A stretch of DNA of 64,000 nucleotides. Source: a virus. Within the stretch, counting starts at the first letter, position 1, and each line of letters opens with the position of its first letter. The translations under genes were made by a program, and so were the position numbers. The notes under the pieces are model-generated. The model saw only the letters and a list, made by a program, of their open reading frames with translations. It was not told the origin of the DNA and did not search any database. The DNA lies in IMG/VR virus record IMGVR_UViG_3300042691_021876, positions 32,001 through 96,000 of that record. The stretch is one strand, 5' to 3'. Below, piece after piece: positions 1-64,000 of this stretch.

Positions 1-70
1 CAACACTATTTTTACTATATATCAATATAGAAGTCTGTATGAAAACAATAAAAGGTAAAGGTAAAGCTGC

Positions 71-388
71 CTATATGCGCTCAGAAGTTGAAATCCCCAT
101 TACCTGGGTTTCGGTAGAATTTGGTCCAACGTCACAAAGTTTATTTATTTTCAAATAATAAATTGCTCCTTCTACTAAAGATGTAGCAGGGAACCTAATA
201 ACTTGTCCTGTGACGGTTTCAACTGTTAACCAAGATGTTGGGCTCCAATTAAAAATATGTAAACCCGTTATGTAAGGTTCATCATGGTGTATGATATATT
301 CACCTGGTATTAGGTTAACAGGTTTTACACCACCATCTCTAAAAAATATGTCAGAGATAGGATAATATTTAGATGCAATAATAGCCAT
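71..388 (-). CDS. hypothetical protein (probably late/structural)
   Basis: 105-aa ORF, co-oriented with a late-promoter gene block; no recognisable motif. Confidence 0.6.
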   Translation of the reverse strand: MAIIASKYYPISDIFFRDGGVKPVNLIPGEYIIHHDEPYITGLHIFNWSPTSWLTVETVTGQVIRFPATSLVEGAIYYLKINKLCDVGPNSTETQVMGISTSERI

Positions 389-400
389 AATTCATTAGTA

Positions 401-1525
401 TTATCTACCAATCATATATCTTATCGGTATATCAAAGGTATGTGGGTTTTTAAGTATAATCGTTTCTATAAAGCAACGGTCAGCATCTTCAATGTCAGTA
501 GCTCCTGATAAGAATAAGAAATCCCCAACGTTTCTCCATCTTGGCGTTGCAGGACCGTATACATTTGAAATTAATTCTCCATCGTATGCTATGTTAACTG
601 GGGCGTCAAGCTGAATGTCTTTACCGTTCAAATATTCTATGTTAGCTCTAAAAGGAATACCATTATCAACTTTCATTAAACTATTAACACCAAAATGATA
701 TCCAATGTGGTCAGTTACTGCTGGATAATCCCATTCACAATTAACATTTGTAGCACCAACTGTAAGTATTACATTAGTATCAGGATTATTCACCTCATCA
801 TATTCTCCACGATTAACGTATTGGAAAAACTTTTGATTAGATTTCATATCACCTGATGAATTTGCGCATCCGCAAGTTGTAACATCTACTTTATCATAAT
901 CGGGAAAAACTAAAATATACTTAACTCTTCCTTTAGGATATTTTGTGTAAGGCACAAGTAAAGTTCCTGGCGAAGGTAAGTCAACACCACTAGTATCAAA
1001 TGTGAATACGTGGCGAAGTTTAATGTTTCTTGTAATTGATCGTACAGTTAATATACCTGTTGTCAATGATGTAGATGCATCAAAAGTGACTTTAGATTTG
1101 ATTACAGTAGAATTACCATAGGCGGTAGTAAGAGCTGTTGGAAAGTCACTATAGTCGGGATCATTTATATCAATAGTAAATGATAAAGACTCTAAGAAAT
1201 TTAGGTTTTCATCATATAATGAATATTCATGAGATGTTCCGTCATCAAAAATGTTTGGGTTAGCTGCAAGTAATGCGTCAAAGCTGAACTGCTCATTAAG
1301 AGGGCCGTATTCAGCAATATCATCAATGTTAAGTAAACGCTCCGTTCCTCCTTTAAGAGTTAATGTTCCTTCTGTGTGTTCAGCTATCGGAATATATAAA
1401 TTATTAAGGTCTAAGGCAGCAAGTTTATTTACCCCTTTCACAACGCTTGCTAATTTACATTCAGAAATTCTGAATGCAAGTATTGACCAATCTGGAGGAC
1501 AAACAATAGGTGGTTTAAGTGACAT
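401..1525 (-). CDS. hypothetical virion-associated protein
   Basis: 374-aa ORF with beta-rich composition in a block downstream of a late promoter motif. Confidence 0.55.
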   Translation of the reverse strand: MSLKPPIVCPPDWSILAFRISECKLASVVKGVNKLAALDLNNLYIPIAEHTEGTLTLKGGTERLLNIDDIAEYGPLNEQFSFDALLAANPNIFDDGTSHEYSLYDENLNFLESLSFTIDINDPDYSDFPTALTTAYGNSTVIKSKVTFDASTSLTTGILTVRSITRNIKLRHVFTFDTSGVDLPSPGTLLVPYTKYPKGRVKYILVFPDYDKVDVTTCGCANSSGDMKSNQKFFQYVNRGEYDEVNNPDTNVILTVGATNVNCEWDYPAVTDHIGYHFGVNSLMKVDNGIPFRANIEYLNGKDIQLDAPVNIAYDGELISNVYGPATPRWRNVGDFLFLSGATDIEDADRCFIETIILKNPHTFDIPIRYMIGR

Positions 1526-1628
1526 TATAGTATGTGATCTTTTTACGCATTAACTCCAGGACGAACCTGTGGATTAACTTTCTTTTTTGCTTTTGGTTCT
1601 GGCGTGTATTCTAAATCAAAGTAAGAGT

Positions 1629-2555
1629 TTAAATCAAACTTTTTTTTTCACTACCATTTATATTATCTATTTCCGAAGATTCTTGAAATTCTTTAAGAAT
1701 CTCTTCTTGATTTACCGGAGCAATAGTTGGCGGTAATTTTTTAGTCTCTTTAACTGCTTCTTCCGGAGTTCCTGTTAAAACGTTTGCATCTTCTAAATGT
1801 GCAACAATTTCAGTTTCTTTTTCAGGTAAGGCATCAAGACCATTAATTTCTAAAGCATCTTCAATAAATGGAAGTTCTTCTTTATCTTCTAAACGATATT
1901 TAGAATTAGCAAGAGCCGTTGGTTCATCATCGGTATGATCTGCCGTTGGCAGTTTACCTTCTGCTTTTAAATCTTCAACGATTTGTGCAACTCTTTTTTG
2001 TTCAGCTTTTAAATCAGGTGCTTGCGTAGTTTCATGTAGTTGTTCATGTATGTTTACATCATCTTCAATCGCTGGACGAATGTAATCAACAAGAGACTTA
2101 ATAAAACCTAAAGCAACAAGTGGTAAGATTGCACCACTTATAATAGAAAGGATTCTTTTTTGGTAAAGAGGATCTTCATCTACAAGTCCAAATAATTCTA
2201 CCCAAGATTGGTAGTCTTGTAAATTTGTAAAGGCATAATATGTATTACCCATCATTTGCATACAAGTCAAAATAATGAATAAGCCCCAAACTAGAGACTT
2301 ATTCATTTTATCTAATACTATAAGAGATGCAAGAGATGCAGCTGCTCCAATTTCAAAAGCAATCGCTAATGAAATAGAAAGCCATTGCGGATTCGATAAA
2401 CTAAAGAAATCAATAACGTGAATAGTTGAAATAACACTCACAATTAGATACAAACTTACAAAAGTTGTAATTATGAATCCGTGTAGTAATTTATCTTTTT
2501 TCACTTTCAAGTTTAGTAATTTCAGCATCAATCGCTGTTTGGCGATTAACATCAA
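1629..2555 (-). CDS. multi-pass membrane protein with acidic C-terminal tail (true start probably GTG at 2504; possible -1 extension to 1543)
   Basis: about four hydrophobic segments, then an E/D-rich tail; ends just after an A9 run. Confidence 0.7.
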   Translation of the reverse strand: MMLIAKQRLMLKLLNLKVKKDKLLHGFIITTFVSLYLIVSVISTIHVIDFFSLSNPQWLSISLAIAFEIGAAASLASLIVLDKMNKSLVWGLFIILTCMQMMGNTYYAFTNLQDYQSWVELFGLVDEDPLYQKRILSIISGAILPLVALGFIKSLVDYIRPAIEDDVNIHEQLHETTQAPDLKAEQKRVAQIVEDLKAEGKLPTADHTDDEPTALANSKYRLEDKEELPFIEDALEINGLDALPEKETEIVAHLEDANVLTGTPEEAVKETKKLPPTIAPVNQEEILKEFQESSEIDNINGSEKKSLI

Positions 2556-2781
2556 GGATCTTACGGTCAGTAGATTGGATCATACGTTTTTCAGCTTTTA
2601 ATCCTTCTATTTGTAAATCCTTTTGAGATGCGCAAGAATCAAGTCTTGCCTCTATTTTGTCAAGTCTTTTGTTAATACTTTTAACATCACCTGAACCACA
2701 TGTTCTCACAAAGATTGCTACCAATAAGATGATAGCAATCTGTTGAAAACGTTTATCGAGTAATTCGTTTATTTTATTCAT
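2491..2781 (-). CDS. putative lipoprotein / coiled-coil membrane-anchored protein
   Basis: hydrophobic IAIILLVAIF followed by VRTC-G (lipobox-like Cys), then heptad coiled coil. Confidence 0.55.
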   Translation of the reverse strand: MNKINELLDKRFQQIAIILLVAIFVRTCGSGDVKSINKRLDKIEARLDSCASQKDLQIEGLKAEKRMIQSTDRKILDVNRQTAIDAEITKLESEKR

Positions 2782-2783
2782 TT

Positions 2784-3341
2784 TTATTCTGCTTCATTTT
2801 CTAATGCAATTTCAGCAATAAGTTGATCTTCATATTCTGATACTGCTCCTTGGTCAATAGCATTTTGTACTTGTCCTAAATCTCTTTCCAACTGATCTTT
2901 CTTTTCTTTATCTTGTTTAGCGCGAGATAAAGCATCTGTCACAGGTTTTAAGATTGTGTTAAAGTAATGCAATGCTGAACTTAATCCTACACCAGTTTCT
3001 TTTGATAAGAAATAGTAAATAGCCTCAAGAGCTAATGTAGATAACATGATTTCTTTACGTTTTCCAGTCTCAAGATCTTTGATGATAACATCAAGCTGCT
3101 TTCTTGTTTCAATGATTCCCATTGATTCTGAAAAATTCCATTTAGCATCGTTGGTAATAAAGTCATGTAAAGCTTTTGCTGTTGTAATCTGACCTTCTAC
3201 AAGATACGTTTTTGTTTCTAATTCTGCGCGGAAATTATTTAATTTCTTTTCAAGATCCGCTGCAAGTTTTTGTCTTTGTTCTAATTTCCCGTCAATATCA
3301 ACAGGTGCTTTCTCAATAGTAAGAGTTGCTTCTTTTGTCAT
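2784..3341 (-). CDS. hypothetical coiled-coil protein
   Basis: 185-aa helical ORF directly downstream of the late motif at 3363-3370. Confidence 0.65.
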   Translation of the reverse strand: MTKEATLTIEKAPVDIDGKLEQRQKLAADLEKKLNNFRAELETKTYLVEGQITTAKALHDFITNDAKWNFSESMGIIETRKQLDVIIKDLETGKRKEIMLSTLALEAIYYFLSKETGVGLSSALHYFNTILKPVTDALSRAKQDKEKKDQLERDLGQVQNAIDQGAVSEYEDQLIAEIALENEAE

Positions 3342-3379
3342 GGTTTTTGTTTTTTCTTAATTTATATATCTTGGTGAAT

Positions 3380-3835
3380 TTAGATTAGCGTTTTGCATAA
3401 TTCTACAACCCAGTTAATTGCACTTGCGATATTCGAACGGAATATCAATATAAGTGTAAGATAGAAAGCATTTAAAAATACTTTCCAAACAGATAAGTAT
3501 TTAAAGATAGGATAATACACAATAAGATAAGAGTCAGAGTCAGGAATCTTTTCACCGGATACTGCAACCACTTCACTTAATCCCATTGTGTCAATAAACT
3601 TATGGCAAGGAATCATTCGCTCACCAAGTTTAATGTCAAGCATTTGTTTATCATCACCTGCATCAGCTGGACTTGGATTAAACACGGTGTAGATTCGGCC
3701 AACCCAATCAACTCGTAAATTGAATCTTTCCCAATCCGGTGTACCGCGGTACTTACGAATAGCTAATCTAAGGACAGTGTAATTTTTTACATCCTGTAGA
3801 AAGTTTTTTAGATTTCTAAATCTGAATAGTTTCAT
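3380..3835 (-). CDS. hypothetical protein with C-terminal TM segment
   Basis: 151-aa ORF coupled to the sigma factor gene; hydrophobic C-terminus. Confidence 0.65.
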   Translation of the reverse strand: MKLFRFRNLKNFLQDVKNYTVLRLAIRKYRGTPDWERFNLRVDWVGRIYTVFNPSPADAGDDKQMLDIKLGERMIPCHKFIDTMGLSEVVAVSGEKIPDSDSYLIVYYPIFKYLSVWKVFLNAFYLTLILIFRSNIASAINWVVELCKTLI

Positions 3836-3836
3836 A

Positions 3837-4487
3837 TTATGATATTTCTTGATTGTATAATTTAACTAAATTAGGGTCTTTCTTTAAAAGACCAGCCCTA
3901 ACAAGTTCACGAGCTTTACGGATACGAGTTCTAACAGTATTGTGTTTCCAACCAAGTTGGTCAGCAATTTCTTCATATTTCATTTTATCAATTTCACGAA
4001 GTGTTAAAACTGTTTTGTATAATTCTGGAAGATTACCAATTTCTTCAACTGCCATATCATATAGCAAATCAACTGGATGATCTTCATCAGATAAGAAAGC
4101 GTCAGACTCAGTAATAGGACCTTTAGCTTCCATGTTTATACCCATCTCTTGCATAGCATCGTATGAATATGTTTTCTTTTTACTTCTAAAAAATAGAAGA
4201 GCCTCATTTCGAGCAATACGATAAACCCAAGTACTGAAATTCCAATATGGATCATACTGGTGAATCTTTTGCCAAACTTTAGCAAATGCTGTTGCGATAA
4301 CCTCGTTACGATCATCTTGATTAGGAACCAATTCTCTCAAGTAATATGAGATGCTTGGGCGAAGGCGATGATACACATTTGTAAAATCCCTTTCGGATCT
4401 TGACTCAAAAAATGCTAATCCCATTTCTTGAAGTGATTTCGGTTTAGTTGACATAGAAGGCTGTTGAGAATTTTTAGTTAGTGCCAT
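3837..4487 (-). CDS. ECF-type (RpoE-like) RNA polymerase sigma factor
   Basis: region 2 motif FSTWVYRIARN and region 4 LPELYKTVLTLRE...YEEIADQLG...TVRTRIRKAR. Confidence 0.9.
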   Translation of the reverse strand: MALTKNSQQPSMSTKPKSLQEMGLAFFESRSERDFTNVYHRLRPSISYYLRELVPNQDDRNEVIATAFAKVWQKIHQYDPYWNFSTWVYRIARNEALLFFRSKKKTYSYDAMQEMGINMEAKGPITESDAFLSDEDHPVDLLYDMAVEEIGNLPELYKTVLTLREIDKMKYEEIADQLGWKHNTVRTRIRKARELVRAGLLKKDPNLVKLYNQEIS

Positions 4488-4525
4488 AGAGACTGTTAGG
4501 TTAAGTTAGTTGATTAATTATTTTA

Positions 4526-4582
4526 CAAATATAATAATTTTATTGTGAAATAAAAAACAATTAAGGATAAAGTTATTAACAA
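4526..4582 (-). promoter_or_regulatory. early-type promoter: TTGTTAATAAC box plus Bacteroidota -7 element TATATTTG, upstream of the ECF sigma
   Basis: same box and -7-like octamer at the same spacing in five intergenic regions. Confidence 0.7.
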
Positions 4583-4587
4583 CTTTA

Positions 4588-4615
4588 AGCAGGATAGAAT
4601 TGCTTCCGTCCTGCT
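4588..4615 (-). terminator. stem-loop (GCAA loop), probable terminator
   Basis: AGCAGGA..GAA / TTC..TCCTGCT inverted repeat after ORF 4632-4958; U-tract weak. Confidence 0.45.
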
Positions 4616-4631
4616 AGTTGTTTAAGATAAA

Positions 4632-4958
4632 TTAGTTTGCTGGTTCAGCTTCAACTTTTTTAGCTTTTTTCTCAGCTTTAGGAGCAGCTGCTTCTGGTTC
4701 TCCTGAAATACCAACCTCTTGACCATCTGCATCAGTTACTTGTGTAACAATAGATGGTAATCTGTTAAATAATTCAGCAACCTCATTGTATGAAAATTCT
4801 CCAAGGAATTGTACAAGTTGGTTTAACTCAGTTTCAGAATATTGAAAACCTTCACGGTTAATCAAATTCATAAATGGAAATACCTGAGTAAATTTTTTAG
4901 TGTTTAGAATGTCTGTTACTCTTTGTTTAAACTCAGGAGTTACTACGTAGTTTTGCAT
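4632..4958 (-). CDS. hypothetical protein
   Basis: 108-aa ORF preceded by late motif at 4980-4987. Confidence 0.65.
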   Translation of the reverse strand: MQNYVVTPEFKQRVTDILNTKKFTQVFPFMNLINREGFQYSETELNQLVQFLGEFSYNEVAELFNRLPSIVTQVTDADGQEVGISGEPEAAAPKAEKKAKKVEAEPAN

Positions 4959-4998
4959 ATGTCTATTTTATTTATAGTTTATATATCATTGTGGTTCA

Positions 4999-5535
4999 TT
5001 AGTTCTTGAAATCTGAAAAAAGTTTAGACAAAAATCTAAATTTATCAGTCATGCGATAATCCATTGCTAAATCCCAATCTTCACTTTTAATATAGTCAGC
5101 AAAGTCAGCATCATCAGTTTTCATACGACGATTAACTTCTTTAGGATCATCTCCTCTTTGTATAGATCTGTCTAAACGAACTTTATCAGGAGTGTGCATA
5201 AAAATAACAACCAAGTTTTCTCTACCTACTGCATGTATAAGTTTTTCCAGCCCTCTTGGTGTTAATACTAAAAGATCACAATGTTCATAATCAGTTCTTG
5301 TTAAACCATAATACCAATCATTAAATTCATCCCACTCAATAAATTGATCAGTATCAATCATCATTTCAAAATTTGCACGTGGTATGAAATTATAACTAAC
5401 ACCATTAATTTCATTATGGCGCATGGGTCTTGATGTGGTTGATATGCCAGGACGACAGCCGGTTTTTTCTAACATTGCCGCCAGTTCAGTTTTACCTGAA
5501 CAAGATTTTCCAATAAGGACTATTTTCTTTTCCAT
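4999..5535 (-). CDS. gmk: guanylate kinase-like nucleoside monophosphate kinase
   Basis: P-loop GKSCSGKT, STTSRPMRHNEINGVSYNF, EWDEF..WYYG. Confidence 0.85.
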   Translation of the reverse strand: MEKKIVLIGKSCSGKTELAAMLEKTGCRPGISTTSRPMRHNEINGVSYNFIPRANFEMMIDTDQFIEWDEFNDWYYGLTRTDYEHCDLLVLTPRGLEKLIHAVGRENLVVIFMHTPDKVRLDRSIQRGDDPKEVNRRMKTDDADFADYIKSEDWDLAMDYRMTDKFRFLSKLFSDFKN

Positions 5536-5756
5536 AAAGTAGACATAAACGTAAGGTAAATTACCAGAGTTTCTAAAAAGTTAAATGGAGTGTAATTAAA
5601 CTTGGTTAAGATTAACCATAGTGTGCCATAAATGGCTAAGAATTTTGCAACAAATAATAACAAGAAAGCAAAATGATTAGGTCTTTCAGATCCATCATTT
5701 ATTTTTTCGTCGGCTATTTTTTGTCTTAATAGATTTGTTTTCTCAAAGTCAATCAT
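5520..5756 (-). CDS. small two-TM membrane protein
   Basis: 78 aa with two hydrophobic segments; downstream of middle-type promoter. Confidence 0.6.
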   Translation of the reverse strand: MIDFEKTNLLRQKIADEKINDGSERPNHFAFLLLFVAKFLAIYGTLWLILTKFNYTPFNFLETLVIYLTFMSTLWKRK

Positions 5757-5775
5757 ATAAGGATATTTTTGTAGA

Positions 5776-5802
5776 TTATATTCTACAGGTTAAATAAAGT
5801 TC
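5776..5802 (-). promoter_or_regulatory. middle-type promoter GAACT-N16-ATATAA
   Basis: one of 10 copies of this bipartite motif. Confidence 0.7.
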
Positions 5803-5890
5803 TTTACAGATATATAGAGGACATTTGCGGACATACAAAAAAATGTATGATAATTACCATACATTAATTTCTATAATAGATTAGAAGTTC

Positions 5891-6121
5891 TTAATTTTCC
5901 TCTTGTTCATCAGGCGTTTGACCGTTGCTATCAGGAAGTTCTTTGTTAGAACTTGCAATTCTTGGTTTAAAGAATGACTTCTGATTATCAAATGCTTTCT
6001 TAAACATATAAAACCCAGTGTCGCCTGGCGCAGGCTGAACTAAATATTTTGGTGCTTTATATTCTGCAGTCTCTGCTTCAAATGTAGCAAAGTCAGGTGT
6101 ATTATTTATCTTCTTTGACAT
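5891..6121 (-). CDS. hypothetical protein
   Basis: 76-aa ORF overlapping the end of the upstream gene. Confidence 0.55.
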   Translation of the reverse strand: MSKKINNTPDFATFEAETAEYKAPKYLVQPAPGDTGFYMFKKAFDNQKSFFKPRIASSNKELPDSNGQTPDEQEEN

Positions 6122-6434
6122 TAGTCTTCCCTTCTTTTGATGTAGTTAAAGCAATAGTCTTAGCATGCTCTAAGTCTTGTTTCTTTTTGATTAAATCATT
6201 TCTTTCAATTTCTATCTTGATAAGTCTTGCTTCAATTTCTAAAATTTGTGATTGGAATGATTCTTTATTACGAACAGCTTCTTTGCGAGCTTTTTCAACA
6301 TCAGCAAGCTGAGCAATTAAAGCTGCATTTGCCGAAGGCTCAGCAGCAGTTTTAATTTCTTCTGCGTCTTCTTTAACCGCAGCATCATATTTCTTTGCTT
6401 CCCAATCAGAGAATCTCATATATGTTCTTTCCAT
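6102..6434 (-). CDS. hypothetical coiled-coil protein
   Basis: 110 aa, late motif GAATATATA at 6439-6447. Confidence 0.65.
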   Translation of the reverse strand: MERTYMRFSDWEAKKYDAAVKEDAEEIKTAAEPSANAALIAQLADVEKARKEAVRNKESFQSQILEIEARLIKIEIERNDLIKKKQDLEHAKTIALTTSKEGKTNVKEDK

Positions 6435-6466
6435 ATTCTATATATTCTTCAGTTTACTTTTGTAAT

Positions 6467-9400
6467 TTACCATTTCTTACCATTTATGTAAAGGTTCGTT
6501 ACTTCTAGACGAGCAATAACACCTCCACCAAGATTATTAGACTGAGAAGCTGGTGGCGGAGCCGCAGCTGCAGCAGCTTGTGCTGCGCCAAAAGTAGATT
6601 GCTTAGCCTTCTCAGCTGGTTTAGCAGCAGCGCCTTTTCCGTCAGCAGTGGTAGCCCCACCACTTGGTGTAGTTTTCTGTGAATTGTTTAAGTCTGCCTG
6701 AGCTTGTGCTTGTTCTTTAAGCGCTTTTGTGACCGATGATAATTTTCCTGCGTCCACACTTGCTATAGTTTTTAATGAATCAGCGTATGTCTTTAAGTTG
6801 GTAGCGTCATCTTTTCCAAATGCGTCCCATACTTTAACAAAGGCACCCATATCTTTTGTAAACTGGCCAAACGTTTTAGTGAACTTTTCAAAAGGTGTGG
6901 TAATCTTTGTCATACCTTCTGTAATTGATGCAAACTTTTTATACAAAGTAAGTTTATTATTGTCCATTTTATTAAAAGAAATACCTATTAATGTTAATGA
7001 AGTAGCAAACCCACTTATTACACCGTAAATGTTTGTTCCTGACTTACTAGACTCCTCAATGTTCTTTGTAATTTCAAGATAAGATTTAGAAACATCAAGT
7101 ATATCTTTTGATGCAGAAGACATCTTTGGCATAAACTCGATAGCAGTATCAATTTCATCTTCCCATTTGTCAATGTATATACCTAAGTTAGCAAATAATT
7201 CTGGAAATGCCCATAGCAATTTCTTTACATTTTTAATTGCCATCGGAACCGCGTCAGCAAAAGTTATTACACCTTTAGGAACAATTTTTGCATCTTTAGT
7301 CCCAGGGTTAATTACTTCATTAATAGTTGCTTGTCCACCTGCAAGTTTAATAATCATATCAGCCATTTTAGCAATAGGATCAACTATCTTACCAGTTGCA
7401 GTTATACCAGCCTCAAGCGCGCTATCAGTAAACCATGAACTACCATCTTTATAAGCTCTACCAAAATCAGTAAGTGGTTTTGTTAATGTTTCAAGAATAA
7501 GTCCAACATTCACAGCTGCTAATACAAAGTCACCGACGTTTAATTTACGAACCGCTTTAGGAACAAGCTTACCATCAACAACCTCGTTTTCCACAATGTC
7601 GAGACTTGCCATATCAAAAACACCTTTTGCAATAGATGCGATTGCATTTCCTACCTTTCCTGCAGCTTCTATTCCTTTAGTAACATACCCATCTCCCCAC
7701 AGTCGCCCTTCACCATTTGCAGCTTCTTTTCCAAATGTTGAAAGAGGTGTTACCAATGTGTCTAAAATTAATGCGGTATTTAATGCTGCTAGTATAAAAT
7801 CACCAGGAGTTAATTTACGAACTGCTTTAGGAACAAGTTTGCCTTCTCTAACTTCATAATCAACAACATTAAGCTGAGCCATGTCAGCAACACCTTTAGC
7901 TATACTAGAGATAACATTTCCGATGCCTGCTGCTGCTTTAATACCTTTTGCCATGTAACCGGCTCCAATGGTAAAAGGACCAAACCCGGTTTCACCCATT
8001 GTTGACCACATACCAAAGTTTGTAAGTGGCATTGCAAGCGCATTAAGTATCATTGCGGTATTTGGACCAACCGCTTGTATTTCAGCATCAGTTAATTTAA
8101 CTACTCTTTTAGGTACAAGTTTTTTAGCATCTTTATCATATTCCATTTCTGTGAATGATAAAGTTGCCATTGCTTTTACACCAGCGGCTAAAGAAACAAG
8201 AGCATTACCCATTGACGAAATCATTGGGATTGCTGCCATTGCTTTAAGTATACCTTTTATGCCTAATCCATCAAGTGCGTGTGCAAATCCTTGGACAGTA
8301 CTGCTTAAAGCATTTTTTAAAGCCTCACCATCAGATTCTTGCCAGTCAATTGTTTTAAATTTTGACAATGCATATGTAAGTGGTAAAAGAGCAAGTGACG
8401 CAGGTATAAGAACCGCGGCGCCAATAGCAGCGGGTACTGCAACTAATCCAAATTTTGCAAGTGCAAAACCTATCTCAGCAATAGCATATCCAAGGTTTTC
8501 AGTTTTTTCTTTTGTAAAATCAGCTTTTGATAATAACCAAAGTGCACCAGCAAAAACTACAAGTGACGCAGCTAATGATATAAGTACACCTGCACCCAAT
8601 TCAACAAATGCTGCTACAACAGGAATACCTAAAGCAGCCGCGGCTAATCCTAAACCAACTATAGCTGCACCCATTAGAGCAAGTTTAAGGCCAAGTGTAA
8701 CGGGGTCATCTTTAACAAGACTACCCACTATTGCAACACCAACAGCAAAGCCTATCATAGGTGGAATTAATAAATCTAAAACTACTGATCCTTTCTTAAT
8801 ATCTTTATCAAATTTACCAAGTCCATAAGCTGCAAGACCAATAACTGTCATAGCGGCAGCAAGTGAAACCGATCCCTTTAAAATCTGTTGCCATACTAAA
8901 CCAGCAATAGCCATAACTACCCCAAAAAATGCCAGAGGTTTAGCCATACTGCCTAGCGTTTTAACACCTTTATTAATCTGTATTGATTTCTTTCCTACCT
9001 CATTCATTACTATTGAAACAAATCCAATAGCAAGTCCTAATACAAGTGCTCCCATAGCTATGTATTGGGCAGCAAAGCCAGCAGCTACCATAACTATTCC
9101 AAAGAATAGCATAGGTTTAACTATATTAGTTAAAGCCTTGGCTCCTCTATTAATCATTACTGATTTTTTACCCATATCGCTTATAGCCCACGTAATAGCT
9201 TTTATGGCTAATATGAAAACTAATGTACCTAATGCAAATAGTGGAGCAACTAATGCAATACCAACCATTGTTAAAGCAAAGATAGCAATGTATCTGCCAA
9301 GTTTCATTAAAGTGGAAAGTGCGGTTGCACCTCTTCCAGCAAATCTATTTGCAGTGTTTAATGCTGATAAGATTCCTTTGATTGCTAGTATGAATACTAA

Positions 9401-10009
9401 TGTACCAAATGCAAATAGCGGAGCAACTAACGCAATACCTACCATTGTTAATGCAAAGAGTGCAATACCTCTGCCTATGCCCATTAATGTAGCTAATGCA
9501 GTTGCGCCTCTACCAGCCGCTGCATTAGCTGTTTTTAAAGCGTTAAGTATTCCTTTAATTGCCAGGATAAAGACAATTGTTCCAAGTGCTACTGCGGGGG
9601 CTAATAATGCAACGGCTGTCATTCCTAATGCAAATGAAAATATGCTTTTAGACATTTTTGTCATTGCATCAATTAGTTCAATGCCGTTAACATCTTTAAT
9701 ATTGTTGGCGGCATCTCTAAGTCCTTCGGAAAAGTTTACTAAGAAGTCTTTAACTTTTACACCTGCTTTAGAACTAAGAACATTAGTTGCAACAATTAAT
9801 TTTGCTATTGAGGTAGCCATACCACCAATTGCCATTGCTTCTTTAGCAGAATCAATAGCCGGTCCTTTAGTAGGACCTTCCTTAGACTTAGTGGTTTTAC
9901 CTTCAGCGCCACCTTTCTTACTATTAGTGGGATTAAGATAACTCTCAATCTTTGTAGTTAATTGAACTAACGCTTTTAGGCTGGTATTTGCCTCAGTGGC
10001 TACTGACAT
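6467..10009 (-). CDS. tail tape measure protein
   Basis: 1180 aa, Ala/Gly-rich amphipathic and hydrophobic repeats, located after sheath, tube and chaperone-like genes. Confidence 0.75.
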   Translation of the reverse strand: MSVATEANTSLKALVQLTTKIESYLNPTNSKKGGAEGKTTKSKEGPTKGPAIDSAKEAMAIGGMATSIAKLIVATNVLSSKAGVKVKDFLVNFSEGLRDAANNIKDVNGIELIDAMTKMSKSIFSFALGMTAVALLAPAVALGTIVFILAIKGILNALKTANAAAGRGATALATLMGIGRGIALFALTMVGIALVAPLFAFGTLVFILAIKGILSALNTANRFAGRGATALSTLMKLGRYIAIFALTMVGIALVAPLFALGTLVFILAIKAITWAISDMGKKSVMINRGAKALTNIVKPMLFFGIVMVAAGFAAQYIAMGALVLGLAIGFVSIVMNEVGKKSIQINKGVKTLGSMAKPLAFFGVVMAIAGLVWQQILKGSVSLAAAMTVIGLAAYGLGKFDKDIKKGSVVLDLLIPPMIGFAVGVAIVGSLVKDDPVTLGLKLALMGAAIVGLGLAAAALGIPVVAAFVELGAGVLISLAASLVVFAGALWLLSKADFTKEKTENLGYAIAEIGFALAKFGLVAVPAAIGAAVLIPASLALLPLTYALSKFKTIDWQESDGEALKNALSSTVQGFAHALDGLGIKGILKAMAAIPMISSMGNALVSLAAGVKAMATLSFTEMEYDKDAKKLVPKRVVKLTDAEIQAVGPNTAMILNALAMPLTNFGMWSTMGETGFGPFTIGAGYMAKGIKAAAGIGNVISSIAKGVADMAQLNVVDYEVREGKLVPKAVRKLTPGDFILAALNTALILDTLVTPLSTFGKEAANGEGRLWGDGYVTKGIEAAGKVGNAIASIAKGVFDMASLDIVENEVVDGKLVPKAVRKLNVGDFVLAAVNVGLILETLTKPLTDFGRAYKDGSSWFTDSALEAGITATGKIVDPIAKMADMIIKLAGGQATINEVINPGTKDAKIVPKGVITFADAVPMAIKNVKKLLWAFPELFANLGIYIDKWEDEIDTAIEFMPKMSSASKDILDVSKSYLEITKNIEESSKSGTNIYGVISGFATSLTLIGISFNKMDNNKLTLYKKFASITEGMTKITTPFEKFTKTFGQFTKDMGAFVKVWDAFGKDDATNLKTYADSLKTIASVDAGKLSSVTKALKEQAQAQADLNNSQKTTPSGGATTADGKGAAAKPAEKAKQSTFGAAQAAAAAAPPPASQSNNLGGGVIARLEVTNLYINGKKW
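9221..9630 (-). repeat. about three tandem 59-aa (177-nt) repeats in the tape measure gene
   Basis: FALTMVGIALVAPLFA(F/L)GTLVFILAIK unit repeated; near-identical DNA at about 9221 and 9398. Confidence 0.75.
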
Positions 10010-10045
10010 CTATGGTCTGGGGTCTTTTTGTATATATCATATCAT

Positions 10046-10315
10046 CTAAAACTTAAAGTTTGGCATAGACGGCATGTTAAAGTTTGGTATAGATGGCATC
10101 TTAGGCATACTATTACTTGCAGCAGACATTAGTGAACTTGCAGATTCACCTTGCGATTCTTCCTCTTTCTTACGTCTACCTTCTTCTTCTTCATTGAAGT
10201 TTTTCAAATTCTCCATAAGAATTTCAGCTCGGTAAAATTCCAGCCTATCTAATTCAGAAGGCTGGAGTTTTAATACTTTTAATAAAATGAACTCAGCCTC
10301 AAACCAGTTCGTCAA
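10046..10315 (-). CDS. small tail/baseplate hub assembly protein (gp51-like of T4-related phages; possible frameshift partner)
   Basis: SLTNWFEAEFILLK..LQPSELDRLEFYR pattern; overlaps the upstream gene; TTG start. Confidence 0.55.
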   Translation of the reverse strand: MTNWFEAEFILLKVLKLQPSELDRLEFYRAEILMENLKNFNEEEEGRRKKEEESQGESASSLMSAASNSMPKMPSIPNFNMPSMPNFKF

Positions 10316-11261
10316 AGATATCTGAAATAAGGAAAATAGATTTGATTCCTCCTTGAAAGTTTAAGGGCGCTTTCCCTTCCCCTCCTCCGGACGTTTGATA
10401 TCTGATACCAGGATTAATTGAATCTGATAACATTTCTACAAGTTTGTCCATTACAGAGATTTTCTGTAAACTCCAAGTAAAAGATTCTTGAACTGCTCTA
10501 TCATATGAAGTTTGGTTTAATACTTTCCAATCACTAAATGAAAACGGAGCATACTTAATAAATGTTTTATCAAATGTTTGTCCTGCTTGTTGTTTTTGTT
10601 TAATGAAGTTTTTGATGAATGACATAATACCAAGAGATGGCAAATAGATTTTGAAGTTCTCACCATTTTTCATTTGAATGTGAAAAGATTGATCTTCAGC
10701 ATTGTAATACTTCATGATTCTTTCATCAGGATTAAAATAATCCAATGAATCTTTAGTTACTTCAATTTTTTGGTCTGCGCCATCTTCATCAGATACACTT
10801 ACAAATAAACGGTTCTCGCCATTCTTAAATGTATAATCACGCACTGCAAAGATTAGGTAAAAACGGTCAATTTCTAAAAGATCTTTATAAGTACCAGGTT
10901 TTCCAGGCACTTTAATTCTAACACATTTTTCCATGATAAAGTTAAGCATATCATCTACACCTAATAAGTCATTATCATCGATTGTTGACCAGTGACGGAT
11001 TTCTGAAACTGTTGCTGCTCTTAAAGCAACTTGTGTTCCAGCTCTGTAAAACATACCTTGTGAAGGTAGAGATTCCATTGGCATATTCTTCCAGCCAATT
11101 TCTGCTGCTAACACTTCATCATCTTCATATTCTACAAATTTCTGTGCTTTACCAATAATAGCCGGTTTAGCTTCTTCGGTAATAGCTTGTTCTTCTTGTT
11201 GAACTAAAAGAGCCGCTTCTTTTTCAAGTAGATCTTTTACATTCTCTGTTTCTTGTGACAT
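10299..11261 (-). CDS. gp26-like baseplate hub / tail assembly chaperone
   Basis: LPSQGMFY..., DLLEIDRFYLIFAVRDYT pattern; between tube and tape measure; start moved to ATG at 11261 because the late motif lies at 11288-11295. Confidence 0.6.
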   Translation of the reverse strand: MSQETENVKDLLEKEAALLVQQEEQAITEEAKPAIIGKAQKFVEYEDDEVLAAEIGWKNMPMESLPSQGMFYRAGTQVALRAATVSEIRHWSTIDDNDLLGVDDMLNFIMEKCVRIKVPGKPGTYKDLLEIDRFYLIFAVRDYTFKNGENRLFVSVSDEDGADQKIEVTKDSLDYFNPDERIMKYYNAEDQSFHIQMKNGENFKIYLPSLGIMSFIKNFIKQKQQAGQTFDKTFIKYAPFSFSDWKVLNQTSYDRAVQESFTWSLQKISVMDKLVEMLSDSINPGIRYQTSGGGEGKAPLNFQGGIKSIFLISDIFDELV

Positions 11262-11327
11262 ATATTCTATATTATTTAGATTTAGTTTATATATCACAGG
11301 TATGTAATGGTTCTTAAATTTAGGCAC

Positions 11328-11356
11328 AAAAAAAGAGGGAACTTGCGAACCCTCTT
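11328..11356 (-). terminator. intrinsic terminator after tail tube gene
   Basis: minus strand AAGAGGG-TTCGCAAGTT-CCCTCTT followed by a T run. Confidence 0.75.
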
Positions 11357-11375
11357 ATTATTAAGTTTAAATTTC

Positions 11376-11933
11376 TTAAAGAATTGTTTCTTCCCAGTAA
11401 TCTGCAGTAAGTGAAAATCCTGTGATTTTGTAGATTCCATTATCCACAAAGTCAGATCCCATTGCAGGAAGCGGTGTTTTAGGAAATACCACAGGACATT
11501 TAACTTGACGGAAGATATCCCCCGCTTTGTTAAAATAATTGATGATCATTGGACCACCTGTGTAATCTTTCTTAAGTCCCATCTTACCAGTTAGCGGATC
11601 GTATATAAGGTCACACCATTTACGAAGTGCTTTATACACATAAGCTGAGTTGCTGTCATCTAAGTTAACCTCAAAATCTAATTTGATTTCAAGAACTGCG
11701 TCAGTAACCATACCACCAGCAAAAGTTCTAGTTGCTGATTTGTATGTTTGCTTTACTTGTTCTGGTAATCTGTTAGTTTCAATTCCTTCAACTTTTGTAC
11801 AGTTTTCCATTACCAGTGTCCAACCAGTAACGGCTGCAGGCGGAGTTAGAAGAACCTCGAACTGTGCGTTGTACAACGGTTCGAATTTTTGCATTGCCGC
11901 CTGGGAGTTTCTATAATGTGGAAGTCCTGCCAT
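11376..11933 (-). CDS. tail tube protein (T4 gp19-like)
   Basis: 185 aa, directly after sheath; YKALRKWCDLIYDPLTGKMGLKKDY motif. Confidence 0.8.
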   Translation of the reverse strand: MAGLPHYRNSQAAMQKFEPLYNAQFEVLLTPPAAVTGWTLVMENCTKVEGIETNRLPEQVKQTYKSATRTFAGGMVTDAVLEIKLDFEVNLDDSNSAYVYKALRKWCDLIYDPLTGKMGLKKDYTGGPMIINYFNKAGDIFRQVKCPVVFPKTPLPAMGSDFVDNGIYKITGFSLTADYWEETIL

Positions 11934-11974
11934 TTTTATCTTTTATTTATTTTTGCTAATTCTATTGTTAATCC

Positions 11975-14900
11975 TTAGGCTGCTGTAAAACCTCCAGAAG
12001 AGATTGTTCCAGTTTTAAGTATTGTCATACGGTTAATAAATTTCTGGATTCCACGAGCAGGCTCAATAGCAACATCGATTATACCGAAGTTTTGGTCGAT
12101 AATTGCTGGCGTATTATTCGTATCATCCATGATAACAGCGTAATTGTATACACCTCCAGCATTTCTTACAGTGTCAAGATAAGTCTCTACGATAGAACGA
12201 ATTTCTAAACGTGTTGAAGCATCATTAAACTCAAATAAGTATTGTTGTAAGATTTCTTCAATCGCTTCTTCAATCGTAATAAGTAAATCTCTAACGTGTA
12301 AGTTATTAAATGCGGATAGCGTGCGTTGGTAAGCTGTTTGGTTTGCGAATATCATCGGACCAACATTTTTAACTGTAACGATTGGGTTAATACCTTTTGG
12401 TTCAAGATTCTCTCTATCAGAAAGTAAGTAATCGTATTCCATTCTAACAAATTTCGGATTAGAGATTACACCACGGCGTGGACCAGCAACGATTGCAAAT
12501 GGTTCACCGTTAATGAATTTTCTTACGAAATTGTTTGATACGTCTGCAGCTGGCGGAACGCTGATCTCTTTGTTGTTCTCACGGATAATAACGTTAGGTG
12601 AGAATACACCAATGAATTTAGCTCCTTGACCTTCATCAGGTAACCCCCAGATATACGATGGTCCTAATGAAAGGTTACCTCCATCAGCAATATACGTAGT
12701 GTTAAGAACTGGTTTTGGATTTCCAGCAGCCGGGTCAGGCAAGTCTGTAAATCTTGGGTCAGTACTGTTTTGGAACTGAGCACATGATGGCGCATTAAGA
12801 AGAGCTAAACATTTTTGACGATTCATAGCTAATCTACTTAATACTTGTTTTGGACCCATGTTAGGCTCAAGACCACCGTTAAATGTATCAACGATATAAC
12901 GGAAAGCAATTACATCTTTATCTGCAAGTGTTACTGCAAGATTTGTATTCTCAAGAACTCCGTATATTTTTTCTAATTGAGTAGGAGTACCAGGTAAGTG
13001 GTAATCAGTCAATGTAAATCCTGAAAGCCTTGTAAATTGGTAACGATCACAGAATTTTTGGATTGGCGCAAACTTAGTAATTTTTGATGTACCTGATGTA
13101 ATATCAACAAGAGGAGTATCAAGAACTGTATATTCGAAGAATGGTAATCCAGTAGCTGGATCAAGTTTCTTAACCTTAGCAGTTACTCTAATAAGAATAG
13201 GATTAGCAACATTGTTGTTTACAACGTAATCACCAATTTCTAAGCTAGCAGCATTTGTTGGAGTTAATTTGAATTTTTTACCACCACCGTAAAGTCCTGG
13301 CGCTTCAATCGCAATTTGTTCACTAAGGTTTTTCGCAAGAGATGAATAGATTGCAATATCATTAGTTGCATTAGATCCATCAGTATAAACTATAGAACCA
13401 TCGTATGTAAGGTTAACATCAGCAAATGTGTTATCAGCTTTGTTTAATAATGTGTTTGCTGTGTATTGCTCAACTTTTGCTCCAGATAAACCATATGCAA
13501 TTTTAGTATAAGTATCTTTATCAGCGTTCCAAGAATTTGTTACATTCAAGTAATTGTATTGTGAAGAACCAGAACCATATTTAATACGGTCACCGTCAAT
13601 CACAAGGCTACCTGCAATGTTTTTAGCAAGTTTGTTACCTGGATAAGATTCGTAAACAGCAAGTGATGCAATAGAATTTCCTGTAGAAGGAGCAGAACCA
13701 TTGTATGTATTAGTTGGTACGTTTGTTGCTGTATTATTAACTTCAACATAAAATTGTTGACCGCCTGGTAATGTAACTTTAATAAGATCACCTGAAACAG
13801 TTGGTGCAGTATCAAAAGGATTTTCATTAGCCGTTGCAGTACCTACAATACGAACAGATTTGAAATCACCAGAAGTGTTATCAATATCATATGCAGCTAA
13901 TACACCAGTTTCATCAACGATATGCCAATCATCAGAACCTGTATTAATATCAATACCTTGAGTTACATTATAAAGAGTTACTTTATTTTTGTCATCTTTA
14001 GTTTCAGTTTGACCTAAACCTGCAATTTTTGAGTAAACAGTATTTACAGAAGCAATGTAACCAAAATCATTATTACCGTTAATATCAAGATCTGGTATTA
14101 AGTTTATAGCAACAGGCTCATGCGTATCAAACATTGTTACTGTAATATCTCCAGGTTGTAAGTAAGATGCAAATTCATCAAACGGGAATCCTGCAGTACA
14201 GTATTTACTTTGATAGAATGGAGCGCCATTAGTTAAACCTGTTGTTTTAAATGTAACAGTCATGACACCACCTAGTTGTGATACAGTGTCAACTTCAAAA
14301 TACTTAGCATATCCTGGAGCTTGGATTAATACGATATCATCTTGTGTAAGTGATGGGCCTGTAGAAATACCGGTTACTGTTACTGTTCCATTTGATGCAG
14401 GAGCACCTCCTAAAGATGCAGAAGGAAGGGTAAGTACATCATTTAAAGTGTAACCTTCACCACCTTGCGCAATAGTTACAACAGCAGCACCCTGGTTATT
14501 ATATGTTACATTAAATATTGCACTGTAACCAGTTCCTCCAGTTGCGGCAATATTTGTGTATGTAACTGGTAAGAAACCTGTAGTTGCAATTGGAATAAGA
14601 GTAATATCATTAGCTCCTGATACTCCACCAATTAAAGCACCGTCAATAGTTAATGTATCACCTGGGCGATATTGTGATCCAACAGAAGTTAATAGAGCTG
14701 GTAAAGCAATACCATAAACATTCAGTGAACTAACAGTAACAGTTAATGTAGCACCTGTACCATTAACCGATGTTGTTGTTGTGGCAACACCAGCATATGT
14801 AGCTCCTACAATAAGTGAAACATCAATAGTTACGTTTTGACCAGATAGACCTCCAAGAAGAGTGCCATCAATAGTAATAGTATCACCAATGAAGTAACCA

Positions 14901-16681
14901 TTACCACCCGCATTAACAGTTACACCGCCAATTGCTTGAACATTACCAGAACCGTCAGTAATTACATCCACAGTTAAACCAGTACCACCACCCGTTGTTG
15001 CAATAGCGGTAAATGTTGTAGACGGTGTATAAGCACCACCCGTTTGTCCTAATGTACCATCATCAAACTGAAAAGCAGGTCGCCCAATAGTTGGAGGAGT
15101 CCAAGTATTACCAATAGCAGTAATTGCTTGCCCTTTTGCCGTTGTTTGTGTTAGTGTAGAAATAGTTGTGATTGTATCACCAGTATTTGCTGGCTCTATT
15201 ACTTCAATAGTATTTGCTAGAGTCGGAACAGTAGCAGCAACAGTTTTCATAATGTAATTTGATTCTGGACCATCTGCTAAAAGAACACCTGAATTTTCAT
15301 AAGCAGCATCAACGTGAAGAGGAGTGCTTAATTGTAACTCAAGTGATGAACCAGTGTCAATGATATTGTCAATTTTAACAAAGTCATTAGGTAAAGAACT
15401 ATCGTTAATAGTATCAGTACCAAAAGTTTTAATTAATGAATTTGTTGTAAGAGCAGCTGATAAAGCATCATATTGTGCAACTGTAAAAGTTGTATCAGAC
15501 GGGTACGGCTTAGGAATAACTAATACGTTATTAAATAAACCTTTATCACCGCCGAAAGGATATGACTTAACATATACGATTGGTGATAATGAAACGTCAG
15601 TTACTTGAAGCGTTGGATCAAATCCAAAATTAACTGTATTTTTTAAACCTGTGAAAGTTAAAAGAGTTTTAATTGGTGTATTGTATGATAAGAAGTCAAT
15701 CACGTCATCAGTTGTGTTAATTAAGCTGTTTCCAACCATGTCAACTTTATATACTGAATTATCGTAATCATCAAAAGCTTCTTTATTCAAGTTACAGAAT
15801 ACTCCTGTTAATGCAACTGCTGAATTAAGGATAACATCAATAGATTGGTTAGAACCGTTGTTATCAATAAAGTCAGGTATGATAGTTCCTGTAAAAGATC
15901 CAGTCATTGTTACACCGTCAAGGCTTAAGAACTCAAAGAAGTTGCTTGATTTGATACCTCTTAAGTCAAAGTATTTAGAATACGTTGGATCTTGAGAAAG
16001 TAATTGTAAATTTGTCCAGTCTCCTTTCACAACATAAACGTCAACGAAATAATCTGAAAGATAATCGTTAGGTTGGATGTATGAAGGAACGTTTCCTCTT
16101 CCATAGTAATCATCAGCTGTTATATTGTATAACGATGCATTGTCTGATTTACGAACGATGATTGATTGTACTTCTTGTCCAAGATTAACGAAGTTAAACA
16201 AACGGCCACGGTTGGCAGGCTTGCTGTCTACTGTTGCTTGTAAGTATGCTTCATCTGGGAACCAGAAGCGTTCTTTGTTGTAAAAAGATGAAAGAAGCGC
16301 TCTTGTTAAGTTACCGTTTGATTCGTTTGCTGCAATAGCAAAAGAACGATAGTCAACAGCGTCTCCACCTTCGTTTACCGGGATGTTATTCAACGGTAGA
16401 AGATTTAATCCGAATACCGGTGCTGTCTGTAAACAAGTTTCGATTGCTCTGTGGAAAAAAGAACCTCTTTTCTCAAGGAAGGAGTCAACTTCACCAAATA
16501 CTTTACGAGATGTTGCTACATCACGTAAAAATACTGGAGCGTTAAACGGTCCTTTACGAGAGAAACCTACTACAAGACGGATAGTCTGTGTAGTCACAAC
16601 GATTCTTTCTGATGCGTCAAACTCTATTGTGTAGACACCAGATGCCTTAAATCTATTAAGATCAAGTGTGATTTTGGCCAT
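11975..16681 (-). CDS. contractile tail sheath protein (T4 gp18-like) with large insertions
   Basis: N-terminal SGVYTIEFD..VGFSRKGPFN and C-terminal AGPRRG..INPI..LHVRDLL..FEFND..TR..NNTPAIIDQN sheath motifs. Confidence 0.9.
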   Translation of the reverse strand: MAKITLDLNRFKASGVYTIEFDASERIVVTTQTIRLVVGFSRKGPFNAPVFLRDVATSRKVFGEVDSFLEKRGSFFHRAIETCLQTAPVFGLNLLPLNNIPVNEGGDAVDYRSFAIAANESNGNLTRALLSSFYNKERFWFPDEAYLQATVDSKPANRGRLFNFVNLGQEVQSIIVRKSDNASLYNITADDYYGRGNVPSYIQPNDYLSDYFVDVYVVKGDWTNLQLLSQDPTYSKYFDLRGIKSSNFFEFLSLDGVTMTGSFTGTIIPDFIDNNGSNQSIDVILNSAVALTGVFCNLNKEAFDDYDNSVYKVDMVGNSLINTTDDVIDFLSYNTPIKTLLTFTGLKNTVNFGFDPTLQVTDVSLSPIVYVKSYPFGGDKGLFNNVLVIPKPYPSDTTFTVAQYDALSAALTTNSLIKTFGTDTINDSSLPNDFVKIDNIIDTGSSLELQLSTPLHVDAAYENSGVLLADGPESNYIMKTVAATVPTLANTIEVIEPANTGDTITTISTLTQTTAKGQAITAIGNTWTPPTIGRPAFQFDDGTLGQTGGAYTPSTTFTAIATTGGGTGLTVDVITDGSGNVQAIGGVTVNAGGNGYFIGDTITIDGTLLGGLSGQNVTIDVSLIVGATYAGVATTTTSVNGTGATLTVTVSSLNVYGIALPALLTSVGSQYRPGDTLTIDGALIGGVSGANDITLIPIATTGFLPVTYTNIAATGGTGYSAIFNVTYNNQGAAVVTIAQGGEGYTLNDVLTLPSASLGGAPASNGTVTVTGISTGPSLTQDDIVLIQAPGYAKYFEVDTVSQLGGVMTVTFKTTGLTNGAPFYQSKYCTAGFPFDEFASYLQPGDITVTMFDTHEPVAINLIPDLDINGNNDFGYIASVNTVYSKIAGLGQTETKDDKNKVTLYNVTQGIDINTGSDDWHIVDETGVLAAYDIDNTSGDFKSVRIVGTATANENPFDTAPTVSGDLIKVTLPGGQQFYVEVNNTATNVPTNTYNGSAPSTGNSIASLAVYESYPGNKLAKNIAGSLVIDGDRIKYGSGSSQYNYLNVTNSWNADKDTYTKIAYGLSGAKVEQYTANTLLNKADNTFADVNLTYDGSIVYTDGSNATNDIAIYSSLAKNLSEQIAIEAPGLYGGGKKFKLTPTNAASLEIGDYVVNNNVANPILIRVTAKVKKLDPATGLPFFEYTVLDTPLVDITSGTSKITKFAPIQKFCDRYQFTRLSGFTLTDYHLPGTPTQLEKIYGVLENTNLAVTLADKDVIAFRYIVDTFNGGLEPNMGPKQVLSRLAMNRQKCLALLNAPSCAQFQNSTDPRFTDLPDPAAGNPKPVLNTTYIADGGNLSLGPSYIWGLPDEGQGAKFIGVFSPNVIIRENNKEISVPPAADVSNNFVRKFINGEPFAIVAGPRRGVISNPKFVRMEYDYLLSDRENLEPKGINPIVTVKNVGPMIFANQTAYQRTLSAFNNLHVRDLLITIEEAIEEILQQYLFEFNDASTRLEIRSIVETYLDTVRNAGGVYNYAVIMDDTNNTPAIIDQNFGIIDVAIEPARGIQKFINRMTILKTGTISSGGFTAA

Positions 16682-16731
16682 TCTGCTTATTAGTTATTTT
16701 TCTTTGATTGTTATTATTATTCAATCCGTAG

Positions 16732-16739
16732 TATATATC
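16732..16739 (-). promoter_or_regulatory. late-type promoter GATATATA upstream of the tail sheath gene (representative of 15 copies)
   Basis: GATATATA or GAATATATA recurs in short intergenic gaps, mostly before structural genes. Confidence 0.7.
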
Positions 16740-16768
16740 TTAGTAAAACTATCAATTTTTAAAAGATA

Positions 16769-18592
16769 TTACCGCATTCTGTAGTTGTGCGACATTGCGT
16801 CTTTTGGTAAAACATAAGGTGTTGGAGATTCAAAAGACTTAATAGTTTTAAACGCGGATAAGAAATCGTCTTCACCTTTATTATTTTGAGACATTGCCTT
16901 TTCTACAGCTAGTTTATATATTTCAGATGTATTATCATATTTATCCTCAACCATCTCAAAATAATCTGTAGTATCAAATAGAGATACAAGATTAACGCAA
17001 GTCATTGCTACATCATCATGAGCAAGTTGAGATTCATATCTTCCTGACGATGAAATACCGAAAGAACTTAATTCATCAAAGGTTCTCTTTTCATTTATTG
17101 TGATTTTCTTAGATTTAACTAGGTTGCGTAATTCACGACAGAATGTTTCACGGTTATCTTTTAACATTTTAACACCCATCTTTAAACTAGTGTTTGCCAT
17201 TGAATGTCTTGTGTATAAAAATATCTCCGGAAAAAACTCTGTATTTTTAGATAACTTTTCAAATATGATGTTACCTTTAAAGTTAATCTCTAATACTATT
17301 TTACAATTTTCAGGTTCAAATAATTCAAACACTAATAGTTCTAAGACTTTTGCAAGTTCCTCAACAGATTGCATATTAGAACGGAACACACCTACTTGAT
17401 TAAGTCTAAAGAAACTTGTTTCATCATCCCAGTCTCGTGTTTTTCTAACAGATGCAATAGATTGCGGAACTAGATTAAAAATGTTAATCACTGAAAAGTC
17501 ACGACCTACACCATCACCTACGTCAACTGCAAACACATATTTGTCTTTTCCATTCCAAGCATCACCTGGATCAAAAGCCGGTAACCATTTTAAGTTATTA
17601 TTATAGTCAGGATAATCCAAGAAAGGATCTGTCTCTTTACAAACAAACTCTTTAGAAACTCTTTTCATTAACATTAATGTATGGCTATCAAAAAGTAATC
17701 TTGATGACGCTAAGAATTGATTACCGTATTCCTGATTAAATAATTCCTCAGAACCAAGGTTACCAATTTCTCGAGCTTTCCAATCTTCATCACGGCCAGG
17801 TACTTGCCACCAATCAACTCGAATTGGGAAGTAACTATTTTTCCTTTCAATCGCACCTTGATAAATTTCATAAAATAAGTTCATGCCATTTGGCGTAGAA
17901 CATATAATAATTCTTGAAATTTGAGATGATGCAAGTGTAGGGTAAATAGAACGATAGAATGGTAATAAGAAGTTTGAATGAATGTGCGCAAACTCATCGG
18001 CAAATAATAAGTGAATGGTAAAACCGATAGCTGCTGTTTTTGTTGTTGCTTGTGAGAATAGACGGCAACCATTATCAAACCTCATACCTGTTACACCACC
18101 TGCAGTAATACCAGGTTTCATAAAGAATGGCAAATTCTTAAGAACAGTTTTAATCTTATCAACAATTTCAGAAGTAGTAGCTAATTTATTTGCAACTACC
18201 ATGATATTTCTATCAGAGTGAAAACATAAATACCATGCAATGAAAATCGATGATGTTACAGTTTTACCAATCTGACGAGATGCAAGCATTACCACAAAAC
18301 GATTATCCTGGAATGCCGCAAGCATATCTTCCTGATATGGTCTTAAACTAATTTGACGAATACCTTCATCCGTCATAGAGTAACAGTACTTGTTACCAAA
18401 GTAAACTACGTCATTAGCACATCTTGCTAATTCCTCAAGCTCTTCTCTTGTATATTCATATACAAGTTCAGGCGCTTTCATATCAATCTTGCCGTCAAAA
18501 AATGGTGAATAATCCGCAGTTAAACCGCGTTCAATTCTATCAACCTCTTCAGCAATTTTCTTGCTATTCCAAATCTTACCTCTATTCGACAT
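16769..18592 (-). CDS. terminase large subunit (T4 gp17-like)
   Basis: LRPYQ, Walker A ASRQIGKT, Walker B LLFADEFAH, STPNG, nuclease DVGDGVGRDFS and HDD. Confidence 0.93.
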   Translation of the reverse strand: MSNRGKIWNSKKIAEEVDRIERGLTADYSPFFDGKIDMKAPELVYEYTREELEELARCANDVVYFGNKYCYSMTDEGIRQISLRPYQEDMLAAFQDNRFVVMLASRQIGKTVTSSIFIAWYLCFHSDRNIMVVANKLATTSEIVDKIKTVLKNLPFFMKPGITAGGVTGMRFDNGCRLFSQATTKTAAIGFTIHLLFADEFAHIHSNFLLPFYRSIYPTLASSQISRIIICSTPNGMNLFYEIYQGAIERKNSYFPIRVDWWQVPGRDEDWKAREIGNLGSEELFNQEYGNQFLASSRLLFDSHTLMLMKRVSKEFVCKETDPFLDYPDYNNNLKWLPAFDPGDAWNGKDKYVFAVDVGDGVGRDFSVINIFNLVPQSIASVRKTRDWDDETSFFRLNQVGVFRSNMQSVEELAKVLELLVFELFEPENCKIVLEINFKGNIIFEKLSKNTEFFPEIFLYTRHSMANTSLKMGVKMLKDNRETFCRELRNLVKSKKITINEKRTFDELSSFGISSSGRYESQLAHDDVAMTCVNLVSLFDTTDYFEMVEDKYDNTSEIYKLAVEKAMSQNNKGEDDFLSAFKTIKSFESPTPYVLPKDAMSHNYRMR

Positions 18593-19259
18593 TTGTTATG
18601 TTGTTGTCATTTGGTGTTGATCCTGCTCTACGCTCTGGTATTGCATCGCGAAGAGTTTCAATAAGAGCTTTACCACCTCTCATTTGATAAGTTCCTGGTG
18701 TTGTTTCAATTTCAGCGTCTTGGTCAATTAATAGTGGTTCATCACTCATCTTAACTCTATAATCTTCTTTCAGATTCTTGTAGTTATTTTCCATGATTAC
18801 CATGAATTGCGCAAGATGCTTAACAATTTCCATTTTAGATCTTTGCAGTGAAGCAAGAACCTCAAATGTACGTGGGTGTAAATTACCTCCGTCAATTTCT
18901 TCAAGTAATTTAATGATTGCATGTTCTGCGGTTTTCATTTGGAAAAGCAAATTTGAAACTGTGATTTTATCAACCACACTTTTTTGCTTTACATACGGAA
19001 TACTTGAAATGATTTCAGGGTTTAAATAAAACTCTGCGATAGAATTAACAATCGTTTCGGAATTGCTATCAGAATATGTTTTTACTCTTTCGTAATCCAT
19101 AAAGTTACCTTCACGTGCAGGTAACATACTCTTTGCGTCTTCAATACTTAATTGAATATCTTCAATTCCCGAGGATAACATTTTTTCCAGTTCATCGCGA
19201 AGTTCCATTTCTCGCTTTTTGTCTTCTGGTATTTTTCTCATATTACTTAGTTTTGCCAA
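18582..19259 (-). CDS. putative terminase small subunit
   Basis: helical 225-aa protein overlapping the terL start; HPRTFEVLASL resembles a gp16-like motif. Confidence 0.5.
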   Translation of the reverse strand: MAKLSNMRKIPEDKKREMELRDELEKMLSSGIEDIQLSIEDAKSMLPAREGNFMDYERVKTYSDSNSETIVNSIAEFYLNPEIISSIPYVKQKSVVDKITVSNLLFQMKTAEHAIIKLLEEIDGGNLHPRTFEVLASLQRSKMEIVKHLAQFMVIMENNYKNLKEDYRVKMSDEPLLIDQDAEIETTPGTYQMRGGKALIETLRDAIPERRAGSTPNDNNITNVE

Positions 19260-21240
19260 TCCACGGAAGTCTTAAACGTGGTATTGCGTTGTCAATGATA
19301 ATTCCAAATTGTGCATCTTGAACAATAGTTTCATTTAATATGATAGACTGTTTATCTAAATCCGTTTCCGTTTTATCATATAAACGTAAATTAGTTAATG
19401 CAAGATTACTTCCAACTAACTTATACTTAGAATTTAAACTTCTATCTATTGCATCAAATGGCATGCTTGTATTACTGTATATATTCTCAAGATCTGTTGT
19501 AAGTTCAGGCTGTGGAGTTTCTTCGTTCCACTTTCTAACCCAAAGGTCAATCGTTAACTGTCTATAAAAGTTTGACATATTTACAAATATTGCATACCAA
19601 TAATTTTCTACAAGATTTGCATTAAGAATGTTAAGGTATTCTTTTTGTGAATCTTTAAAAATTATGTATCGGCTTGCATAAATTGAAATTTTCCAACCTG
19701 CTCCATTTGAATATCCGTTAAATAAAATTTGTTCATTAGTTGCTTCTGCAATGTAACCAGTGTTAGAAAATGAAGATGCCCAATTTGAGTAATAAGTACT
19801 TAAGTACTGAATGATTTCATTTTTAACATTAAGCGTGTATACATAACCCGCAGTTACTGCAGTCACTGACGCAATTTCACCATAAAGTGCTAATCCGTTG
19901 TAGTGGCTTATTTTTATGTAAGAACCAACTGCATAATTTCTTTTAGCCGCAATCGTATACGTTAAAGGAGTTGTCAGTGGTCCAGCAGATCCTAATGTAA
20001 GATAACCTTTAACATTATCTTTAGGAAATGGTATAGTAAGTTTTAGTTCTTTAAACCACATGCATAATGATCTATCAACGGTAGCTGGGAAATCCACATT
20101 AGCGCGATATTCAACGGCAGTTGGTTGAACTGTTAAATTGGAATCATAAAGAGATCGTAGATCATATTGTGATTCTGAAAGTATGTTTGTATAATTTGGT
20201 AATTTCAATTGTGATATGATAAGTTTATCATTAATCTGTAAACGAGTTGGATCATAATCAACAGAACCAATCTTCGGATCAAATTGTTGAGGATCTGTTA
20301 TCTGAATTGCTTCAAGTCTAACTTCTTCTCCAAATCTTTCTTCACTATCCCAAGTAAGTTCGTCAAATTGCTCACGTAAATCTTGTGGCTCATAACGGTT
20401 AGCTTTAGGTGCATATTTTTTCAACGATATCTTCCAATAGATTTCCTTTTGCATTAAATCTTTGTAAAGATATGAAGTGTCTATTTCATATATCCTATTT
20501 GTTAATGAAAAGTATATGATGTCTCGTTTTTGAGGCCCTGTTCCTATACCAAAGATTTCTTCGTAGTAATCTTTAACGATTTGAATTTCAAACGGCATCT
20601 CAAAGTCAAGACCCATCGGATTAAACAGAATCTTATTATCAGGAAACTCATTCTTAGGTACAATAACTTTAATACACTTAGGATCATCAACATCGTATAA
20701 AGTCCATTCATGTAATGTTACATCTTTACCAATTGCCATCGGAACAGCTCTTGCATATAAAACATCATGCCCAAATAATTGATTAATACCGTATGATAGT
20801 TGTTTGTATAATGCAACTGCAGGATTAACTGCATAGGGTTTAAAAGTAAAGTTAGCAATCTTTGTTAAGTTACTAATGTTTCCTCTTTCAGAAACTGTAA
20901 ACATTGGAACGAATCCTAAGTAAGGATCTTTAGCATCGGCTGATTGAATACAGTTAACTTCTATACTATTAATTGTAGCAGGTCCGCCACTAATTAATGT
21001 TATACGGAAATCAACGAATAATGTATCGTCAGGATTTAAGATTATGGATTGTAAGTTTTGTGTAGTCAGTTCTATCCAAGATGCACGAACTCTGTTTGAT
21101 ACGCCCCAACGAAATTCTTTTTTAAGTACAGCCACTCCAGTGATGTCATCGCACCAGCCTGTAAGTTGTGTAACGTAATGAAAGGGCTTATCCTGAGTGA
21201 TTTTTACAAAGTCTCCGGGATTAGATAAAATTGCCAGCAT
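19243..21240 (-). CDS. neck / head-closure protein (gp14-like) with C-terminal beta-sandwich domain
   Basis: FGHDVLYARA..DVTLHEW..FG...PQKRDIIYF..NRIYEI pattern; late promoter. Confidence 0.5.
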   Translation of the reverse strand: MLAILSNPGDFVKITQDKPFHYVTQLTGWCDDITGVAVLKKEFRWGVSNRVRASWIELTTQNLQSIILNPDDTLFVDFRITLISGGPATINSIEVNCIQSADAKDPYLGFVPMFTVSERGNISNLTKIANFTFKPYAVNPAVALYKQLSYGINQLFGHDVLYARAVPMAIGKDVTLHEWTLYDVDDPKCIKVIVPKNEFPDNKILFNPMGLDFEMPFEIQIVKDYYEEIFGIGTGPQKRDIIYFSLTNRIYEIDTSYLYKDLMQKEIYWKISLKKYAPKANRYEPQDLREQFDELTWDSEERFGEEVRLEAIQITDPQQFDPKIGSVDYDPTRLQINDKLIISQLKLPNYTNILSESQYDLRSLYDSNLTVQPTAVEYRANVDFPATVDRSLCMWFKELKLTIPFPKDNVKGYLTLGSAGPLTTPLTYTIAAKRNYAVGSYIKISHYNGLALYGEIASVTAVTAGYVYTLNVKNEIIQYLSTYYSNWASSFSNTGYIAEATNEQILFNGYSNGAGWKISIYASRYIIFKDSQKEYLNILNANLVENYWYAIFVNMSNFYRQLTIDLWVRKWNEETPQPELTTDLENIYSNTSMPFDAIDRSLNSKYKLVGSNLALTNLRLYDKTETDLDKQSIILNETIVQDAQFGIIIDNAIPRLRLPWIGKTK

Positions 21241-21280
21241 CCTGAATGTATTTTATGTATATATTCATGGATGCTGGCAA
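21231..21280 (-). promoter_or_regulatory. inverted repeat enclosing a late promoter and the start codon of the neck gene
   Basis: perfect 12-bp arms TTGCCAGCATCC / GGATGCTGGCAA; GAATATATA at 21258-21266 inside. Confidence 0.75.
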
Positions 21281-21283
21281 GTA

Positions 21284-21691
21284 TTATTGTGTTATGAGTG
21301 CTTCATACTGTTTTACTTCTGAAATGAATTCTTCACCAAGAATTTTTACCGAAGTGTCAAAATCACGGCGGGACATTTGAAACTTATCACAATACCATTT
21401 TACAGTTTCATCTGTAAACTCTGCTTTTGCTTTTTTGTCCTCTTTAACCTTTTTTGTTTTGACGTACATCCACGAAGGCGTGCGGCTATACATTTTACTC
21501 CAGTTATCCTGCCAATATGAAACAGTCTGCCCTGGGTTAATTCTTAAATGATTAAAGTAAGCTGCTTGCACCGGAAACTTAATTGATGCAAAACGATTAA
21601 TCATAAAGAAATGCTTTGCTCGTTCATGCATAGGAATCTTTTTAAATTCCTGTTGTTTGAACATTGTATTAATAAATTCGAATAAATCCAT
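21284..21691 (-). CDS. putative clamp loader small subunit (gp62-like)
   Basis: MDLFEFIN...FFMINRFAS pattern; size; middle-type promoter at 21739-21765. Confidence 0.5.
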   Translation of the reverse strand: MDLFEFINTMFKQQEFKKIPMHERAKHFFMINRFASIKFPVQAAYFNHLRINPGQTVSYWQDNWSKMYSRTPSWMYVKTKKVKEDKKAKAEFTDETVKWYCDKFQMSRRDFDTSVKILGEEFISEVKQYEALITQ

Positions 21692-21778
21692 TGAGTAGAT
21701 GTTTATTAGATGACCCTAGAGGCATTGTTATTTATTGATTATATTTGCTACTGTTAGGATAGTTTTAATCTTTTAGAA

Positions 21779-22885
21779 TTACATTCCAAAATCTTTGAAG
21801 ATATCAGCCTCAACCACAATCTTAGGTCCATTCACATAGTTGGTTCCAGATAGTAAATGAGTCATATCATAATTAGCTGCAGGCAACGAATCATTTTTAT
21901 GTTTCTCAAATGAGATCTTGAAATTATCTTGTATGTCTTGTGGAATAACTCTGCCGTCAAGATAAACTAGAGTTATGTTACGCTCAAGACGAGATTTAAT
22001 AACATCCGCGGCAACAGTCTGTTTACAAGTTGAAGCAATTCCGTTAGCAACTTCCATAGCTCTTTCAGGTAAATGATAGATGTCATCAATGAATTTAGTA
22101 CGGTTTACGATTTCATAAATACGTTCTGCTTTGGCCGGGGTAACTCTAAATGTTTTACCTTTTGCGTCCCATGTCCAAACAGGTGGCACTGCATCACCAG
22201 CGTCTCCAGTAATTACTTTACAGAAAATCATAAATGCTGGATCTATTTCTTCAACAGGAATAGCGTGCATAGCATCTGCAATTAAATCCTTATTACTTCC
22301 CATATAAGTAGAAGCATCGAATAAATCATAGCTTTCGGTTTTAAGCCATTCCTTAAATCCAATAGGAGCAACGATCTTACGATTTTTAGAATTTGGATTA
22401 AAGCATACGACAAAGTTTTTCTCGTTCATGCGAACACATTGTGTTAAGTCACCGTCACCGGTAATGATAACACTGTCTTGTCCTTGTTGAAATAAATGAT
22501 TTGCCCATAAATACATAAGATCATCGCCTTCGGCGCGATCTTCACGAGAAACGATAAATCCTTTTTTGGTTAGGATCTCACCAAACTCATTCATCATTTT
22601 ATAAAACTGGTCCCAGTTAATTTTAGATTCATCCTTGGTACGAGTACCTTTATATGCGCCGTCTTCAATCAGAACCTCCTTTCTCCAGGATCTTGCGTCA
22701 ATTGTAAAGATTATTTTGTCAGGACTTCCGAAGTTACGGATAGCGTGTGACATGTCAGTTGCGATTTTACGCATGAACATATCTTGATCTTTTTTATCAT
22801 CAAGTAGCCTTTTGCCATTTGAATAACCACCGAAGATAAACAGTGTTTTGTAGAATAAGTAATTCCCGTCAAATATTAGATTCAT
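21779..22885 (-). CDS. rnh: 5'-3' exonuclease / RNase H (T4 rnh, FEN family)
   Basis: LIFDGN, SWRK..YKGTR, EGDD, TGDGDLTQ, GDAGDAVP. Confidence 0.85.
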   Translation of the reverse strand: MNLIFDGNYLFYKTLFIFGGYSNGKRLLDDKKDQDMFMRKIATDMSHAIRNFGSPDKIIFTIDARSWRKEVLIEDGAYKGTRTKDESKINWDQFYKMMNEFGEILTKKGFIVSREDRAEGDDLMYLWANHLFQQGQDSVIITGDGDLTQCVRMNEKNFVVCFNPNSKNRKIVAPIGFKEWLKTESYDLFDASTYMGSNKDLIADAMHAIPVEEIDPAFMIFCKVITGDAGDAVPPVWTWDAKGKTFRVTPAKAERIYEIVNRTKFIDDIYHLPERAMEVANGIASTCKQTVAADVIKSRLERNITLVYLDGRVIPQDIQDNFKISFEKHKNDSLPAANYDMTHLLSGTNYVNGPKIVVEADIFKDFGM

Positions 22886-22968
22886 ATAAATATATGTTGT
22901 TTATTATTATATGGTAAAATTAACCAATAGTTTTCACATATGCAAATTTTTGTCCAATTATTTTTGCA

Positions 22969-23439
22969 TTATTTTAATTGTTTTATTCTTGACCTTAACG
23001 CAGCAACCGCAGTTTCAAAATCATTAAATAATGGAACGTTAAATCTATGACAAACTATTTCAACATTACCTTTTCTCCAGAATCCGTCCGGACAGCAAAC
23101 TATTAGTCTATTACTATTAGCATGTAATCCTAATTCCAATAAAGTAATTGGTGATTTAGATTCTGGTAAGATGTTCATAAAGATTATATCAGCTTCTTCC
23201 AATTTGTCCATTTCCCAATTTACTTGACCATTAAACTCTGGATTAGTAGCTCTTTGTTCCCATGAAGAATCCCATTCATCTCTTCGAGGATTAAAGAATG
23301 TTACTTCACAATCATCGAGTTTATTCTGTACCTCTGTCTGCCAATCAACAGACGAACCCATATCTATGGAACCAGCTAAAAAAATCCCAGGGTAATTGTC
23401 CTGGGATTGATTAGAGCTAGTAGGTTTAATTACTTGCAT
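22969..23439 (-). CDS. nucleoside 2-deoxyribosyltransferase-like protein
   Basis: IFLAGSIDMG..DWQ, FNPRR, QVNWE, SPITLLELGL, GFWRKGNV. Confidence 0.8.
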   Translation of the reverse strand: MQVIKPTSSNQSQDNYPGIFLAGSIDMGSSVDWQTEVQNKLDDCEVTFFNPRRDEWDSSWEQRATNPEFNGQVNWEMDKLEEADIIFMNILPESKSPITLLELGLHANSNRLIVCCPDGFWRKGNVEIVCHRFNVPLFNDFETAVAALRSRIKQLK

Positions 23440-24943
23440 TAGTCAATTCCATTATTTTAGCTCTGATTGCAGTCAAAGTAGTTTGGTTATAGAAGTTTCC
23501 GTTTTCATATATTGTTTGTAATACTCCCGTGTTCTCTTCTTCAGCAGAACATTGTGTTTTTACAGTGTATACACCGTTTTCTTCAATCACAGCACATTTA
23601 CCTTTTAATGATTTTTTAGTACCATCATCAGTTATTGGTTCTTTATAGATGTCAATCCCTTTTCCGTTATTCTCAAACCAAGCACCTTTTGCAGCGTACC
23701 CAAAAGTATCACGTGTAGTGAATTGGTATGTAAATGAACCTACACCTAAAACAATATTAGTTGAAGCAAATCCTTTAGCTTCTAATCTTGTATAGATTTC
23801 AATTTGACGGTCAAGTGTAATTGAATCTCCATAGATTGCTCCAATATGTGGGTCTAATACTTTGTAACCTTGAGCATTAATAGTACCGCCAAAGATATCC
23901 CAAAGTAATTCAATTACTCCTTTTTCAGCGGAATCCACGTTTTCATCGTATGGATTTTGTTCAGCATTCCAGCTTTTACCACAGATGATATCTACTGGGT
24001 CACCAGAGTCAGGACGAATTACAAGTTTACCATCACGTGACATGATTTGATCTTTGTTTGCTGGTAAATACTCAGTAATTAATTTCCATAGGTCAAAGGT
24101 ATCCGCTACGATAGAAAGGATTCCTTTATCAAATTCTGTTAACCAATCGGATATCATTTGTTGCTCACCTACGGTAAAAATTTTGGTAGTTGAGACAGAG
24201 TGCTCAGAAGCATTTACTGAAGCTATGCAAACTTCATCCTCAGATTCATCATAGAAATAACGGGCAGCTGGAATGACCACGATTGAGTCAGAACCCATAA
24301 AAGAAAAGGCGTGTCCAAGACCAGAAGATAAACTATCCCAAGGAGATAATCCACGAGCTGAGAAATCATGGCATAAGTAAGGAATTAACCAAGCATTTTC
24401 AGGGTCAGTTTTAGTTACCCATTTTACAAGGTTTCTTTTATACTGTAATGCAATAGTTGCAGAAGTAGCTGGTTTCCAAGCTAAAGATGAGATAATAGTT
24501 TCAAGATATAATGTTAACCAAGCAAAGCCAGGTACAGTGTTAATGAAAGTCATATGAGGAATATTTGCATCGGTCTCAATTCCTTCAGGTAAGGCTTTGA
24601 TTTTAATAGGCAAGTATCCTAAATCGTGTAGTGCTTCAAAGTGCGAAGCATCGTATGGCATACCTAAGTATTTTGCCATGTCAGTTCCAAATTTGGTTGC
24701 AGTTTCTCGTGGCATGCTAAAGAAATTCTCTTGCCATTCAGCATGTAACCAACGAACAGTTAATTGATGACCAATGGAAAGAATTTTGTCAATTCCTTTT
24801 GGTGCATGTTTTGTACTTCTTGGGATCCAAGTTCCGTATAAGAAATCCGTGCCTGGGGCAAGCATTCTTTTATGACCAACTTTATATCCGTCAGAATAAT
24901 AAGGAGCAGGTGCTCTAAAAGTCTTTTGTAATTTAGATAACAT
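23426..24943 (-). CDS. nicotinamide phosphoribosyltransferase-family protein (NAMPT / Namat-like)
   Basis: SDGYKVGH, HDFSARG, ASEHSV, SIVADTFD, VIRPDSGDP, IYGDSIT, GVGSFTYQ..TRDT. Confidence 0.9.
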   Translation of the reverse strand: MLSKLQKTFRAPAPYYSDGYKVGHKRMLAPGTDFLYGTWIPRSTKHAPKGIDKILSIGHQLTVRWLHAEWQENFFSMPRETATKFGTDMAKYLGMPYDASHFEALHDLGYLPIKIKALPEGIETDANIPHMTFINTVPGFAWLTLYLETIISSLAWKPATSATIALQYKRNLVKWVTKTDPENAWLIPYLCHDFSARGLSPWDSLSSGLGHAFSFMGSDSIVVIPAARYFYDESEDEVCIASVNASEHSVSTTKIFTVGEQQMISDWLTEFDKGILSIVADTFDLWKLITEYLPANKDQIMSRDGKLVIRPDSGDPVDIICGKSWNAEQNPYDENVDSAEKGVIELLWDIFGGTINAQGYKVLDPHIGAIYGDSITLDRQIEIYTRLEAKGFASTNIVLGVGSFTYQFTTRDTFGYAAKGAWFENNGKGIDIYKEPITDDGTKKSLKGKCAVIEENGVYTVKTQCSAEEENTGVLQTIYENGNFYNQTTLTAIRAKIMELTNASN

Positions 24944-24970
24944 AATTTATATTTGTTTTAAATTAATAGT

Positions 24971-25027
24971 TAAAATTAACCAAAATAAAGATACTAAGCA
25001 AATATTTTGGTGCGAAGTTATTAACAA
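24971..25027 (-). promoter_or_regulatory. early-type promoter (TTGTTAATAAC box, TTTG, TAATTTTA)
   Basis: conserved box with -33/-7-like elements. Confidence 0.65.
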
Positions 25028-25501
25028 TTATAAAAGTTCTTGTTTAACTATTGTAATTGCTTGGCCTAAAAGATTAAGACCTTTCCAACACATTGGATAC
25101 TCAACATTAGGATCGTCTTCAGCCATTCCTATACCCCAGATATTATCAAGTGGTGATGCCTCAACCATGATTCTTTTACCTGTAAGCATTAATGCAGCTT
25201 TAAGATCAGGATTTTGTTTAAACTTAAAATAGTTTCCTTTGATTACAATGCTTAGGCAAACTTTATCCCAAACACTTTTGTCAAAGTTTTTAATCATACG
25301 GCCATATTTCTTTTGCTCTCTTGGATTAGATTCTTCCATGATAAGTTTAGCAATTTCCGTATCACCAAATGTTAAGGCTTTTTGGTGCATCATGTATTGT
25401 TCACATGAATTGTAAGTGATACCGTCAATAGTCATATTTGCTTTATGCCATTGAGAGTAAATACCACTCCAGAAGAATACGTATTTATTTGTGGTTTTCA
25501 T
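25028..25501 (-). CDS. NADAR (YbiA-like) family protein
   Basis: FFW..YSQW, EQYMMHQKA..FGD, KKYGR, KFKQN, VEASPLDNIWGIG, GLNLLG. Confidence 0.9.
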   Translation of the reverse strand: MKTTNKYVFFWSGIYSQWHKANMTIDGITYNSCEQYMMHQKALTFGDTEIAKLIMEESNPREQKKYGRMIKNFDKSVWDKVCLSIVIKGNYFKFKQNPDLKAALMLTGKRIMVEASPLDNIWGIGMAEDDPNVEYPMCWKGLNLLGQAITIVKQELL

Positions 25502-26142
25502 TATTGTGGTAAGATTACGATTGTTACTTTACAATCAATTAATTCTGTTTGAATAATTTTTTTGATTCTTTCCCAATCGCCACCAGCAAGACCAGCGCCA
25601 ATTTTAGGAAGACCTATATGAAGTCCTTTAAACTCAACATTTAGTTTTCTCATTACGATTGTGATTGCTTCATAATCCACGGGTTTGGAAACGCCGTCTA
25701 TATGATTCTTGCCATAACGATATTGTGTATAGGCATTCACAACAGTTAATTCAGGATCATTGTTAATGTTAGAATCCAATTTGCGATTCCATAGACCACC
25801 TTTAGATATTACAAAGGTTTCATAGTCAATGCAACCTAATTTGTTTATGCTTGGACCTTTAAGTTCTAAGTTAAATTTATCACAGCCAAAAGCTTGAGCC
25901 ATATGTGGAGCAATACCAGCTGCCATAGTTGAATGACAATTACAGCCATGAACAATTACATTAAAAGCACCTTCTTTAGCTAAGGCTATAAGATCACCGG
26001 TAACTTCAGAATATCTTGCTTTTAGTTTTGCTTCTTCTAATACATTAGTGATTGGCGATTCTTGGCATGGATCTATTTTACATTCACCATTACAAGGACC
26101 GTGTTCACAATACCAACAGTGGAGTCCAATACCTATAGCCAT
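25501..26142 (-). CDS. macro domain protein with N-terminal Cys/His cluster
   Basis: GDLI..IVHGCNCHSTMAAGIA, VVNAYTQY, PKIGAGLAGGDW. Confidence 0.88.
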   Translation of the reverse strand: MAIGIGLHCWYCEHGPCNGECKIDPCQESPITNVLEEAKLKARYSEVTGDLIALAKEGAFNVIVHGCNCHSTMAAGIAPHMAQAFGCDKFNLELKGPSINKLGCIDYETFVISKGGLWNRKLDSNINNDPELTVVNAYTQYRYGKNHIDGVSKPVDYEAITIVMRKLNVEFKGLHIGLPKIGAGLAGGDWERIKKIIQTELIDCKVTIVILPQ

Positions 26143-27044
26143 TAGAATACGTTATAAACGTTAAGTTTATGTAATTCATTATCGTTTTGGATTGAAAACT
26201 CTGAATCATTTTCAGGACGGATTGAATTAGTTGTGTAAATTGCATCAAACAATTTGTTTAGTTCCTTTAGACCGCTTGAAAAGATACCGTGTGTGATTAC
26301 TAATGTTATAGTATCATTAAATATTTCTTGTGGTCGGATTTCACGAATTGCTTTTGCTAATTCAATAAAGGTTCTACCGCCATCACAAATATCATCAACA
26401 ATAACAAAGTTTTGTGGACCTGCTCCGTAATTACTTTGTGGTATTTCAGTATGAGTAATCTTACCGGTTTTAACATCACGGTGCTTATTTGCCACAATAA
26501 TTTTATCAATACTGAATGTTTCAGCCACATGATAAATTTTCTTTAATGCACCAGCATCAGGAGAAACAAGATGTAAGGTTTCTCGAGCGCCGTTTTTATT
26601 ATCAATCTTGGTTAAAGCAAACTTAACTAACCCTGTGTTATCAGTTTTCTTGAAGTTATTTAAACATGCTTCAAGAACATCGGAATGAGGATCCAATACA
26701 TGCACCTCTGAAAAATTCTGAGAGTTAATGATTGGGCAAATAACAGTCTTAAGGTAATTTGTAGAACCTATTAAGAATTTTCTATCAGATCTTGCACCTA
26801 AGAAATACGGAACATACAGACTAACAGATTTTGCACCAAGTTCAAGTAATGCTTGGTTTGCACAAATGATTAATTCCAAATCACGAAATGAGTTTAATCT
26901 TGATTTGATTTGAACTGATTTGATTTTGTTATTAAAAGAATACCCACTTGGCTCAATCGTAATAGATTGTTGACCGTCAGGAAAGCTTGAGATTTTAAAT
27001 CCAATTTCGGATTTTGTAGAATCTGCTAAATTAAGTATGTTCAT
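26142..27044 (-). CDS. ribose-phosphate pyrophosphokinase-family protein (Prs / Adps-like)
   Basis: FPDGQ, PYFLGARSDR, DPHS, VSPDAGA, IVDDICDGGRTF, THGIFS; start moved to ATG at 27044 because the longer frame overlaps the promoter. Confidence 0.88.
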   Translation of the reverse strand: MNILNLADSTKSEIGFKISSFPDGQQSITIEPSGYSFNNKIKSVQIKSRLNSFRDLELIICANQALLELGAKSVSLYVPYFLGARSDRKFLIGSTNYLKTVICPIINSQNFSEVHVLDPHSDVLEACLNNFKKTDNTGLVKFALTKIDNKNGARETLHLVSPDAGALKKIYHVAETFSIDKIIVANKHRDVKTGKITHTEIPQSNYGAGPQNFVIVDDICDGGRTFIELAKAIREIRPQEIFNDTITLVITHGIFSSGLKELNKLFDAIYTTNSIRPENDSEFSIQNDNELHKLNVYNVF

Positions 27045-27064
27045 ATTATTTTTATTTAGATAGT

Positions 27065-27121
27065 TAAAATTAACCAATTGTTTTCACAATGGCAAACTTT
27101 AATCTAATAAGTTATTAACAA
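27065..27121 (-). promoter_or_regulatory. early-type promoter (TTGTTAATAAC box, TTTG-N20-TAATTTTA)
   Basis: conserved motif and spacing. Confidence 0.65.
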
Positions 27122-27124
27122 CTA

Positions 27125-27385
27125 TTATTCAGCTATTACATAATTCCATTTTTGCATTAGCTCTTCAACTCTTGAGTCAAGCTGTTTACGTAAGATTGCT
27201 AATTCATTAACCATTGGAAGCGGTCCTTGCCAAACTCGTTCTCTTTGTAAATCACCTTCTCTGTCTATAAAATAGATATACATTCTCGGTCCAATTTTTG
27301 CAATGTCAAATTTCTTTGGACTTAATGCTGGATATTTTTCAGCAATAAATTTCTTAAGGTCTTTTGCCGTGTTCATTATCTTCAA
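27125..27385 (-). CDS. hypothetical protein
   Basis: 86-aa ORF overlapping the upstream gene. Confidence 0.6.
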   Translation of the reverse strand: MKIMNTAKDLKKFIAEKYPALSPKKFDIAKIGPRMYIYFIDREGDLQRERVWQGPLPMVNELAILRKQLDSRVEELMQKWNYVIAE

Positions 27386-27683
27386 TTTTGATTACGTCTT
27401 CACCATCTTTATATTTAGCACGAACTTCGGCTAAAAAGAATTTACCTTGAGATTCCGCGGCGCAAAATTCTCTATATGTTTCAGGCATGAACTTGCAGTA
27501 TTTGTATTTCTTGTCATTATTAAACGTAACTGTAAACTCATATTTTAAAGCATCATATGTAGTTTCTTTTAATAAAGATGATGTCCACTGTTTAGTTTCA
27601 GGAACGTATTCACGAGCATAGTCTCTCATGATTTGGTCTAATGAAACATGTTCATCAGAGCTAATTGGTAATTCGCTTTTCAT
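27354..27683 (-). CDS. KTSC-domain protein
   Basis: SSLLKETTYD...VTFNN.KKYKY....ETY..F.AAESQGKFF. Confidence 0.75.
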   Translation of the reverse strand: MKSELPISSDEHVSLDQIMRDYAREYVPETKQWTSSLLKETTYDALKYEFTVTFNNDKKYKYCKFMPETYREFCAAESQGKFFLAEVRAKYKDGEDVIKIEDNEHGKRP

Positions 27684-27685
27684 AA

Positions 27686-28633
27686 TTAAGAATTTAAAAT
27701 GATTTGAGTTTCAAATACTGCTGCAAGCATTGTAATGCAAGGATCAATCACGTGTACTCGTTGTGCTTGATAGTGAGCAATCTTAATTAAGATTTGCGGT
27801 ACCTTTGCAAATTTGGTAGGATGATTATCTCTTATGTAATCTGGAAGCTCTTGACCTAATGCATGAAGAACATCATCAACTTTACTACTATAATTTGTCA
27901 TTAAGAATTTGTAATTCTCTTGAGAATTTGGAGCACCAAGCACAAGATCAAATACATCACGATATGAATAGTTTAATTTACGAACATCTTCAGGCTGGAT
28001 TTCTTTTACACCTTGAACATGGAAAGTTTGAATTTTATTTACAATAGAACGCATGTCAGGAAAATTCCTTTTCACAAATTCAATTACTGCTTCTTTACTA
28101 ATAGTAATTCCACAAGCTGTAAAGATTTGGTATGATCTTTTAATAAACTCAACCATTACTTCTTTTTCTTCTTCTTTACTTAAAAAGTCAAAAGGAATAC
28201 AAGTAAACCTAGATTGAACTGGGTCTGGTACTTTATTAATGTAGTTACAAGTTCCGATGAATCTTGCGTTATTAGCAAATTTCTCAATCGTTGCTCTAAG
28301 AGCTTTGTAAAATTGATCACTTGCTCCGTCCATCTCGTCAAGAATAACCACTTTAAATTTTTCAGCGCCATCAAGAAGACTAATGGTAGAACACCATGTA
28401 GATATCTTATCACGGATTACATCAACTGAACTTTCGTCAGATACGTTAATGTAAAGTGTTGGATAGTTTTTTGCTAACACTTTTGCTAAAGAGGTTTTAC
28501 CTAAACCGGCTGAACCATAGAACAAGTAGTTCTGATGTAATTCGCCGTTACCTAATGATTGTCTGATTCTTTTTGGTAGAATCATTTGGTCCAAATTCTG
28601 TGGACGATATTTTTCTGTAAATAGTTTGCTCAT
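27686..28633 (-). CDS. clamp loader AAA+ subunit (gp44/RFC-like)
   Basis: EKYRPQ, GSAGLGKT, VILDEMD, SRF, PDMRS. Confidence 0.92.
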   Translation of the reverse strand: MSKLFTEKYRPQNLDQMILPKRIRQSLGNGELHQNYLFYGSAGLGKTSLAKVLAKNYPTLYINVSDESSVDVIRDKISTWCSTISLLDGAEKFKVVILDEMDGASDQFYKALRATIEKFANNARFIGTCNYINKVPDPVQSRFTCIPFDFLSKEEEKEVMVEFIKRSYQIFTACGITISKEAVIEFVKRNFPDMRSIVNKIQTFHVQGVKEIQPEDVRKLNYSYRDVFDLVLGAPNSQENYKFLMTNYSSKVDDVLHALGQELPDYIRDNHPTKFAKVPQILIKIAHYQAQRVHVIDPCITMLAAVFETQIILNS

Positions 28634-28674
28634 GTAATTTATATACTTAATGGTATACCTTAGTTTTTAATTTC

Positions 28675-29355
28675 TTAATATTGTTTTCTTAATAATTCAA
28701 TTACATCCCAAGCATCTTCAACTGCATTGTGTGTAACTATTTCTGGTAATCCTGCTCTGCTTTTACATTCCGATAAGTTAGGCAAAGAATTGTCTTTAGC
28801 CCAATCAACAAAAAGAACCGCAGGATCTATTACTCGTTGTTGGATACGAATAAGTTTTTTCCAATTAGGAAGTCTTTCAAGGAATAGCTTATCAAATGTT
28901 CCGAAGTTTTTACCAGCCACTGTTACAATGACGGGTTTAGTTCTTAAGTTAACTACAGGAACCAAATGTCCTTCAATCCATTTAACTTGTTGACCTATGT
29001 TAATCTCTGTTGTTTTTTCACTGCTGATACCATTTATGTATAAGAATTGATAAATTGCTTCAGCAACTTCCTCCTCCTTCATAAATTGCATGCCAGTGAA
29101 ATGAACCATATCATTTTTCTCATCTTGGTCTACAGCAGTCTGATAGCTGTTAATCGTTTCAATTAAATCAGCGTTCATATTAATTGCGTACGGAGATCCA
29201 GAGATTCTATCTCTTAAGATTGCTATGTGTAATTTTGGAATTTCATCAAATGGCAGTTTCTTTGATGTATCTTCTAAGATAATACCTACTGATAAGACTT
29301 GGTCATTTTCAGGGTCAATACCGGTCGTCTCGATATCTATACTTAAATATTTCAT
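28675..29355 (-). CDS. DEDDh 3'-5' exonuclease
   Basis: SIDIETTG, GKNFGTFD, HNAVEDA. Confidence 0.85.
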   Translation of the reverse strand: MKYLSIDIETTGIDPENDQVLSVGIILEDTSKKLPFDEIPKLHIAILRDRISGSPYAINMNADLIETINSYQTAVDQDEKNDMVHFTGMQFMKEEEVAEAIYQFLYINGISSEKTTEINIGQQVKWIEGHLVPVVNLRTKPVIVTVAGKNFGTFDKLFLERLPNWKKLIRIQQRVIDPAVLFVDWAKDNSLPNLSECKSRAGLPEIVTHNAVEDAWDVIELLRKQY

Positions 29356-29390
29356 ATATGTGTAGTTTTAAATTATATGCAAATATAAAC

Positions 29391-29422
29391 AAAAAGTTCC
29401 GTAGTATTGCTACTACAGAACC
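29391..29422 (-). terminator. intrinsic terminator after the portal gene, overlapping a middle-type -35
   Basis: minus GTTCTGTAGTA-GCAA-TACTACGGAAC-TTTTT. Confidence 0.7.
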
Positions 29423-29446
29423 AAATGTTTTTAACAAATTTATGTG

Positions 29447-31066
29447 TTAGAATCCGCCAGCTCCGCCATCTTGGCCTGCTTGAATTTCTTGTTGTTTCTT
29501 CATATATTCAAGATCCTCAATTTCTTGTTTCTTGTTAAGACGGTTATTTTCAGCAATATCAGAAGGATCCAATTTAAGATATTTCTCAACAACAAATTGT
29601 GCATTGAAGTAAGGTACATCAACATCCATTCCCGAAGCATCTTTACGTTTAACCATGATACCCATCATTGAAGTTACAAATTCAATACGTTTGGACATGA
29701 TCTCCATTGTTTTCATTTCCTCAAAGACATTGTCCGCGTTAAATTTTAAAGCAAGGGTAGATTTGAATAATTCGTCTTCAGCAAGTTCTGGGTAAAGAAG
29801 ACCCATTTGAATAAACAAAGGTTTAAGTAAAACTTCTTGAAAGATTGAACGTAAACGATTAATGAATTTTGCAAAACGGATTTCATCACGGTTAGTACTG
29901 TCTGCAGAGAAATTAACTGTTCCTCCACCTTCACCTTGGTCAAAACGTGAGAATGGTATTTTAGAATCTTCTTGAAGTTTAATCTTAAAATATTTAACGA
30001 TATCGTTATTACTAAGATCATAACCTTCACCACCAATAACTGAGATATCAGGTTGCTCACCATTTTTAGATGGGAACAAGTAGTTTTTGTAAAACTGCAT
30101 TGACGGTTGTCCGTTTACTGCAAGTTCTCCAGATTCATAGTTAAGAGAAATATCTTCTTTGTAGATTGACATCATCTCTGCTAGAGATTCTTTTGCTTTT
30201 TGCGGAGATTTTGTGCCAATAGGAACTACCATCTTCATACGGAACGATGAGTTCATAATGTTCCAAATAATTCTAGAGTTCTCCATGATACGTAAAAGGT
30301 TAAAAGAACGTACCAATCTTTCTACATAAGATACACGAGAAGTAAAGTTACCTTTAGCATACGATATGTAAATAATCTGTGAGTCAAGAAGAACCCTTTT
30401 CATTGAAGGAATATCTTCGTACTGAACCCAAATCTTTTTATAGTTCCCGTCTCCGGATTTTTCAACACCAGGACGTAATGATGTAGGGTCTAATTCTTTA
30501 AAACCTACAATGTTTTTACCGTCTGGGTCAAAGATAATCTCAAAGGCAAGGAAACCGTCAATTAAAAATTGTCTAAAGTAACCCCAACCATCATGCCCTT
30601 CATTAAAATGGAAGTGAGAGTAAATCTTTTTAAACTCTGTATTAATTTCACCGCAGATTTCATCAACTGTATCTGGTGAAAGAATTTCTTTAACTTTTGA
30701 AACATCAGGTTTTACAAAATAATTACCTTCATCATAAACGATTGCTTCATCAGATAATGTATCAAGAATAAACTCAATCTCACCGTTCATTGCAAATTTA
30801 CGAAGATATTCTCTACGAGATTTGTAATCTTTGTCAAAGAAAGCAATAAACTTTTTTGAACCTACATCGGATAATGCAAGTGAGTATAAGAATTCTTCAG
30901 GAAGATAACCTTGATTTCCAAATTCTGCTTCAGTTACACCGACTGCTCTAGACTGTCGGATAACCATGTCTTCATACCTCATTCCAAGGTTTGCAAGGTT
31001 TTTCAGACTCTTAGATAACTGTCCGAAAATTGGATTGACTCCTGTTCTATCGATAAAACCTGCCAT
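29447..31066 (-). CDS. portal protein (T4 gp20-like)
   Basis: EIEFILD...EAIVYD, FRQFLIDG, SYVERL..FNLLRIMENSRII, KIPFSRF, RDEIRFAKFINRLR. Confidence 0.9.
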   Translation of the reverse strand: MAGFIDRTGVNPIFGQLSKSLKNLANLGMRYEDMVIRQSRAVGVTEAEFGNQGYLPEEFLYSLALSDVGSKKFIAFFDKDYKSRREYLRKFAMNGEIEFILDTLSDEAIVYDEGNYFVKPDVSKVKEILSPDTVDEICGEINTEFKKIYSHFHFNEGHDGWGYFRQFLIDGFLAFEIIFDPDGKNIVGFKELDPTSLRPGVEKSGDGNYKKIWVQYEDIPSMKRVLLDSQIIYISYAKGNFTSRVSYVERLVRSFNLLRIMENSRIIWNIMNSSFRMKMVVPIGTKSPQKAKESLAEMMSIYKEDISLNYESGELAVNGQPSMQFYKNYLFPSKNGEQPDISVIGGEGYDLSNNDIVKYFKIKLQEDSKIPFSRFDQGEGGGTVNFSADSTNRDEIRFAKFINRLRSIFQEVLLKPLFIQMGLLYPELAEDELFKSTLALKFNADNVFEEMKTMEIMSKRIEFVTSMMGIMVKRKDASGMDVDVPYFNAQFVVEKYLKLDPSDIAENNRLNKKQEIEDLEYMKKQQEIQAGQDGGAGGF

Positions 31067-31096
31067 ATATGTTTAGTTGTTTAGTTTATATATTCT

Positions 31097-31834
31097 TTAA
31101 CTTCCACCGGGCTTTTTGAATTTCTTCTGAGCTTGTAAAGCGCGGTTTGCATCTTTATTTCGTCTTTCACTATTTTGTAAAAGTTCAATTCTGTTTTTTA
31201 GGTATAGCGCATAAATTCCACCTATTGGTAATCCCATCATTTCTTTAGGTACAAAGTAAGGAATCATTTCAAAATCTTCCACCTCAATTAAAACAGGATT
31301 CATTATTCTTTTAATTTCGTAATTTCTAACGGCAAAAGATAAACCTATTTTTGCATTCTTGTCAAAATTAAGTGACATAAAATACCAATTTGTGACTAAG
31401 TTATTTATTTGCATCATAGATACTAATCTATCCTCATCACTCATTTCATCTGCCTTCTTGTATGCGTCTCCAAAGATTCGGAAAGCGGTATCTATAAACT
31501 TAGCTTTAACACTCTCTGGAAGGAAATTAAGGTTCACTCCTTGAACTATGCGTTTACCTGTAGATTTTGAAACATATTCACCTATGATATAAACCATTGG
31601 ACGTTTATCGTAAAAATCCAACACGTCAGCACCTTCAGGCATATACTGGTAAGTGTAAACTCGCCCAGGCATAAAGAATTTTAATCCTTTTGCTTTAAAA
31701 CGTTCTGTTTGCTCAATAATCCAATAATTTTGAAACGGATTCTCGATATACTTGTCATTAAAGTATTCGTAAGTAGTTTTTCTTAATTCTGCTTTATTTG
31801 GATTCCTGTCATACCTATCAAAAAAATCTGTCAT
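31097..31834 (-). CDS. DNA end protector-like protein (T4 gp2-like)
   Basis: PGRVYTYQY.P...LDFYDKRP, GVNLNFLP; adjacent to the gp4-like gene. Confidence 0.6.
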   Translation of the reverse strand: MTDFFDRYDRNPNKAELRKTTYEYFNDKYIENPFQNYWIIEQTERFKAKGLKFFMPGRVYTYQYMPEGADVLDFYDKRPMVYIIGEYVSKSTGKRIVQGVNLNFLPESVKAKFIDTAFRIFGDAYKKADEMSDEDRLVSMMQINNLVTNWYFMSLNFDKNAKIGLSFAVRNYEIKRIMNPVLIEVEDFEMIPYFVPKEMMGLPIGGIYALYLKNRIELLQNSERRNKDANRALQAQKKFKKPGGS

Positions 31835-32358
31835 CGCGTTACTTTAAATAGGAAATCTTCTGTTACAATAATAAATTTATAACCTATAGATTCAGCATGT
31901 GCTTTAGCAGCTGAAAATTTTGCAGTATTAATGATAAATGTTTTAGCTGCATAGTTAAAGTTCTTTAACTTTTGCATTGTTTGGATTCCTTCAAACACTG
32001 GTTTCTTTAAAGATTCTTCAGGTTTAACTTCTACTAGATAATCGATTTCTTGACCGTCTTTAATACCTCTCATGTAAAAGTCAATGTAATAGTCATGTTC
32101 CTTTCCATCTATAGGACTTATGTACTTGATAGGAAATGGCTCTGATGACCACTTCAAGACATTTGTTGAATCATCACAATACCTACAAAACTTATATTCC
32201 CAGGACGAGCGATAGATGATCTTTGTGGGATCACCTATATACTTGTCTGGGTTATTAAGAGTGTAATAGCCTTGGCGGAATTTGCTTTTGGCCGTAGGCT
32301 TGTTTGATTTTATATCAGATGCCATAGAAATTTTCGTTGTTGATAGAAACTTGGTCAA
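31831..32358 (-). CDS. head completion nuclease (T4 gp4-like, TnsA-type endonuclease)
   Basis: NPDKYIGDPTKIIYRSSWE, WSSE, YYIDFY, VEVKP, AKFSAA..F.IVTE. Confidence 0.88.
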   Translation of the reverse strand: MTKFLSTTKISMASDIKSNKPTAKSKFRQGYYTLNNPDKYIGDPTKIIYRSSWEYKFCRYCDDSTNVLKWSSEPFPIKYISPIDGKEHDYYIDFYMRGIKDGQEIDYLVEVKPEESLKKPVFEGIQTMQKLKNFNYAAKTFIINTAKFSAAKAHAESIGYKFIIVTEDFLFKVTR

Positions 32359-32659
32359 GCGAACTTAATGGGTGAATCTTTCTCCAACCTTTTGCGAAAC
32401 CGTTCTTTAACATTTGCGTGTAATAAGCAAAAGGATATTTCGATTTCTCTGGATTATAACTTTTCCAGTAACGGATTACATCCATCATTGCAAAAGCAAT
32501 ACAATCTTTTCTGTCTTCTTCATCTTTATATCGAAATTTTTTCGACATTTCTTTTGCCATCCTTTGGAATATTTCGATAGCTCTTGGAGTTAATTCTCCT
32601 TTTTCTAATGATAACAGAACTTCTTTTTTAAGTTCTTCGGGTTCTACGTAATTTGCCAT
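32315..32659 (-). CDS. late-transcription sigma factor (T4 gp55-like), compact
   Basis: NYV...L, D...DCIAFAMMD...YW.SYNPEKSKYPFAYYTQ. Confidence 0.75.
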   Translation of the reverse strand: MANYVEPEELKKEVLLSLEKGELTPRAIEIFQRMAKEMSKKFRYKDEEDRKDCIAFAMMDVIRYWKSYNPEKSKYPFAYYTQMLKNGFAKGWRKIHPLSSLDQVSINNENFYGI

Positions 32660-32662
32660 TTA

Positions 32663-33046
32663 TTATTTGTTGATTATAACAGATGCACCGTCATTGGTTT
32701 CGTCTTCGAGTGCTTTTACGTAAGAGGATAATTCAGCAATACATTTATCAAGTGATTCATGTGAAAGAGATGAATTATCTTTCACAAATAATTGTAATTC
32801 TTCAAGTGATGAAACGATTTCATTTATACGTTCGGTTAATCTATCGATAACAGCTCCAACCTTATCAGGAGTATTTTCTCCGGTTTTAGGGTTTGAGTTT
32901 ACATCCATTTCAGAATTATATACACCAGTTTCAAAAAGTTCTGTAGGTTCTACCAAGTTCTTCTTGATTTTAAGACGAGTGTCACCATGTATTACTTCAA
33001 CTTCTTCATCATCACCTTTACTTGTAAAGTCAAGAGCCTTAATCAT
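32663..33046 (-). CDS. hypothetical protein; probably the C-terminal part of a -1 frameshift fusion with 33289-34875
   Basis: its frame stays open upstream to the A9 run at 33299-33307. Confidence 0.6.
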   Translation of the reverse strand: MIKALDFTSKGDDEEVEVIHGDTRLKIKKNLVEPTELFETGVYNSEMDVNSNPKTGENTPDKVGAVIDRLTERINEIVSSLEELQLFVKDNSSLSHESLDKCIAELSSYVKALEDETNDGASVIINK

Positions 33047-33288
33047 AATCTCTGTGTCAGGAGCTAATCCTGAGTTAACAGCGTCTTGACGAATTTTGCC
33101 CTTTACATACTCTTTGGCCTCTCGAACTCCAACCGATCCGCCGTCTTGCTGAGTAATCAGCTCGAGGTCATTTCCCGGTTTAGCTTGAGAGGCCTTTTTA
33201 GTTACTTCTATTTCAGTAGGATTTACAATTTTTGTAGATCCGTCTTCAAATTCTATAGTAAGAGTGCGATCAGCTTGGTTAGTACCCG

Positions 33289-34875
33289 TTACTCTTGCTT
33301 TTTTTTTAAATGTTCAACTTCATCGTTTACATTTGCACCAACACCTTCAGAGATTGTTGTAAAATCTCTTAGTTCTTGTTGCACATTAGCATATGATTCT
33401 TTAAGTGTAGAGATTTCATCGTTAATTGCTTCATAAATGTTTGTCATTTCTTCAGACTCACGAACAGCAGGATTTGCTATTGCATCAATCTTGGCTTTAC
33501 GTTCTTCAAGATAGTTAATTGCCTCAAGGATTTCTGCTTTCTTAGCCTCAAGTTCTTTAATTTGTTTTTCGTCTACGTTAAGTAAGTCAGCGAAAGTGTT
33601 TCCTAAGTCATAGTTCATAAACTCTAATACTTCATTACGAGATTGTGTTCCGTTACAGTCAGCAACGAAAACATTCTCTGACATTAAAGTATTAATTTTG
33701 TTCATATGTATTTTGTCACCAGTGCGGAAGATATCTACACGACGGTGAGGATTTGAGTTTGAGAAGATTGATTTTACAAAATCAAGTTCGAAGATAGAAT
33801 CCCAGTTTTCAACAATTTTATAAACAGAAGCTAAAACTTCTCTTTCTTCAATTCTGAAGATTCCAGAGTTTAAGTAAATTTTTTCAAAATCAGAATTAGT
33901 AACTGCTTTACCGTTTACTTTTACAGATGGTGCACCGTTTTCTTCAATAATTTCTACTTTCTTATCACGAGAAAATATTTTAACTCCGCTTTCAGATACT
34001 TCAACATTTGATTGAATAAGATAGTTTGCTAACCATTCAAAGTTTTCAGGAAGTAATCCTTTATCAGTATCAGAAATAACATTTACAGATTCACCTTCTT
34101 TAACAAAGATTTTTCCAAATACTGCAAAATATTCTTTACCTTCATTAACATATACTGGAGAGTAAACATTTTTGAAGTATGCATCGCTGCTGTTTGCTTT
34201 AATTTGGAAACCGTTAGCAGATTCAGCAACTATATTGTATAATTGTTTGATTCCTGGGTCAAAAGACAACTTGTTAAGAGCTTCCATCAGTTTAGCTCTA
34301 TTAGTAGCAGTTCTTTGATTAAGGTAAGCATCGATTGGTTTTTCTAAACCAGCCATAAGATATCCAGAACTTGTAGCTTTTGCTTCAGCAACTGCTTTGT
34401 AAATTTTAATATCTTCTGCGTATTTAGAGGTATTTTCTTTAAGAATGTTTAATTGCTCCTTAACAACTGGAGACCATTCAAATTGTGATAGTGCTTCAAC
34501 AGCCATATCAGCCGCAATCCATTCAGGAACTTCCTGAAGACGGCGTAAGTTTTCTATAATGTAACGAACAGAAACGTGTTTAGACAAATCGTCTTCCATT
34601 ACTGCCGTGATTGCATTACGAACCCCAAGGTTATTCATTCCTGTTAAACGGTTCTCAACATTGATGAACTCCTGCACAACCGGTTCATCCACAGATGCAA
34701 TAGCTTCTATTAATGAATTAGCAATAGTTTCTTCAATAAAACTTCTTTGGCTATACGGAGAAGTTGCTGAAATGCTTCCGCTAAACTTGTTAATTGCTTC
34801 TGAACATGCTTCACGAACTTCTGATATTTGTGTAGCGCCAAGAAGAGCTTCTACTCTTTTCTTAAGATTTGACAT
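33289..34875 (-). CDS. late protein, possibly prohead core/scaffold-associated
   Basis: 528 aa, helical and coiled-coil, late motif at 34902-34910; ends at A AAA AAG. Confidence 0.55.
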   Translation of the reverse strand: MSNLKKRVEALLGATQISEVREACSEAINKFSGSISATSPYSQRSFIEETIANSLIEAIASVDEPVVQEFINVENRLTGMNNLGVRNAITAVMEDDLSKHVSVRYIIENLRRLQEVPEWIAADMAVEALSQFEWSPVVKEQLNILKENTSKYAEDIKIYKAVAEAKATSSGYLMAGLEKPIDAYLNQRTATNRAKLMEALNKLSFDPGIKQLYNIVAESANGFQIKANSSDAYFKNVYSPVYVNEGKEYFAVFGKIFVKEGESVNVISDTDKGLLPENFEWLANYLIQSNVEVSESGVKIFSRDKKVEIIEENGAPSVKVNGKAVTNSDFEKIYLNSGIFRIEEREVLASVYKIVENWDSIFELDFVKSIFSNSNPHRRVDIFRTGDKIHMNKINTLMSENVFVADCNGTQSRNEVLEFMNYDLGNTFADLLNVDEKQIKELEAKKAEILEAINYLEERKAKIDAIANPAVRESEEMTNIYEAINDEISTLKESYANVQQELRDFTTISEGVGANVNDEVEHLKKKQE

Positions 34876-34931
34876 TTTCTATTGATATTTTTAATCTATA
34901 CTATATATTCGCCATCATTAATACATTTTTA

Positions 34932-36476
34932 TCATTGTATTTCAAAGATGGCAGTTTGCGGATCAAGTGTATAGTCCCCGTCATTAACGAGAAGTGTACA
35001 GTTTTGATCCAGCACAATCCAATTATTTATCGCGTCATGCGATAGGATTTTTGTACCATTTGCTGTACCTGGTCCTTGTATAAAACTATCAAAGTTTACA
35101 CCAAGAGAAACAAGTTCAGCAACGGTTGGATTTAAGTTTGTTACTTTAGTTGGGTTAGGACCTAAAGGGTCGGTATCACCTGTAAATGTTGCAGCAGTTA
35201 AACAAATTTGAGATTGGACAGGATTCACCTGATTTTCAATTTTTAGTTCAATGTAATTAACAGGGGTTGGAATAAATCCAGAGCCGGGACTATGAATTGT
35301 AAATCCTATTACACGCCCACAACTTACATTTGCAGAAATTTGTGGCGCAATAAAAGGTGGTGCCCCTGGCGGTGGTTGAATAAGTGGAGAAACATTAATC
35401 ATTGCTTGATTTGAATAGCCATAACCTCCATCAAAAATGATTATTCTTTCAACTTCACCATTTGCATTTATGATAGCGCGAGTTTTAGCGCCTTTACCAC
35501 TGCTATCAGATACATAGGATCTAATAGGATCTTGTTTAACTAGAGTTTGCGTATTACTAAAAAATGGAATACTCCAATCAAAAGCACCATCATTTTCTGA
35601 TGAATCTGCAATCATTGTCCAATCATCTTGTCCTGTAAATCTATAATAGATATTAACTCTTAAAATTGCTCCTGAATTTGTCCAACGAATAGGAAGAGAA
35701 CTACCTGATAAGTATGTGCCATTTGCAGTAGGACTTGTGTATTCAAAAATAACTTGAGTTTCTTCATTTATGATTCCTATATCCATTCCTGGTCCACCTG
35801 CTGATGTAATACGATTCCAATTGTTTCTTTCAGTAGTTGGGTCAATTACTGGCATGTAAGTTTCAACTGCAAGCTGAAACTTGAGTTCAATTTTACTTTC
35901 AGTTTGATATGTAAATTCAAAAGTTTTTTCTAATCCGTAATCTTCGGGAAACCCTACTTGGCACGGAACTCTAAAACCTTTATAACTTACAGAATAAACT
36001 TGAGTCTTATAAAAGGTTTCAATGATTGACTGTTGAATCTTAAACGCATCAAGATTGGTATCAGCTTCTATAACAACATCAAATTGCATTGCTAATGGAA
36101 TTGAGTTTAAGAAAGCATTATATGTTTGTAATTGTCCGTCTATTTCTTTTGCATAACTACCACGAACAAAACGGTGGGTCATTGCTGATGTATTAATTGT
36201 ATTTGATGTTAAAGTAACAATACCTCTTGGTATTACATCATAGTTACCATCCGCATGTTTAGGGTGCACACAATCACTCCATTCTAAAAAGAAATCTTGT
36301 AAGAATCGCTCATCACCAGTCATGCTGTAAAAGAACGGAACGGTAACTCGGTCAAATGTGTTATCACCTAATACATTATCATATTGTACAACAGTGTTTA
36401 GGAGATTAACAAGACCAACTATTACAGCTCTTGAGTGTACGTTATCTGTATTATACTTGTGAAGAAATTGTCCCAT
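34932..36476 (-). CDS. tail terminator / sheath stabiliser (gp15-like) with C-terminal beta-rich domains
   Basis: N-terminal VPFFY..GDERFL..IPRG..F.LAVETY.P; C-terminal GGYGY / PGSGF repeats; late motif at 36481. Confidence 0.5.
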   Translation of the reverse strand: MGQFLHKYNTDNVHSRAVIVGLVNLLNTVVQYDNVLGDNTFDRVTVPFFYSMTGDERFLQDFFLEWSDCVHPKHADGNYDVIPRGIVTLTSNTINTSAMTHRFVRGSYAKEIDGQLQTYNAFLNSIPLAMQFDVVIEADTNLDAFKIQQSIIETFYKTQVYSVSYKGFRVPCQVGFPEDYGLEKTFEFTYQTESKIELKFQLAVETYMPVIDPTTERNNWNRITSAGGPGMDIGIINEETQVIFEYTSPTANGTYLSGSSLPIRWTNSGAILRVNIYYRFTGQDDWTMIADSSENDGAFDWSIPFFSNTQTLVKQDPIRSYVSDSSGKGAKTRAIINANGEVERIIIFDGGYGYSNQAMINVSPLIQPPPGAPPFIAPQISANVSCGRVIGFTIHSPGSGFIPTPVNYIELKIENQVNPVQSQICLTAATFTGDTDPLGPNPTKVTNLNPTVAELVSLGVNFDSFIQGPGTANGTKILSHDAINNWIVLDQNCTLLVNDGDYTLDPQTAIFEIQ

Positions 36477-36486
36477 ACTTTATATA

Positions 36487-38163
36487 TCATCCAATTTTTT
36501 CAACCAATAAGTGGGAAAAACCATTGTTCTTTTGAATTTCTAAGCGATAATCAAAAATCTCGGTTGGTAATTGACTATGATTAATAACAAATATGTTTAA
36601 GTTTAATTCCCTACAAGTTTTATGAAGTACTTTTAAGATATGATAAATTCCATCAGAATCAATAGATGAAAAGATTTCATCAAGAAAAGTAAGGTTAAGC
36701 CCAGCAAAACGAATCTTCATTAAACGGATTAACGCAATTAGTGTAGCAAAATCAATTTTCTTTCTTTCACCTGTACTTAGCTGTTCTGGAGAAATCTTAA
36801 ATCCTAAATGTTGTATGTCAACATCAAATTCTTCATTAAAGGTTACACGATAATCCATGTTAAGATCAGCCATTACTTTTCGAATTTCAGCATTTAATAA
36901 TGGAACAATTCTTTTTAGAGCAGATAGTTTTACGCCCCTGTCTCCAAAGATATCTTCAACGATTTTAAAGAAGTTACCTTTCTTTTCTTCTTCACTCTTT
37001 TTAACTAAAGCAGATTGTTTCTTTTCACCAGTATCTTTAATAAGTTTTTCTAAAGATTGTGTTTGCGCATCATCAACATTACCATTACTTAATTTTGCTA
37101 ATTCATTACGTAATGTAGAAATCTGAACTTCAGCGGCTGTCTTTTTGCCATTCACTTCAGAATACATTGTACGAATTTTAGTTTTCTTTTCAGTTAATTC
37201 ATCTTGCTTGGTTTTAATCTCTGCCATCAGTTGTTTAGTAGCATCATTCTTTTCAAGAAAATCCTGTAACATACTTTTGTGATGATCATCGGTTAAATCA
37301 GTTTCACAAGTAGGACATTTACCGCTTTCAAATAAATGGATCTTTTGTGTACAAATTCTTTCATCAGTACGGTGTTCGTCCATTTTACTTGATAGAGTAT
37401 TTAAAACATTCTGTACTTCTTTTTCTTTTGTGGAGATTTCTAATAATCTATCCGCTGCTTTTTTAATGAACTCTTGGAATTGTAAAATTTTGGTTTGAAG
37501 TTCCGAACGCCTTTCTTCACCTACTGTAATAAGTTTTTCATTTAAACTAGTAAGTTCCGCGTTGGTATCTTGTATACTTCTTTCCAGTACGGCGATTTCC
37601 GTGGAAACGTTATCAAGATAGTCTTTAAGCATCTTCAATTTCATTTTAACTTTCCAACGGATACGCCCGATGATTTCCAATCCAAATAGACGGTCAATGA
37701 TTTGACGTTTATCGTTTACACCCATACTGATGAAACTCTTAAAGTCATTAATTGACAATGAAATCATATTATTAAAAACATAAAAGGGGATTCCTAAGAT
37801 TTCTTCCTCTATGTATTCTTGTACATTTTTCTTTCCAGCTTGGTCATATTCAACTCCATTAATTGAGAGTTTAAAAATTCCAGGTTTAAGTCCACGTTCA
37901 ATCGTAGCAATAGTTCCAGGTGTTTTCTCAATTACAATCTTAACTTTCATATTTCCGTTAAACCGATTGGGAAGATCACCCATCTTTTTATTATCAACTC
38001 TACCGTATAATCCAAATTTGATTACATCAGATATTGTTGACTTTCCTGCCCCGTTACTTCCAACTATAAGATAGAAGTTTCCTTGGTTTTCATCAAACAC
38101 AATTTCTTGTGGTTTATTTCCGTAACTTCCAAAATTACTCCAGGTTATACTTTTAATCTTCAT
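36487..38163 (-). CDS. SbcC/Rad50-like recombination ATPase (T4 gp46)
   Basis: GSNGAGKST, CPTC zinc hook, LSTGE, FLDEIFSSID, INH. Confidence 0.92.
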   Translation of the reverse strand: MKIKSITWSNFGSYGNKPQEIVFDENQGNFYLIVGSNGAGKSTISDVIKFGLYGRVDNKKMGDLPNRFNGNMKVKIVIEKTPGTIATIERGLKPGIFKLSINGVEYDQAGKKNVQEYIEEEILGIPFYVFNNMISLSINDFKSFISMGVNDKRQIIDRLFGLEIIGRIRWKVKMKLKMLKDYLDNVSTEIAVLERSIQDTNAELTSLNEKLITVGEERRSELQTKILQFQEFIKKAADRLLEISTKEKEVQNVLNTLSSKMDEHRTDERICTQKIHLFESGKCPTCETDLTDDHHKSMLQDFLEKNDATKQLMAEIKTKQDELTEKKTKIRTMYSEVNGKKTAAEVQISTLRNELAKLSNGNVDDAQTQSLEKLIKDTGEKKQSALVKKSEEEKKGNFFKIVEDIFGDRGVKLSALKRIVPLLNAEIRKVMADLNMDYRVTFNEEFDVDIQHLGFKISPEQLSTGERKKIDFATLIALIRLMKIRFAGLNLTFLDEIFSSIDSDGIYHILKVLHKTCRELNLNIFVINHSQLPTEIFDYRLEIQKNNGFSHLLVEKIG

Positions 38164-39256
38164 ATGAACGCTTTTCTTCAAGTTCTTTAAGAGTCTCTTG
38201 ATAAAGTCTCGAACTTACATTTTTTAATGATTGTTTGATATTTTCTGAATACGGTAAAGATTCAATATGTTTATCTATAAGTCTAGATAAGTTAATCTCT
38301 TCATATGCGTCAATGATCTCTCCGTCCTCTGTGGTAACATCATCATCACCTGAGGTTATGATAGGGTTAATTTTACGGTACCCTGTGAACTTGTCAGCAA
38401 ATATACCAAAAGGAAACTTTAAGGACCACTGAGGTGTTACCATTACATCTACATAATTGTTCTCAAATAGTTTTTGAAGTTTTCCGATAGGCTGCTCTAA
38501 AACCCAATCCAATTTAAACTTAACAAATTTTGGTGAATGATTATTTTGGAAACTAACTTCTTCATCAGATTCCAAATCAAGTCTCCAAATAGATTTGGTA
38601 TTTCCACTATCAGAACGAGTTAATTCATAAGGGCACCCAAGCATTCTTACGTTTTTGTATTTCTGTGCATAATGTATATGTCCAGAATAAACTCGATGAA
38701 AGTGCGCAAAGCGGTCAGGATCACTACCTTCTTCAATTTTTACAAATTTATTGAAAGACATTCCTTTAATGTCAGTGTGACAAAACATAATCTCTGCATG
38801 ATATGCAGGATCTGTTACAATTTCAGCAAATTCTTCAGGGCTATCAACCCACGGCATGAATAGTGCTTTACGAGGTCCAAGTTGAACTACTGTAGGTTTT
38901 TCATAAATATGAATATCTGACATGTGCTTGAATACTTTTAACGAATTAATTTCATTAGAGTACTTCATGAATATGTCATGATTACCGATGATCATATAAA
39001 CGGGCATGATTTTTGTAATCTCCTCAAAGATTGCCATACCTTTGTTTAAAACATACAGATTAATTGACTGTCTTGAGTCGAATACGTCGCCGCAATGTAT
39101 AAGAACATCTCCGGGTTGGTATTCTCGTTTTAGAGTAGGGATAAAATGATTCATGAAGTAATCTTCAATCGTATCCATCCACTCTCGAGAATTTGTTCTA
39201 ACTCCTAAGTGTGTATCGGATATTAGCCAGATTCTTTTTGCGTCGATTTTTAGCAT
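38153..39256 (-). CDS. SbcD/Mre11-like nuclease (T4 gp47)
   Basis: SDTHLG, GDVFD, GNHD, SGHIH. Confidence 0.92.
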   Translation of the reverse strand: MLKIDAKRIWLISDTHLGVRTNSREWMDTIEDYFMNHFIPTLKREYQPGDVLIHCGDVFDSRQSINLYVLNKGMAIFEEITKIMPVYMIIGNHDIFMKYSNEINSLKVFKHMSDIHIYEKPTVVQLGPRKALFMPWVDSPEEFAEIVTDPAYHAEIMFCHTDIKGMSFNKFVKIEEGSDPDRFAHFHRVYSGHIHYAQKYKNVRMLGCPYELTRSDSGNTKSIWRLDLESDEEVSFQNNHSPKFVKFKLDWVLEQPIGKLQKLFENNYVDVMVTPQWSLKFPFGIFADKFTGYRKINPIITSGDDDVTTEDGEIIDAYEEINLSRLIDKHIESLPYSENIKQSLKNVSSRLYQETLKELEEKRSYED

Positions 39257-39257
39257 A

Positions 39258-39683
39258 CTAAAATAATCTCTTAATGTTTTTCTTTTTAAAGATATTGTAT
39301 TTTACATCCAATTCTTTAAGTAACGCTTCTTTGTATACCGGAGCAAGTTCTTCATATAGTAAATCATATGATATGCTCATAAATTCTGCAATGGCAACGA
39401 ATTTTTCTACAGGCGGTATCCCTTTAGAATTTCTTAAGTTGTCATCAAAGTAATAATAGATTTTGGCAACATCTCCTCGAACAACTTTTTTGTTCTTTGA
39501 GTATTCTTCATAAAAGTCAGATGTTTGGAATATCTCGTACAAGTCTTCTTGTAAACGATTATCTGTGTATTCTTCAAATGTATCACGAGGGATGTATTTG
39601 TCATGAACCTTAATTGCCCCAAAGGTTTCATACTCTATGTCGCCCGTGTTATAACGATTGTTAAAAATTTTATCTTCTTTCAT
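39258..39683 (-). CDS. hypothetical protein
   Basis: 141-aa ORF coupled between helicase and gp47-like genes. Confidence 0.65.
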   Translation of the reverse strand: MKEDKIFNNRYNTGDIEYETFGAIKVHDKYIPRDTFEEYTDNRLQEDLYEIFQTSDFYEEYSKNKKVVRGDVAKIYYYFDDNLRNSKGIPPVEKFVAIAEFMSISYDLLYEELAPVYKEALLKELDVKYNIFKKKNIKRLF

Positions 39684-40984
39684 TATTCAGATGTCATTTG
39701 GGAGTCAGGATCTTGAGTAATTCTCATAAGATCATAACTAATTAAAAATTTCTGACGAGCATTTTTGTACCCATCATTACGATTTGCAATTAACTTAAGA
39801 ATGTATTCTCGATTGGCATGCATGATTTCATCTTGTATGATACCAAACATTGCATCAACCGTATGTCCTAATGCTGCAGATTCTGAAATGTTATTTGCAC
39901 TTAAGTCAGTACTTCCAAAGCCTGAACGGTTAATTTGAGTTGCTGTAACGATTGCCCAGTTATTCCTCATTGCCATAGCTCGAAGATCTTCAGCAATTTG
40001 CTTAATCTTCATGTATGTATTCTCTGAGTTAGGATTTCTCCAGTTCTTCAAGATATTAATATAGTCAAGTACAATTACTTTAAACTTAATACCTTTAATT
40101 TCCTCCATCTTGATTAAGTATCTTTCTATGTCAGGTACACCTGCAGATGAAGTAGGAAATTCTTTTACATAAAGTTTACCTGGAACCTGCAGACTTTCAT
40201 AACCCATGTTAGCAATCTTTTGCTTCATTAAGGTTTTATCTTCAGCAAGATTATCATATTCCTTCATGTTAATTCCTAACAAGTTGGCACCAAGACGTTT
40301 AATAAGTTTACGGTCACGCATCTCTAAAGATAGAACCGCTGTGTTATACCCAAGTTTAACTGAGTTTGCCGCAACGTTTGCTAACCAGATTGACTTACCA
40401 ATCTTCATTTCACCAATAAAACAAAATAGTGCTTTAGAATACCATCCGCCACCAAGAACAAGATCCATCATAGGTATTCCTGAGCTAAAAGTATCTGTGG
40501 CAGGCTGTAAGTGAGATTCAGGATTAAAGAAGTCCAAACCTTCATCAAAATTAAACTGAATGTTATTTCTTTCAGTAATAATGTTTTTGGCATTTTGAAC
40601 TACATCTTTAACATTCTCTGTTGTAACTTTTGTAGTCTTAAGATAATTTAATAGGTCGTATACGGAAAGGTCAAGATTCTTATATTCAATCCAAGATTCA
40701 GCAGTTTCTTTTAGCCATTCTTCCTCGTATTCTTTAAGATTAACTTCATAAAGATAATCTATCTTTTTGCTGTCAAGTTCATCAGACAGACCTTTCATTT
40801 TGATTAATTCATTAATCTGTTGGCGGGTCGGTACATCTGTATACTTTTCAGAAAATTCTTGTACGATTTCGTATATCTTACGAATGTCTGCAGTATCGAA
40901 AAATCTTGACTTAACGATATCCAGAAGCTCTCTTCTCTCTATGAGATAATGAAAGAATATTTTTTCTAAGTGTGTTGCTACCAT
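39683..40984 (-). CDS. replicative DnaB-like helicase (T4 gp41)
   Basis: GEMKIGKS, SLEM, VKEFPT, LDYINI, IAEDLRAMA, TATQINR. Confidence 0.92.
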   Translation of the reverse strand: MVATHLEKIFFHYLIERRELLDIVKSRFFDTADIRKIYEIVQEFSEKYTDVPTRQQINELIKMKGLSDELDSKKIDYLYEVNLKEYEEEWLKETAESWIEYKNLDLSVYDLLNYLKTTKVTTENVKDVVQNAKNIITERNNIQFNFDEGLDFFNPESHLQPATDTFSSGIPMMDLVLGGGWYSKALFCFIGEMKIGKSIWLANVAANSVKLGYNTAVLSLEMRDRKLIKRLGANLLGINMKEYDNLAEDKTLMKQKIANMGYESLQVPGKLYVKEFPTSSAGVPDIERYLIKMEEIKGIKFKVIVLDYINILKNWRNPNSENTYMKIKQIAEDLRAMAMRNNWAIVTATQINRSGFGSTDLSANNISESAALGHTVDAMFGIIQDEIMHANREYILKLIANRNDGYKNARQKFLISYDLMRITQDPDSQMTSE

Positions 40985-41015
40985 ATTAAGTTATATACTC
41001 GACTGTATAAATAGT

Positions 41016-41345
41016 TTACATCCACGGGTTTCTAATTAGCCTGTAATAGCCTTTAGACCTTTCTGTTCGAGTTTTTTGTAAAAGTAATTCATCAGGTGGT
41101 AAAGTATCATCTGCAATAGAATCCAAGAAATCTCTAAATTCCTTAAGTGTTCCAATACAAGATTTCATTTGCCCCCAAATGTTTTCAGCTACAAACTCGC
41201 GGTCAAGCCAAGTGCCATCTTCGTCCCCCTCTTCTAATGCACGTATCATTACATACACACGATCCGTATGAGAAGGAAACCCTGGAACTTCATTGTAGAT
41301 TTCCAGGGCATACTTAACTTCTAGTTTGTTTTGATTAATCCTCAT
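41016..41345 (-). CDS. hypothetical protein
   Basis: ORF after uvsX; ATG at 41345 chosen to minimise overlap. Confidence 0.6.
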   Translation of the reverse strand: MRINQNKLEVKYALEIYNEVPGFPSHTDRVYVMIRALEEGDEDGTWLDREFVAENIWGQMKSCIGTLKEFRDFLDSIADDTLPPDELLLQKTRTERSKGYYRLIRNPWM

Positions 41346-42588
41346 CACTGTTGTCATCAATAATGTCGTCCATTTCAAGTTCTTCCAATTCTGACAAGTC
41401 AGCAATATTTGGAAGCATGAACATTTTCTTGATTACCTTTTCATCAAGTTCTCTAAGTACTTCTTCAGTAATTACTTTTGAAGTAAATAGTTCTGAAGGT
41501 TTTAATTCCGCACCTAAGTGGCGAACTACAATAGTTCTTGCAGTTTCTTTTGGTTCAAGATAAAGAACTCGAGTATTTCCGTTTTCATCAGTGTGCTCAA
41601 AACGAGTAGGTCCGATAATTGCCTCAGCAGGTTTACCAGCCACGTGTTTATCAAAACCTTTTTGGTCCATAAGTTTTCCTTTTTGGATTCCGCAGTTTTC
41701 CCAGTTAATAAAAGATTCTAATCCAACGTATGGATTCATACCTTTATAAAAACTGATGTGGAACTTAACAGGAATAGGACGAGCAAAACGATTCTTTGCA
41801 GCTTTTGATGTTACAATGATACCTGTCTTTTGTACACCTGCGGCAGCAGCCTCATCACCGCCTTCTTTAAGACCAGCTTTAGAAAGTTGTAAAATTACTG
41901 AAGCATTATAGATTGCTCCGCCTCCACCAGAAATAGTTTGTCCTGGTATGAATGAACCGATACTTGCGTATGTGTGATTAGTAAAGATAAACGGAATTTT
42001 CATTTCAGCAAGATCCGTTGTAATTACACGGAATAAAGAACGAAGTTCTTGTTGCTTTGTCATATCCTTTTTTTCACTTCCGCTCATTGCGTCGGTTCTT
42101 TCTTTGTTGGTAGCAAGGTTACCTAAAGAGTCAAGTACAAGCATGATCTTAGGAAGTTCAGTTCCTTTATCTTTTGCTTTTTTCAATGTATCACATAAGT
42201 TAGCAACAAAGTGACGTACCTCTTGTGGAGTACTTACTGGTTGATAACGGAATTTCTCAGGATCTACTCCAAAGTTACGAATGATATCTTCATCAACCGC
42301 AGCCTCAGAATCCATGTATATAATGTTGTAGCCCATTTTCTGAGCCTCACGACAAGCATTAAGTGTTAAGAAGGTTTTCCCAGTACCAGATTCACCTGCC
42401 ACACAGATAGATCTTGAATTAGGATAACCGCCAAACAGACTGCCACTAAGCTGAGCATTAAGTAAGTAATTTCCAGTCCCAATCCATTCATCAATTTTTG
42501 AGAATGTGTTAATTGTGATAATAGAACCTTTATCATTTACTTTAGTAAGCGCCGTGTCCAGATCTGTAAAAGAGAGTTGTTTAGCCAT
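41335..42588 (-). CDS. uvsX: RecA/UvsX recombinase
   Basis: AGESGTGKT, DSE, LDSLGNL, TNHTY, GGGG..YNAS. Confidence 0.92.
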   Translation of the reverse strand: MAKQLSFTDLDTALTKVNDKGSIITINTFSKIDEWIGTGNYLLNAQLSGSLFGGYPNSRSICVAGESGTGKTFLTLNACREAQKMGYNIIYMDSEAAVDEDIIRNFGVDPEKFRYQPVSTPQEVRHFVANLCDTLKKAKDKGTELPKIMLVLDSLGNLATNKERTDAMSGSEKKDMTKQQELRSLFRVITTDLAEMKIPFIFTNHTYASIGSFIPGQTISGGGGAIYNASVILQLSKAGLKEGGDEAAAAGVQKTGIIVTSKAAKNRFARPIPVKFHISFYKGMNPYVGLESFINWENCGIQKGKLMDQKGFDKHVAGKPAEAIIGPTRFEHTDENGNTRVLYLEPKETARTIVVRHLGAELKPSELFTSKVITEEVLRELDEKVIKKMFMLPNIADLSELEELEMDDIIDDNSDED

Positions 42589-42604
42589 TTTTAGAATTTT
42601 ATTT

Positions 42605-43786
42605 TTAGAATAGTTGTGTTCTTACAATTAGCTCCGTAGAAATTGGAGGTAAACCTATTGCACTAATGAAACGATTAAGTGGGTCAATGATGTTCTTTGC
42701 AAATTGTGTATCATAATCTACAGGTGGCGCAAATTCAATAGGATGGTTTCCAGGTAAATAAGCAAATACATTTTCACCAACACCGTGGTCGGTCTTTGCA
42801 TAATAGTATCTAACTTTGTCACCAGATTTGATTAATTGATATTTGTTTTTCCACTTACTGTTATTTAACATGTAATTATGAAAACCTGCAGCCCTGACGT
42901 GCATAGGACAATGATTATTCAGAATAAGTTTCTTACGGTCGTCAGCAACTCCTTTTTCGTAATCCGTAATACCCGAAGACATAGAAATGTTTTCAATATT
43001 ATCTAAGATAAATCCATCTTTTTCTTTTTTCAGCAAGTCAGCAAGTGCTCGCATATTAAGTTTGGTTTTTTCTTTAAAGATAATCTTTAAAAGCTCTTTC
43101 AGTTTGTTACGAGCAAATAGTGGAGTAGACGATTGCACGATCTCAACACCTACCGCTTTGATTTTTTCTAAAGGTTCATAATTAATACCTTCGCCCTGAC
43201 CATCTTTCCAAGCAATATCCATACAGTACTTTTTCTTTTTCAAAAGAATAACTGAATATGAAATAGTTTCCATTTCAAGATCTTGTATGTTTTCGGTTCC
43301 TGTTTGTGCGGCATAAGTTGCATATGATTTCTCAATGTAACCTTTAATCCTGTGTTTGTAAATTCCTTTTAATAAATCACGGGGGTCACCTGCCCAATCA
43401 CAACCTTTAACAACTTCTTGAAACGTGATGTAACAAGAGTCAGTATCACCGTAGATTGAAACGTCTTGAGTAACTTTATCCGCTCGAGTAATGCCAAGGA
43501 TATTATGCAATTCTTTATCACGGTGCCAAAAATCCAAAAAGTATCTGTTGAATATCTTGGTAGCAATTCCGCGGACCTCCTGGCCTTGCAGTGTAATAGC
43601 CTCAGCAACTCTAACGTTATACCCTACGAAATACGGTGATGCAGTAGCACCATAAACCGAGTTAATGAAAATCTTGATTGCCTGCTCCTCATTCTTTTTC
43701 AAATTCATGAGATTGGTCAGACGATTAATCTCTGCCGTGATCTCCTCCTTTGAAGCATTCGTCGGGTCGATCTTGCAGTATTTCAT
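42605..43786 (-). CDS. B-family DNA polymerase, C-terminal subunit (fingers-palm-thumb)
   Basis: motif B KIFINSVYG, motif C YGDTDS, KKKY, GVEIVQSSTP. Confidence 0.92.
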   Translation of the reverse strand: MKYCKIDPTNASKEEITAEINRLTNLMNLKKNEEQAIKIFINSVYGATASPYFVGYNVRVAEAITLQGQEVRGIATKIFNRYFLDFWHRDKELHNILGITRADKVTQDVSIYGDTDSCYITFQEVVKGCDWAGDPRDLLKGIYKHRIKGYIEKSYATYAAQTGTENIQDLEMETISYSVILLKKKKYCMDIAWKDGQGEGINYEPLEKIKAVGVEIVQSSTPLFARNKLKELLKIIFKEKTKLNMRALADLLKKEKDGFILDNIENISMSSGITDYEKGVADDRKKLILNNHCPMHVRAAGFHNYMLNNSKWKNKYQLIKSGDKVRYYYAKTDHGVGENVFAYLPGNHPIEFAPPVDYDTQFAKNIIDPLNRFISAIGLPPISTELIVRTQLF

Positions 43787-44532
43787 TAGTCAGCTTTTCC
43801 GATAATCATTTTAGTTTCAGTTTCAATAGAATGGAAGATTAATCTATCTTCATTCATATACACCATTGTGTCTTCTTTATCCAAGTAAGCAAATTGAGAT
43901 TTGTAAACTGAAATAGTCAAGTTAGCAGCAGTATCATCAATGTTTAACAAGTTTAAGTTAAATGATTTCCCTGATGCTTTAACTACTCCATTTTTAACAG
44001 AAAGTGTTAAAAGTTTTTGGTCTGGGTCAAGTGACACAAGAGAGTTAATTCTTGCCTGTAATTCTTTAGTAAGAACAAAGCTAGTTTGTGCAGATTCATT
44101 GTTTGAAATACGATCCATCATCTCATCAGTAATGTGAGTGAATAATCTTAATGATGCACATTGGTAATTAATGTCAAGAGAATCATTTTTTAATGTGATT
44201 CCTGTTCCTACTAATCCTTCAGCAGTGTTTTCAGTATCAAGATTAAACTCGATGTTAGATTCACCGAAGTGAGAAAAAGATTTCATCAATCTGTCAAGAG
44301 AGATTACACCAAAAAGTAATTCTTGTTCTGGTGTTTGCGCTTCGTCACCGAAGATTCTGCTTAGTTCAATCTTTGATGATTTCACAACACTTCTTTCAGG
44401 TGTGTGAGTTTTTGCTTTAAGATAACCACCGTCTACTTCAATAAGTAATGATGGAGCAACAGAAGAAAAACGTTTTAAGAAATTTGTTAGCTCTTCAGAA
44501 GATTGTAACTGTAAGTTAAGTTGATTGCTCAT
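43786..44532 (-). CDS. putative sliding clamp (gp45-like)
   Basis: 248 aa, FLKRFSSV..SLLI N-terminus, coupled to the polymerase gene, middle promoter. Confidence 0.55.
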   Translation of the reverse strand: MSNQLNLQLQSSEELTNFLKRFSSVAPSLLIEVDGGYLKAKTHTPERSVVKSSKIELSRIFGDEAQTPEQELLFGVISLDRLMKSFSHFGESNIEFNLDTENTAEGLVGTGITLKNDSLDINYQCASLRLFTHITDEMMDRISNNESAQTSFVLTKELQARINSLVSLDPDQKLLTLSVKNGVVKASGKSFNLNLLNIDDTAANLTISVYKSQFAYLDKEDTMVYMNEDRLIFHSIETETKMIIGKAD

Positions 44533-44591
44533 TAGTTGTAATTTAATTTAGTTTAGTTTAAGTTTATATTCATTTATTAGTAATAAGTTCT

Positions 44592-45197
44592 TTATATGAC
44601 CTCATCAATTAGACCATATTTTTTGCATTTCTTTGCGTTCCACCAAATATCACGAGATAAGATTTTATCCATCTCTTCCGCTGGAATTTGCGTATACTTT
44701 TTATAATGTTTCTTAATGGTTTTCATAATACCTTCATTATTGTCCAAGTGATCTTTCATTGCTGAATGTTTACCCCAGCAGGCATCACTAAGTTCATGAA
44801 CAAGCATGTAAGCATTTTCTCTCATTAATCTTTTTGATCCAGCCACAGATATAATTGTTGCGCCAGATGCCGCGGCACCTTCAACAATAGTTATAATAGG
44901 AACTACTTTTGAGATTCTTGCAATGGTGTCAGCAATAGCAAAAGACGCAAACACATCACCACCCATAGAATTGATATGTAACCAAATAGGGGCTGGCGGA
45001 TTAACTTCATGCATTGATGAAAATGCTGAAGGTGCCATTTGCATTGAAACTTGTTGTAAAATTTTGTTTAGCTCAAGAGCTGATTCTGAGGTTACTTCGG
45101 TATAAAAATACACGTGATCATTTAATACTGATACACCGCTACCTCCCGGCATTGAAAAATCCGTGTCGTCGTTTGATTTGTCTTTATCTTTATTCAT
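44592..45197 (-). CDS. ClpP-like serine protease
   Basis: IWLHINSMGGDV, GAAASGATIISVAG, LVHELS, DIWW.A..C..YGLIDEV; start moved to ATG at 45197. Confidence 0.85.
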   Translation of the reverse strand: MNKDKDKSNDDTDFSMPGGSGVSVLNDHVYFYTEVTSESALELNKILQQVSMQMAPSAFSSMHEVNPPAPIWLHINSMGGDVFASFAIADTIARISKVVPIITIVEGAAASGATIISVAGSKRLMRENAYMLVHELSDACWGKHSAMKDHLDNNEGIMKTIKKHYKKYTQIPAEEMDKILSRDIWWNAKKCKKYGLIDEVI

Positions 45198-46608
45198 ATT
45201 GGTTGGATTCTTCTTCATCATCCTCGGATTGTGAATTGCCAAATACGGCAATACCATCGATTTCTTCTTCATCAATAAATAAGTTCATTGAAGAGCTGCT
45301 TCTATTTTGTGTTCCACGAGATTTTGCTGTATCTGTTAGTCCACTTAAAATTTCTATTGCTGCGTTAAGTTCGATAGTTTGCGCTTTTAACTCTTCGGTT
45401 AGTTCTTTAATTTTTTCTCGCGTTCTTTGCAATTCTTGTTCTGTTAATGACTTAAGATAAATTGAGTCAAGACGACGACGAACATTAGGATATCCTTTAG
45501 TTAAGCCTTTAAGGAATGCCTCAATATCTTCATCAGTATACATCTTGCTCTTTTTAGCTTCAAGCATGTACAGTAAATATTTTTCTTTAAATGTAGAAAA
45601 TAATAATTCTTCATCCGCCTCTTTCTTAAAGTACTCTAGTCTTTTTACTTTAAGTTCAGCCAGACGGTAGCGATAATCGTCAATGTAATCTTCAATACGA
45701 TTATATTCTAATACCATTCCATCTTTAACAAATACTGGTGTTTCAGTTACAATCATTTTAGTTGCTTTCTCAACAGCTTCAACAAAGACTGGCCATTCAG
45801 CCTTGCTTCCAGAAAACTGTAAAAGAACATCAACGTTTGCTTGTGAGTTATTTGTTATTTTAATTGGATGTTTTTCAATAAGAGCTTCAACTTTTTTCAA
45901 GAATGAGCCGTATTTCATTAATGGTGGTAATTCAGTAACACGAATTGTATGGGCTGTTTGGTTTATTTCAATAGCACCTTCAATTAACCAAGTTTTATCT
46001 AATCCTTTATATCTTGTTACTTTACCGCCAAAGTTTTTAAACTTTGGTTTAACTTCTTTAACTTTTCCGTCAAGATATTTTTGAACATCATTAAGATCTC
46101 TTGGTAAAACAGTAGTTGCATATCCAACAGCAATACCTATGATGGTATTAGTAAGACCTATAGGTAGGTCAACCCAGAGTGGGTTCCACGCGCCTTCATC
46201 ATTTTTTAAGTTTAAGAAGCTGCTTTTACGAATCATTTCAGCAATCTTAGGGTTTATACGAACAGACGTATAACGAGCAGCAGATGCTTCATGATTAACT
46301 GGAGATCCAAAGAATCCGTCTCCAAGAAGTAATTGCTCTGAATTTCCAAAAGGACGAGCTAGTTTGTTTATTGCACCGGTTAATGATTTGTCACCGTGGT
46401 GATATCCATCAGTAATACAGGCACCTACCACAGATAAAGATTTGTTAAAACTATGTGGAGCATTCAGCATGATAATTCGCTGAACATTTGTAAGTCCATC
46501 ATAAAAAGAAGGAATCCCGCGATTTTCTAAAACATATAAAGCATAGTTTCTGAAGTTGGTATCAATCTGTCTGGAGATAGGTAAAGGATAAATTTTAGAT
46601 TTTGCCAT
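45190..46608 (-). CDS. type II topoisomerase, GyrA/ParC-like subunit (T4 gp52)
   Basis: RGIPSFYDGL..VQR, YHHGD, G.FGS, ASAARYT, GIAVGYAT. Confidence 0.92.
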   Translation of the reverse strand: MAKSKIYPLPISRQIDTNFRNYALYVLENRGIPSFYDGLTNVQRIIMLNAPHSFNKSLSVVGACITDGYHHGDKSLTGAINKLARPFGNSEQLLLGDGFFGSPVNHEASAARYTSVRINPKIAEMIRKSSFLNLKNDEGAWNPLWVDLPIGLTNTIIGIAVGYATTVLPRDLNDVQKYLDGKVKEVKPKFKNFGGKVTRYKGLDKTWLIEGAIEINQTAHTIRVTELPPLMKYGSFLKKVEALIEKHPIKITNNSQANVDVLLQFSGSKAEWPVFVEAVEKATKMIVTETPVFVKDGMVLEYNRIEDYIDDYRYRLAELKVKRLEYFKKEADEELLFSTFKEKYLLYMLEAKKSKMYTDEDIEAFLKGLTKGYPNVRRRLDSIYLKSLTEQELQRTREKIKELTEELKAQTIELNAAIEILSGLTDTAKSRGTQNRSSSSMNLFIDEEEIDGIAVFGNSQSEDDEEESNQYE

Positions 46609-46663
46609 TTAAGTACAAGTATTTATGATTATATTCTCGAGTGGGTAATTAGTTTTTGGAAAC

Positions 46664-46696
46664 AAAAAAGGAACTCGAAATTAATCGGTTCCTTTT
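46664..46696 (-). terminator. intrinsic terminator
   Basis: minus AAAAGGAACCGA-TTAATT-TCGAGTTCCTTTTTT. Confidence 0.7.
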
Positions 46697-46717
46697 GTAA
46701 ATGATATGTTTAAAAGA

Positions 46718-47056
46718 TTAGTCTTCAGGCAATTCCTCAACTTCATCTTCTTCTTCGTCTTCATCTTCTTCTTCTTTTTCTTCCTCTTCACCTGCGTCTT
46801 TAGCAGCATCATCAGCAACTTCTTCAGTTTCTTCTTCAGTTTCTTCAGCAGGAGCATCTTCTGTTGCGTCAGCGGCAGCATCAGTTTCAGCAGCAGCTAT
46901 TTTTGCAGCTTCAGGATTTTCTTCTTTGTCGGTTTCAGCACCAGCATCGGTGTTTACATCCTCTACATCTGTTGTAGTTTCAGTGTCCTCAGTATCTACA
47001 TTCTGTTTTACTAAATCTTCCTTAACAAATGCCTCAAACGTTTTTAAATGTTTCAT
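46718..47056 (-). CDS. very acidic protein with capsid-targeting-like N-terminus
   Basis: MKHLKTFEAFVKE followed by E/D/A/T low-complexity sequence. Confidence 0.7.
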   Translation of the reverse strand: MKHLKTFEAFVKEDLVKQNVDTEDTETTTDVEDVNTDAGAETDKEENPEAAKIAAAETDAAADATEDAPAEETEEETEEVADDAAKDAGEEEEKEEEDEDEEEDEVEELPED

Positions 47057-47076
47057 TGTTATCTTGGTTTTTATTT

Positions 47077-47436
47077 TTATTTTAAAGTAAGTAAATACTT
47101 AAGTTGTTGAACGTCGGCAATAATCTCATCTTTGATGTTAGCCAATTCAGAATCTTGTTCTGCCATGAAAGCATCAACAAAAAATTCTTCAACAGATTTT
47201 AAGAAAGCATCTATTTTAATACTATCATAATCAGCAAGTGTAAATTCTGTTGCTCCACCTAATCTTGGTCTTTGGTATTTACCGCTGTAAACTTCAATTA
47301 AACGGTCAAACTTATCACCTAATGATTCATACGTTCTGTCAAAGGCATTATGTTCTGCAAATGACTCAGTCTGCCAGTGTAAAATTTTTATCTGTGCTGA
47401 AATTTGCAATACATTTAATAAAAGTTCTTTTTCCAT
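47077..47436 (-). CDS. small ferritin/Dps-like protein (DUF5856-like)
   Basis: LHWQT.SFAEH.AFD..YE.L....DRLIE, KYLLTLK; late motif at 47462. Confidence 0.7.
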   Translation of the reverse strand: MEKELLLNVLQISAQIKILHWQTESFAEHNAFDRTYESLGDKFDRLIEVYSGKYQRPRLGGATEFTLADYDSIKIDAFLKSVEEFFVDAFMAEQDSELANIKDEIIADVQQLKYLLTLK

Positions 47437-47482
47437 TTTTATATTCTATTTTGATATTTGGTATATATCACAAGAATAATTC

Positions 47483-49300
47483 CTAGATTGTGCCCTCAAG
47501 CCAGCGTTTTCTTTTTGTAGAGTTTGCGCCGAAAGCAATATCAATAAATTTAGCAGCAGAACGATCTTGTCGGATTCTGAACATTTGTCTTTCAGACATA
47601 ACCACTTCCCAATCTTGTATACTTAAAGATCCTAAACCTTTTAAGTAACGAACTCCTTTATAAGCTGTGCCGCTTTGTTCAAAGGCTGCCCATTCTTGTA
47701 ATGAATAAAAGTATTTTCTTTTTCCACTTACCTCAGCAGAAACAAGCGGAGTAATTAAAATGTTAAGTTTATTTTGTTCTATGACTTGTGGAAACCACTT
47801 ATAAAACAAGTTAATCACTAATGAAGCAATGTGCCCAATACCATCGGGGTCCCAATCAGTAGAAATAGCAATATTTGCAAATGAACATTTGCTGCCATCA
47901 CGAGGATCAAGATTCAAAATATTCATCAAGTCAACAATTTCATTATTAGAGGATAAGTCAGAAATAGACCGAGCATTTTTAATCTTACCTTTAAGTGAAT
48001 AGACTGCATCAATTCTCGGATCTCTCTTTTGTAAAATAGATCCCATAGCTGAACTTCCTTCCACTATAAATAGTGTTCCTTTAGATTGTGAAGGCGGAAA
48101 GTACTTATCAGATATTTTTTTAGCAGCGGCTTTCTTTTTTGCTTTAAGAGCATTCATATCAGCCTTTAAGTTTCTTTCATCAATTTTCTTTTTGACGATT
48201 TCATAAAAAGTTGATCTTAAAATAGCCGGTCTTAATTTCTTAAAGAAATCTTTTTCAAGAGTTTGTTGTATTTCCCAACGGCCACCAGCATACTTAGTTT
48301 TGTTTTGGTCTGCAAACCTAACAAGTTTTGCTGGGAAGTTTAAGATAAGAAGAGTTTCATAAAAGTGATGGGCAGCATTGTACTCAAAGATATCATTAAC
48401 CCAGTCAGTGAATATCTTTTGATGAATACCTGTACATAAAGCACCGTTAATAAATGAAGCACTTGCAGCATTTTCATACTTATCCCAAATTACAAACATA
48501 CCGTGTTTTCCTGTAAAGGTTAAAGCATTCTCTGGTAGGAATTGTTGATTAAGATTAAGTTTCTCTCCATCAAACCAAAATTCAATTTCAAGATTTTGTA
48601 TAACGCCGTCTTGGTTCTTTAAGAACTCGCGGAAGATAAACATTGTGTGTAAGTATTCTTTATCCCAAGTACATCCTTTAAAGATATCCTTACGAGGAAT
48701 GTAAGTAACCGTAGTTCCAGTAGCAGTACCACGTTTCTTCGGTGTAGCATTTTCTGAAACCTTAACAAACTTATTCCAAGTTATATCATATTGGATTTCT
48801 GGGTTAATAGTAGTGATTGTGAATTCATCAGAAAGCATATTCACTAAAGCAGCACCTACACCGTTAGTTCCAATTAAGCTATCTGAAGAATCTTCATTAT
48901 AAAAATTTGAACCAGCTCTTAACATTGACATTGCTGTCTCTACGTTACTGGATTTCGTTTTAGAATTGATTTTTTCAGCATTAATAAATCCGCCGCCTGT
49001 ATCAGTTACAGTTACTCCATTAGTTTTGGAGTCAATCTTAACAATGATTTTAGGCATTGCGCCTTTCATTCTTTTTGCCTCATCAAAGGCATTGTCTACA
49101 ATTTCATTTAGCATCTTATAGAATCCGACAGAGAATATCTTATTCTTTTCTATAAGTTTTCCGTCTTCAACAATTTGTACTTTTTCTTCAGTTTTTTCGA
49201 CTGAACCGATATACATGGTAGGACGATGTATTACGTGCTCGAAGTCGGATAGCGCTACGATTTCCTTATTAGACGTTTGTTCTTTTTTTGCTTTTGCCAT
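47483..49300 (-). CDS. type II topoisomerase, GyrB/ParE-like subunit (gp39+gp60 in one ORF)
   Basis: HVIHRPTMYIGS, EIVDNAFDE, GTNGVG, VEGSSA, LKGKI, TDWDPDG, YLKGLGS. Confidence 0.93.
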   Translation of the reverse strand: MAKAKKEQTSNKEIVALSDFEHVIHRPTMYIGSVEKTEEKVQIVEDGKLIEKNKIFSVGFYKMLNEIVDNAFDEAKRMKGAMPKIIVKIDSKTNGVTVTDTGGGFINAEKINSKTKSSNVETAMSMLRAGSNFYNEDSSDSLIGTNGVGAALVNMLSDEFTITTINPEIQYDITWNKFVKVSENATPKKRGTATGTTVTYIPRKDIFKGCTWDKEYLHTMFIFREFLKNQDGVIQNLEIEFWFDGEKLNLNQQFLPENALTFTGKHGMFVIWDKYENAASASFINGALCTGIHQKIFTDWVNDIFEYNAAHHFYETLLILNFPAKLVRFADQNKTKYAGGRWEIQQTLEKDFFKKLRPAILRSTFYEIVKKKIDERNLKADMNALKAKKKAAAKKISDKYFPPSQSKGTLFIVEGSSAMGSILQKRDPRIDAVYSLKGKIKNARSISDLSSNNEIVDLMNILNLDPRDGSKCSFANIAISTDWDPDGIGHIASLVINLFYKWFPQVIEQNKLNILITPLVSAEVSGKRKYFYSLQEWAAFEQSGTAYKGVRYLKGLGSLSIQDWEVVMSERQMFRIRQDRSAAKFIDIAFGANSTKRKRWLEGTI

Positions 49301-49353
49301 AGTTACCTTTAGATGACTTTATTTTAATGTATAAGTATTATATTAATAAGAAT

Positions 49354-49386
49354 AAAAAAGTTCTGTAGAATTTATCTACAGAACTT
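49354..49386 (-). terminator. intrinsic terminator overlapping a middle-type -35
   Basis: perfect 12-bp stem AAGTTCTGTAGA / TCTACAGAACTT plus T run. Confidence 0.8.
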
Positions 49387-49414
49387 GTATGTTGGTATAA
49401 TGTTTTGGTTTATG

Positions 49415-50287
49415 TTAAAATTCTACAGTAAACGCAAGTTGCTCATTTGAAACTACAACGTCTTTTGCACGGCTAAATGCTTTTGTAATTGCAACTTTAC
49501 CTGCATCATAAACAGCGGTTTTTTCTGGCTCAGATAATTTCTTGAAGGTACTTGGTTTAAAAATAGAACCGCTTTTAGTATCAAACACAACATTTACATA
49601 TTTAGTTTTTCCTGGCGCAGCTTCTTCAATGCCAATGTCTTTACCAGCTTTAGATTTTTGTAAGTCACTGTTTGCAGTTTTACCTACAGCGTCAACAAAA
49701 ATTGCTAATCCATTAACAAAATCAGTTATCTCATCAGCAGTTCCGTTAAAGTACGGAGCATTCACTGGTGAATAAACTGTGTAAGATTCACCCCAACCTG
49801 CTTCTGCATATTCACCGGGCTTTCTCATATCATAACGACCTGTTCTAATTCCGTTAGGAACTGCCATCACCGGTACTTTGCCACCTGTATACTGAATCCC
49901 TGCAGAATAACGAATATCACCATATTCTCCGAATCTCCATTGTGGTTTTCCACCAGCCAAAGATGCTTCTAATAATTGATCATCTGTAAGTTCTTCATTA
50001 AGCTCTTGTTCAGATAAAGTGATATTAAGTTCTTCAGACTCAAAAACAAGCAAATTTGTTTTAGGATCCCATGATGATTTAGGATATTTTGACTTAACTG
50101 CATCAATGATATCTTTAGCATCAGCAGGTGCGCTTACATAACAAGATGCATCATCTTTCCACTTTATAATGTTATAAAGTTCGTCATCAACTTTAGAAAG
50201 CAATTTTTGTACATCAAATTTTGTTCGTTCATTAAGATATTCGTTCTTTTCATTTACAAAAGATTCAAATGTTTTAAAATGTTTCAT
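49415..50287 (-). CDS. hypothetical protein with capsid-targeting-like N-terminus
   Basis: MKHFKTFESFVNE; late motif at 50311-50318. Confidence 0.7.
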   Translation of the reverse strand: MKHFKTFESFVNEKNEYLNERTKFDVQKLLSKVDDELYNIIKWKDDASCYVSAPADAKDIIDAVKSKYPKSSWDPKTNLLVFESEELNITLSEQELNEELTDDQLLEASLAGGKPQWRFGEYGDIRYSAGIQYTGGKVPVMAVPNGIRTGRYDMRKPGEYAEAGWGESYTVYSPVNAPYFNGTADEITDFVNGLAIFVDAVGKTANSDLQKSKAGKDIGIEEAAPGKTKYVNVVFDTKSGSIFKPSTFKKLSEPEKTAVYDAGKVAITKAFSRAKDVVVSNEQLAFTVEF

Positions 50288-50319
50288 TATCTTTACTTAT
50301 TTTTATAGACTATATATCT

Positions 50320-52161
50320 TTAGAATATCTCTGCGTAAGATAAAATTTTAACACCTTTAGATTGAGCTGTCTTAATCTTATTACTTAAATTATTTACGTC
50401 CTCAACAAATAAAACTTTTGCACTTGACATACCTACATGGTGATATCCTTTTTCTTTAGCAGCTTTAACAAATTCGTCCTTGGTTTTAAATCCTGCAGAT
50501 TTTGGAGAACCACTCATCTCAAACGGAATTGAGTCGGCGGCAACCTGCTCTGGAAGAATAATGTTTACGTATTTACTAACAGCGGTAACTATTTCTTCAT
50601 AACGTTTTCTTTTAGATCCACCTGGCTCAAACCCAGCAATTACATCCTTTTGTAATCCGTGGAATGAGTGTGGTAATCCTGTAAGGTAATTTTCTAATTG
50701 CTTAGCAACCGTATGACCCATGCCGTCAATACCCATACACAAGATTAATTTCATTGGATGAATATCCTTAATCTTGGAGATTTCCTTAAACATATTATCC
50801 ACAGTTTTACTGTCTTTAACACCATTTGCTATTAGGATTGCTTTATTAAATTTAGTAGGGTCAAGCAAATCTAATGGATTTCTAAAACCAGCTTCCCATA
50901 TAGAATTAATCATTGCACCACCTACACCATCAAGTCCTAATACATTAATACCAGTATGGAATTTATTTTGTGCTTTTGCAGAGCAGTCAGGATTAACACA
51001 AATTAAATGTACTTCCTGTACTTCTAGTTTTGCCCCACACTTACAGTCAACAGGATGATCCAAAACAGTATTTGGTGATGGCGTAATAACTCGTAAGATT
51101 TGTGGAATAATATCACCGGCCTTAGCGATTGCTACAGTTGCCCCAACCATTGCACCAGATCCTTTAATAAATCCGATGTTGAATAGAGATGCTCGAGAAA
51201 CCATTGAACCGTCAAGATCCACAGGTTCCATTATTGCAACTGGAGTAACTCTTCCAGTTTTACCCCACTGCCACGAGATATCTACGATTTTTGTTATAGC
51301 CTCCTTAGGTGGAAATTTAATTGCGATTGCCCAATTAGGATCATGTGAATTTTCACCAAGTTTGGCACGAAACTCAACAGGAGCCTTGATAACGAATCCA
51401 TCGAGCTGGTAATCTGAAATAGTTTCACGGTAATTTTTCATTACACCGTAAACATGATTAAAGTTATTTGGACCTAACTCAAAATCTATAAATGTAGAAC
51501 GGTGTAGTAATCCAGAAATATCATTTGGATTAAGATATGTAATATCACTGTCAATTTGCTGGCGAGCTTCAACAGCAATAAAATCCATTTCACTAATAGT
51601 TTCTGGTGAATTATCATCACGGTTTAAAACGCCGGCAACAAAGTTACGGGGATTTTTAAAATCATTTGCATATTTAGTGTTAAACGTTGACATTTTGATG
51701 CAAACTTCACCGCGTATTTCTACGGTACCTTCTTGAGATATTGTTTCAGGAACATTATGTTTTACTTTGTCAGTAATATCACGCCCTTTAGTTCCATTAC
51801 CTCGAGAAAGGATTTGAACAAGTTTTCCGTTTGAGTAGATTACGTTTGCAGCGTTTCCGTCAAATTTTGGAGTTGCTTCAAAAAAACGAGCTCCAGTATT
51901 TACCATCCAACGGTTTGCAGATTCAGTAGGAGGTGTACCGTCAGCGGCAGCTTGGTATTTTCCTAATGATAACATTGGAGATGGGTGAGAATATTTTGCC
52001 TTACGATCATCAGCACCTACAATGTAAGGAGCGTCGGAACCCATATTAATTAGTTCCTGTTCCATACGGTCAAATTCATCGTCAGACATAATAGGTTCAC
52101 CAAGATAATAAGATTCCTTGGCTTGAAAATAAAGCTGTTCTAAGTCAAAGCGTTGGTTCAT
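50320..52161 (-). CDS. ligA: NAD+-dependent DNA ligase
   Basis: YY.GEPIMSDDEFD, PKFDG, SRGNG..G.DIT, EIRGE, NPRNFVAG, DGFVIK, WAIAIKF, AGDIIPQI, Zn finger, BRCT-like tail. Confidence 0.93.
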   Translation of the reverse strand: MNQRFDLEQLYFQAKESYYLGEPIMSDDEFDRMEQELINMGSDAPYIVGADDRKAKYSHPSPMLSLGKYQAAADGTPPTESANRWMVNTGARFFEATPKFDGNAANVIYSNGKLVQILSRGNGTKGRDITDKVKHNVPETISQEGTVEIRGEVCIKMSTFNTKYANDFKNPRNFVAGVLNRDDNSPETISEMDFIAVEARQQIDSDITYLNPNDISGLLHRSTFIDFELGPNNFNHVYGVMKNYRETISDYQLDGFVIKAPVEFRAKLGENSHDPNWAIAIKFPPKEAITKIVDISWQWGKTGRVTPVAIMEPVDLDGSMVSRASLFNIGFIKGSGAMVGATVAIAKAGDIIPQILRVITPSPNTVLDHPVDCKCGAKLEVQEVHLICVNPDCSAKAQNKFHTGINVLGLDGVGGAMINSIWEAGFRNPLDLLDPTKFNKAILIANGVKDSKTVDNMFKEISKIKDIHPMKLILCMGIDGMGHTVAKQLENYLTGLPHSFHGLQKDVIAGFEPGGSKRKRYEEIVTAVSKYVNIILPEQVAADSIPFEMSGSPKSAGFKTKDEFVKAAKEKGYHHVGMSSAKVLFVEDVNNLSNKIKTAQSKGVKILSYAEIF

Positions 52162-52180
52162 ATAGTTTTTATTTATAGAG

Positions 52181-52237
52181 CAAAATTAACCAAAAAATCC
52201 CACAAATAAAAATTTATGGGACTAAAGTTATTAACAA
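52181..52237 (-). promoter_or_regulatory. early-type promoter (TTGTTAATAAC box, TAATTTTG)
   Basis: exact TAnnTTTG element at conserved spacing from the box. Confidence 0.7.
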
Positions 52238-52243
52238 TTTTAC

Positions 52244-52897
52244 TTAAAGCTCTATTGCATCTTTTATCTTTTGTAGTTCTGCACACTTTTCATATTCCTC
52301 AGTTTCAAGTAATACGTCAATCATTTGCTGTAACATTAAAAATTTTTCATCATTTGATTTGATACGTACGATTGTCATATCATCTTCATAGATAATGTTG
52401 CTATCATTTTTTATTTCATGTGTAGTTAAGTATTGATATGCTTTCTTAAAGAAATCTTTAATGTTTTCATCAATGTTTCCTGACGGCGTGTATGTCCATT
52501 CTTCTTTTACGAATCCTGAATTATCTAGAGTTCCTGGTGCATTATAAACTCGATTATAAGCAAGAGCAGATTGCAATGCTGATAAGAATCCCGTTTCAAC
52601 TTGGTCTGCAGTATATCTTAAATCACTTTCTTCCATCAAGTCCCATTCATCAGGCATCTGCTGTGGTGGAACTACAAGAACTGTTCCGTACATTGCAACA
52701 TCAAAGAAGAAAGATGCCACCTTGTTAAGTGGCTCTCCGCTTTCTTTTGATTTTTCTCTGTACATAACCCAAATAGGGCCAATCTTAATTGGTTCTATCC
52801 AACCTTCAACATTATCATTTAGTTCATCAAGATTAAATTTTCTTGATGCTGGTTGGATTACCCTAACGATTGCGTCTGATGTTATCTTTACTGCCAT
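52244..52897 (-). CDS. hypothetical protein with C-terminal UVR-like motif
   Basis: LDEL...VEGWIE N-terminus; EEYEKCAELQK C-terminus. Confidence 0.6.
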   Translation of the reverse strand: MAVKITSDAIVRVIQPASRKFNLDELNDNVEGWIEPIKIGPIWVMYREKSKESGEPLNKVASFFFDVAMYGTVLVVPPQQMPDEWDLMEESDLRYTADQVETGFLSALQSALAYNRVYNAPGTLDNSGFVKEEWTYTPSGNIDENIKDFFKKAYQYLTTHEIKNDSNIIYEDDMTIVRIKSNDEKFLMLQQMIDVLLETEEYEKCAELQKIKDAIEL

Positions 52898-52900
52898 ATC

Positions 52901-54742
52901 TTAACCTTCACAAGATACACAATCAGGATCTGTTGCTCTTGCGGCAATATCACCACGAAGCACTGATTCTGTTCTCATGTAATATAATGTTTTAACTCCT
53001 TGTTTCCAAGCCTCCATATGAACCGCGTTAATCCATTTAGGTTCTGCGGTAGATGGGAATGCAAGATTTAATGAAACTGCTTGGTCAACATATTGCTGAC
53101 GAACACCTGCTTGTTTTACTAAGTCTAATTGGTTAATTTCTTTAAACGTTTTAAATACATCTTTAACAGAATACAATTCGTCTGGCATAATTTTACGTTC
53201 GGCTAAACTATCTTTAGTAAGATCTAATTCTATTAGCTTTCCATTATGAAACCACCATTCATCAAGAAAATCTAATCCTTGTACTGAACCGCCGTCTGTT
53301 AAGATTTGGTCCCAAGTTTCTTTATTGTTCTTTCCTATTTTCTTTAATACCTTTTCAAGCTCAAAGTTTTTACGAATGAATGTGCCTTTTGCGGTTTGCT
53401 CTGTAAATACATTAGCCGCCCAAGGTTCTGCGCCTGAAGAAACATTACCACTTAATTTAGAATTAGAAACCGTAGGTGCTACTGCTCTTAAGTGTGTATT
53501 TCTAAATCCTGTATCTCTACACCATAGTGGTTCTCCAAATTCCGCAGCAAGATCACGAGAAGCTCTTTCACTTTCAATTTTCATTTGAGAAAAAATCTTA
53601 CGAGTTTCAAATTGTGCTTGAAGGCCTTCAAACGGTAATCCTTTTTGTTGTAAGTAAGTATGCCAACCAAGGATTCCTAATCCAAGTGCTCTACCTTTTT
53701 CTGCGGAACGTACAGAATTTTCAAATCCTCTAAGTCCTTTTGCTTTTTGTATAAATTCTTCAAGTACTCCATCTAAAAATATAGTTGACGTATAGATTAA
53801 ATCTGTATCTCTCCATTCATCATATTTTGCAAGATTAAGAGAACTTAAACAACAAACAAATGAGTGTGATTCATCAGTATGTAAAACAATTTCTGAACAG
53901 ATGTTAGTCATAAATACTTTTAATCCATTCTTTTTATATGCTTCAGGGTTTTGATTATTTACATTTCCTTTATACATAATGTACGGTTCGCCAGTACCTT
54001 TACGTTTTTGTAATAACTTACCCCATTTACGTCTTGCCTCAGGATCTCCGTCTTGAAGTTTTCTCATAAACTTATTTCCAACTATTGCGCATTGGTGTAG
54101 GTTTAATGATTGACGATTAACATCTCCTTTAGGTTCTCTAATTTCCAGCCATTCCTCAAAGTCTTTATGTTCAATACTCATATTTACAGAAGCAGCACCT
54201 CGACGAACAGAACCTTGATTTGTTGCAAGAATGGTTGAGTCATAAATTTTACAGAATGGCACTACACCATCTGATGTTCCATTACCTGTAATCTTAGCAC
54301 CTGCTGGGCGAATTTGATTAATTCCAATGCCAACACCGCCTCCATGTTTTGCAAGAAGCATAAGTTCAAGATTCTTATTTCCAATTTCATAAATAGAATC
54401 CCCAACATCAATACCAAAACATGAGATTGGTAAACCGCGGTCAGACCCTGTATTGGAAAGAACTGGTGTTGCTAAACATAACCACCCTTTCCAAATATAA
54501 TCAAAAAACTTTGAAGCTAATTGAGGTTTACCTAACCTACGAGCAACAGTTGTACATACTCTCCAATAAGCATCTTTTGGTTTTTCTCCAGGTAAAAGAT
54601 AGCCTTTACTTATTGTCTTAACATAAATTTCTGTGTTACCCCACATTGGGTAATCTACGCCAAGTTCCCAGCCTAATGCTGCGCCGTGATGTGTACCTTT
54701 GATTGGTTCTTTTGGAACTTCAGATGTCTCTTCTCTAAACAT
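52901..54742 (-). CDS. nrdA: ribonucleotide reductase class Ia alpha subunit
   Basis: LATPVLSN, PISCF, GGGVG, TNICSEI, VCCLSS, APTVSNS, KTLYY, C-terminal CVSCEG. Confidence 0.95.
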   Translation of the reverse strand: MFREETSEVPKEPIKGTHHGAALGWELGVDYPMWGNTEIYVKTISKGYLLPGEKPKDAYWRVCTTVARRLGKPQLASKFFDYIWKGWLCLATPVLSNTGSDRGLPISCFGIDVGDSIYEIGNKNLELMLLAKHGGGVGIGINQIRPAGAKITGNGTSDGVVPFCKIYDSTILATNQGSVRRGAASVNMSIEHKDFEEWLEIREPKGDVNRQSLNLHQCAIVGNKFMRKLQDGDPEARRKWGKLLQKRKGTGEPYIMYKGNVNNQNPEAYKKNGLKVFMTNICSEIVLHTDESHSFVCCLSSLNLAKYDEWRDTDLIYTSTIFLDGVLEEFIQKAKGLRGFENSVRSAEKGRALGLGILGWHTYLQQKGLPFEGLQAQFETRKIFSQMKIESERASRDLAAEFGEPLWCRDTGFRNTHLRAVAPTVSNSKLSGNVSSGAEPWAANVFTEQTAKGTFIRKNFELEKVLKKIGKNNKETWDQILTDGGSVQGLDFLDEWWFHNGKLIELDLTKDSLAERKIMPDELYSVKDVFKTFKEINQLDLVKQAGVRQQYVDQAVSLNLAFPSTAEPKWINAVHMEAWKQGVKTLYYMRTESVLRGDIAARATDPDCVSCEG

Positions 54743-54765
54743 TTAATTTGATATTTTTAATTTGA

Positions 54766-55785
54766 TTAAAACCAGCTATCTGCGTCCCAATTCTCACCTT
54801 CATTTGGTTTTGAATAATCTGTACTTCGGATTGCAAAGAAATCCGTATGAGTAGTTCCGCCTGTTAAATGATAGAACCAATCAAGTTTTTCAGCTTTCTT
54901 TTTATTATACTCAAAGTACTTATCACCACCTGGAATTGCATTATAGCCAAGTTCTGCTAGTTTTTCGTTTGTTCTTTGTTTAATAAATTCTTTTAAGTCA
55001 GATGCTTTAAGGTTTTCAAGATCACCCATTTCAAACATCTTATCAATAAAATTGCATTCAAGTTGCACAATTAATTCTGCAGCTTGTGCAATATCTCCAG
55101 CACATTCTTCAAGAAGTTCTGGGTATTCTTCACACATATGACGGAATAATTGACATCCCATTTTAGAATGTAAAGATTCATCACGTACTGACCATTTCAT
55201 TTGCTGCCCGATACCTTTTAATAGATCTCTCATTTGAAAACTATATAACACCGCAAAAGATGAATAAAGAGAAACACCTTCAGCAAAAGCTGAAAAGATT
55301 GCCAAAGAACGCCCTACTTCTCGTCTTGCTTGTGGATTATTCTTTAATTGTTTTGGAGTCCAATCTGCAGATGTACTTGTTAGTAACTCAAATTTTTCTT
55401 TGGTAGCAGGTTCATGCAAAAATGCTTCAAAATTATCAAGTCCTAATGTTTCATTAAGATATGAATATGCAGTTGCATGAATAGTTTCTTGTGATCCAAA
55501 CATCATTGCCATTTGACGTATCTCATGTTTAGGAAACCACTTGGTAACCATACCTGTCCAATAGTCGGATACGGCACATTCTGTTTGTGCAAAACCTAAA
55601 AGGATGTTTCCAACTAAATGTTTTTCTGATGGGGTTAATTTTTCGCTCCAATCTTTTACATCACTTTGCATTGCAATTTCTGTATGCAACCAAAATGCTT
55701 GCGCTTGTGGCAACCAGCCTTCGGTATAATAGACCGGGTATTCAAAAGGCTTATACGGTATCCTTTCAGTAAATAGTTTGCTCAT
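54766..55785 (-). CDS. nrdB: ribonucleotide reductase class Ia beta subunit
   Basis: FW...E, ETIHA..YS, EGVSLYSSF, RDESLH, DFFA...TDY. Confidence 0.95.
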   Translation of the reverse strand: MSKLFTERIPYKPFEYPVYYTEGWLPQAQAFWLHTEIAMQSDVKDWSEKLTPSEKHLVGNILLGFAQTECAVSDYWTGMVTKWFPKHEIRQMAMMFGSQETIHATAYSYLNETLGLDNFEAFLHEPATKEKFELLTSTSADWTPKQLKNNPQARREVGRSLAIFSAFAEGVSLYSSFAVLYSFQMRDLLKGIGQQMKWSVRDESLHSKMGCQLFRHMCEEYPELLEECAGDIAQAAELIVQLECNFIDKMFEMGDLENLKASDLKEFIKQRTNEKLAELGYNAIPGGDKYFEYNKKKAEKLDWFYHLTGGTTHTDFFAIRSTDYSKPNEGENWDADSWF

Positions 55786-55794
55786 AATTTATGT

Positions 55795-57183
55795 TTACTT
55801 TATATATTCTTTAAGTTGCTCTATCTCATCTTCAATCGCCATGTAAGCTCCTTTGGCAACTTTTCTTTGCGCATAGTAATCAGCTAAGATAGAACGGAAT
55901 ACCGAATCTTCATCATTTCGGAATAAAGCACCTGATGAACATTTTAGATATTTTTCTTTATCGTATTCTTCACCTGGAGCAACATTACCGACGTATGATT
56001 CTGGTGATATGTTCCACTGCCTCATAACAGATGGATATAGGGAAGCAAAGTCAAATGCAGCTACCCATTCATACAGTCCAGTGATAGGATCCACAACAAA
56101 TGCACCTTCGTATGCTTCACGTTTTTTAGTTTGCTTTTCAGTTCTTGGGAATACTCGACCTCGTCGATAATTTTCTCGGGTCATTGCAGCTTCTGCCATC
56201 CAGATTGGTGAATAAGCACGGTTAGCCTCAACTCGCGTAATACCTCCTAATGATAAGAACGTTTCCATTGTGTTAAGTTTCTTGTCTATAAGTTCTACAA
56301 GAATTGTATCTACTGCATTATAGTATATGTATGTTTCATAATCGTTTTCATACATTTCCTGAATAGTTCCGTTATACTTAACTTTCTGTATCCCTAAGGC
56401 TGCTTTAGCAACATAATCCAGTGTGTTGTTTTCTTTTATATCGATTACCCTATCCCATTTTTTGTATACATCTAAATAATCGACTACTAGACGGTGCATA
56501 GGTAATTGGATATCTCCAATAAGTTTTTGTGATGGAGAGCAAGGACTTGGGTCAATGTTTAAACGTTTACAGCGATTAATAAGATAAGTCCAGTCATACC
56601 CAATAAAATTCCAACCTGTAAGAAGTGGCATTTTAAGAATAGCTTTGTAAAAGAAACTTACAAGCATATCATATTCAGTTTCAAATTTTAGATAGTTATA
56701 TTCTATCTCTTCTTGAATATGATCTTTAAAGTGCTCTTTCATTCTTTTCTTAATATTCATAATCTGCGCCGCGGTTAAAGGTTTAACTCCAAGCGTGATT
56801 ACTTTATTATCACTGCAGAATGTAATTGCTGTTACTGGTGTTTTGGCAGTTTCAGGTTTTGGCCATTCGTCGCCAACAAATGTTTCAATATCAAGAAACC
56901 ATTTCTTAGGTCTATGTGACGAAAAGATATTTTGAGTTGCAGACGGAGGCAAGGATAATAAAAATTCTTCAATCCGCCACTTACTCAAGTATCGAGATCG
57001 TTTCTTTTTTACTTGTTTTCCATCCCAAGACAGAACACCCGGAAAGGGCTTCTCTCCGGGCTGTAAGTACTCCCATTCAAACATTTGGTCAGGCGGTATC
57101 ATTATTCGCTCAATAGCAATTTCACCGCGTTCATTAAAGTATGATATCTTTAACGAACCATCATACTGTTCAATATCAATCAT
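55795..57183 (-). CDS. B-family DNA polymerase, N-terminal subunit (3'-5' exonuclease plus motif A)
   Basis: ExoI LDIET, ExoII GWN..GYD, ExoIII YNAVD, YEGAFV, FDFASLYPS...NISPE; ends in the fingers helix. Confidence 0.92.
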   Translation of the reverse strand: MIDIEQYDGSLKISYFNERGEIAIERIMIPPDQMFEWEYLQPGEKPFPGVLSWDGKQVKKKRSRYLSKWRIEEFLLSLPPSATQNIFSSHRPKKWFLDIETFVGDEWPKPETAKTPVTAITFCSDNKVITLGVKPLTAAQIMNIKKRMKEHFKDHIQEEIEYNYLKFETEYDMLVSFFYKAILKMPLLTGWNFIGYDWTYLINRCKRLNIDPSPCSPSQKLIGDIQLPMHRLVVDYLDVYKKWDRVIDIKENNTLDYVAKAALGIQKVKYNGTIQEMYENDYETYIYYNAVDTILVELIDKKLNTMETFLSLGGITRVEANRAYSPIWMAEAAMTRENYRRGRVFPRTEKQTKKREAYEGAFVVDPITGLYEWVAAFDFASLYPSVMRQWNISPESYVGNVAPGEEYDKEKYLKCSSGALFRNDEDSVFRSILADYYAQRKVAKGAYMAIEDEIEQLKEYIK

Positions 57184-57689
57184 TAGTATCCTCGTTTTTG
57201 ACGGTCTCTATTCTCTTGATTTTTACACATGTACATATTATACATTTCAGCCGATGTCATTCCAATTGATGCAGCATAATTCATAAAGAAGTGTAGCATG
57301 TCAACGATTTCAAATTTACATTCAATTTTATCGTCTTCAGATAGATCACTGAATTTCATATCAGCGTATTTAGGATAGTCTTTTTTCCAGCGTTTCCAAA
57401 TTGCATTACCGCCATTGCTTATTCCGCCAAGTGCATCGGTTGCTTCATGAATTTCATCAATGATTGCGTGTGTATTCATTGCCCAGAAATCCATTACCTG
57501 TCGTAAAGACATATTCTCAAAATCATATCCGTAAACATTTTTTTGAGTTTCAGCTTGTAGATTTAAGATATCACCTAATGTATCAGGGCCTGTTGGTAAA
57601 CCATCTTTAATATTAACAGGATTTGTAATTGCCTTTATCCATAAATCTTCTATGTTTAAATTTGCACAGGAATTGTCTATGTTTGCCAT
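57183..57689 (-). CDS. dimeric dUTPase / MazG-like nucleotide pyrophosphatase (T4 gp56-like)
   Basis: DEIHE, WKRWK, EIVDMLHFF, KNQENRDRQKRGY. Confidence 0.8.
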   Translation of the reverse strand: MANIDNSCANLNIEDLWIKAITNPVNIKDGLPTGPDTLGDILNLQAETQKNVYGYDFENMSLRQVMDFWAMNTHAIIDEIHEATDALGGISNGGNAIWKRWKKDYPKYADMKFSDLSEDDKIECKFEIVDMLHFFMNYAASIGMTSAEMYNMYMCKNQENRDRQKRGY

Positions 57690-57895
57690 TAGTTAAGTTA
57701 TTTAGTTTTAATTGATAGTTATATTCAATACAATTATATTGGTTCTTTAAAAATAATTCTTAGTTTCAAGAACTATTTAAAAACTGTGTATAAAACCTAT
57801 ATCTTAACGGTTGGAAGTAGACTACAAACTAAGACAACAAATGGAACTTAATGTAGTTCCATGTAAATTCTCAGATAAAAGAAGAAGACTTAGTC

Positions 57896-58666
57896 TTACC
57901 CTAATTTAATTAAAACAAATATTACAACTTCTGCTGCACCGCAGTCTGAAAGTTGTTTTAACATTTCCTTAATTGTTGTTCCACTTGTTTTATAATCATC
58001 AACAAGTATTACTTTTTTACCTTCAACTGCATTAAACAGTTTTCTATCTTCAGATTTATTAAACTTGATAAAATCATGAAAGAATTTTCTATACGCAGAA
58101 AATATTTCTTTTATCTTGAAAGGCTTATCGGGGGCTGTTGCTTTCTCAAAAGATTTCATTACACTTTTATAAGTTTTCTCTGGTAAGTTATTAACTTTAT
58201 TCATATCTAGTGTAATGTCAGTAGAAGCATTTTTAACAAACGCTTCAGAAAATAAATTAGCAACTCCGCTTTTCTTTTGTAATTGGTTTACAACTTCTGT
58301 AAGAATTAAAGAAGAACTTGTGGGAGAAACTATAGTGTCAAATTTGTTAGCACCAAAAACATTGTCAAAGCCCATTACCGCTTTATTTACAAGTTGGGAT
58401 ACATCTCTGGGTTTTATGTTATCATCAAGAGTTTTCAAACTTTTCATAAAATCTGTTGAGAAATCTGACTTTAACATTTCATATGCGTAATAATACGTAT
58501 ATGTAGTTTCACTACCTTCAAACTTTAGTGTTTTACCTCGGTACTTTTTAAATTGTAAGGGCATAACATCATCAGGCATGTCAGCAAGCCAGTCAAACTC
58601 AAATGTGTCACCAACCTTTTTAACGCCTTCTTTAACGTATGATTCAAATGTTTTTATGTATTTCAA
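57896..58666 (-). CDS. type I phosphoribosyltransferase-fold protein with capsid-targeting-like N-terminus
   Basis: MKYIKTFESYVKE (TTG start); PRPP-binding loop VILVDDYKTSGTT. Confidence 0.75.
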   Translation of the reverse strand: MKYIKTFESYVKEGVKKVGDTFEFDWLADMPDDVMPLQFKKYRGKTLKFEGSETTYTYYYAYEMLKSDFSTDFMKSLKTLDDNIKPRDVSQLVNKAVMGFDNVFGANKFDTIVSPTSSSLILTEVVNQLQKKSGVANLFSEAFVKNASTDITLDMNKVNNLPEKTYKSVMKSFEKATAPDKPFKIKEIFSAYRKFFHDFIKFNKSEDRKLFNAVEGKKVILVDDYKTSGTTIKEMLKQLSDCGAAEVVIFVLIKLG

Positions 58667-58668
58667 AA

Positions 58669-59286
58669 CTATTTAGACTTATGAATTGTTGATAAGATTC
58701 CTGAAATGTATAAAGCAGCATTTTTTATAGCTGTCTTCTCAGCAACAGTAAATCTGTGCTTATCTTTAACAAATTCTACACCTAATACTCCGTGCAGTTT
58801 ACCAGATGGAGTTTTTAAACATGCCATAAAAAGTGACTGACAGCCTGTTTCATTAGCGCTATCACTTAATCCATACGAGTTTGTGTTAGGGTCAGTCATA
58901 TCGTATACTTCCAATATATTTTTATCAGCAATTTCTTTTAATGATTTACTAAAAAAACTTGTTGGCACGTTTTGAAATGATTGTTGAATAAAAGAAGTAC
59001 CTGTACTTACAACTTCATAAAAAACGCTAAACTTTTTTATTGATACTCCTGATGAATAATAATGTCCACCGTTATGAAACTGTGTAACCCATATACGGTC
59101 GCATCCTATATTAGTAAGAAGTGCTTGTATTTGCTCATCAACTTGTACGTCAATTAACATTTCTTCATACATTGGATCTGTTTGCTTTTTACGGCTTAAC
59201 TTGTTTTTTACAACTTCCAAAATACTCGGGCCAATCACTGCCGTAATTAACGCCACTCCTATTGTTGCTATAATAGATGCTTCCAT
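58669..59286 (-). CDS. N-terminal TM plus GAF-like domain protein (putative T4 T-type holin)
   Basis: single N-terminal TM; DRIWVTQFHNGG...GVLGVEF GAF-like pattern. Confidence 0.5.
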   Translation of the reverse strand: MEASIIATIGVALITAVIGPSILEVVKNKLSRKKQTDPMYEEMLIDVQVDEQIQALLTNIGCDRIWVTQFHNGGHYYSSGVSIKKFSVFYEVVSTGTSFIQQSFQNVPTSFFSKSLKEIADKNILEVYDMTDPNTNSYGLSDSANETGCQSLFMACLKTPSGKLHGVLGVEFVKDKHRFTVAEKTAIKNAALYISGILSTIHKSK

Positions 59287-59298
59287 TCTTTAATGATT

Positions 59299-59439
59299 TT
59301 ATCGGCCTTGTCCTCTATAAGCTTTCGGTCTTTGTTCTTTAGGACCGTATTGCTTTTTAGCTTTGCCTGTCTTTTTTGATTTTGATTTGTAAGCTGATGT
59401 TGAGCTTGTTGTTCCTGATTTCTTTGTTACTTTTGCCAC
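59299..59439 (-). CDS. 46-aa very basic protein ending YRGQGR (absent from the ORF track)
   Basis: GTG start; MAKVTKKSGTTSSTSAYKSKSKKTGKAKKQYGPKEQRPKAYRGQGR; fills the gap between two genes. Confidence 0.7.
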   Translation of the reverse strand: MAKVTKKSGTTSSTSAYKSKSKKTGKAKKQYGPKEQRPKAYRGQGR

Positions 59440-60011
59440 TGTTTTTTGTGCATTTTTTTGAATTGCTCGTAACTAAGAATTCCTTTTTGTTTTGCCACGT
59501 CATCATCGTCATCATCTCCGAATTTGTCGCCCGAGCCGATTGTACCCGGTCCTGGTGCAGATACATTGCCCATACCTGGTGTATTATTGACACTTGCTTG
59601 CGGTGCAGAAAAACCTCCTGCAGCGGATGCAGCACCAGTATCTTCGGTTAATTGAGCAACTTCTTGTTTACTAGGTTGCTTTCCGGTTTCAATAAATTCC
59701 ATAAATGTTTTAATTAAGTTATCTTTGTGATCTCTAAGCGTTGGTTCGTATTGCATTGCGGCTTGGGCTGATTGTGTATACCATTTGTGTCCAGCGGAAA
59801 CTCCAGGTAGCCACTCATTTACTTTAGCTTCATCAGCATGATCTGGTAGACCTTCATGCTTGGTTTCAGCAAAATCTTTAAGTTGCTGCAATGTCATGCT
59901 ATCAGCAAGATCTTTTACTTCTTGACTTGCATCTTTAGGGTCCATGTCTCCTTTTTTCAAAGCATAGGCCATACCCATTAAACGTTGTTGTGCTTTACTT
60001 GTAGACGGCAT
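59427..60011 (-). CDS. DUF3008-like protein
   Basis: MPSTSKAQQRLMGMAYA.KKG...SMT..QLKDFA.TKHEGLP. Confidence 0.7.
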   Translation of the reverse strand: MPSTSKAQQRLMGMAYALKKGDMDPKDASQEVKDLADSMTLQQLKDFAETKHEGLPDHADEAKVNEWLPGVSAGHKWYTQSAQAAMQYEPTLRDHKDNLIKTFMEFIETGKQPSKQEVAQLTEDTGAASAAGGFSAPQASVNNTPGMGNVSAPGPGTIGSGDKFGDDDDDDVAKQKGILSYEQFKKMHKKQWQK

Positions 60012-60012
60012 C

Positions 60013-60825
60013 TTATTTATTAATTTTACCTGCTCTTACTCTATCACGAGATACGGAGTTAAGATATTTTATTTCATCAGCAGATAACTTTGGTTCAATA
60101 AGTTTTTTCCATTTACCTTCTTGTTGATTTTTAGGAAGATTTAAGAAGTCTATAACTTCCGGATCATCTTTTAATTTTGCAAGAATCTTATTTACGGCTG
60201 TATCTCTTTTGTGCTCATTCCACCAATCTTTTAAATCATCAATAGGATGAAAGTCCAATTTATTTGAAAGCAATGCGAATTGACCTGCAACTGCAGCAGC
60301 TTGCAATAATATAACAGCAGTCATTAAAGCGCTTTCATTAAGATCTGTATAATCTTCAGATTCTTTTAATCCAAATATAGCTCTAACTTTATCTAATTCT
60401 TTTTTGTCACCAGATAAAGTCATAACGCCATTCATTTGTCCGACAATCTCAAATTTTAAAGGATTTAATTCTCTTTGAATTTTTTTATCATTCCATATAG
60501 AATATGGATGTCCGGAAATTTCTAGAGTGTCTTCATCAAGAACATCTTCAGATTCTTTAATGAACTTGCCACCTTTCACAGGAACTATTACATACTTTAA
60601 ACCGTAATGGGATTTCTCACCTGGTGATAAATTAGCATTCATTCTTTTTGCTTTAGCTTTGGCATTATCAAGTGTCAATAGCCATTCATCTTTAGGCACA
60701 TCCATTCCAGCATATCCTTTAGCGTCTCTTGGTCGAGGTTTATCACCAATACTTCCGCCAACCAACATTACTGCATAGTCATTAGCTTCATTAATAAAGT
60801 CTTCGTATAGTTTTATGTGTTTCAT
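60013..60825 (-). CDS. hypothetical protein with capsid-targeting-like N-terminus
   Basis: MKHIKLYEDFINE; internal KES/LNE linkers. Confidence 0.7.
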   Translation of the reverse strand: MKHIKLYEDFINEANDYAVMLVGGSIGDKPRPRDAKGYAGMDVPKDEWLLTLDNAKAKAKRMNANLSPGEKSHYGLKYVIVPVKGGKFIKESEDVLDEDTLEISGHPYSIWNDKKIQRELNPLKFEIVGQMNGVMTLSGDKKELDKVRAIFGLKESEDYTDLNESALMTAVILLQAAAVAGQFALLSNKLDFHPIDDLKDWWNEHKRDTAVNKILAKLKDDPEVIDFLNLPKNQQEGKWKKLIEPKLSADEIKYLNSVSRDRVRAGKINK

Positions 60826-60852
60826 AATGTGTAATTTACTATGTCTGTAATT

Positions 60853-61560
60853 TTATTTAGCTTGCTTAACTGCATTAACTAATTCAATGATGGCATCGTA
60901 CAATTCTGTATCATAACTAGTTCGCATATGATATCCAGAAACAATCGTTTTGAGTGCATTTGCTGCATTCTTAACTTCTTGGTTATAATCTTTATAATAT
61001 TGTGCTATATCAGTTATAGCAGTTCTTTCTGTTAAAGCTTTCTGCGCATCTTCATTTAAGAAGTCTACAGATTCTTTTAAATACCCTTCATCAGAATATC
61101 CTGCAATATATGAAATATCACCTTTTGCTGAGCCCTCTAAAAATTTAACTTTAGTTTTTGAGTCTCTTGCTAATTCTATCACTTCAAACTTACCGTGCTT
61201 TGGATGATTATAAATTTCTCCAACTACAAATTTTGAATACTCATTAACGGCAGATTCTTCAAGTTTACTTTCTGACATATATTCGTAAACATCACCTTTA
61301 AAGTTTTGAAGACCACGCTCTTTACTATAATATAAAGTTAATAGTTGGTTATTGCGAGTTAGCACCTCAATTTCTTTAATATTACTTGAGCCGCCAAATA
61401 TTTTTTTTACTGTGTACTTTCCTACATCACCAGTTCTTGTATTTGTTAATTCTATAGTATCTTTTGCTTTTATCTTAGATACGTCAAATTCTTCATTGAC
61501 TGCTAATTCTTGTAGTTTACTTTCAGCAATAAAATTTTCATATGTTTGTATATGTTTCAT
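60853..61560 (-). CDS. hypothetical protein with capsid-targeting-like N-terminus
   Basis: MKHIQTYENFIAE; internal VNE/LNE linkers. Confidence 0.7.
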   Translation of the reverse strand: MKHIQTYENFIAESKLQELAVNEEFDVSKIKAKDTIELTNTRTGDVGKYTVKKIFGGSSNIKEIEVLTRNNQLLTLYYSKERGLQNFKGDVYEYMSESKLEESAVNEYSKFVVGEIYNHPKHGKFEVIELARDSKTKVKFLEGSAKGDISYIAGYSDEGYLKESVDFLNEDAQKALTERTAITDIAQYYKDYNQEVKNAANALKTIVSGYHMRTSYDTELYDAIIELVNAVKQAK

Positions 61561-61563
61561 TAC

Positions 61564-61905
61564 TTATACTTTATTTAATTGCTGAATAGCACGATGAACT
61601 CTTTCACCAAGGCTAGATAGCTTATATGTTTTCTTTCCATTTTTTTCAGTAATCTTAAAGTACTGTGGATTCTTGGTTAACCATTTTCTTGAAGTGCTAC
61701 CGCCAGTTTCTTCGTTCATAGATTTCATAAATTCCATCATATCTTCATATGACACTGTTCCGTTTTCTTTAACGAACGATAAAACCTTTTCACGGACAGG
61801 TCCGTGTTGGTTAACATTTTTAGAAGGATAGATGTCAGTGTATTTTCTTTTTACTGTCACCTTTGCTTCATTTATAAATTCTTCAAAGCTATATATGTGG
61901 CTCAT
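61564..61905 (-). CDS. basic winged-helix-like protein with capsid-targeting-like N-terminus
   Basis: MSHIYSFEEFINE; REKVLSFVKENGTVSYEDM...YKLSSLGER. Confidence 0.6.
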   Translation of the reverse strand: MSHIYSFEEFINEAKVTVKRKYTDIYPSKNVNQHGPVREKVLSFVKENGTVSYEDMMEFMKSMNEETGGSTSRKWLTKNPQYFKITEKNGKKTYKLSSLGERVHRAIQQLNKV

Positions 61906-62000
61906 TATTCTCCTTGTCCTTTTTTAATCAGATAATACCATAACCAAATTAATTTTGGTCTTATAAATTCATATCCTAGCCAAAGTAATACGTATCCCAT
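61905..62000 (-). CDS. 31-aa aromatic/hydrophobic peptide (absent from the ORF track)
   Basis: MGYVLLWLGYEFIRPKLIWLWYYLIKKGQGE; follows the late motif at 62020-62027; TAATG coupling to the next gene. Confidence 0.55.
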   Translation of the reverse strand: MGYVLLWLGYEFIRPKLIWLWYYLIKKGQGE

Positions 62001-62025
62001 TATCTGAAGTTATTTGGTTTATATA

Positions 62026-63759
62026 TCAATAATAAGTGTACTTATCAAAGGCTGTTTTAATCTCGTTCCAAAACGGCCATACCACAGGAGGTGTTAAAGC
62101 GCAGAATTGTTTGTATGTATCTTTTTCAAGACTATCCGTTAATGTCTTACGTTGTAAATCTTTAATAGCATTGATTTTCACCGGTTTATCTTCTATTCGG
62201 TTAATGATATGTAAACCTTCTGCTTCTTTTTGTAATGAATCCGTTGTATGATCTACATTAACTGTAATAGGTTCATATTTAGGGCGTATTACATTGATGA
62301 TTTGACCGTATGAATACTTATCTATCATTTTGTAACCAACAAAAAGATCTTCGTGATTAATCACAAACGGTGCTATGATTTTTTCAACGTTTTCAGGATT
62401 TGCGCCAAATGTCTTTTTATGCAAGTCATTACAGTGTACAAGTAAACATTTAGTTTTGTTTGCTGTAAATAAACGTTCTGCTTCATCAAGAATACGATTA
62501 GTTAGTAAAGCACCGTTAGTCACAATAACATTTACAGGAACTTTACCCTTAATACCTTTACGGTCTGGGTCAAAGAATCTTGAAAGTAAATGAACAGATT
62601 TTACATAATCTGGTTCTGGCTTAACATATTGTTCTGCAATGTTTTCTTCTTTAAGAATTGTTGAAAATTCTAAGAAACTATAATCGTCACCAATTACTTT
62701 ATCCAATTCTTCAATCTTTGAGTTAAAACGATTAACCACTGATTCTGTAAGTAACCCGCTTGCAAATTTTGGCTTTCTGAAGTTTGCCAAGAATACTGAA
62801 AATAAGTATTCATAACGATTATCATTATCAAGTATTAGTCGAGTTTTAGGATTCTTAATAAACTTTTCATTTAATCCGCCAGTCTTTGCAAGAAAAGTTG
62901 GTTTTTGCATTTCAGAATCCAAATAATTCTTACCGCGCTTATCTACATAATCATTAAAGATTTCTGATACTGCATCAATGTAAGATTCGTCAATACGATT
63001 TGATACTGGCTTAATACCCATGATATTAAAAGTATCAACATGCTCAAGAATATCCATAAGTAACAAGTCAAACATATGACTACGTTTTTCACTTATTACC
63101 TTTTCATCTTTCTGAGAGATTTTAAATAACTGATCTTCAGATTCAAATATCATTGCTTCAATATTAGGATGTATCTGATTAAGATATCCTTTGGTATTAA
63201 AACTTTCAGTAAGCATTAGTGGTTCTTCCTCATTCTTTGCAATTTGCACTAATGAATTAATTAAAGATTCATCAAGTTGCCCAACATGTAAAGGCTCTGC
63301 ATATTCAACGTTCATGATCTTTGCATATCTACGATATACTTCAGTTTCATTCACATCACGAGTTACGTCGTTTTTCTTATCACGAATAGTTATATCCGTT
63401 AAGATAAGACCATTCTTAGGACGACGCTCGTATTCAGTTTGTAAAGGAGAGTTAGTTGGGAACCAAGAAAATCCAAATCTGTGGCGAAGAGGTAAGTCTT
63501 TGCGAATTTCGTATGGAAGATTCTCGATGTAATTGATAGCACTTTCGTAAAGATCACTAAGTGTACGGTCTATCTTGTTAATAGGAGTCTTGCCATTTTT
63601 TCCGTAAAAGACAAGTTTATAGTTGTGCGCATTTTTCTCAAATGAAAAACGATAGGCATCGAATTTTTCGGTTATGCGGACATCACGAGTAAGGATTTCT
63701 CTTAATCCTGCTTCCCCGTGTCTTTTGTATAGTTCAGATATGTGTTTAATTCCTGCCAT
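62026..63759 (-). CDS. hypothetical protein with degenerate ligase-like N-terminal motif and possible degenerate nucleotidyltransferase C-terminus
   Basis: ITEKFDA resembles ligase motif I (EKxDG); C-terminal Rossmann-like VNVIV segment lacks HxGH. Confidence 0.45.
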   Translation of the reverse strand: MAGIKHISELYKRHGEAGLREILTRDVRITEKFDAYRFSFEKNAHNYKLVFYGKNGKTPINKIDRTLSDLYESAINYIENLPYEIRKDLPLRHRFGFSWFPTNSPLQTEYERRPKNGLILTDITIRDKKNDVTRDVNETEVYRRYAKIMNVEYAEPLHVGQLDESLINSLVQIAKNEEEPLMLTESFNTKGYLNQIHPNIEAMIFESEDQLFKISQKDEKVISEKRSHMFDLLLMDILEHVDTFNIMGIKPVSNRIDESYIDAVSEIFNDYVDKRGKNYLDSEMQKPTFLAKTGGLNEKFIKNPKTRLILDNDNRYEYLFSVFLANFRKPKFASGLLTESVVNRFNSKIEELDKVIGDDYSFLEFSTILKEENIAEQYVKPEPDYVKSVHLLSRFFDPDRKGIKGKVPVNVIVTNGALLTNRILDEAERLFTANKTKCLLVHCNDLHKKTFGANPENVEKIIAPFVINHEDLFVGYKMIDKYSYGQIINVIRPKYEPITVNVDHTTDSLQKEAEGLHIINRIEDKPVKINAIKDLQRKTLTDSLEKDTYKQFCALTPPVVWPFWNEIKTAFDKYTYY

Positions 63760-63809
63760 TTGTTTTTCGGCTTTACGGTTATGTTTTAACCTGGTTAGTT
63801 ATTTGTTAT

Positions 63810-64000
63810 TTATCCTAAGTCATCAGGCAGCGGCAATTTAGCATCTACCAATTTCTGTTCAAAATCTTTATATAGAGCACTTCTAACTTCAGGGTATTTA
63901 AAATCAGATGAATCTAAAAGAGCTTTTAATTTCTCGTAAGTATTTATATCATTAGGTGTATGTTTGCCGTTAAAAAGCAATGCCACAACATCTGTAGGCG
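63810..64000 (-). CDS. partial CDS (C-terminus), hypothetical
   Basis: open frame from the window edge: PTDVVALLFNGKH...KLPLPDDLG*. Confidence 0.55.
   Translation of the reverse strand, partial: PTDVVALLFNGKHTPNDINTYEKLKALLDSSDFKYPEVRSALYKDFEQKLVDAKLPLPDDLG

Follow-up and report, generated by a model that had tools for sequence, protein, structure and literature searches.

A candidate NAD+ reconstitution operon of NARP1-AP type in a large T4-like phage carries two predicted accessory N-glycosidases

NARP1 is a known two-enzyme route, Adps plus Namat, that restores NAD+ once bacterial defenses have destroyed it, and an extended form that includes a macro-domain phosphatase appeared in January 2026 (Osterman et al., bioRxiv 10.64898/2026.01.28.702374). 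Like this NARP1-AP operon of Vibrio phage Gary, the phage locus described here encodes Adps, a Poa1p-like macro protein and Namat, in that order (34%, 31% and 39% identity), and we presume the same chemistry, from ADPR-1''-P through ADPR and ADPR-PP to NAD+. Compared with Gary, the present phage adds a YbiA-type NADAR between macro and Namat, a second promoter before Namat, a PF15891 NDT-like gene after Namat and a Cys-rich N-terminal extension of ~45 amino acids on the macro protein; neither the NADAR nor the NDT-like gene is mentioned by Osterman et al. 2026. A glycosidase inside a NARP1 operon has been described in mycobacteriophage DyoEdafos, where RyDEP provides Adps and Namat with linear ADP-ribose made from an NAD+-derived molecule (bioRxiv 10.64898/2026.05.28.727677). 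The logic is shared, but RyDEP is an RyR-domain O-glycosidase for 2'/3'cADPR, whereas the enzymes here have NADAR and NDT folds and are expected to make N-glycosidic cuts. Related bacterial clusters are the NrtR-prs-nadV operons (Rodionov et al. 2008, PMC2330246), where the ADP-ribose-responsive regulator neighbors a NadV-like gene and a second paralogue of Prs, and the NARP1 of bacteria (Lan et al. 2026, PMC12774641). The phage copy differs from the NrtR clusters in lacking NrtR and having its own promoter class, and the bacterial clusters contain, in addition, KptA/Tpt1, DUF4291, a further macro domain, a 2OG oxygenase and a metallophosphatase.

We read the phage locus as an NAD+ reconstitution operon of NARP1-AP type, carried by a large, uncultured T4-like phage with a probable Bacteroidota host and enlarged by two accessory N-glycosidases, and place the probability of this reading at roughly 60%. 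The window, the whole 64,000-nucleotide stretch that was analyzed, belongs to a 106.5-kb virus record that is only ~37% complete. Five contiguous minus-strand ORFs lie where a sequence-only reading had placed a five-gene operon, in the order Adps-like, macro, NADAR, Namat-like and NDT-like (Table 1), with neighboring genes joined by 1- or 14-nt overlaps or separated by an 84-nt gap. Adps and Namat are on the same strand with 1.2 kb between them, occupied by the macro and NADAR genes, a spacing that falls within the close-locus definition of NARP1. Each of the two stands behind the same bipartite motif, and what had been called two early-type promoters is thus real as a repeated sequence element. 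Exact copies of TTGTTAATAACTT-N31-TTGGTTAATTTT number three in the window against zero in shuffled sequences, where none are expected, and five across the full record. P1 resembles the Bacteroidota -33 TTTG / -7 TAnnTTTG promoter, and we infer that the motif acts as a promoter. The third copy in the window precedes an NAD-dependent DNA ligase gene, in line with the earlier proposal that the ligase shares the promoter class; if the motif functions as supposed, the ligase would be a co-regulated NAD+ consumer that releases NMN.

Table 1. Features of the NAD+ operon and of the co-motif ligase gene (positions in the window)
Feature	Position	Strand	Supporting detail
Adps (ADP-ribose pyrophosphokinase, Prs-like)	26142..27044 (called 26142-27077)	-	~300 aa from ATG 27044
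Adpp-like macro domain (Poa1p-like, predicted ADPR-1''-phosphate phosphatase)	25501..26142	-	phrog_335 'phosphatase' 2.8e-39
NADAR, YbiA-type N-glycohydrolase (predicted)	25028..25501	-	PF08719 1.5e-48
Namat (nicotinamide ADP-ribose transferase, NAMPT-like)	23426..24943	-	PF04095 3.5e-33; phrog_448 4e-159; NCBIfam name from an older 'nicotinate phosphoribosyltransferase' model
NDT-like, predicted N-glycosidase or transferase	22969..23439	-	PF15891 9.7e-34
Promoter P1 (putative)	27066..27121	-	near-palindromic box TTGTTAATAACTT, 31-nt spacer with TTTGC, then TTGGTTAATTTT
Promoter P2 (putative)	24972..25027	-	exact copy, bipartite motif identical in kind to P1
Third motif copy	52182-52237	-	upstream of NAD-dependent ligase ORF
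NAD-dependent DNA ligase	ORF 50320-52161 (with motif 50320..52237)	-	PF01653 and PF03120

The first gene probably starts at ATG 27044 rather than at the called TTG 27077, because this TTG is the first triplet of the promoter box. Its product matches phrog_619 (4e-66) and Adps of the tested Gary operon (E 2e-38, 125 bits), and scores at most 53 bits against any solved Prs. Counterparts of the Adps acceptor and donor residues are all present at near-identical spacing: R87, F92 (+5), H121, D161, K185 (+24) and the DDICD motif D212-D213-I-C-D216. The protein falls below every NCBIfam Prs cut-off, with 84.3 bits against a cut-off of 113 for TIGR01251 and equivalog models far below, and a canonical Prs identity was rejected on these failed curated cut-offs together with the retained Adps residues. 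For the Namat-like protein, the best solved relatives are SPbetaL1 Namat (9W5W/9W5X, E 1e-118, compared with 1e-42 to 1e-50 for Nampt), and comparison with Gary Namat gives E 5e-110. The published signature of the Namat adenine clamp helix is GS-X-phi-X-phi-X-phi-TRD, in which positions 3 and 7 are aromatic, and the phage sequence GSFTYQFTTRD fits it. This motif is kept in nearly all full-length Adps-linked homologs and is absent from NadM-linked Nampt, which has GGALLQGINRD in its place.

As first proposed, the pair is on this sequence evidence NARP1, Adps plus Namat, rather than Prs/NadV, and the active-site comparison between the two alternatives places both the residues and the clamp motif on the Adps/Namat side. 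Ordinary nicotinamide salvage, in which Prs would make PRPP, NadV would make NMN and a host or unseen phage NMN adenylyltransferase would complete the route, is accordingly very improbable in our estimate. The Pfam, PHROG and NCBIfam names fit such a route, Namat retains some nicotinamide-PRPP activity in vitro, and, with the record only 37% complete, an NMN adenylyltransferase could sit outside it. Against this, the clamp motif and Adps residues are present, all Prs cut-offs are failed, and three near-complete relatives have no recognizable NMN adenylyltransferase and contain only RfaE/TagD-like small nucleotidyltransferases. The reported lack of this enzyme in the window extends to the entire 106.5-kb, ~37%-complete record, which has no match to the NMNAT-type family PF01467.

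The macro protein had been grouped with DarG-family erasers of ADP-ribosylation, and here the analysis leads elsewhere. Its Pfam Macro match is weak, but it aligns with purified Gary Adpp (E 8e-14) and belongs to a family that Osterman 2026 (Table S1) lists as associated with NARP1. Profile comparison finds BT1257 at 1e-15 and Poa1p at 5e-10 over full length; DarG matches over positions 3-65 only, at 1e-5, and ranks below BT1257, SCO6735, Poa1p and TARG1. An HGCNC motif in the protein aligns its H-x-C-N-C residues with Poa1p H23-N26. The macro domain forms the end of the protein, which therefore has no DarT-binding domain. A DarG-type antitoxin directed against DarT2 was rejected on the partial match and this missing C-terminal domain, and the profile and motif evidence instead assigns the protein to the Poa1p-like Adpp family of published NARP1-AP, as a predicted phosphatase. 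In the fold model (pLDDT 84), TARG1 and DarG are about as close as Poa1p.

The NADAR passes the YbiA-type model TIGR02464 with 143.2 bits (cut-off 73.7), and its catalytic residues E34, K41, E114, D119 and W122 align with PnNADAR E43, K50, E125, D130 and W133. E114, in the motif VEASPLD, retains a Glu at the position taken by His in AdfN and by Asp in DarG1, and the protein lacks a DarG1-like N-terminal extension. We rejected an AdfN- or DarG1-type assignment on this residue; family model and active site together identify the protein as a Glu-bearing YbiA type, and its proposed membership in the anti-DarT1 antitoxin class did not hold. AdfN (T4 gp30.3) and other phage NADARs active against DarTG1 are stand-alone proteins with a Glu/Lys catalytic pair, as here (bioRxiv 10.1101/2024.07.11.602962); the present NADAR differs from AdfN in passing TIGR02464, keeping the Glu and being embedded among NAD+ salvage genes. 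In that study only one phage NADAR showed a distant relationship to the YbiA group. A known role of YbiA-type NADARs is the clean-up of riboflavin intermediates.

The sequence-only reading had combined ADP-ribose-to-NAD+ recycling with erasure of ADP-ribose from phage DNA or proteins. The recycling part stands, since the core proteins match the tested Gary NARP1-AP, and the erasure part is weakly supported because the macro protein is assigned as Adpp and the NADAR as YbiA type. We consider it unlikely that the macro and NADAR proteins remove ADP-ribose that DarT2/DarT1-type defenses have attached to phage DNA or proteins, with Adps and Namat recycling what is released. Guanine-ADPr is hydrolyzed in vitro by every NADAR subtype tested, among them YbiA and an oomycete enzyme of the YbiA subfamily, diverse phage NADARs counter DarTG1, and the macro fold model lies about equally close to TARG1, DarG and Poa1p. 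However, E. coli YbiA failed to protect cells from DarT1 in published experiments, the macro and NADAR assignments above point away from DarG, AdfN and DarG1, the same NADAR clade occurs in NrtR-regulated chromosomal salvage clusters of bacteria, and the ADP-ribose freed from a few modified bases would be trivial relative to a depleted NAD+ pool. Reversal of DNA or protein ADP-ribosylation by the NADAR is thus possible but is not the best-supported reading.

The last gene lies in one transcription unit with Namat, whose stop it overlaps by 14 nt. Its product matches the uncharacterized protein 4MCJ (2e-33; TM 0.82), and the model (pLDDT 94.5) has YtoQ, NDTs, MilB and DNPH1 as fold neighbors, placing it in the NDT/DNPH1 (DrHyd) superfamily with a flavodoxin-like NDT fold and a Glu after strand 4. 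This residue, E102 in SPITLLELG, is invariant in 38 sequences, alongside R52, R53, R122 and Trp residues, and by motif resemblance it may correspond to the nucleophile Glu of NDT/DNPH1 enzymes. The predicted catalytic residues are intact here, as they are in the NADAR.

The gene set is co-conserved in a synteny survey of other genomes; the sequence-only reading had named a lack of such conservation as grounds for refutation. A Nampt-family gene lies within 8 kb in 34 of 59 distinct NDT-seeded viral loci and is directly adjacent in 24; close NADAR homologs stand beside NARP1 genes, with Namat carried, in 22 of 35 NADAR-seeded viral loci; and clusters of the form NrtR-Adps-NDT-NADAR-...-Namat make up 31 of 74 NDT-seeded bacterial loci, although the linkage is largely clade-structured in the tree and shared ancestry therefore inflates these counts. 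NDT also occurs in NARP2-type NadM-Macro-NDT-Nampt loci, and loci that pair NDT with an Adps or Nampt-family gene show 30 gene orders. On Bacteroidota chromosomes, NDT and NADAR both reside in NrtR-headed Adps/Namat clusters, which hold homologs of four or all five phage genes. Other NDT-like homologs have no NAD genes nearby: in jumbo phages of Proteobacteria their neighbors are ligase, exonuclease or dCMP deaminase genes, and further cases come from cyanobacteria and planctomycetes. The basic activity may therefore be that of a general nucleotide N-glycosidase.

A rival reading holds that the NDT-like protein, possibly together with the NADAR, serves the general nucleotide pool, for example as a (d)NMP N-glycosidase resembling DNPH1 or MilB, and that it neighbors the NAD genes through inherited gene order and has no part in rebuilding NAD+. 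We find this improbable. MilB, DNPH1 and NDTs are its fold neighbors, many homologs have replication or nucleotide genes around them or sit in bacterial settings of other kinds, and the linkage follows clades in part; yet in phages and bacteria alike it recurs in its many gene orders and with three different sets of partners (NARP1, NadM-Nampt and NrtR-headed bacterial clusters), and here the gene shares a transcription unit with Namat.

In the proposed NARP1-AP-type pathway, the core steps are predicted from homology to tested enzymes. RES-type NADases produce ADPR-1''-P, from which Adpp would remove the 1''-phosphate for pathway entry; Flavobacterium and Tenacibaculum are among the genomes listed with aRES systems. 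Adps would then transfer pyrophosphate from ATP to ADP-ribose, and Namat would join the resulting ADPR-PP to nicotinamide to form NAD+. We read the NADAR and NDT-like proteins as further enzymes, with predicted substrates, that feed ADP-ribose and nicotinamide into this pathway. The NADAR may release free ADP-ribose for Adps from N-glycosidic ADP-ribosyl or ribosyl-phosphate conjugates, and the NDT-like protein, co-transcribed with Namat, may supply nicotinamide by hydrolyzing a pyridine nucleotide at an N-glycosidic bond. A candidate substrate is NMN, from the phage ligase or from defenses that split NAD+ into AMP and NMN, although NARP2-type loci, with their NMN adenylyltransferase, would have no need of an NMN nucleosidase and might even lose by it; alternatively, the enzyme may open an N-linked cyclic ADPR.

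Adpp and RyDEP offer precedents for feeder enzymes in NARP1 operons, and what appears to be new is the recurrence of a YbiA-type NADAR clade and an uncharacterized PF15891 NDT-like enzyme beside NARP1, with gene order varying widely, in uncultured phages. The module probably derives from NrtR-regulated Adps/Namat clusters of Bacteroidota. One early promoter class would drive both operon units and the NAD-dependent ligase, and NAD+ supply and use would therefore be switched on together.

The five consecutive minus-strand ORFs of the operon overlap by 1 nt or 14 nt with one gap of 84 nt and have the Pfam and PHROG matches tabulated below, bearing out the gene content and boundaries given in the sequence-only reading. 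The 106.5-kb IMG/VR record of an uncultured virus that contains the window is ~37% complete by CheckV, has a G+C content of 32-38% and carries T4-like replication genes, with a gp44-type clamp loader adjoining the operon. Tenacibaculum and Cellulophaga phages are the nearest named relatives for the NAMPT-like and macro genes, and isolated phages gave no nucleotide match to the 4.1-kb operon block. Two ORFs, one with a KTSC domain and one of 86 aa without a family match, separate the clamp loader from the NARP genes, directly upstream of the operon.

Features of the operon, its surroundings and homologous loci (L-numbers, loci compared; G000, the 106.5-kb record)
Feature	Position	Details
Five-gene operon	22969-27121 (-)	
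Prs-like ORF		PF00156; phrog_619, 4e-66
Macro ORF		phrog_335 'phosphatase', 2.8e-39
NADAR ORF		PF08719, 1.5e-48
NAMPT-family ORF		PF04095; phrog_448, 4e-159
NDT-like ORF		PF15891, 9.7e-34
Cys-rich extension of macro protein	26008-26142	first ~45 codons; CWYCEHGPCNGECKIDPC
Hairpin + T-run	23383-23408 (-)	9 bp, G+C-rich
86-aa ORF	27125-27385 (-)	
KTSC-domain ORF	27354-27683 (-)	PF13619
Bipartite motif, NARP-gene copies	27066-27121; 24972-25027	TTGTTAATAACTT-31 nt-TTGGTTAATTTT
Bipartite motif, third copy	52182-52237	before NAD-dependent DNA ligase
Bipartite motif, copies outside the window	G000:6385-6440; 10499-10554	L242, L243
NadM (NMNAT + Nudix)-Macro-NDT-like-Nampt	L116:6474-9958; also L114, L115, L119, L120, L125, L132, L152	uncultured phages
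Aquimarina aggregata cluster	L185:4286-12009	
SPFH/Band-7 gene	L007:7574-9466; also L006, L041, L084-86	631 aa

Score gaps, motifs and curated cut-offs, on which our Adps/Prs and Namat/Nampt assignments rest, identify the Prs/NAMPT pair as NARP1 and not Prs/NadV, in agreement with the earlier proposal. The best solved relatives of the NAMPT-like protein are the SPbetaL1 Namat structures 9W5W and 9W5X (E 1e-118), compared with 1e-42 to 1e-50 for true Nampt structures. Lan et al. describe a clamp motif exclusive to Namat, GS-X-phi-X-phi-X-phi-TRD, with aromatic residues that stack against the ADPR-PP adenine; the window protein carries it as GSFTYQFTTRD, and across 150 related loci almost every full-length homologue linked to Adps has it, while NadM-linked Nampt genes lack it. 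The Adps residues R87, F92, H121, D161, K185, D212, D213, I214, C215 and D216 reported by Liu et al. have counterparts at nearly equal spacing in the Prs-like protein (R96, F101, H131, D174, K198 and D228-D229-I-C-D232), which scores 84 bits on TIGR01251, under the cut-off of 113, and far under all Prs equivalog cut-offs. Three proteins also match the Adps-Adpp-Namat operon of Vibrio phage Gary, an operon assayed in vivo and the source of a purified Adpp (bioRxiv 10.64898/2026.01.28.702374): Adps at 34% identity (E 2e-38), the macro protein at 31% (E 8e-14) and Namat at 39% (E 5e-110). As first read, the window shows no clear NMN adenylyltransferase: no NMNAT-type domain was found in the ~37% complete record, and three near-complete relatives (294-373 kb) contain only RfaE/TagD-like small nucleotidyltransferases. 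This absence fits a pathway that does not need the enzyme.

The sequence-only reading had cast both the macro and NADAR proteins as erasers that strip ADP-ribose from DarT-modified phage DNA or protein. A Poa1p-like macro protein, Adpp, occurs in 15% of NARP1 operons and dephosphorylates the aRES product ADPR-1''-P into a NARP1-usable form, a gene set named NARP1-AP (Osterman et al. 2026, bioRxiv 10.64898/2026.01.28.702374). Since Poa1p, TARG1 and DarG score alike in a fold search with the window macro protein, we set its subtype by profile-to-sequence comparison and by its match to tested Adpp. A profile of 25 macro homologues hit BT1257 (1e-15) and the full length of Poa1p (5e-10), placing H-G-C-N-C opposite Poa1p H23-N26; its match to DarG was only partial (1e-5). 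The window protein also matches phages of Osterman Table S1, including Pseudomonas phage SRT6, and lacks a DarT-binding domain because it terminates at the macro domain. These comparisons place it in the Adpp family and make a DarG-type eraser role unlikely. Flavobacterium and Tenacibaculum are among the genera tabulated with aRES homologues (Table S2, bioRxiv 10.64898/2026.01.28.702374), so the likely host group carries the matching defense. The protein begins with a Cys-rich extension, modeled at low confidence and common only to the closest relatives (L086, L008 and L003), that may be a small zinc-binding module.

For NADAR, de-ADP-ribosylation of DarT targets is possible but is not the reading that the evidence favors most. 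The protein scores 143 bits on the YbiA-type model TIGR02464 (cut-off 73.7), and its residues E34, K41, E114, D119 and W122 align with E43, K50, E125, D130 and W133 of an oomycete NADAR structure. At the E125 position, kept as Glu here, DarT1-associated NADARs have Asp and T4-type AdfN has His (bioRxiv 10.1101/2024.07.11.602962 for phage NADARs). YbiA itself is reported to remove ADP-ribose from guanine in vitro, yet in cells it gives no protection against DarT1. NADAR homologues of at least 62% identity always lie near a Namat or macro gene, with Namat present in 22 of 35 NADAR-seeded viral loci; this does not hold for more distant homologues.

Upstream of both the Prs-like and the NAMPT-like gene lies the same bipartite motif in exact form, TTGTTAATAACTT-31 nt-TTGGTTAATTTT, with TTTGC at the identical spacer position in both copies, and the operon is therefore organized as two units, Adps-macro-NADAR and Namat-NDT. 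The window contains three copies of the motif, and shuffled sequence contains none. A 613-aa NAD-dependent DNA ligase (PF01653, PF03120) follows the third copy, confirming that this gene shares the promoter class of the operon; elsewhere in the record, one copy stands before a T4 Rnl1-like RNA ligase and another before an AAA_33 kinase-like ORF. The genes behind the motif look like a small regulon for supplying and using NAD and for repairing RNA. We used this repeated motif to call promoters in place of an E. coli-type sigma-70 scan, which, like the terminator scan, performed no better than on shuffles. The TTTG...TAATTTTA layout resembles what we take to be the Bacteroidota -33/-7 promoter, making the motif a putative promoter. 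A 9-bp palindrome within box 1, GTTAATAAC, is a possible operator. The ORF-finder start of the Prs-like gene, TTG 27077, coincides with the opening triplet of the second box, and the Gary Adps alignment begins at ATG 27044; we therefore rejected the TTG and placed the Adps start at the ATG. A hairpin with a T-run 18 nt past the Namat stop, within the first NDT-like codons, may attenuate read-through into NDT, although the terminator scan overall was at chance level.

The NDT-like protein has one close solved relative, the uncharacterized Parabacteroides protein 4MCJ. Its high-confidence model (pLDDT 94.5) is next nearest in fold to YtoQ, nucleoside deoxyribosyltransferases, the CMP N-glycosidase MilB, DNPH1 and a retron effector. 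Among 38 homologues, E102 (SPITLLELG), E76, R52, R53, R122 and four Trp residues are invariant, a pattern that would suit an active N-glycosidase with a phosphorylated nucleotide as its substrate.

A Nampt-family gene lies within 8 kb in 34 of 59 distinct NDT-seeded viral loci and directly adjoins NDT in 24. In eight loci, drawn from a 72-locus NDT-seeded set with duplicates still included, the partner is a canonical Nampt beside NadM, a NARP2-type pair, often in the order NadM-Macro-NDT-Nampt. These NARP2-type loci carry both the macro and NDT-like accessory families of the window operon, and in L119 the two genes flank a small ORF of weak DprA/SLOG-like similarity. Of 74 distinct NDT-seeded bacterial loci, 31 are chromosomal clusters from Bacteroidota such as Aquimarina, Maribacter and Chitinophaga. 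In Aquimarina aggregata the gene order is NrtR-Adps-NDT-NADAR-DUF4291-Macro-Macro-KptA-2OG oxygenase-metallophosphatase-Namat, with one Poa1p-like and one classical macro protein, a KptA/Tpt1 protein and a 2OG-Fe(II) oxygenase. DUF4291 is another uncharacterized member of such clusters, and a SLOG/LOG-like gene follows NADAR in that of Maribacter algarum (L204). The NrtR-headed clusters look like an ADP-ribose salvage regulon; NrtR is an ADP-ribose-responsive regulator of NAD genes, described in nrtR-prs-nadV operons with an unexplained second Prs (2008, PMC2330246). Loci pairing NDT with Adps or a Nampt-family gene show 30 gene orders. The closest relatives of the operon carry an SPFH/Band-7 gene between Namat and the NDT-like gene, an insertion not found in the window. 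Not all NDT homologues neighbor NAD genes: Proteobacteria jumbo phages, cyanobacteria and planctomycetes have them in other settings. Such non-NAD neighborhoods in cyanobacteria, Chloroflexota and Alphaproteobacteria and in phages of Ralstonia, Caulobacter, Stenotrophomonas and Xanthomonas offered no consistent hint of a substrate. NDT-NAD gene linkage is thus strong, not universal and partly clade-structured.

Homology to tested enzymes supports a pathway in which Adpp converts ADPR-1''-P to ADPR, Adps converts ADPR to ADPR-PP, and Namat joins ADPR-PP with nicotinamide to form NAD+. Gene context suggests that NADAR and the NDT-like enzyme would be further feeders. A more far-reaching reading, to which we give a probability of about one in three, makes them dedicated feeders that would each turn a so far unrecognized NAD+-derived immunity product into ADP-ribose or nicotinamide. 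NADAR, co-transcribed with Adps and the macro gene, would release ADP-ribose bound in N-glycosidic conjugates. The NDT-like gene, co-transcribed with Namat, would act on the nicotinamide side, to which its tracking of a nicotinamide-using transferase (Namat or Nampt) across phages points. Candidate feeder substrates include N-glycosidic ADP-ribose conjugates, N-linked cyclic ADPR signals and NMN from diphosphate-splitting defenses. NMN is attractive, as a phage lacking NMNAT could reuse it only once hydrolyzed to nicotinamide; putative sources are the co-regulated NAD-dependent ligase and those defenses that split NAD+ into AMP and NMN. However, the occurrence of NDT in NadM-containing loci argues against NMN hydrolysis as the whole story.

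NAD+ depletion is among the commonest bacterial anti-phage strategies. NARP1, NARP1-AP, bacterial NARP1 and a general Macro, NADAR and SLOG domain co-occurrence in phages are already published, and we found no paper that ties NARP operons to PF15891 or to a YbiA-type NADAR. Nothing relevant emerged from the literature on PF15891, Nuc_deoxyri_tr2 or 4MCJ, or on 'deoxyribosyltransferase' with NARP terms, and YtoQ appeared in no title or abstract among the matches listed. Each NARP1-operon accessory so far has exposed a distinct host chemistry: Adpp revealed RES-made ADPR-1''-P and RyDEP revealed Thoeris cADPR signals. Two further conserved accessory enzymes, one from a Pfam family of uncharacterized function with a solved structure, pose two concrete and cheap biochemical questions whose answers could uncover more non-canonical bacterial NAD+ breakage. 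The NrtR-headed chromosomal clusters suggest an origin for the phage module and a purpose for the 'second Prs'. If NADAR and the NDT-like enzyme are indeed dedicated feeders of this kind, they would explain the role of NrtR-regulated Adps/Namat clusters in bacteria and predict matching, possibly undiscovered, non-canonical NAD+-cleaving defenses in Bacteroidota.

Follow-up and report, generated by a model that had tools for sequence, protein, structure and literature searches.

A run of nine adenines near the 3' end of an uncharacterised gene in an uncultured T4-like giant phage very probably serves as a programmed recoding site (we place the probability that some form of programmed recoding operates at about 0.9), at which a -1 shift would fuse a 528-aa open reading frame to the frame that follows it and thereby yield two isoforms from one gene. 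Such a shift, ribosomal or transcriptional, had been proposed in a preliminary description of the same DNA, and comparison with relatives now lends it strong support, through the conservation of the run at synonymous sites, a selected extension that has no start codon of its own, an immediate 0-frame stop, and uninterrupted outgroups. As the route to the two isoforms, slippage of RNA polymerase on the run is modestly favoured over dnaX-type ribosomal frameshifting. The window, i.e., the whole stretch of 64,000 nucleotides that was analysed, corresponds to positions 32001-96000 in an IMG/VR viral record of 106.5 kb, with a CheckV completeness estimate of 37%.

The 528-aa ORF (33289..34875) lies on the minus strand, and its 3' end reads ...GAA CAT TTA AAA AAA AAG CAA GAG TAA, giving a 0-frame product with the C-terminal residues HLKKKQE*; the A9 run occupies 33299-33307 and is followed by G at 33298 and by the 0-frame TAA at 33289-33291. 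The -1 frame is interrupted by TGA at 33314-33316, and its first sense codon thereafter, ACA at 33311-33313, is positioned 6 nt 5' of the A9 run. From this codon onward the frame specifies T F K K K A R V T G T N Q A D R T L T I E F E D G S T K I V N P T E I E V ... and encounters no stop until TAA at 32663-32665, on the way incorporating the ATG-initiated ORF 32663..33046 in frame. The conceptual fusion thus amounts to 526 + 211 = 737 aa, with the junction peptide ...HLKKKARVTGTNQADR. The preliminary description had reported this ORF ending with its A9 run, which can be read directly in the minus strand, as well as an open -1 frame giving a product of about 737 aa, for which translation returns exactly that length. 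Given that the -1 TGA lies 5' of the run and the 0-frame TAA 3' of it, the shift is confined to 22 nt centred on A9. The features of the locus, all on the minus strand, are as follows.

33289..34875, minus strand: 0-frame ORF, corresponding to the putative short isoform of 528 aa (translation, structure model and 72 homologs).
33299..33307, minus strand: candidate slip site, A9 (T9 on the plus strand), part of the only contiguous invariant block in a DNA alignment of 31 sequences.
33298-33304, minus strand: in-phase heptamer A_AAA_AAG, including G33298 (sequence).
33292..33313, minus strand: overlap within which the shift would occur, from the first sense codon after the -1 TGA to the last before the 0-frame TAA.
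32663..33298, minus strand: -1-frame extension, 211 codons plus TAA, apparently reachable only via the shift (conservation and dN/dS).
33191..33354, minus strand: predicted small beta domain straddling the shift site (models and alignments, from which the fold class is surmised).
32945..33109, minus strand: predicted second small five-stranded beta domain, extension residues 67-121 (model and homologous C-terminal modules).
32867..32932, minus strand: most conserved motif of the extension, E.GVYNSE.D...KT.EN.P (invariant columns; pLDDT <50).
32672..32863, minus strand: predicted C-terminal helical hairpin of the extension (model, pLDDT about 90).

A search of 5.8 billion proteins returned 72 homologs of the 528-aa protein (29-95% identity), about 70 of which are 516-555 aa long and terminate in KKK plus 0-2 residues, the residue preceding KKK being L, S, E, G or A. 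At the DNA level, viral contigs supplied 25 loci and metagenome contigs 34, and removal of duplicates left 41 distinct loci of this KKK clade, which stem from independent samples and span 36-95% protein identity. The arrangement xxA AAA AAA AAG is present in 41 of the 41 loci (A9, or A10 where GAA precedes), followed in every case by a 0-frame stop 0-2 codons 3' of the run. The -1 frame opens 13-118 nt 5' of that stop (13-49 nt in most loci) and, wherever the extension was sequenced fully, continues 152-215 codons past it; in two loci the contig ends first. A stop closes the +1 frame 2-8 codons past the 0-frame stop, or ahead of it in loci with the latter right after AAG. The preliminary description had looked to homologs for retention of the A-run and the frame break, and the same A9/A10-G run, offset and open -1 frame are indeed found throughout the 41 loci.

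The conservation of the run exceeds what the encoded lysines call for. The nine A's and the subsequent G form the sole contiguous invariant block in the alignment of 31 DNA sequences, and the first Lys codon of the run is AAA in every locus, AAA making up 73% of Lys codons in the same genes. The codon preceding AAA AAA AAG is TTA in 28 loci, GAA in six, CTA in three, GGA in two and TCA in two; as this codon always ends in A, although in these genes only 45% of the Leu codons, 27% of the Ser codons and 40% of the Gly codons have the form xxA, it is the nine A's, and not the heptamer alone, that have been kept. Synonymous sites are hence under selection to retain nine A's and then a G. The first -1 codon after the run varies (GCA, GTA, GGT, GTG, GCT, GGC) around its invariant G. 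Two exceptions were encountered, namely locus L047, in which the run is A8 and the extension consequently lies in the +1 frame, and the protein fragment P0080, which is fused in frame through ...ELSKKKVKII...; a true A9 with occasional homopolymer miscalls or natural variation in length would be expected to scatter in this way. Another protein, P0023 (737 aa), was at first taken for a fused form and instead proved to carry an N-terminal duplication with an A8 run.

The start-less extension behaves as coding sequence. Its -1-frame translations align among relatives from the very first residue (KKKA.VTG.NQAD..TI..EDGTT...), and the invariant motifs of the relatives' alignment include E.GVYNSE.D...KT.EN.P. 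Over extension codons 4-66, which form the start-less part, dN/dS is 0.13-0.31 in the -1 frame vs 0.8-3.8 when the same DNA is read in the 0 frame. The relatives' alignments contain no conserved start codon for the extension, and the Met at 33046, which opens the 127-aa ATG-ORF of the window, is not conserved among them. Likewise, in an exhaustive HMMER search the extensions of close relatives turned up solely as short ORFs (55-196 aa) with many different internal starts, a scatter of gene-called starts that speaks against any conserved initiation site. The start-less -1 extension is therefore under purifying selection, as would be expected of recoding by either mechanism.

Distant homologs supply the ancestral state. 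These are single uninterrupted ORFs of 752-1006 aa with 23-35% identity over the N-terminal 500 residues (P0072, P0090, P0093, P0099, P0103, P0105, P0109, P0112, P0120, P0122 and P0123), and they carry small beta modules resembling those of the extension at their C-termini. In BLAST comparisons, the conceptual fusion yielded single HSPs that pass through residue 526 to P0120, P0105, P0072, P0123, P0093 and P0080. Since distant uninterrupted homologs align across the junction, the fused protein is evidently the ancestral as well as the functional form, and the KKK clade appears to have turned an ancestral single ORF into a two-product gene. Uninterrupted homologs had been named in the preliminary description as grounds for abandoning the proposal; within the clade, however, all members are interrupted alike, and only the distant homologs are uninterrupted. 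Three loci that had been considered as a +1 arrangement (L055, L056 and L058) are actually uninterrupted forms of ~677 aa followed by an unrelated gene, and they group with the uninterrupted homologs.

Long A-runs are otherwise scarce in this genome. Sense-strand homopolymers of at least 8 nt number 3 against 34 expected, and those of at least 9 nt number 2 against 12.5, a depletion of about 6-fold; in-phase A_AAA_AAA is likewise depleted (7 vs 39.7 expected), whereas in-phase A_AAA_AAG is not (9 vs 12.1 expected), the eight other occurrences lying inside ordinary genes. The usual spelling of KKK in the genome is AAA-AAG-AAA. The heptamer alone is evidently tolerated and long runs are not, although the depletion could reflect avoidance of replication slippage instead of transcription slippage. 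The sole other A9 run in the 106-kb record, at window positions 1640-1648, lies within ORF 1629..2555, 3 codons ahead of its stop and in the phase GAA AAA AAA AGT, which differs from that of the first site, and with a -1-frame TGA directly 5' of it. Following the KKK of this run, a 34-codon -1 extension (FDLNSYFDL.YTP.PKAKKK.NPQVRPGVN.) has been kept in four relatives despite many synonymous changes. From these two sites it may tentatively be supposed, with rather less confidence than attaches to slippage at the first site, that bare A9 runs constitute a general, genome-wide recoding device in this aquatic T4-like giant phage lineage, by which is meant a minimum of two conserved sites in each genome, located in unrelated genes and different phases, with all other long A-runs purged. 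If this were so, RNA-polymerase stuttering would be systematically harnessed to set the isoform ratios of late proteins, and the ratio might be tunable via nucleotide pools or phage modification of the host RNA polymerase.

From the site, its conservation and the selection on the extension, we infer the following course of expression. Unshifted expression would end at the TAA two codons past the run and give the 528-aa protein, whose last ~20 residues would be left as an incomplete domain. Some of the time the frame would instead move by -1 inside A9, and 211 further residues would be added, completing the beta domain at the junction and supplying a linker, a second small beta-barrel, the conserved peptide motif and a helical hairpin. 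The shift itself would arise when RNA polymerase slips on the T9 template/A9 transcript tract, which matches the RNA:DNA hybrid in length, so that some of the mRNAs would carry A10 and encode the whole fusion in a single frame, much as happens with dnaX of Thermus thermophilus. In vivo, runs of 9 A or T cause bacterial RNA polymerase to slip efficiently, the RNA:DNA hybrid measures 9-10 bp, and Thermus dnaX uses such slippage productively (PMC5009743). An A-run of at least 9 nt, the hybrid length, occurs at the frame junction in the window and in 41/41 relatives, and its full length is kept although neither coding nor a ribosomal heptamer would call for this, as the Leu, Ser, Glu and Gly codons ending in A attest. 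Counting against slippage are the invariance of the G that follows the run, which a pure run-length model does not require, and the 0-frame phase, which is always AAA AAG.

The second of these features points to the strongest competing explanation, a dnaX-type -1 ribosomal frameshift, wherein tRNA-Lys on AAA-AAG would slip on A_AAA_AAG and translation would resume at GCA to give the same 737 aa; both mechanisms predict the identical protein ...HLKKK-ARVTGT.... AAA AAG is the most shift-prone bacterial -1 heptamer. It is in phase in 41/41 loci, the G after the run is retained although the -1 codon to which it belongs varies among Ala, Val and Gly, and the 0-frame stop lies directly downstream, as in the case of E. 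coli gamma; the extra three A's may permit E-site re-pairing or be incidental. Nevertheless, no downstream RNA stimulator was found. RNAalifold applied from -30 to +90 across 31 sequences gave 0 pairs and no conserved structure, hence neither a conserved downstream stem-loop nor a pseudoknot, and the downstream 109 nt of the window itself folded with a single-sequence z of -0.19. A Shine-Dalgarno (SD)-like GGNGA occurs ~16 nt upstream of the run in many, though not all, relatives, as compared with the 10-14 nt at which such a stimulator is expected; it is missing in the window and its closest relatives, and it coincides with Gly-Asp codons. Nor does the heptamer need all nine of the A's that are conserved across five different preceding codons, and its eight other in-phase copies, at about the expected frequency, sit in ordinary genes. 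The second A9 site is in a different phase, a point tempered by the in-phase heptamer A_AAA_AAA that it also holds, so that the argument for slippage from codon phase is not decisive. Within the window no tRNA genes were found, and hence no clue from a phage tRNA-Lys is available. On balance, ribosomal frameshifting is regarded as the less likely of the two, and somewhat doubtful, with RNA-polymerase slippage preferred.

Three further explanations were weighed. Phase variation at the DNA level, in which the run would act as a contingency tract whose length changes heritably in replication and switches the extension on or off between phage lineages, finds some encouragement in the rare A8 and fused variants and in the frame-breaking poly-A tracts of T4-like Campylobacter phages (PMC2853527); a contingency locus should, however, show comparable numbers of in-frame and out-of-frame alleles, and the same frame offset in 41 of 43 cases (counted from consensus assemblies, which could hide minor subpopulations) makes it quite improbable. 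Even less credible is an assembly or sequencing error (a true A10, i.e., a plain 737-codon ORF) or a dead gene with a pseudogenising indel, because, error-prone as homopolymers are and despite the A8 assembled in L047 and the in-frame KKK fusion of P0080, independent samples yield the same A9/A10-G arrangement and offset in 41 loci with identities as low as 36%, synonymous positions within the run are conserved, as is the immediate 0-frame stop, and both frames are under purifying selection. Two separate genes, with the A-run merely a Lys-rich C-terminus and the downstream frame started by the ATG at 33046 (127 aa), are just as improbable, given that this Met is not conserved and gene callers' starts differ among relatives, that conservation and purifying selection extend over the 84 codons upstream of it, where no conserved start occurs, that the -1 frame has a stop just 5' of the run, and that uninterrupted homologs align across the junction.

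Structure prediction offers a view of what the shift would add. The AlphaFold model of the 528-aa form (pLDDT 80) comprises a helical N-domain (1-218), beta regions (232-325 and 361-407), a long helical hairpin (434-506) and a disordered tail, 508-528, formed by the last 21 residues (EGVGANVNDEVEHLKKKQE). In the model of the extension (pLDDT 70), three strands within the first 28 residues directly after KKK are followed by a disordered linker, a small beta domain of five strands, a motif that lacks order yet is highly conserved, and a confident helical hairpin. At the junction, the first strand(s) would come from the 0 frame (…VNDEVEHL) and three from the -1 frame (RVTGTN…TLTIEF…TKIV), which fits a small beta-barrel with its first strand coded before the shift and the rest after it. 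The preliminary description had gone further and noted an SH3-like strand pattern apparently spanning the junction, a proposal that survives in part: the three strands follow KKK, homologs align through the site, and a C-terminal repeat of P0120 reaches the Pfam gathering score for SH3-C_UBE2O (SH3/Tudor-like), but the 528-aa model is disordered over its last 21 residues, and fold libraries gave no SH3 match for the window's own domain. The motif at 32867..32932, predicted to be disordered and yet the most conserved part of the extension, is probably a binding peptide.

Neither the 528-aa ORF nor the extension matched PHROGs or Pfam, and no match was found by Foldseek against the PDB at E<=0.001; matches in BFVD were confined to uncharacterised phage proteins (uncultured phages and Tenacibaculum phage PTm1), wide VIA-align searches with both models returned only generic helical hairpins, and the ESM Atlas gave no usable match. 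The genes around the locus are of T4 type. All on the minus strand, they are arranged in the order gp47/gp46-like SbcD/SbcC genes, a gene for a 514-aa gp15-like protein, the 528-aa gene, the gp55 late sigma gene, a gp4-like and a gp2-like gene and the gp20 portal gene; genes for clamp loader, terminase, sheath, UvsX, helicase, polymerase and topoisomerase II are located farther away. The GenBank phage collection contains no relative of the 528-aa gene besides a distant one in LR756500.1, a 462-kb uncultured phage, where the homolog is one 617-aa ORF that aligns across the junction, has a C-terminal module homologous to the second small beta domain of the extension, and is again followed by a gp55-like gene. 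This neighbourhood, a AATATATA box at 34902-34909 (a candidate late-type motif) and a two-isoform logic typical of structural proteins together suggest that the gene product is probably a late virion or assembly protein, the long form of which would supply an extra binding module.

Recognition of the site would have consequences for annotation. It would restore a 737-aa protein, along with about 250 nt of seemingly 'empty' DNA missed by standard gene callers, in a whole clade of uncultured large phages; where it goes unrecognised, the gene appears in annotation pipelines and phage protein catalogues as two pieces, a truncated protein and an arbitrary downstream fragment. The locus also illustrates the apparent conversion of an ancestral single ORF into a two-isoform gene and provides a natural test case for transcriptional vs ribosomal slippage, with A9G, no RNA stimulator, two sites per genome and dozens of variants.

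The recoding device is already known, whereas the gene family and its function are not; our literature search found no paper on this family or on A9 recoding in T4-like aquatic phages. A poly-A frame break in a methyltransferase gene of a T4-like Campylobacter phage has been attributed to possible slippage (PMC2853527). Among characterised systems, dnaX of Thermus thermophilus (tau/gamma) is alike in its bare A9, the lack of conserved RNA structure, the nearby stops in alternative frames and the two isoforms with a common N-terminus; nevertheless, its long product lies in the genomic 0 frame and slippage leads to the short one, whereas in the phage gene the genomic frame is short and slippage would lead to the long form, and the Thermus gene encodes a clamp-loader subunit, in place of an uncharacterised phage protein (PMC5009743).

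The E. coli dnaX frameshift combines A_AAA_AAG with an upstream SD-like element and a downstream stem-loop. The phage site has the identical in-phase heptamer, but without a conserved stem-loop or a consistent SD-like element and with nine conserved A's, not six; moreover, the shift in E. coli truncates the product, as the shifted frame stops almost at once (gamma), whereas that in the phage gene would add 211 aa. The capsid proteins 10A/10B of T7/T3 and gpG/gpGT of lambda are comparable in pairing a short major form with a long minor form that bears an added C-terminal module, although they employ G_GGA_AAG-type heptamers with defined stimulators in place of a long homopolymer, and no similarity of the 528-aa gene or its extension to capsid or tail-chaperone families was found in PHROG, Pfam, Foldseek PDB or BFVD. 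Lastly, in Shigella spa13/mxiE and Citrobacter/Yersinia tssM, slippage on A/T runs restores a C-terminally extended long form that is functionally required despite the interruption of the gene (PMC5009743; PMC4256274). The phage gene would resemble them in this respect, though they are bacterial secretion-system genes, and it is conserved over a deep clade and accompanied by a second site in the same genome.

A/T homopolymers are strongly depleted throughout the 106,534-bp viral record (G000), wherein runs of at least 8 number 3 against 34 expected on the sense strand and 0 against 9.3 expected on the antisense strand, and alternating AAG/AAA is the spelling of KK and KKK. The two runs of 9 in the record, namely that in the 528-aa ORF and the following, are both candidates for recoding:

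1640-1648, minus strand: second A9 run, at the 3' end of ORF 1629-2555 (region 1526-1648)

Through this second run the 0 frame reads GAA AAA AAA AGT TTG ATT TAA; a TGA lies in the -1 frame directly 5' of the run, and the -1 extension comprises 34 codons, consisting of the KKK of the run followed by FDLNSYFDLEYTPEPKAKKKVNPQVRPGVNA. By sequence comparison, this extension is kept in the related loci L062-L065 despite synonymous changes. The product of ORF 1629-2555, for which no PHROG match was obtained, looks like a multi-pass membrane protein.

Among relatives of the 528-aa protein, the variant P0023, encoded at L047 (Ga0214923_10017200), carries a duplication of approximately 210 residues at its N-terminus and reaches 737 aa with no fusion at the C-terminus. 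The run at its locus is A8, whereby the +1 frame holds the conserved extension; this represents either natural variation or a miscalled homopolymer. Metagenome proteins of 1000-2200 aa (P0089, P0117, and P0130) contain up to 20 tandem copies of the small beta module found in the extension; this module appears to be an unnamed, widespread SH3/Tudor-like repeat.

Further features are listed below, all from the window except the last, which is from the 462-kb phage LR756500.1:

34902-34909, minus strand: AATATATA, preceding the ATG of the 528-aa ORF by about 27 nt
31831-32358, minus strand: gp4-like gene, PHROG 'head closure' match (1.3e-45)
11975-16681, minus strand: sheath homolog, 1568 aa, sheath domain confined to the last 300 residues
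34932-36476, minus strand: gp15-like protein, 514 aa
L001 972-2207: TnpB/IS605 OrfB-like ORF, 411 aa

The upstream octamer matches RATAWATA, a putative late-type motif. The gp4-like gene also has a match in Pfam to the endonuclease family Tn7_TnsA-like_N (2.3e-17). Whether its family should be annotated as head closure or as nuclease looks unsettled. In LR756500.1, the TnpB-like ORF is an insertion that separates a baseplate/gp15-region gene from the uninterrupted 617-aa homolog. Lastly, the sheath homolog and the gp15-like protein are unusually large for tail proteins; gp15 of T4 comprises approximately 270 aa.

Follow-up and report, generated by a model that had tools for sequence, protein, structure and literature searches.

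In bacteriophage T4, a capsid-targeting sequence (CTS) directs otherwise diverse internal proteins to the scaffolding core and is removed after a Glu residue by gp21 (PMC3012670, PMC5694885). The CTS (MKTYQEFIAE in IPII and IPIII; also the propeptides of Alt and gp24) resembles the tag described here in being a short N-terminal peptide common to otherwise unrelated proteins. A second comparison is offered by the ejection and inner-body proteins of the giant phages phiKZ, 201phi2-1 and SPN3US, where many head-internal proteins are cut after Glu by a gp21-related protease. The propeptides of these phages are mostly longer than 100 residues and do not form one shared tag, the cleavage motif is A/S/G-x-E, and there is neither a shared 13-mer nor any mimicry of a scaffold repeat. 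A diverged paralogue of the protease is also present in the giant phages (PMC5694885).

The DNA studied here belongs to an IMG/VR contig of 106,534 bases that represents about 37% of the genome of a huge uncultured phage; the window is the whole stretch of 64,000 nt that was analysed (contig bases 32001-96000). Otherwise unrelated genes on this contig begin with a common 13-residue tag, and loading of the tagged proteins into the phage head is the best-supported reading of that tag.

The tag and the tagged genes

A total of 16 genes on the whole contig carry the tag at the N-terminus, six of them complete within the window. The consensus is MKHIKTFExFINE (pattern M-K-[HY]-[IV]-K-[TL]-[FY]-E-x-F-[IVL]-N-E), and 14 of the 16 copies are canonical, the other two being a short form (MDFATFESFISE) and a GTG-started form (MTNLHTYESFLNE). 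A six-frame search of the contig with a 15-position HMM of the tag placed all 14 canonical copies at ORF starts (E 4e-9 to 1e-5) and recovered the GTG-started and short forms at E 0.02 and 0.09. Beyond the tags the next best match on the contig had E >1, and by comparison with this value the canonical tags lie far beyond chance. The six N-termini to which the earlier note had drawn attention are all present on the minus strand, with starts at 47056, 50287, 58666, 60825, 61560 and 61905, each 1-14 codons past the upstream in-frame stop. The proteins are also unrelated past the tag, as the same note had claimed: an all-versus-all BLASTP of the tagged proteins without their tags gave no match with E <0.4, and a Pfam search of the six window proteins found a single domain, a phosphoribosyltransferase (PRTase) in the 256-aa protein. 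The features of the region, all on the minus strand, are as follows.

44592-45275, minus: ClpP-family protease gene (Pfam PF00574, E 2.4e-28), not part of the proposed system
46718-47056, minus: tagged gene 1, 112 aa, MKHLKTFEAFVKE, with an extremely acidic tail behind the tag (HMM E 2e-7)
47077-47436, minus: untagged DUF5856 gene (Pfam PF19174, E 7e-14), first of the late-motif cassette that carries tagged gene 1, with GATATATA 33 nt upstream
47462-47469, minus: late-type promoter motif GATATATA (motif [AG]ATATATA), before the DUF5856 gene
49358-49386, minus: terminator-like hairpin (12-pair stem and T-run) directly 3' of tagged gene 2
49415-50287, minus: tagged gene 2, 290 aa, MKHFKTFESFVNE (HMM E 1.5e-7), between the NAD ligase and topoisomerase genes
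50311-50318, minus: late-type promoter motif GATATATA, 31 nt before tagged gene 2
57896-58666, minus: tagged gene 3, 256 aa from a TTG start, MKYIKTFESYVKE; phosphoribosyltransferase domain at the C-terminus (residues 193-253; Pfam PF00156, E 1.6e-8)
60013-60825, minus: tagged gene 4, 270 aa, MKHIKLYEDFINE, with three small modules behind the tag, joined by tag-end-like linkers (FIKE/SEDVLDE and GLKE/SEDYTDLNE)
60853-61560, minus: tagged gene 5, 235 aa, MKHIQTYENFIAE, the tag nearest to T4 MKTYQEFIAE, with repeated internal linkers SKL.E.AVNE
61564-61905, minus: tagged gene 6, 113 aa, MSHIYSFEEFINE, leading a block of three tagged genes behind a late motif
62020-62027, minus: late-type promoter motif GATATATA, 122 nt before tagged gene 6
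63810-64000, minus: 3' end of a seventh tagged gene (locus L003), 294 aa, MKYIKLFEQFINE, start at window-equivalent position 64694

Nine further tagged genes lie outside the window, between the seventh and the end of the contig. Conservation of the tag is at the level of the peptide and not of the DNA: pairwise comparisons among the tags count 199 synonymous and 504 nonsynonymous codon differences, and no conservation was seen in the DNA upstream of the tagged genes. All 14 canonical tags have I, V or L at position 11, and 12 of them have E at position 13, where the remaining two have D and T. Positions 6 (L or T) and 12 (N), which were left free in the DNA search pattern, are likewise conserved in the IMG/VR tags. 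Among 119 non-redundant IMG/VR tags from the matches listed, the Glu is followed by A in 37, S in 19, K in 18 and G in 11, with A, S and G together making up 56%. The end of the tag, [ILV]-x-E followed mostly by a small residue, is thus predicted to be a site of the gp21 type.

The products of tagged genes 1 and 2 matched no Pfam or PHROG family. Tagged gene 1 lies behind the DUF5856 gene in the same orientation, 413 nt downstream of a late-type motif, and is followed by a hairpin and T-run; a terminator-like hairpin also follows tagged gene 3 (57862-57841). Tagged gene 2 with its promoter and terminator has the layout of a self-contained cassette. Several cargos are modular. Among the database homologues of tagged gene 4, 58 out of 59 begin with the tag, its second and third modules are also found straight after a tag in other proteins, and in an AF2 model the tag and linkers appear as detached segments with pLDDT <50 (residues 1-12, 92-97 and 156-162). 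The second module of tagged gene 5 recurs after a tag in three other proteins (P0019, P0021 and P0050), and this 235-aa protein contains 5.5 internal [ILV]xE sites per 100 aa compared with about 1.7 genome-wide. The cargo domain of tagged gene 6 matches an internal domain of a 674-aa protein from the complete relative G003.

The earlier note had proposed scanning a profile of the tag over the genome and its relatives. In addition to the 16 genes on the contig, the tag is present in at least 120 IMG/VR stretches, with arrays of up to 10 genes among the matches listed. Five large genomes carry 49 (G001), 23 (G004), 20 (G003), 14 (G002) and 3 (G006) tags. Neither a cultured relative with the tag nor a proteomic record of one was found, the PHROG families being empty and Tenacibaculum phage PTm1 lacking the tag family. 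Syntenic slots match between the contig and G003, yet the tagged genes there hold non-orthologous cargo, and orthologues of tagged proteins may have the tag, lack it or show a decayed form. Cargo modules are shuffled at the tag and linker sequences and are 70-80% identical across many phages. A few cargos in relatives could be annotated (Acb1-like 2H phosphoesterase, GNAT, nucleotidyltransferase), and one tagged protein is a PAP2-family phosphatase, a family whose members are often membrane-bound, which counts against head loading.

Promoter context

On the minus strand there are 21 copies of the motif [AG]ATATATA, compared with two on the plus strand, and structural genes, among them those for the portal, sheath and head closure, follow it at 12-60 nt. 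Going upstream from each tagged gene, the first promoter motif encountered is of the late type in 10 cases and of the early type in none; for the other six, close to the contig end, no promoter could be recognised. Among the untagged genes the nearest motif is late-type for 55 and early-type for 44 (Fisher P 0.005 against 10:0). A direct test for a late motif ≤150 nt upstream of the tagged genes was not significant, and the support for late timing therefore comes from the nearest-promoter test, which is motif-based. All six window genes had been described as lying downstream of the late motif. This is borne out, with a late-type nearest motif in six out of six at distances of 31-3361 nt, and is weak for the gene starting at 58666, whose motif is 3.4 kb away. 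Because no tagged gene sits behind an early promoter, the comparison with early genes, which the earlier note had named as a way to refute head loading, fails to do so. Like T4 ipII and ipIII, the tagged genes are scattered among replication genes yet stand behind predicted late-type promoters.

Likeness to T4 and head genes in the lineage

An HMM built from the 14 tags of this contig only was searched six-frame against T4, where the sole matches with E ≤1 were the N-termini of ipII and ipIII (E 0.0016 and 0.0026), values that become marginal once two borrowed upstream residues are taken off. Against 3030 T4 start candidates the same HMM ranked ipII first and ipIII third (E 0.02-0.03), and it gave no match with E ≤1 in the controls PTm1 and Lak-B4, Bacteroidota phages without the tag (775 kb). 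The tag core K-T-[FY]-x-x-F-I-x-E aligns with K-T-Y-Q-E-F-I-A-E of T4, and in both cases the peptide ends in [ILV]-x-E plus a small residue, the gp21 site type; at its N-terminus the tag extends three residues further. The resemblance to the CTS suggested in the earlier note is upheld by the ranking of ipII and ipIII, with E-values that are marginal. The tag lineage shares gp20-, gp21- and gp23-type head genes with T4, and the tagged cargo is hypervariable between relatives, as are the internal protein loci of T-even phages.

The contig itself carries a gp20-type portal, large terminase, sheath and UvsX, and judged by the portal it is closest to huge uncultured phages, Lak phages and PTm1. Capsid, scaffold and active protease genes were not found on the contig (about 37% complete), and the evidence on protease and scaffold is therefore drawn from relatives. 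The only gp21-like gene on the contig encodes a 144-aa paralogue that is probably inactive, since MRPR stands in place of the SSR serine motif; its His is also shifted. This paralogue without the Ser is comparable to the diverged protease paralogue of the giant phages. A gp21-family protease-scaffold fusion was identified in 14 out of 20 large tag-bearing IMG/VR records, including all three that are ≥90% complete (E 1e-29 to 1e-46), and the G003 fusion retains ELDHP and SSR motifs that align to the same motifs of T4 gp21. The capsid protein of the clade has an N-terminus homologous to the T4 gp23 propeptide, with a conserved L-[YN]-E site near residue 46.

In the relatives, the tag core is the repeat motif of the scaffold. 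In G003, 27 copies of the core motif [FYW]xx[FYWH][ILV]xE stand at N-termini and 19 lie inside proteins, and eight of the 19 internal copies fall within the 604-aa scaffold fusion (0.09 expected, P 9e-14). The scaffold fusion is again the top protein for the core motif in LR756500.1 (3 versus 0.18 expected). Such a fusion of the protease to a scaffold made of repeats that carry the tag core motif sets the clade apart from T4.

A tagged acidic protein of 130 aa is encoded between the portal and protease-scaffold genes of G003, and this protein is conserved, with its gene directly upstream of the protease-scaffold gene, in eight further genomes (nine relatives in all). This is the position held in T4 by gp67 and gp68, whose genes lie between portal gene 20 and protease gene 21. 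The 112-aa tagged protein of the window resembles gp67 in composition and has a similarly acidic tail. In contrast to the T4 arrangement, the acidic tagged gene on this contig is located outside any head module, and no sequence homology to gp67 or gp68 is detectable.

Proposed role and alternative readings

Overall, it is reasonably probable that the 13-residue tag is a capsid-targeting propeptide of the T4 CTS type, and the tagged proteins are probably packed into the capsid and injected. Head loading is best supported because of the CTS likeness, the T4-type head genes and the association with the late motif, and is strengthened by the scaffold repeat with the tag core and by the tagged gene in the head module. 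In the proposed mechanism, late transcription of the tagged genes would start at GATATATA-type promoters, and the genes would often form self-contained cassettes of promoter, gene and terminator amid replication genes. The tag would imitate one unit of the repeat [YF]-x-x-[YH]-[ILV]-A-E that builds the scaffold half of the gp21-type fusion of the clade, and would therefore co-assemble with the scaffolding core during prohead formation. The prohead protease would then cut after the final Glu of the tag ([ILV]-x-E, then mostly A, S or G) and probably also within the tag-end-like linkers between cargo modules, and the freed cargo would remain in the head and enter the host with the DNA. For the tagged proteins we infer scaffold binding, cleavage, packaging, injection and effector function.

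Among the alternatives, an improbable one is that the tag serves assembly only, recruiting accessory or filler proteins of the core that share the scaffold's fate of degradation and expulsion and are not effectors delivered to the host. The one conserved tagged gene lies in the head module and is acidic like T4 gp67, tagged gene 1 (46718-47056) is mostly acidic tail, and the cargos contain many internal [ILV]xE sites and linkers, all of which would fit filler proteins. However, relatives have many cargos that are folded enzymes (Acb1-like 2H phosphoesterase, GNAT, nucleotidyltransferase, PRTase and PAP2), and the identity at which modules are kept in many phages is hard to square with mere filler.

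A very unlikely reading takes the tag as an N-terminal degron or recognition signal for the phage ClpP-family protease and a host unfoldase, timing protein turnover in a manner unrelated to the capsid. The ClpP gene adjoins the region (44592-45275), ClpP is present in five out of five tag-bearing genomes tested and the tag-less PTm1 is without it, but T4 has the CTS and no ClpP, and a degron leaves unexplained the scaffold-repeat identity, the tagged gene in the head module, the T4 CTS likeness and the exclusion from early promoter blocks.

Hardly any credence can be given to the shared start being a nucleic-acid feature with a functionless peptide (an initiation leader for hosts without Shine-Dalgarno sequences or a recombination cassette): the tag codons are A/T-rich, no Shine-Dalgarno sequence precedes the tagged genes, modules are shuffled at the tags and two neighbouring tagged genes share a near-identical leader, which points to recent copying because their first 16 codons differ by only two synonymous changes, but synonymous variation occurs at every conserved residue, the aromatic and acidic positions are retained, conservation does not extend to the upstream DNA, the motif recurs within the scaffold protein and no tag leader was seen in the late structural genes whose N-termini were read (capsid, portal and sheath).

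Under the head-loading reading, the system is a new and greatly enlarged variant of the known T4 CTS system, and no paper describing it was found in the literature. T4 has only a handful of such genes, compared with 16 on 106 kb here and up to 49 per genome in relatives, and to our knowledge 16-49 tagged genes per genome exceeds any documented packaged set, a point that counts against this reading. Many tagged cargos furthermore differ from those of T4 in being multi-module, joined by tag-end-like linkers, and the tag phages are uncultured, with genomes of 250-480 kb and hosts that are probably Bacteroidota. Packaging and cleavage are predicted here from sequence. A bolder version, which we consider possible but doubtful, is that the tag is literally one scaffold repeat unit, by which every protein bearing it would become part of the scaffolding core, and the cargos are polyproteins cut by the prohead protease at their linkers into dozens of small domains, with about 10-15% of the genes forming a recombining library of injected proteins that includes Acb1-like counter-defence enzymes. 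If so, the protein payload would be far larger and more modular than any documented for a phage.

If head loading is true, a tag at the start of a gene would predict the injected proteome of widespread uncultured huge phages, flagging 16 genes on the present contig, as many as 49 in a single genome and hundreds of unannotated cargo families. Injected proteins act before phage gene expression and would therefore be prime candidates for counter-defence or host takeover. The suggestion in the earlier note that the tagged genes are such candidates draws on the few Acb1-like (Acb1 being an anti-CBASS enzyme), GNAT and nucleotidyltransferase cargos of relatives, whereas the window cargos contribute only one PRTase domain. 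The link between tag and scaffold repeat, if true, would explain how a CTS works, namely by imitation of the scaffold, a question to which we know of no settled answer, even for T4. The tag may also become usable as a tool for packing foreign proteins into capsids. Even if head loading is wrong, about one gene in eight of these phages bears a 13-residue signal that needs explaining.

A tag on otherwise unrelated proteins

A peptide of 13 residues is found at the N-terminus of otherwise unrelated proteins of the viral contig, and this observation is solid. The six tagged ORFs of the earlier note (112, 290, 256, 270, 235, and 113 aa) are all present as described there, the one at 58666 with a TTG start. 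The scan with a tag profile that the same note had proposed was conducted on the contig as a six-frame regular-expression search together with a 15-position HMM built from the tags of the contig. A total of 16 tagged genes were identified, every one with the tag at the N-terminus and all within 78.7–106.4 kb of the contig: 14 canonical tags (E = 4e-9 to 1e-5), a GTG-started form MTNLHTYESFLNE (E = 0.02), and a short form MDFATFESFISE (E = 0.09). The gene with MTNLHTYESFLNE requires the GTG start and was concealed within a longer ORF call; with this start re-called, 16 of 16 tags lie at the start of an ORF, and the next best HMM match on the contig has E > 1. Without their tags the proteins have no similarity to each other, which agrees with the claim that they are unrelated beyond the tag. 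The conserved tag residues display synonymous codon variation and the DNA upstream of the tagged genes is not conserved, indicating that selection acts on the tag peptide. Two adjoining, unrelated tagged genes (contig 96694 and 97104; L003:2650-2694 and L003:3060-3104 in the numbering of that locus) carry a near-identical 17-residue leader MKYIKLFEQFINESGNS; the DNA of both copies is nearly the same too, which points to recent copying.

A degenerate DNA pattern of the tag matched more than 120 stretches in IMG/VR. Among the matches listed, contigs range from 5 to 482 kb, arrays reach up to 10 consecutive tagged genes, and complete tagged ORFs have a median length of 147 aa (before de-duplication). 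The 119 non-redundant tagged ORFs among these listed matches give the consensus MKH[IV]KLFEQF[IVL]NE, in which positions 6 and 12 are conserved though they were free in the search pattern, and the residue after the tag Glu is mostly A, S, K, or G. Among related tag-bearing genomes, 49 tags (E ≤ 0.01) were found in G001 (482 kb), 23 in G004, 20 in G003 (256 kb with terminal repeats), 14 in G002, and three in G006, and the phage record LR756500.1 contains ~25 tags with the variant consensus MKYIKEYEEFIxE. The tag peptide strings occurred in no paper in the literature searched, none of which tied capsid-targeting sequences (CTS) to metagenomic phages, and a tblastn search of a phage collection with a 25-aa tag peptide, a query too short for this search, returned no match.

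The contig is a linear IMG/VR viral sequence of 106,534 bp (37% complete according to CheckV), of which the window covers bases 32001–96000. Nearly all of its genes are on the minus strand, and it encodes a gp20-type portal, large terminase, sheath, UvsX, a split DNA polymerase, topoisomerase II, ribonucleotide reductase, and an NAD-dependent ligase. By portal sequence, the closest records are LR756500.1 (462 kb, 49% identity) and LR756504.1 (636 kb), both from huge uncultured phages, ahead of the Lak megaphages that infect Prevotella and of Tenacibaculum phage PTm1. The contig and G003 are syntenic; a megablast search of the region matched no cultured phage, and a search for related loci returned only two distant relatives. 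The relatives, the lack of Shine-Dalgarno sequences, and the form of the early promoter suggest a host within the Bacteroidota. A protein identical to the 270-aa tagged protein (window 60013–60825) is recorded on a public contig of 257,067 bp, which is probably a fuller genome of the same phage.

Cargo and modules behind the tag

The only Pfam matches among the tagged proteins of the contig are a PRTase domain in the 256-aa window protein and, outside the window, a PAP2 domain and a weak RegB-like match. No tagged protein could be assigned to a named PHROG family, and the only PHROG matches were two weak ones of unknown function, both to the 256-aa protein. Few of the 108 IMG/VR cargos among the matches listed match Pfam; the domains include GNAT, Pol-beta-type nucleotidyltransferase, cREC, LRR, and 2H phosphoesterase/Acb1 (anti-CBASS).

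Tagged genes of the contig and of G003 occupy equivalent slots, yet their cargos are not orthologous. On the contig, the orthologue (50% identical) of an Acb1/2H-like protein that is tagged in G003 has a decayed tag, and the alignment of a tagged contig protein with its 69%-identical G003 orthologue starts directly after the tag. The 270-aa protein carries the tag at its start in 58 of 59 database homologues, and its second and third modules are also found straight behind the tag in other proteins. Its modules meet at sequences (FIKE/SEDVLDE and GLKE/SEDYTDLNE) that are similar to the tag end, and its AF2 model is of low confidence at, among others, residues 1–12 (the tag) and the linkers at 92–97 and 156–162; a Foldseek search of the PDB with this model found nothing at E < 0.06. 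A single-sequence AF2 run on the 235-aa protein yielded a poor model (mean pLDDT 44). This protein (window 60853–61560) contains two linkers of the form SKL.E.AVNE, each before a separate small domain, and has an [ILV]xE density of 5.5 per 100 aa.

Likeness to the T4 capsid-targeting sequence and head machinery

In T4, internal proteins that otherwise differ reach the scaffolding core through their CTS, which the gp21 protease removes after Glu (PMC3012670, PMC5694885). A profile built from the contig tags alone, searched against all six frames of the T4 genome, produced two matches with E ≤ 1, namely the N-termini of IPII and IPIII, internal virion proteins that start with MKTYQEFIAE. Since the six-frame alignment took in two non-coding residues that precede the start codon, the search was repeated on 3030 real T4 start candidates, among which IPII ranked first and IPIII third at marginal E-values (E = 0.02–0.03), in support of the CTS likeness proposed in the earlier note. 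The controls PTm1 (225 kb) and Lak-B4 (551 kb) gave no match with E ≤ 1. The start of the T4 scaffold protein gp22 (MLKEQLIAE-A) also resembles a CTS. The second rank was taken by T4 gp61.1 (start MKTFKEFIKE), a 54-aa hypothetical protein of the early region (NC_000866 18966–19130, locus L044) with a CTS-like score comparable to ipII/ipIII; we know of no report of gp61.1 as a head protein.

Fusions of a gp21-family protease and a scaffold (600–750 aa) are encoded by 14 of 20 large records with the tag; the three records with a completeness of at least 90% are all among the 14. The fusion in G003 has kept the ELDHP and SSR motifs, aligned to the same motifs of T4 gp21, and its scaffold half consists of 14-residue repeats that each contain [YF]-x-x-[YH]-[ILV]-A-E. 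The core motif [FYW]xx[FYWH][ILV]xE occurs 27 times N-terminally and 19 times internally in the G003 proteome, and eight of the 19 internal copies lie within the fusion (0.09 expected, P ~9e-14). In LR756500.1, too, the scaffold fusion ranks first among proteins for this motif. The tag may imitate a scaffold repeat, a mechanistic lead that supports the CTS-like reading. The PTm1 scaffold carries a repeat of a different kind, and a covariation comparison of scaffold repeat and tag found no shared N-terminal tag family in PTm1.

Between portal and protease-scaffold, G003 encodes a tagged acidic 130-aa protein, and conserved counterparts immediately precede the protease-scaffold gene in eight other genomes; T4 has core protein genes 67 and 68 at this position. 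In the capsid protein of the clade, the N-terminus is homologous to the gp23 propeptide of T4, and an L-[YN]-E site is conserved close to residue 46. The start of this capsid protein (M-A-x-L-I-N-E-A-E-I) was considered as the counterpart of the gp23 cleavage site and rejected, as it aligned with the start of the T4 propeptide instead.

A function as a degron would be compatible with the distribution of the tag, as ClpP co-occurs with it in five of five genomes tested, and is regarded as very improbable. The CTS-like reading, under which the tagged proteins would be packaged, cleaved, and injected, is the best explanation of the tag and is regarded with moderate confidence.

Timing and head genes on the contig

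The minus strand has 21 copies of the octamer [AG]ATATATA and the plus strand two, and the position of this octamer 12–60 nt upstream of portal, sheath, head-closure, and other structural genes indicates that it is probably the late promoter. Six copies lie in the replication-gene region; five of them are found before tagged genes or a cassette containing one, and the sixth before the ribonucleotide reductase small subunit. The claim that tagged genes lie behind the late motif holds for the six window genes when judged by the nearest upstream motif, weakly so for the gene at 58666. The nearest upstream motif is late for 10 tagged genes and early for none (the remaining six, at the contig end, are unclassed) versus 55 late and 44 early for untagged genes (Fisher P = 0.005), a test adopted in place of a simpler one that asked for a late motif no more than 150 nt upstream and was not significant (P = 0.23 for the contig, P = 0.09 for G003). 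An early promoter class, TTGTTAATAACTT ... TTTGC ... TTGGTTAATTTT (window 52170–52240; 13 minus-strand and no plus-strand copies contig-wide), precedes no tagged gene. Terminator-like hairpins follow three tagged units, indicating self-contained cassettes.

No capsid or scaffold genes were found on the ~37% complete contig, and a search with PF07068 (gp23) was uninformative, as it matched neither the contig nor the control genomes. In the slot from clamp loader to portal (window 27686–31066), where G003 carries genes for capsid, protease-scaffold, and small tagged core proteins, the contig holds only a DnaQ-like exonuclease; its head module would accordingly be relocated or off the contig. The sole gp21-like gene on the contig encodes a 144-aa paralogue among nucleotide-metabolism genes outside the window (contig 6441–6875, L001:6441-6875), with paralogues of 132–135 aa in G002, G004, and G005. 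It has GELHYP and MRPR where T4 gp21, G003, and PTm1 have E[LM]xHP and SSR, and the replacement of the SSR serine motif suggests that it is probably a catalytically dead pseudo-protease. A 528-aa late protein (window 33289–34875) has the highest [ILV]xE density of the contig (6.2 per 100 aa vs. ~1.7), no BLASTP match in G003, and no PHROG family; it may be a core or scaffold-like protein that is processed by a protease.

The likeness of the tag to the starts of IPII and IPIII would relate the tagged proteins to the T4 internal-protein system, from which they differ by a far larger tag set and modular cargos. Overall, these uncultured huge phages, whose hosts are probably Bacteroidota, have a putative system that is a much enlarged and modular variant of the one in T4.
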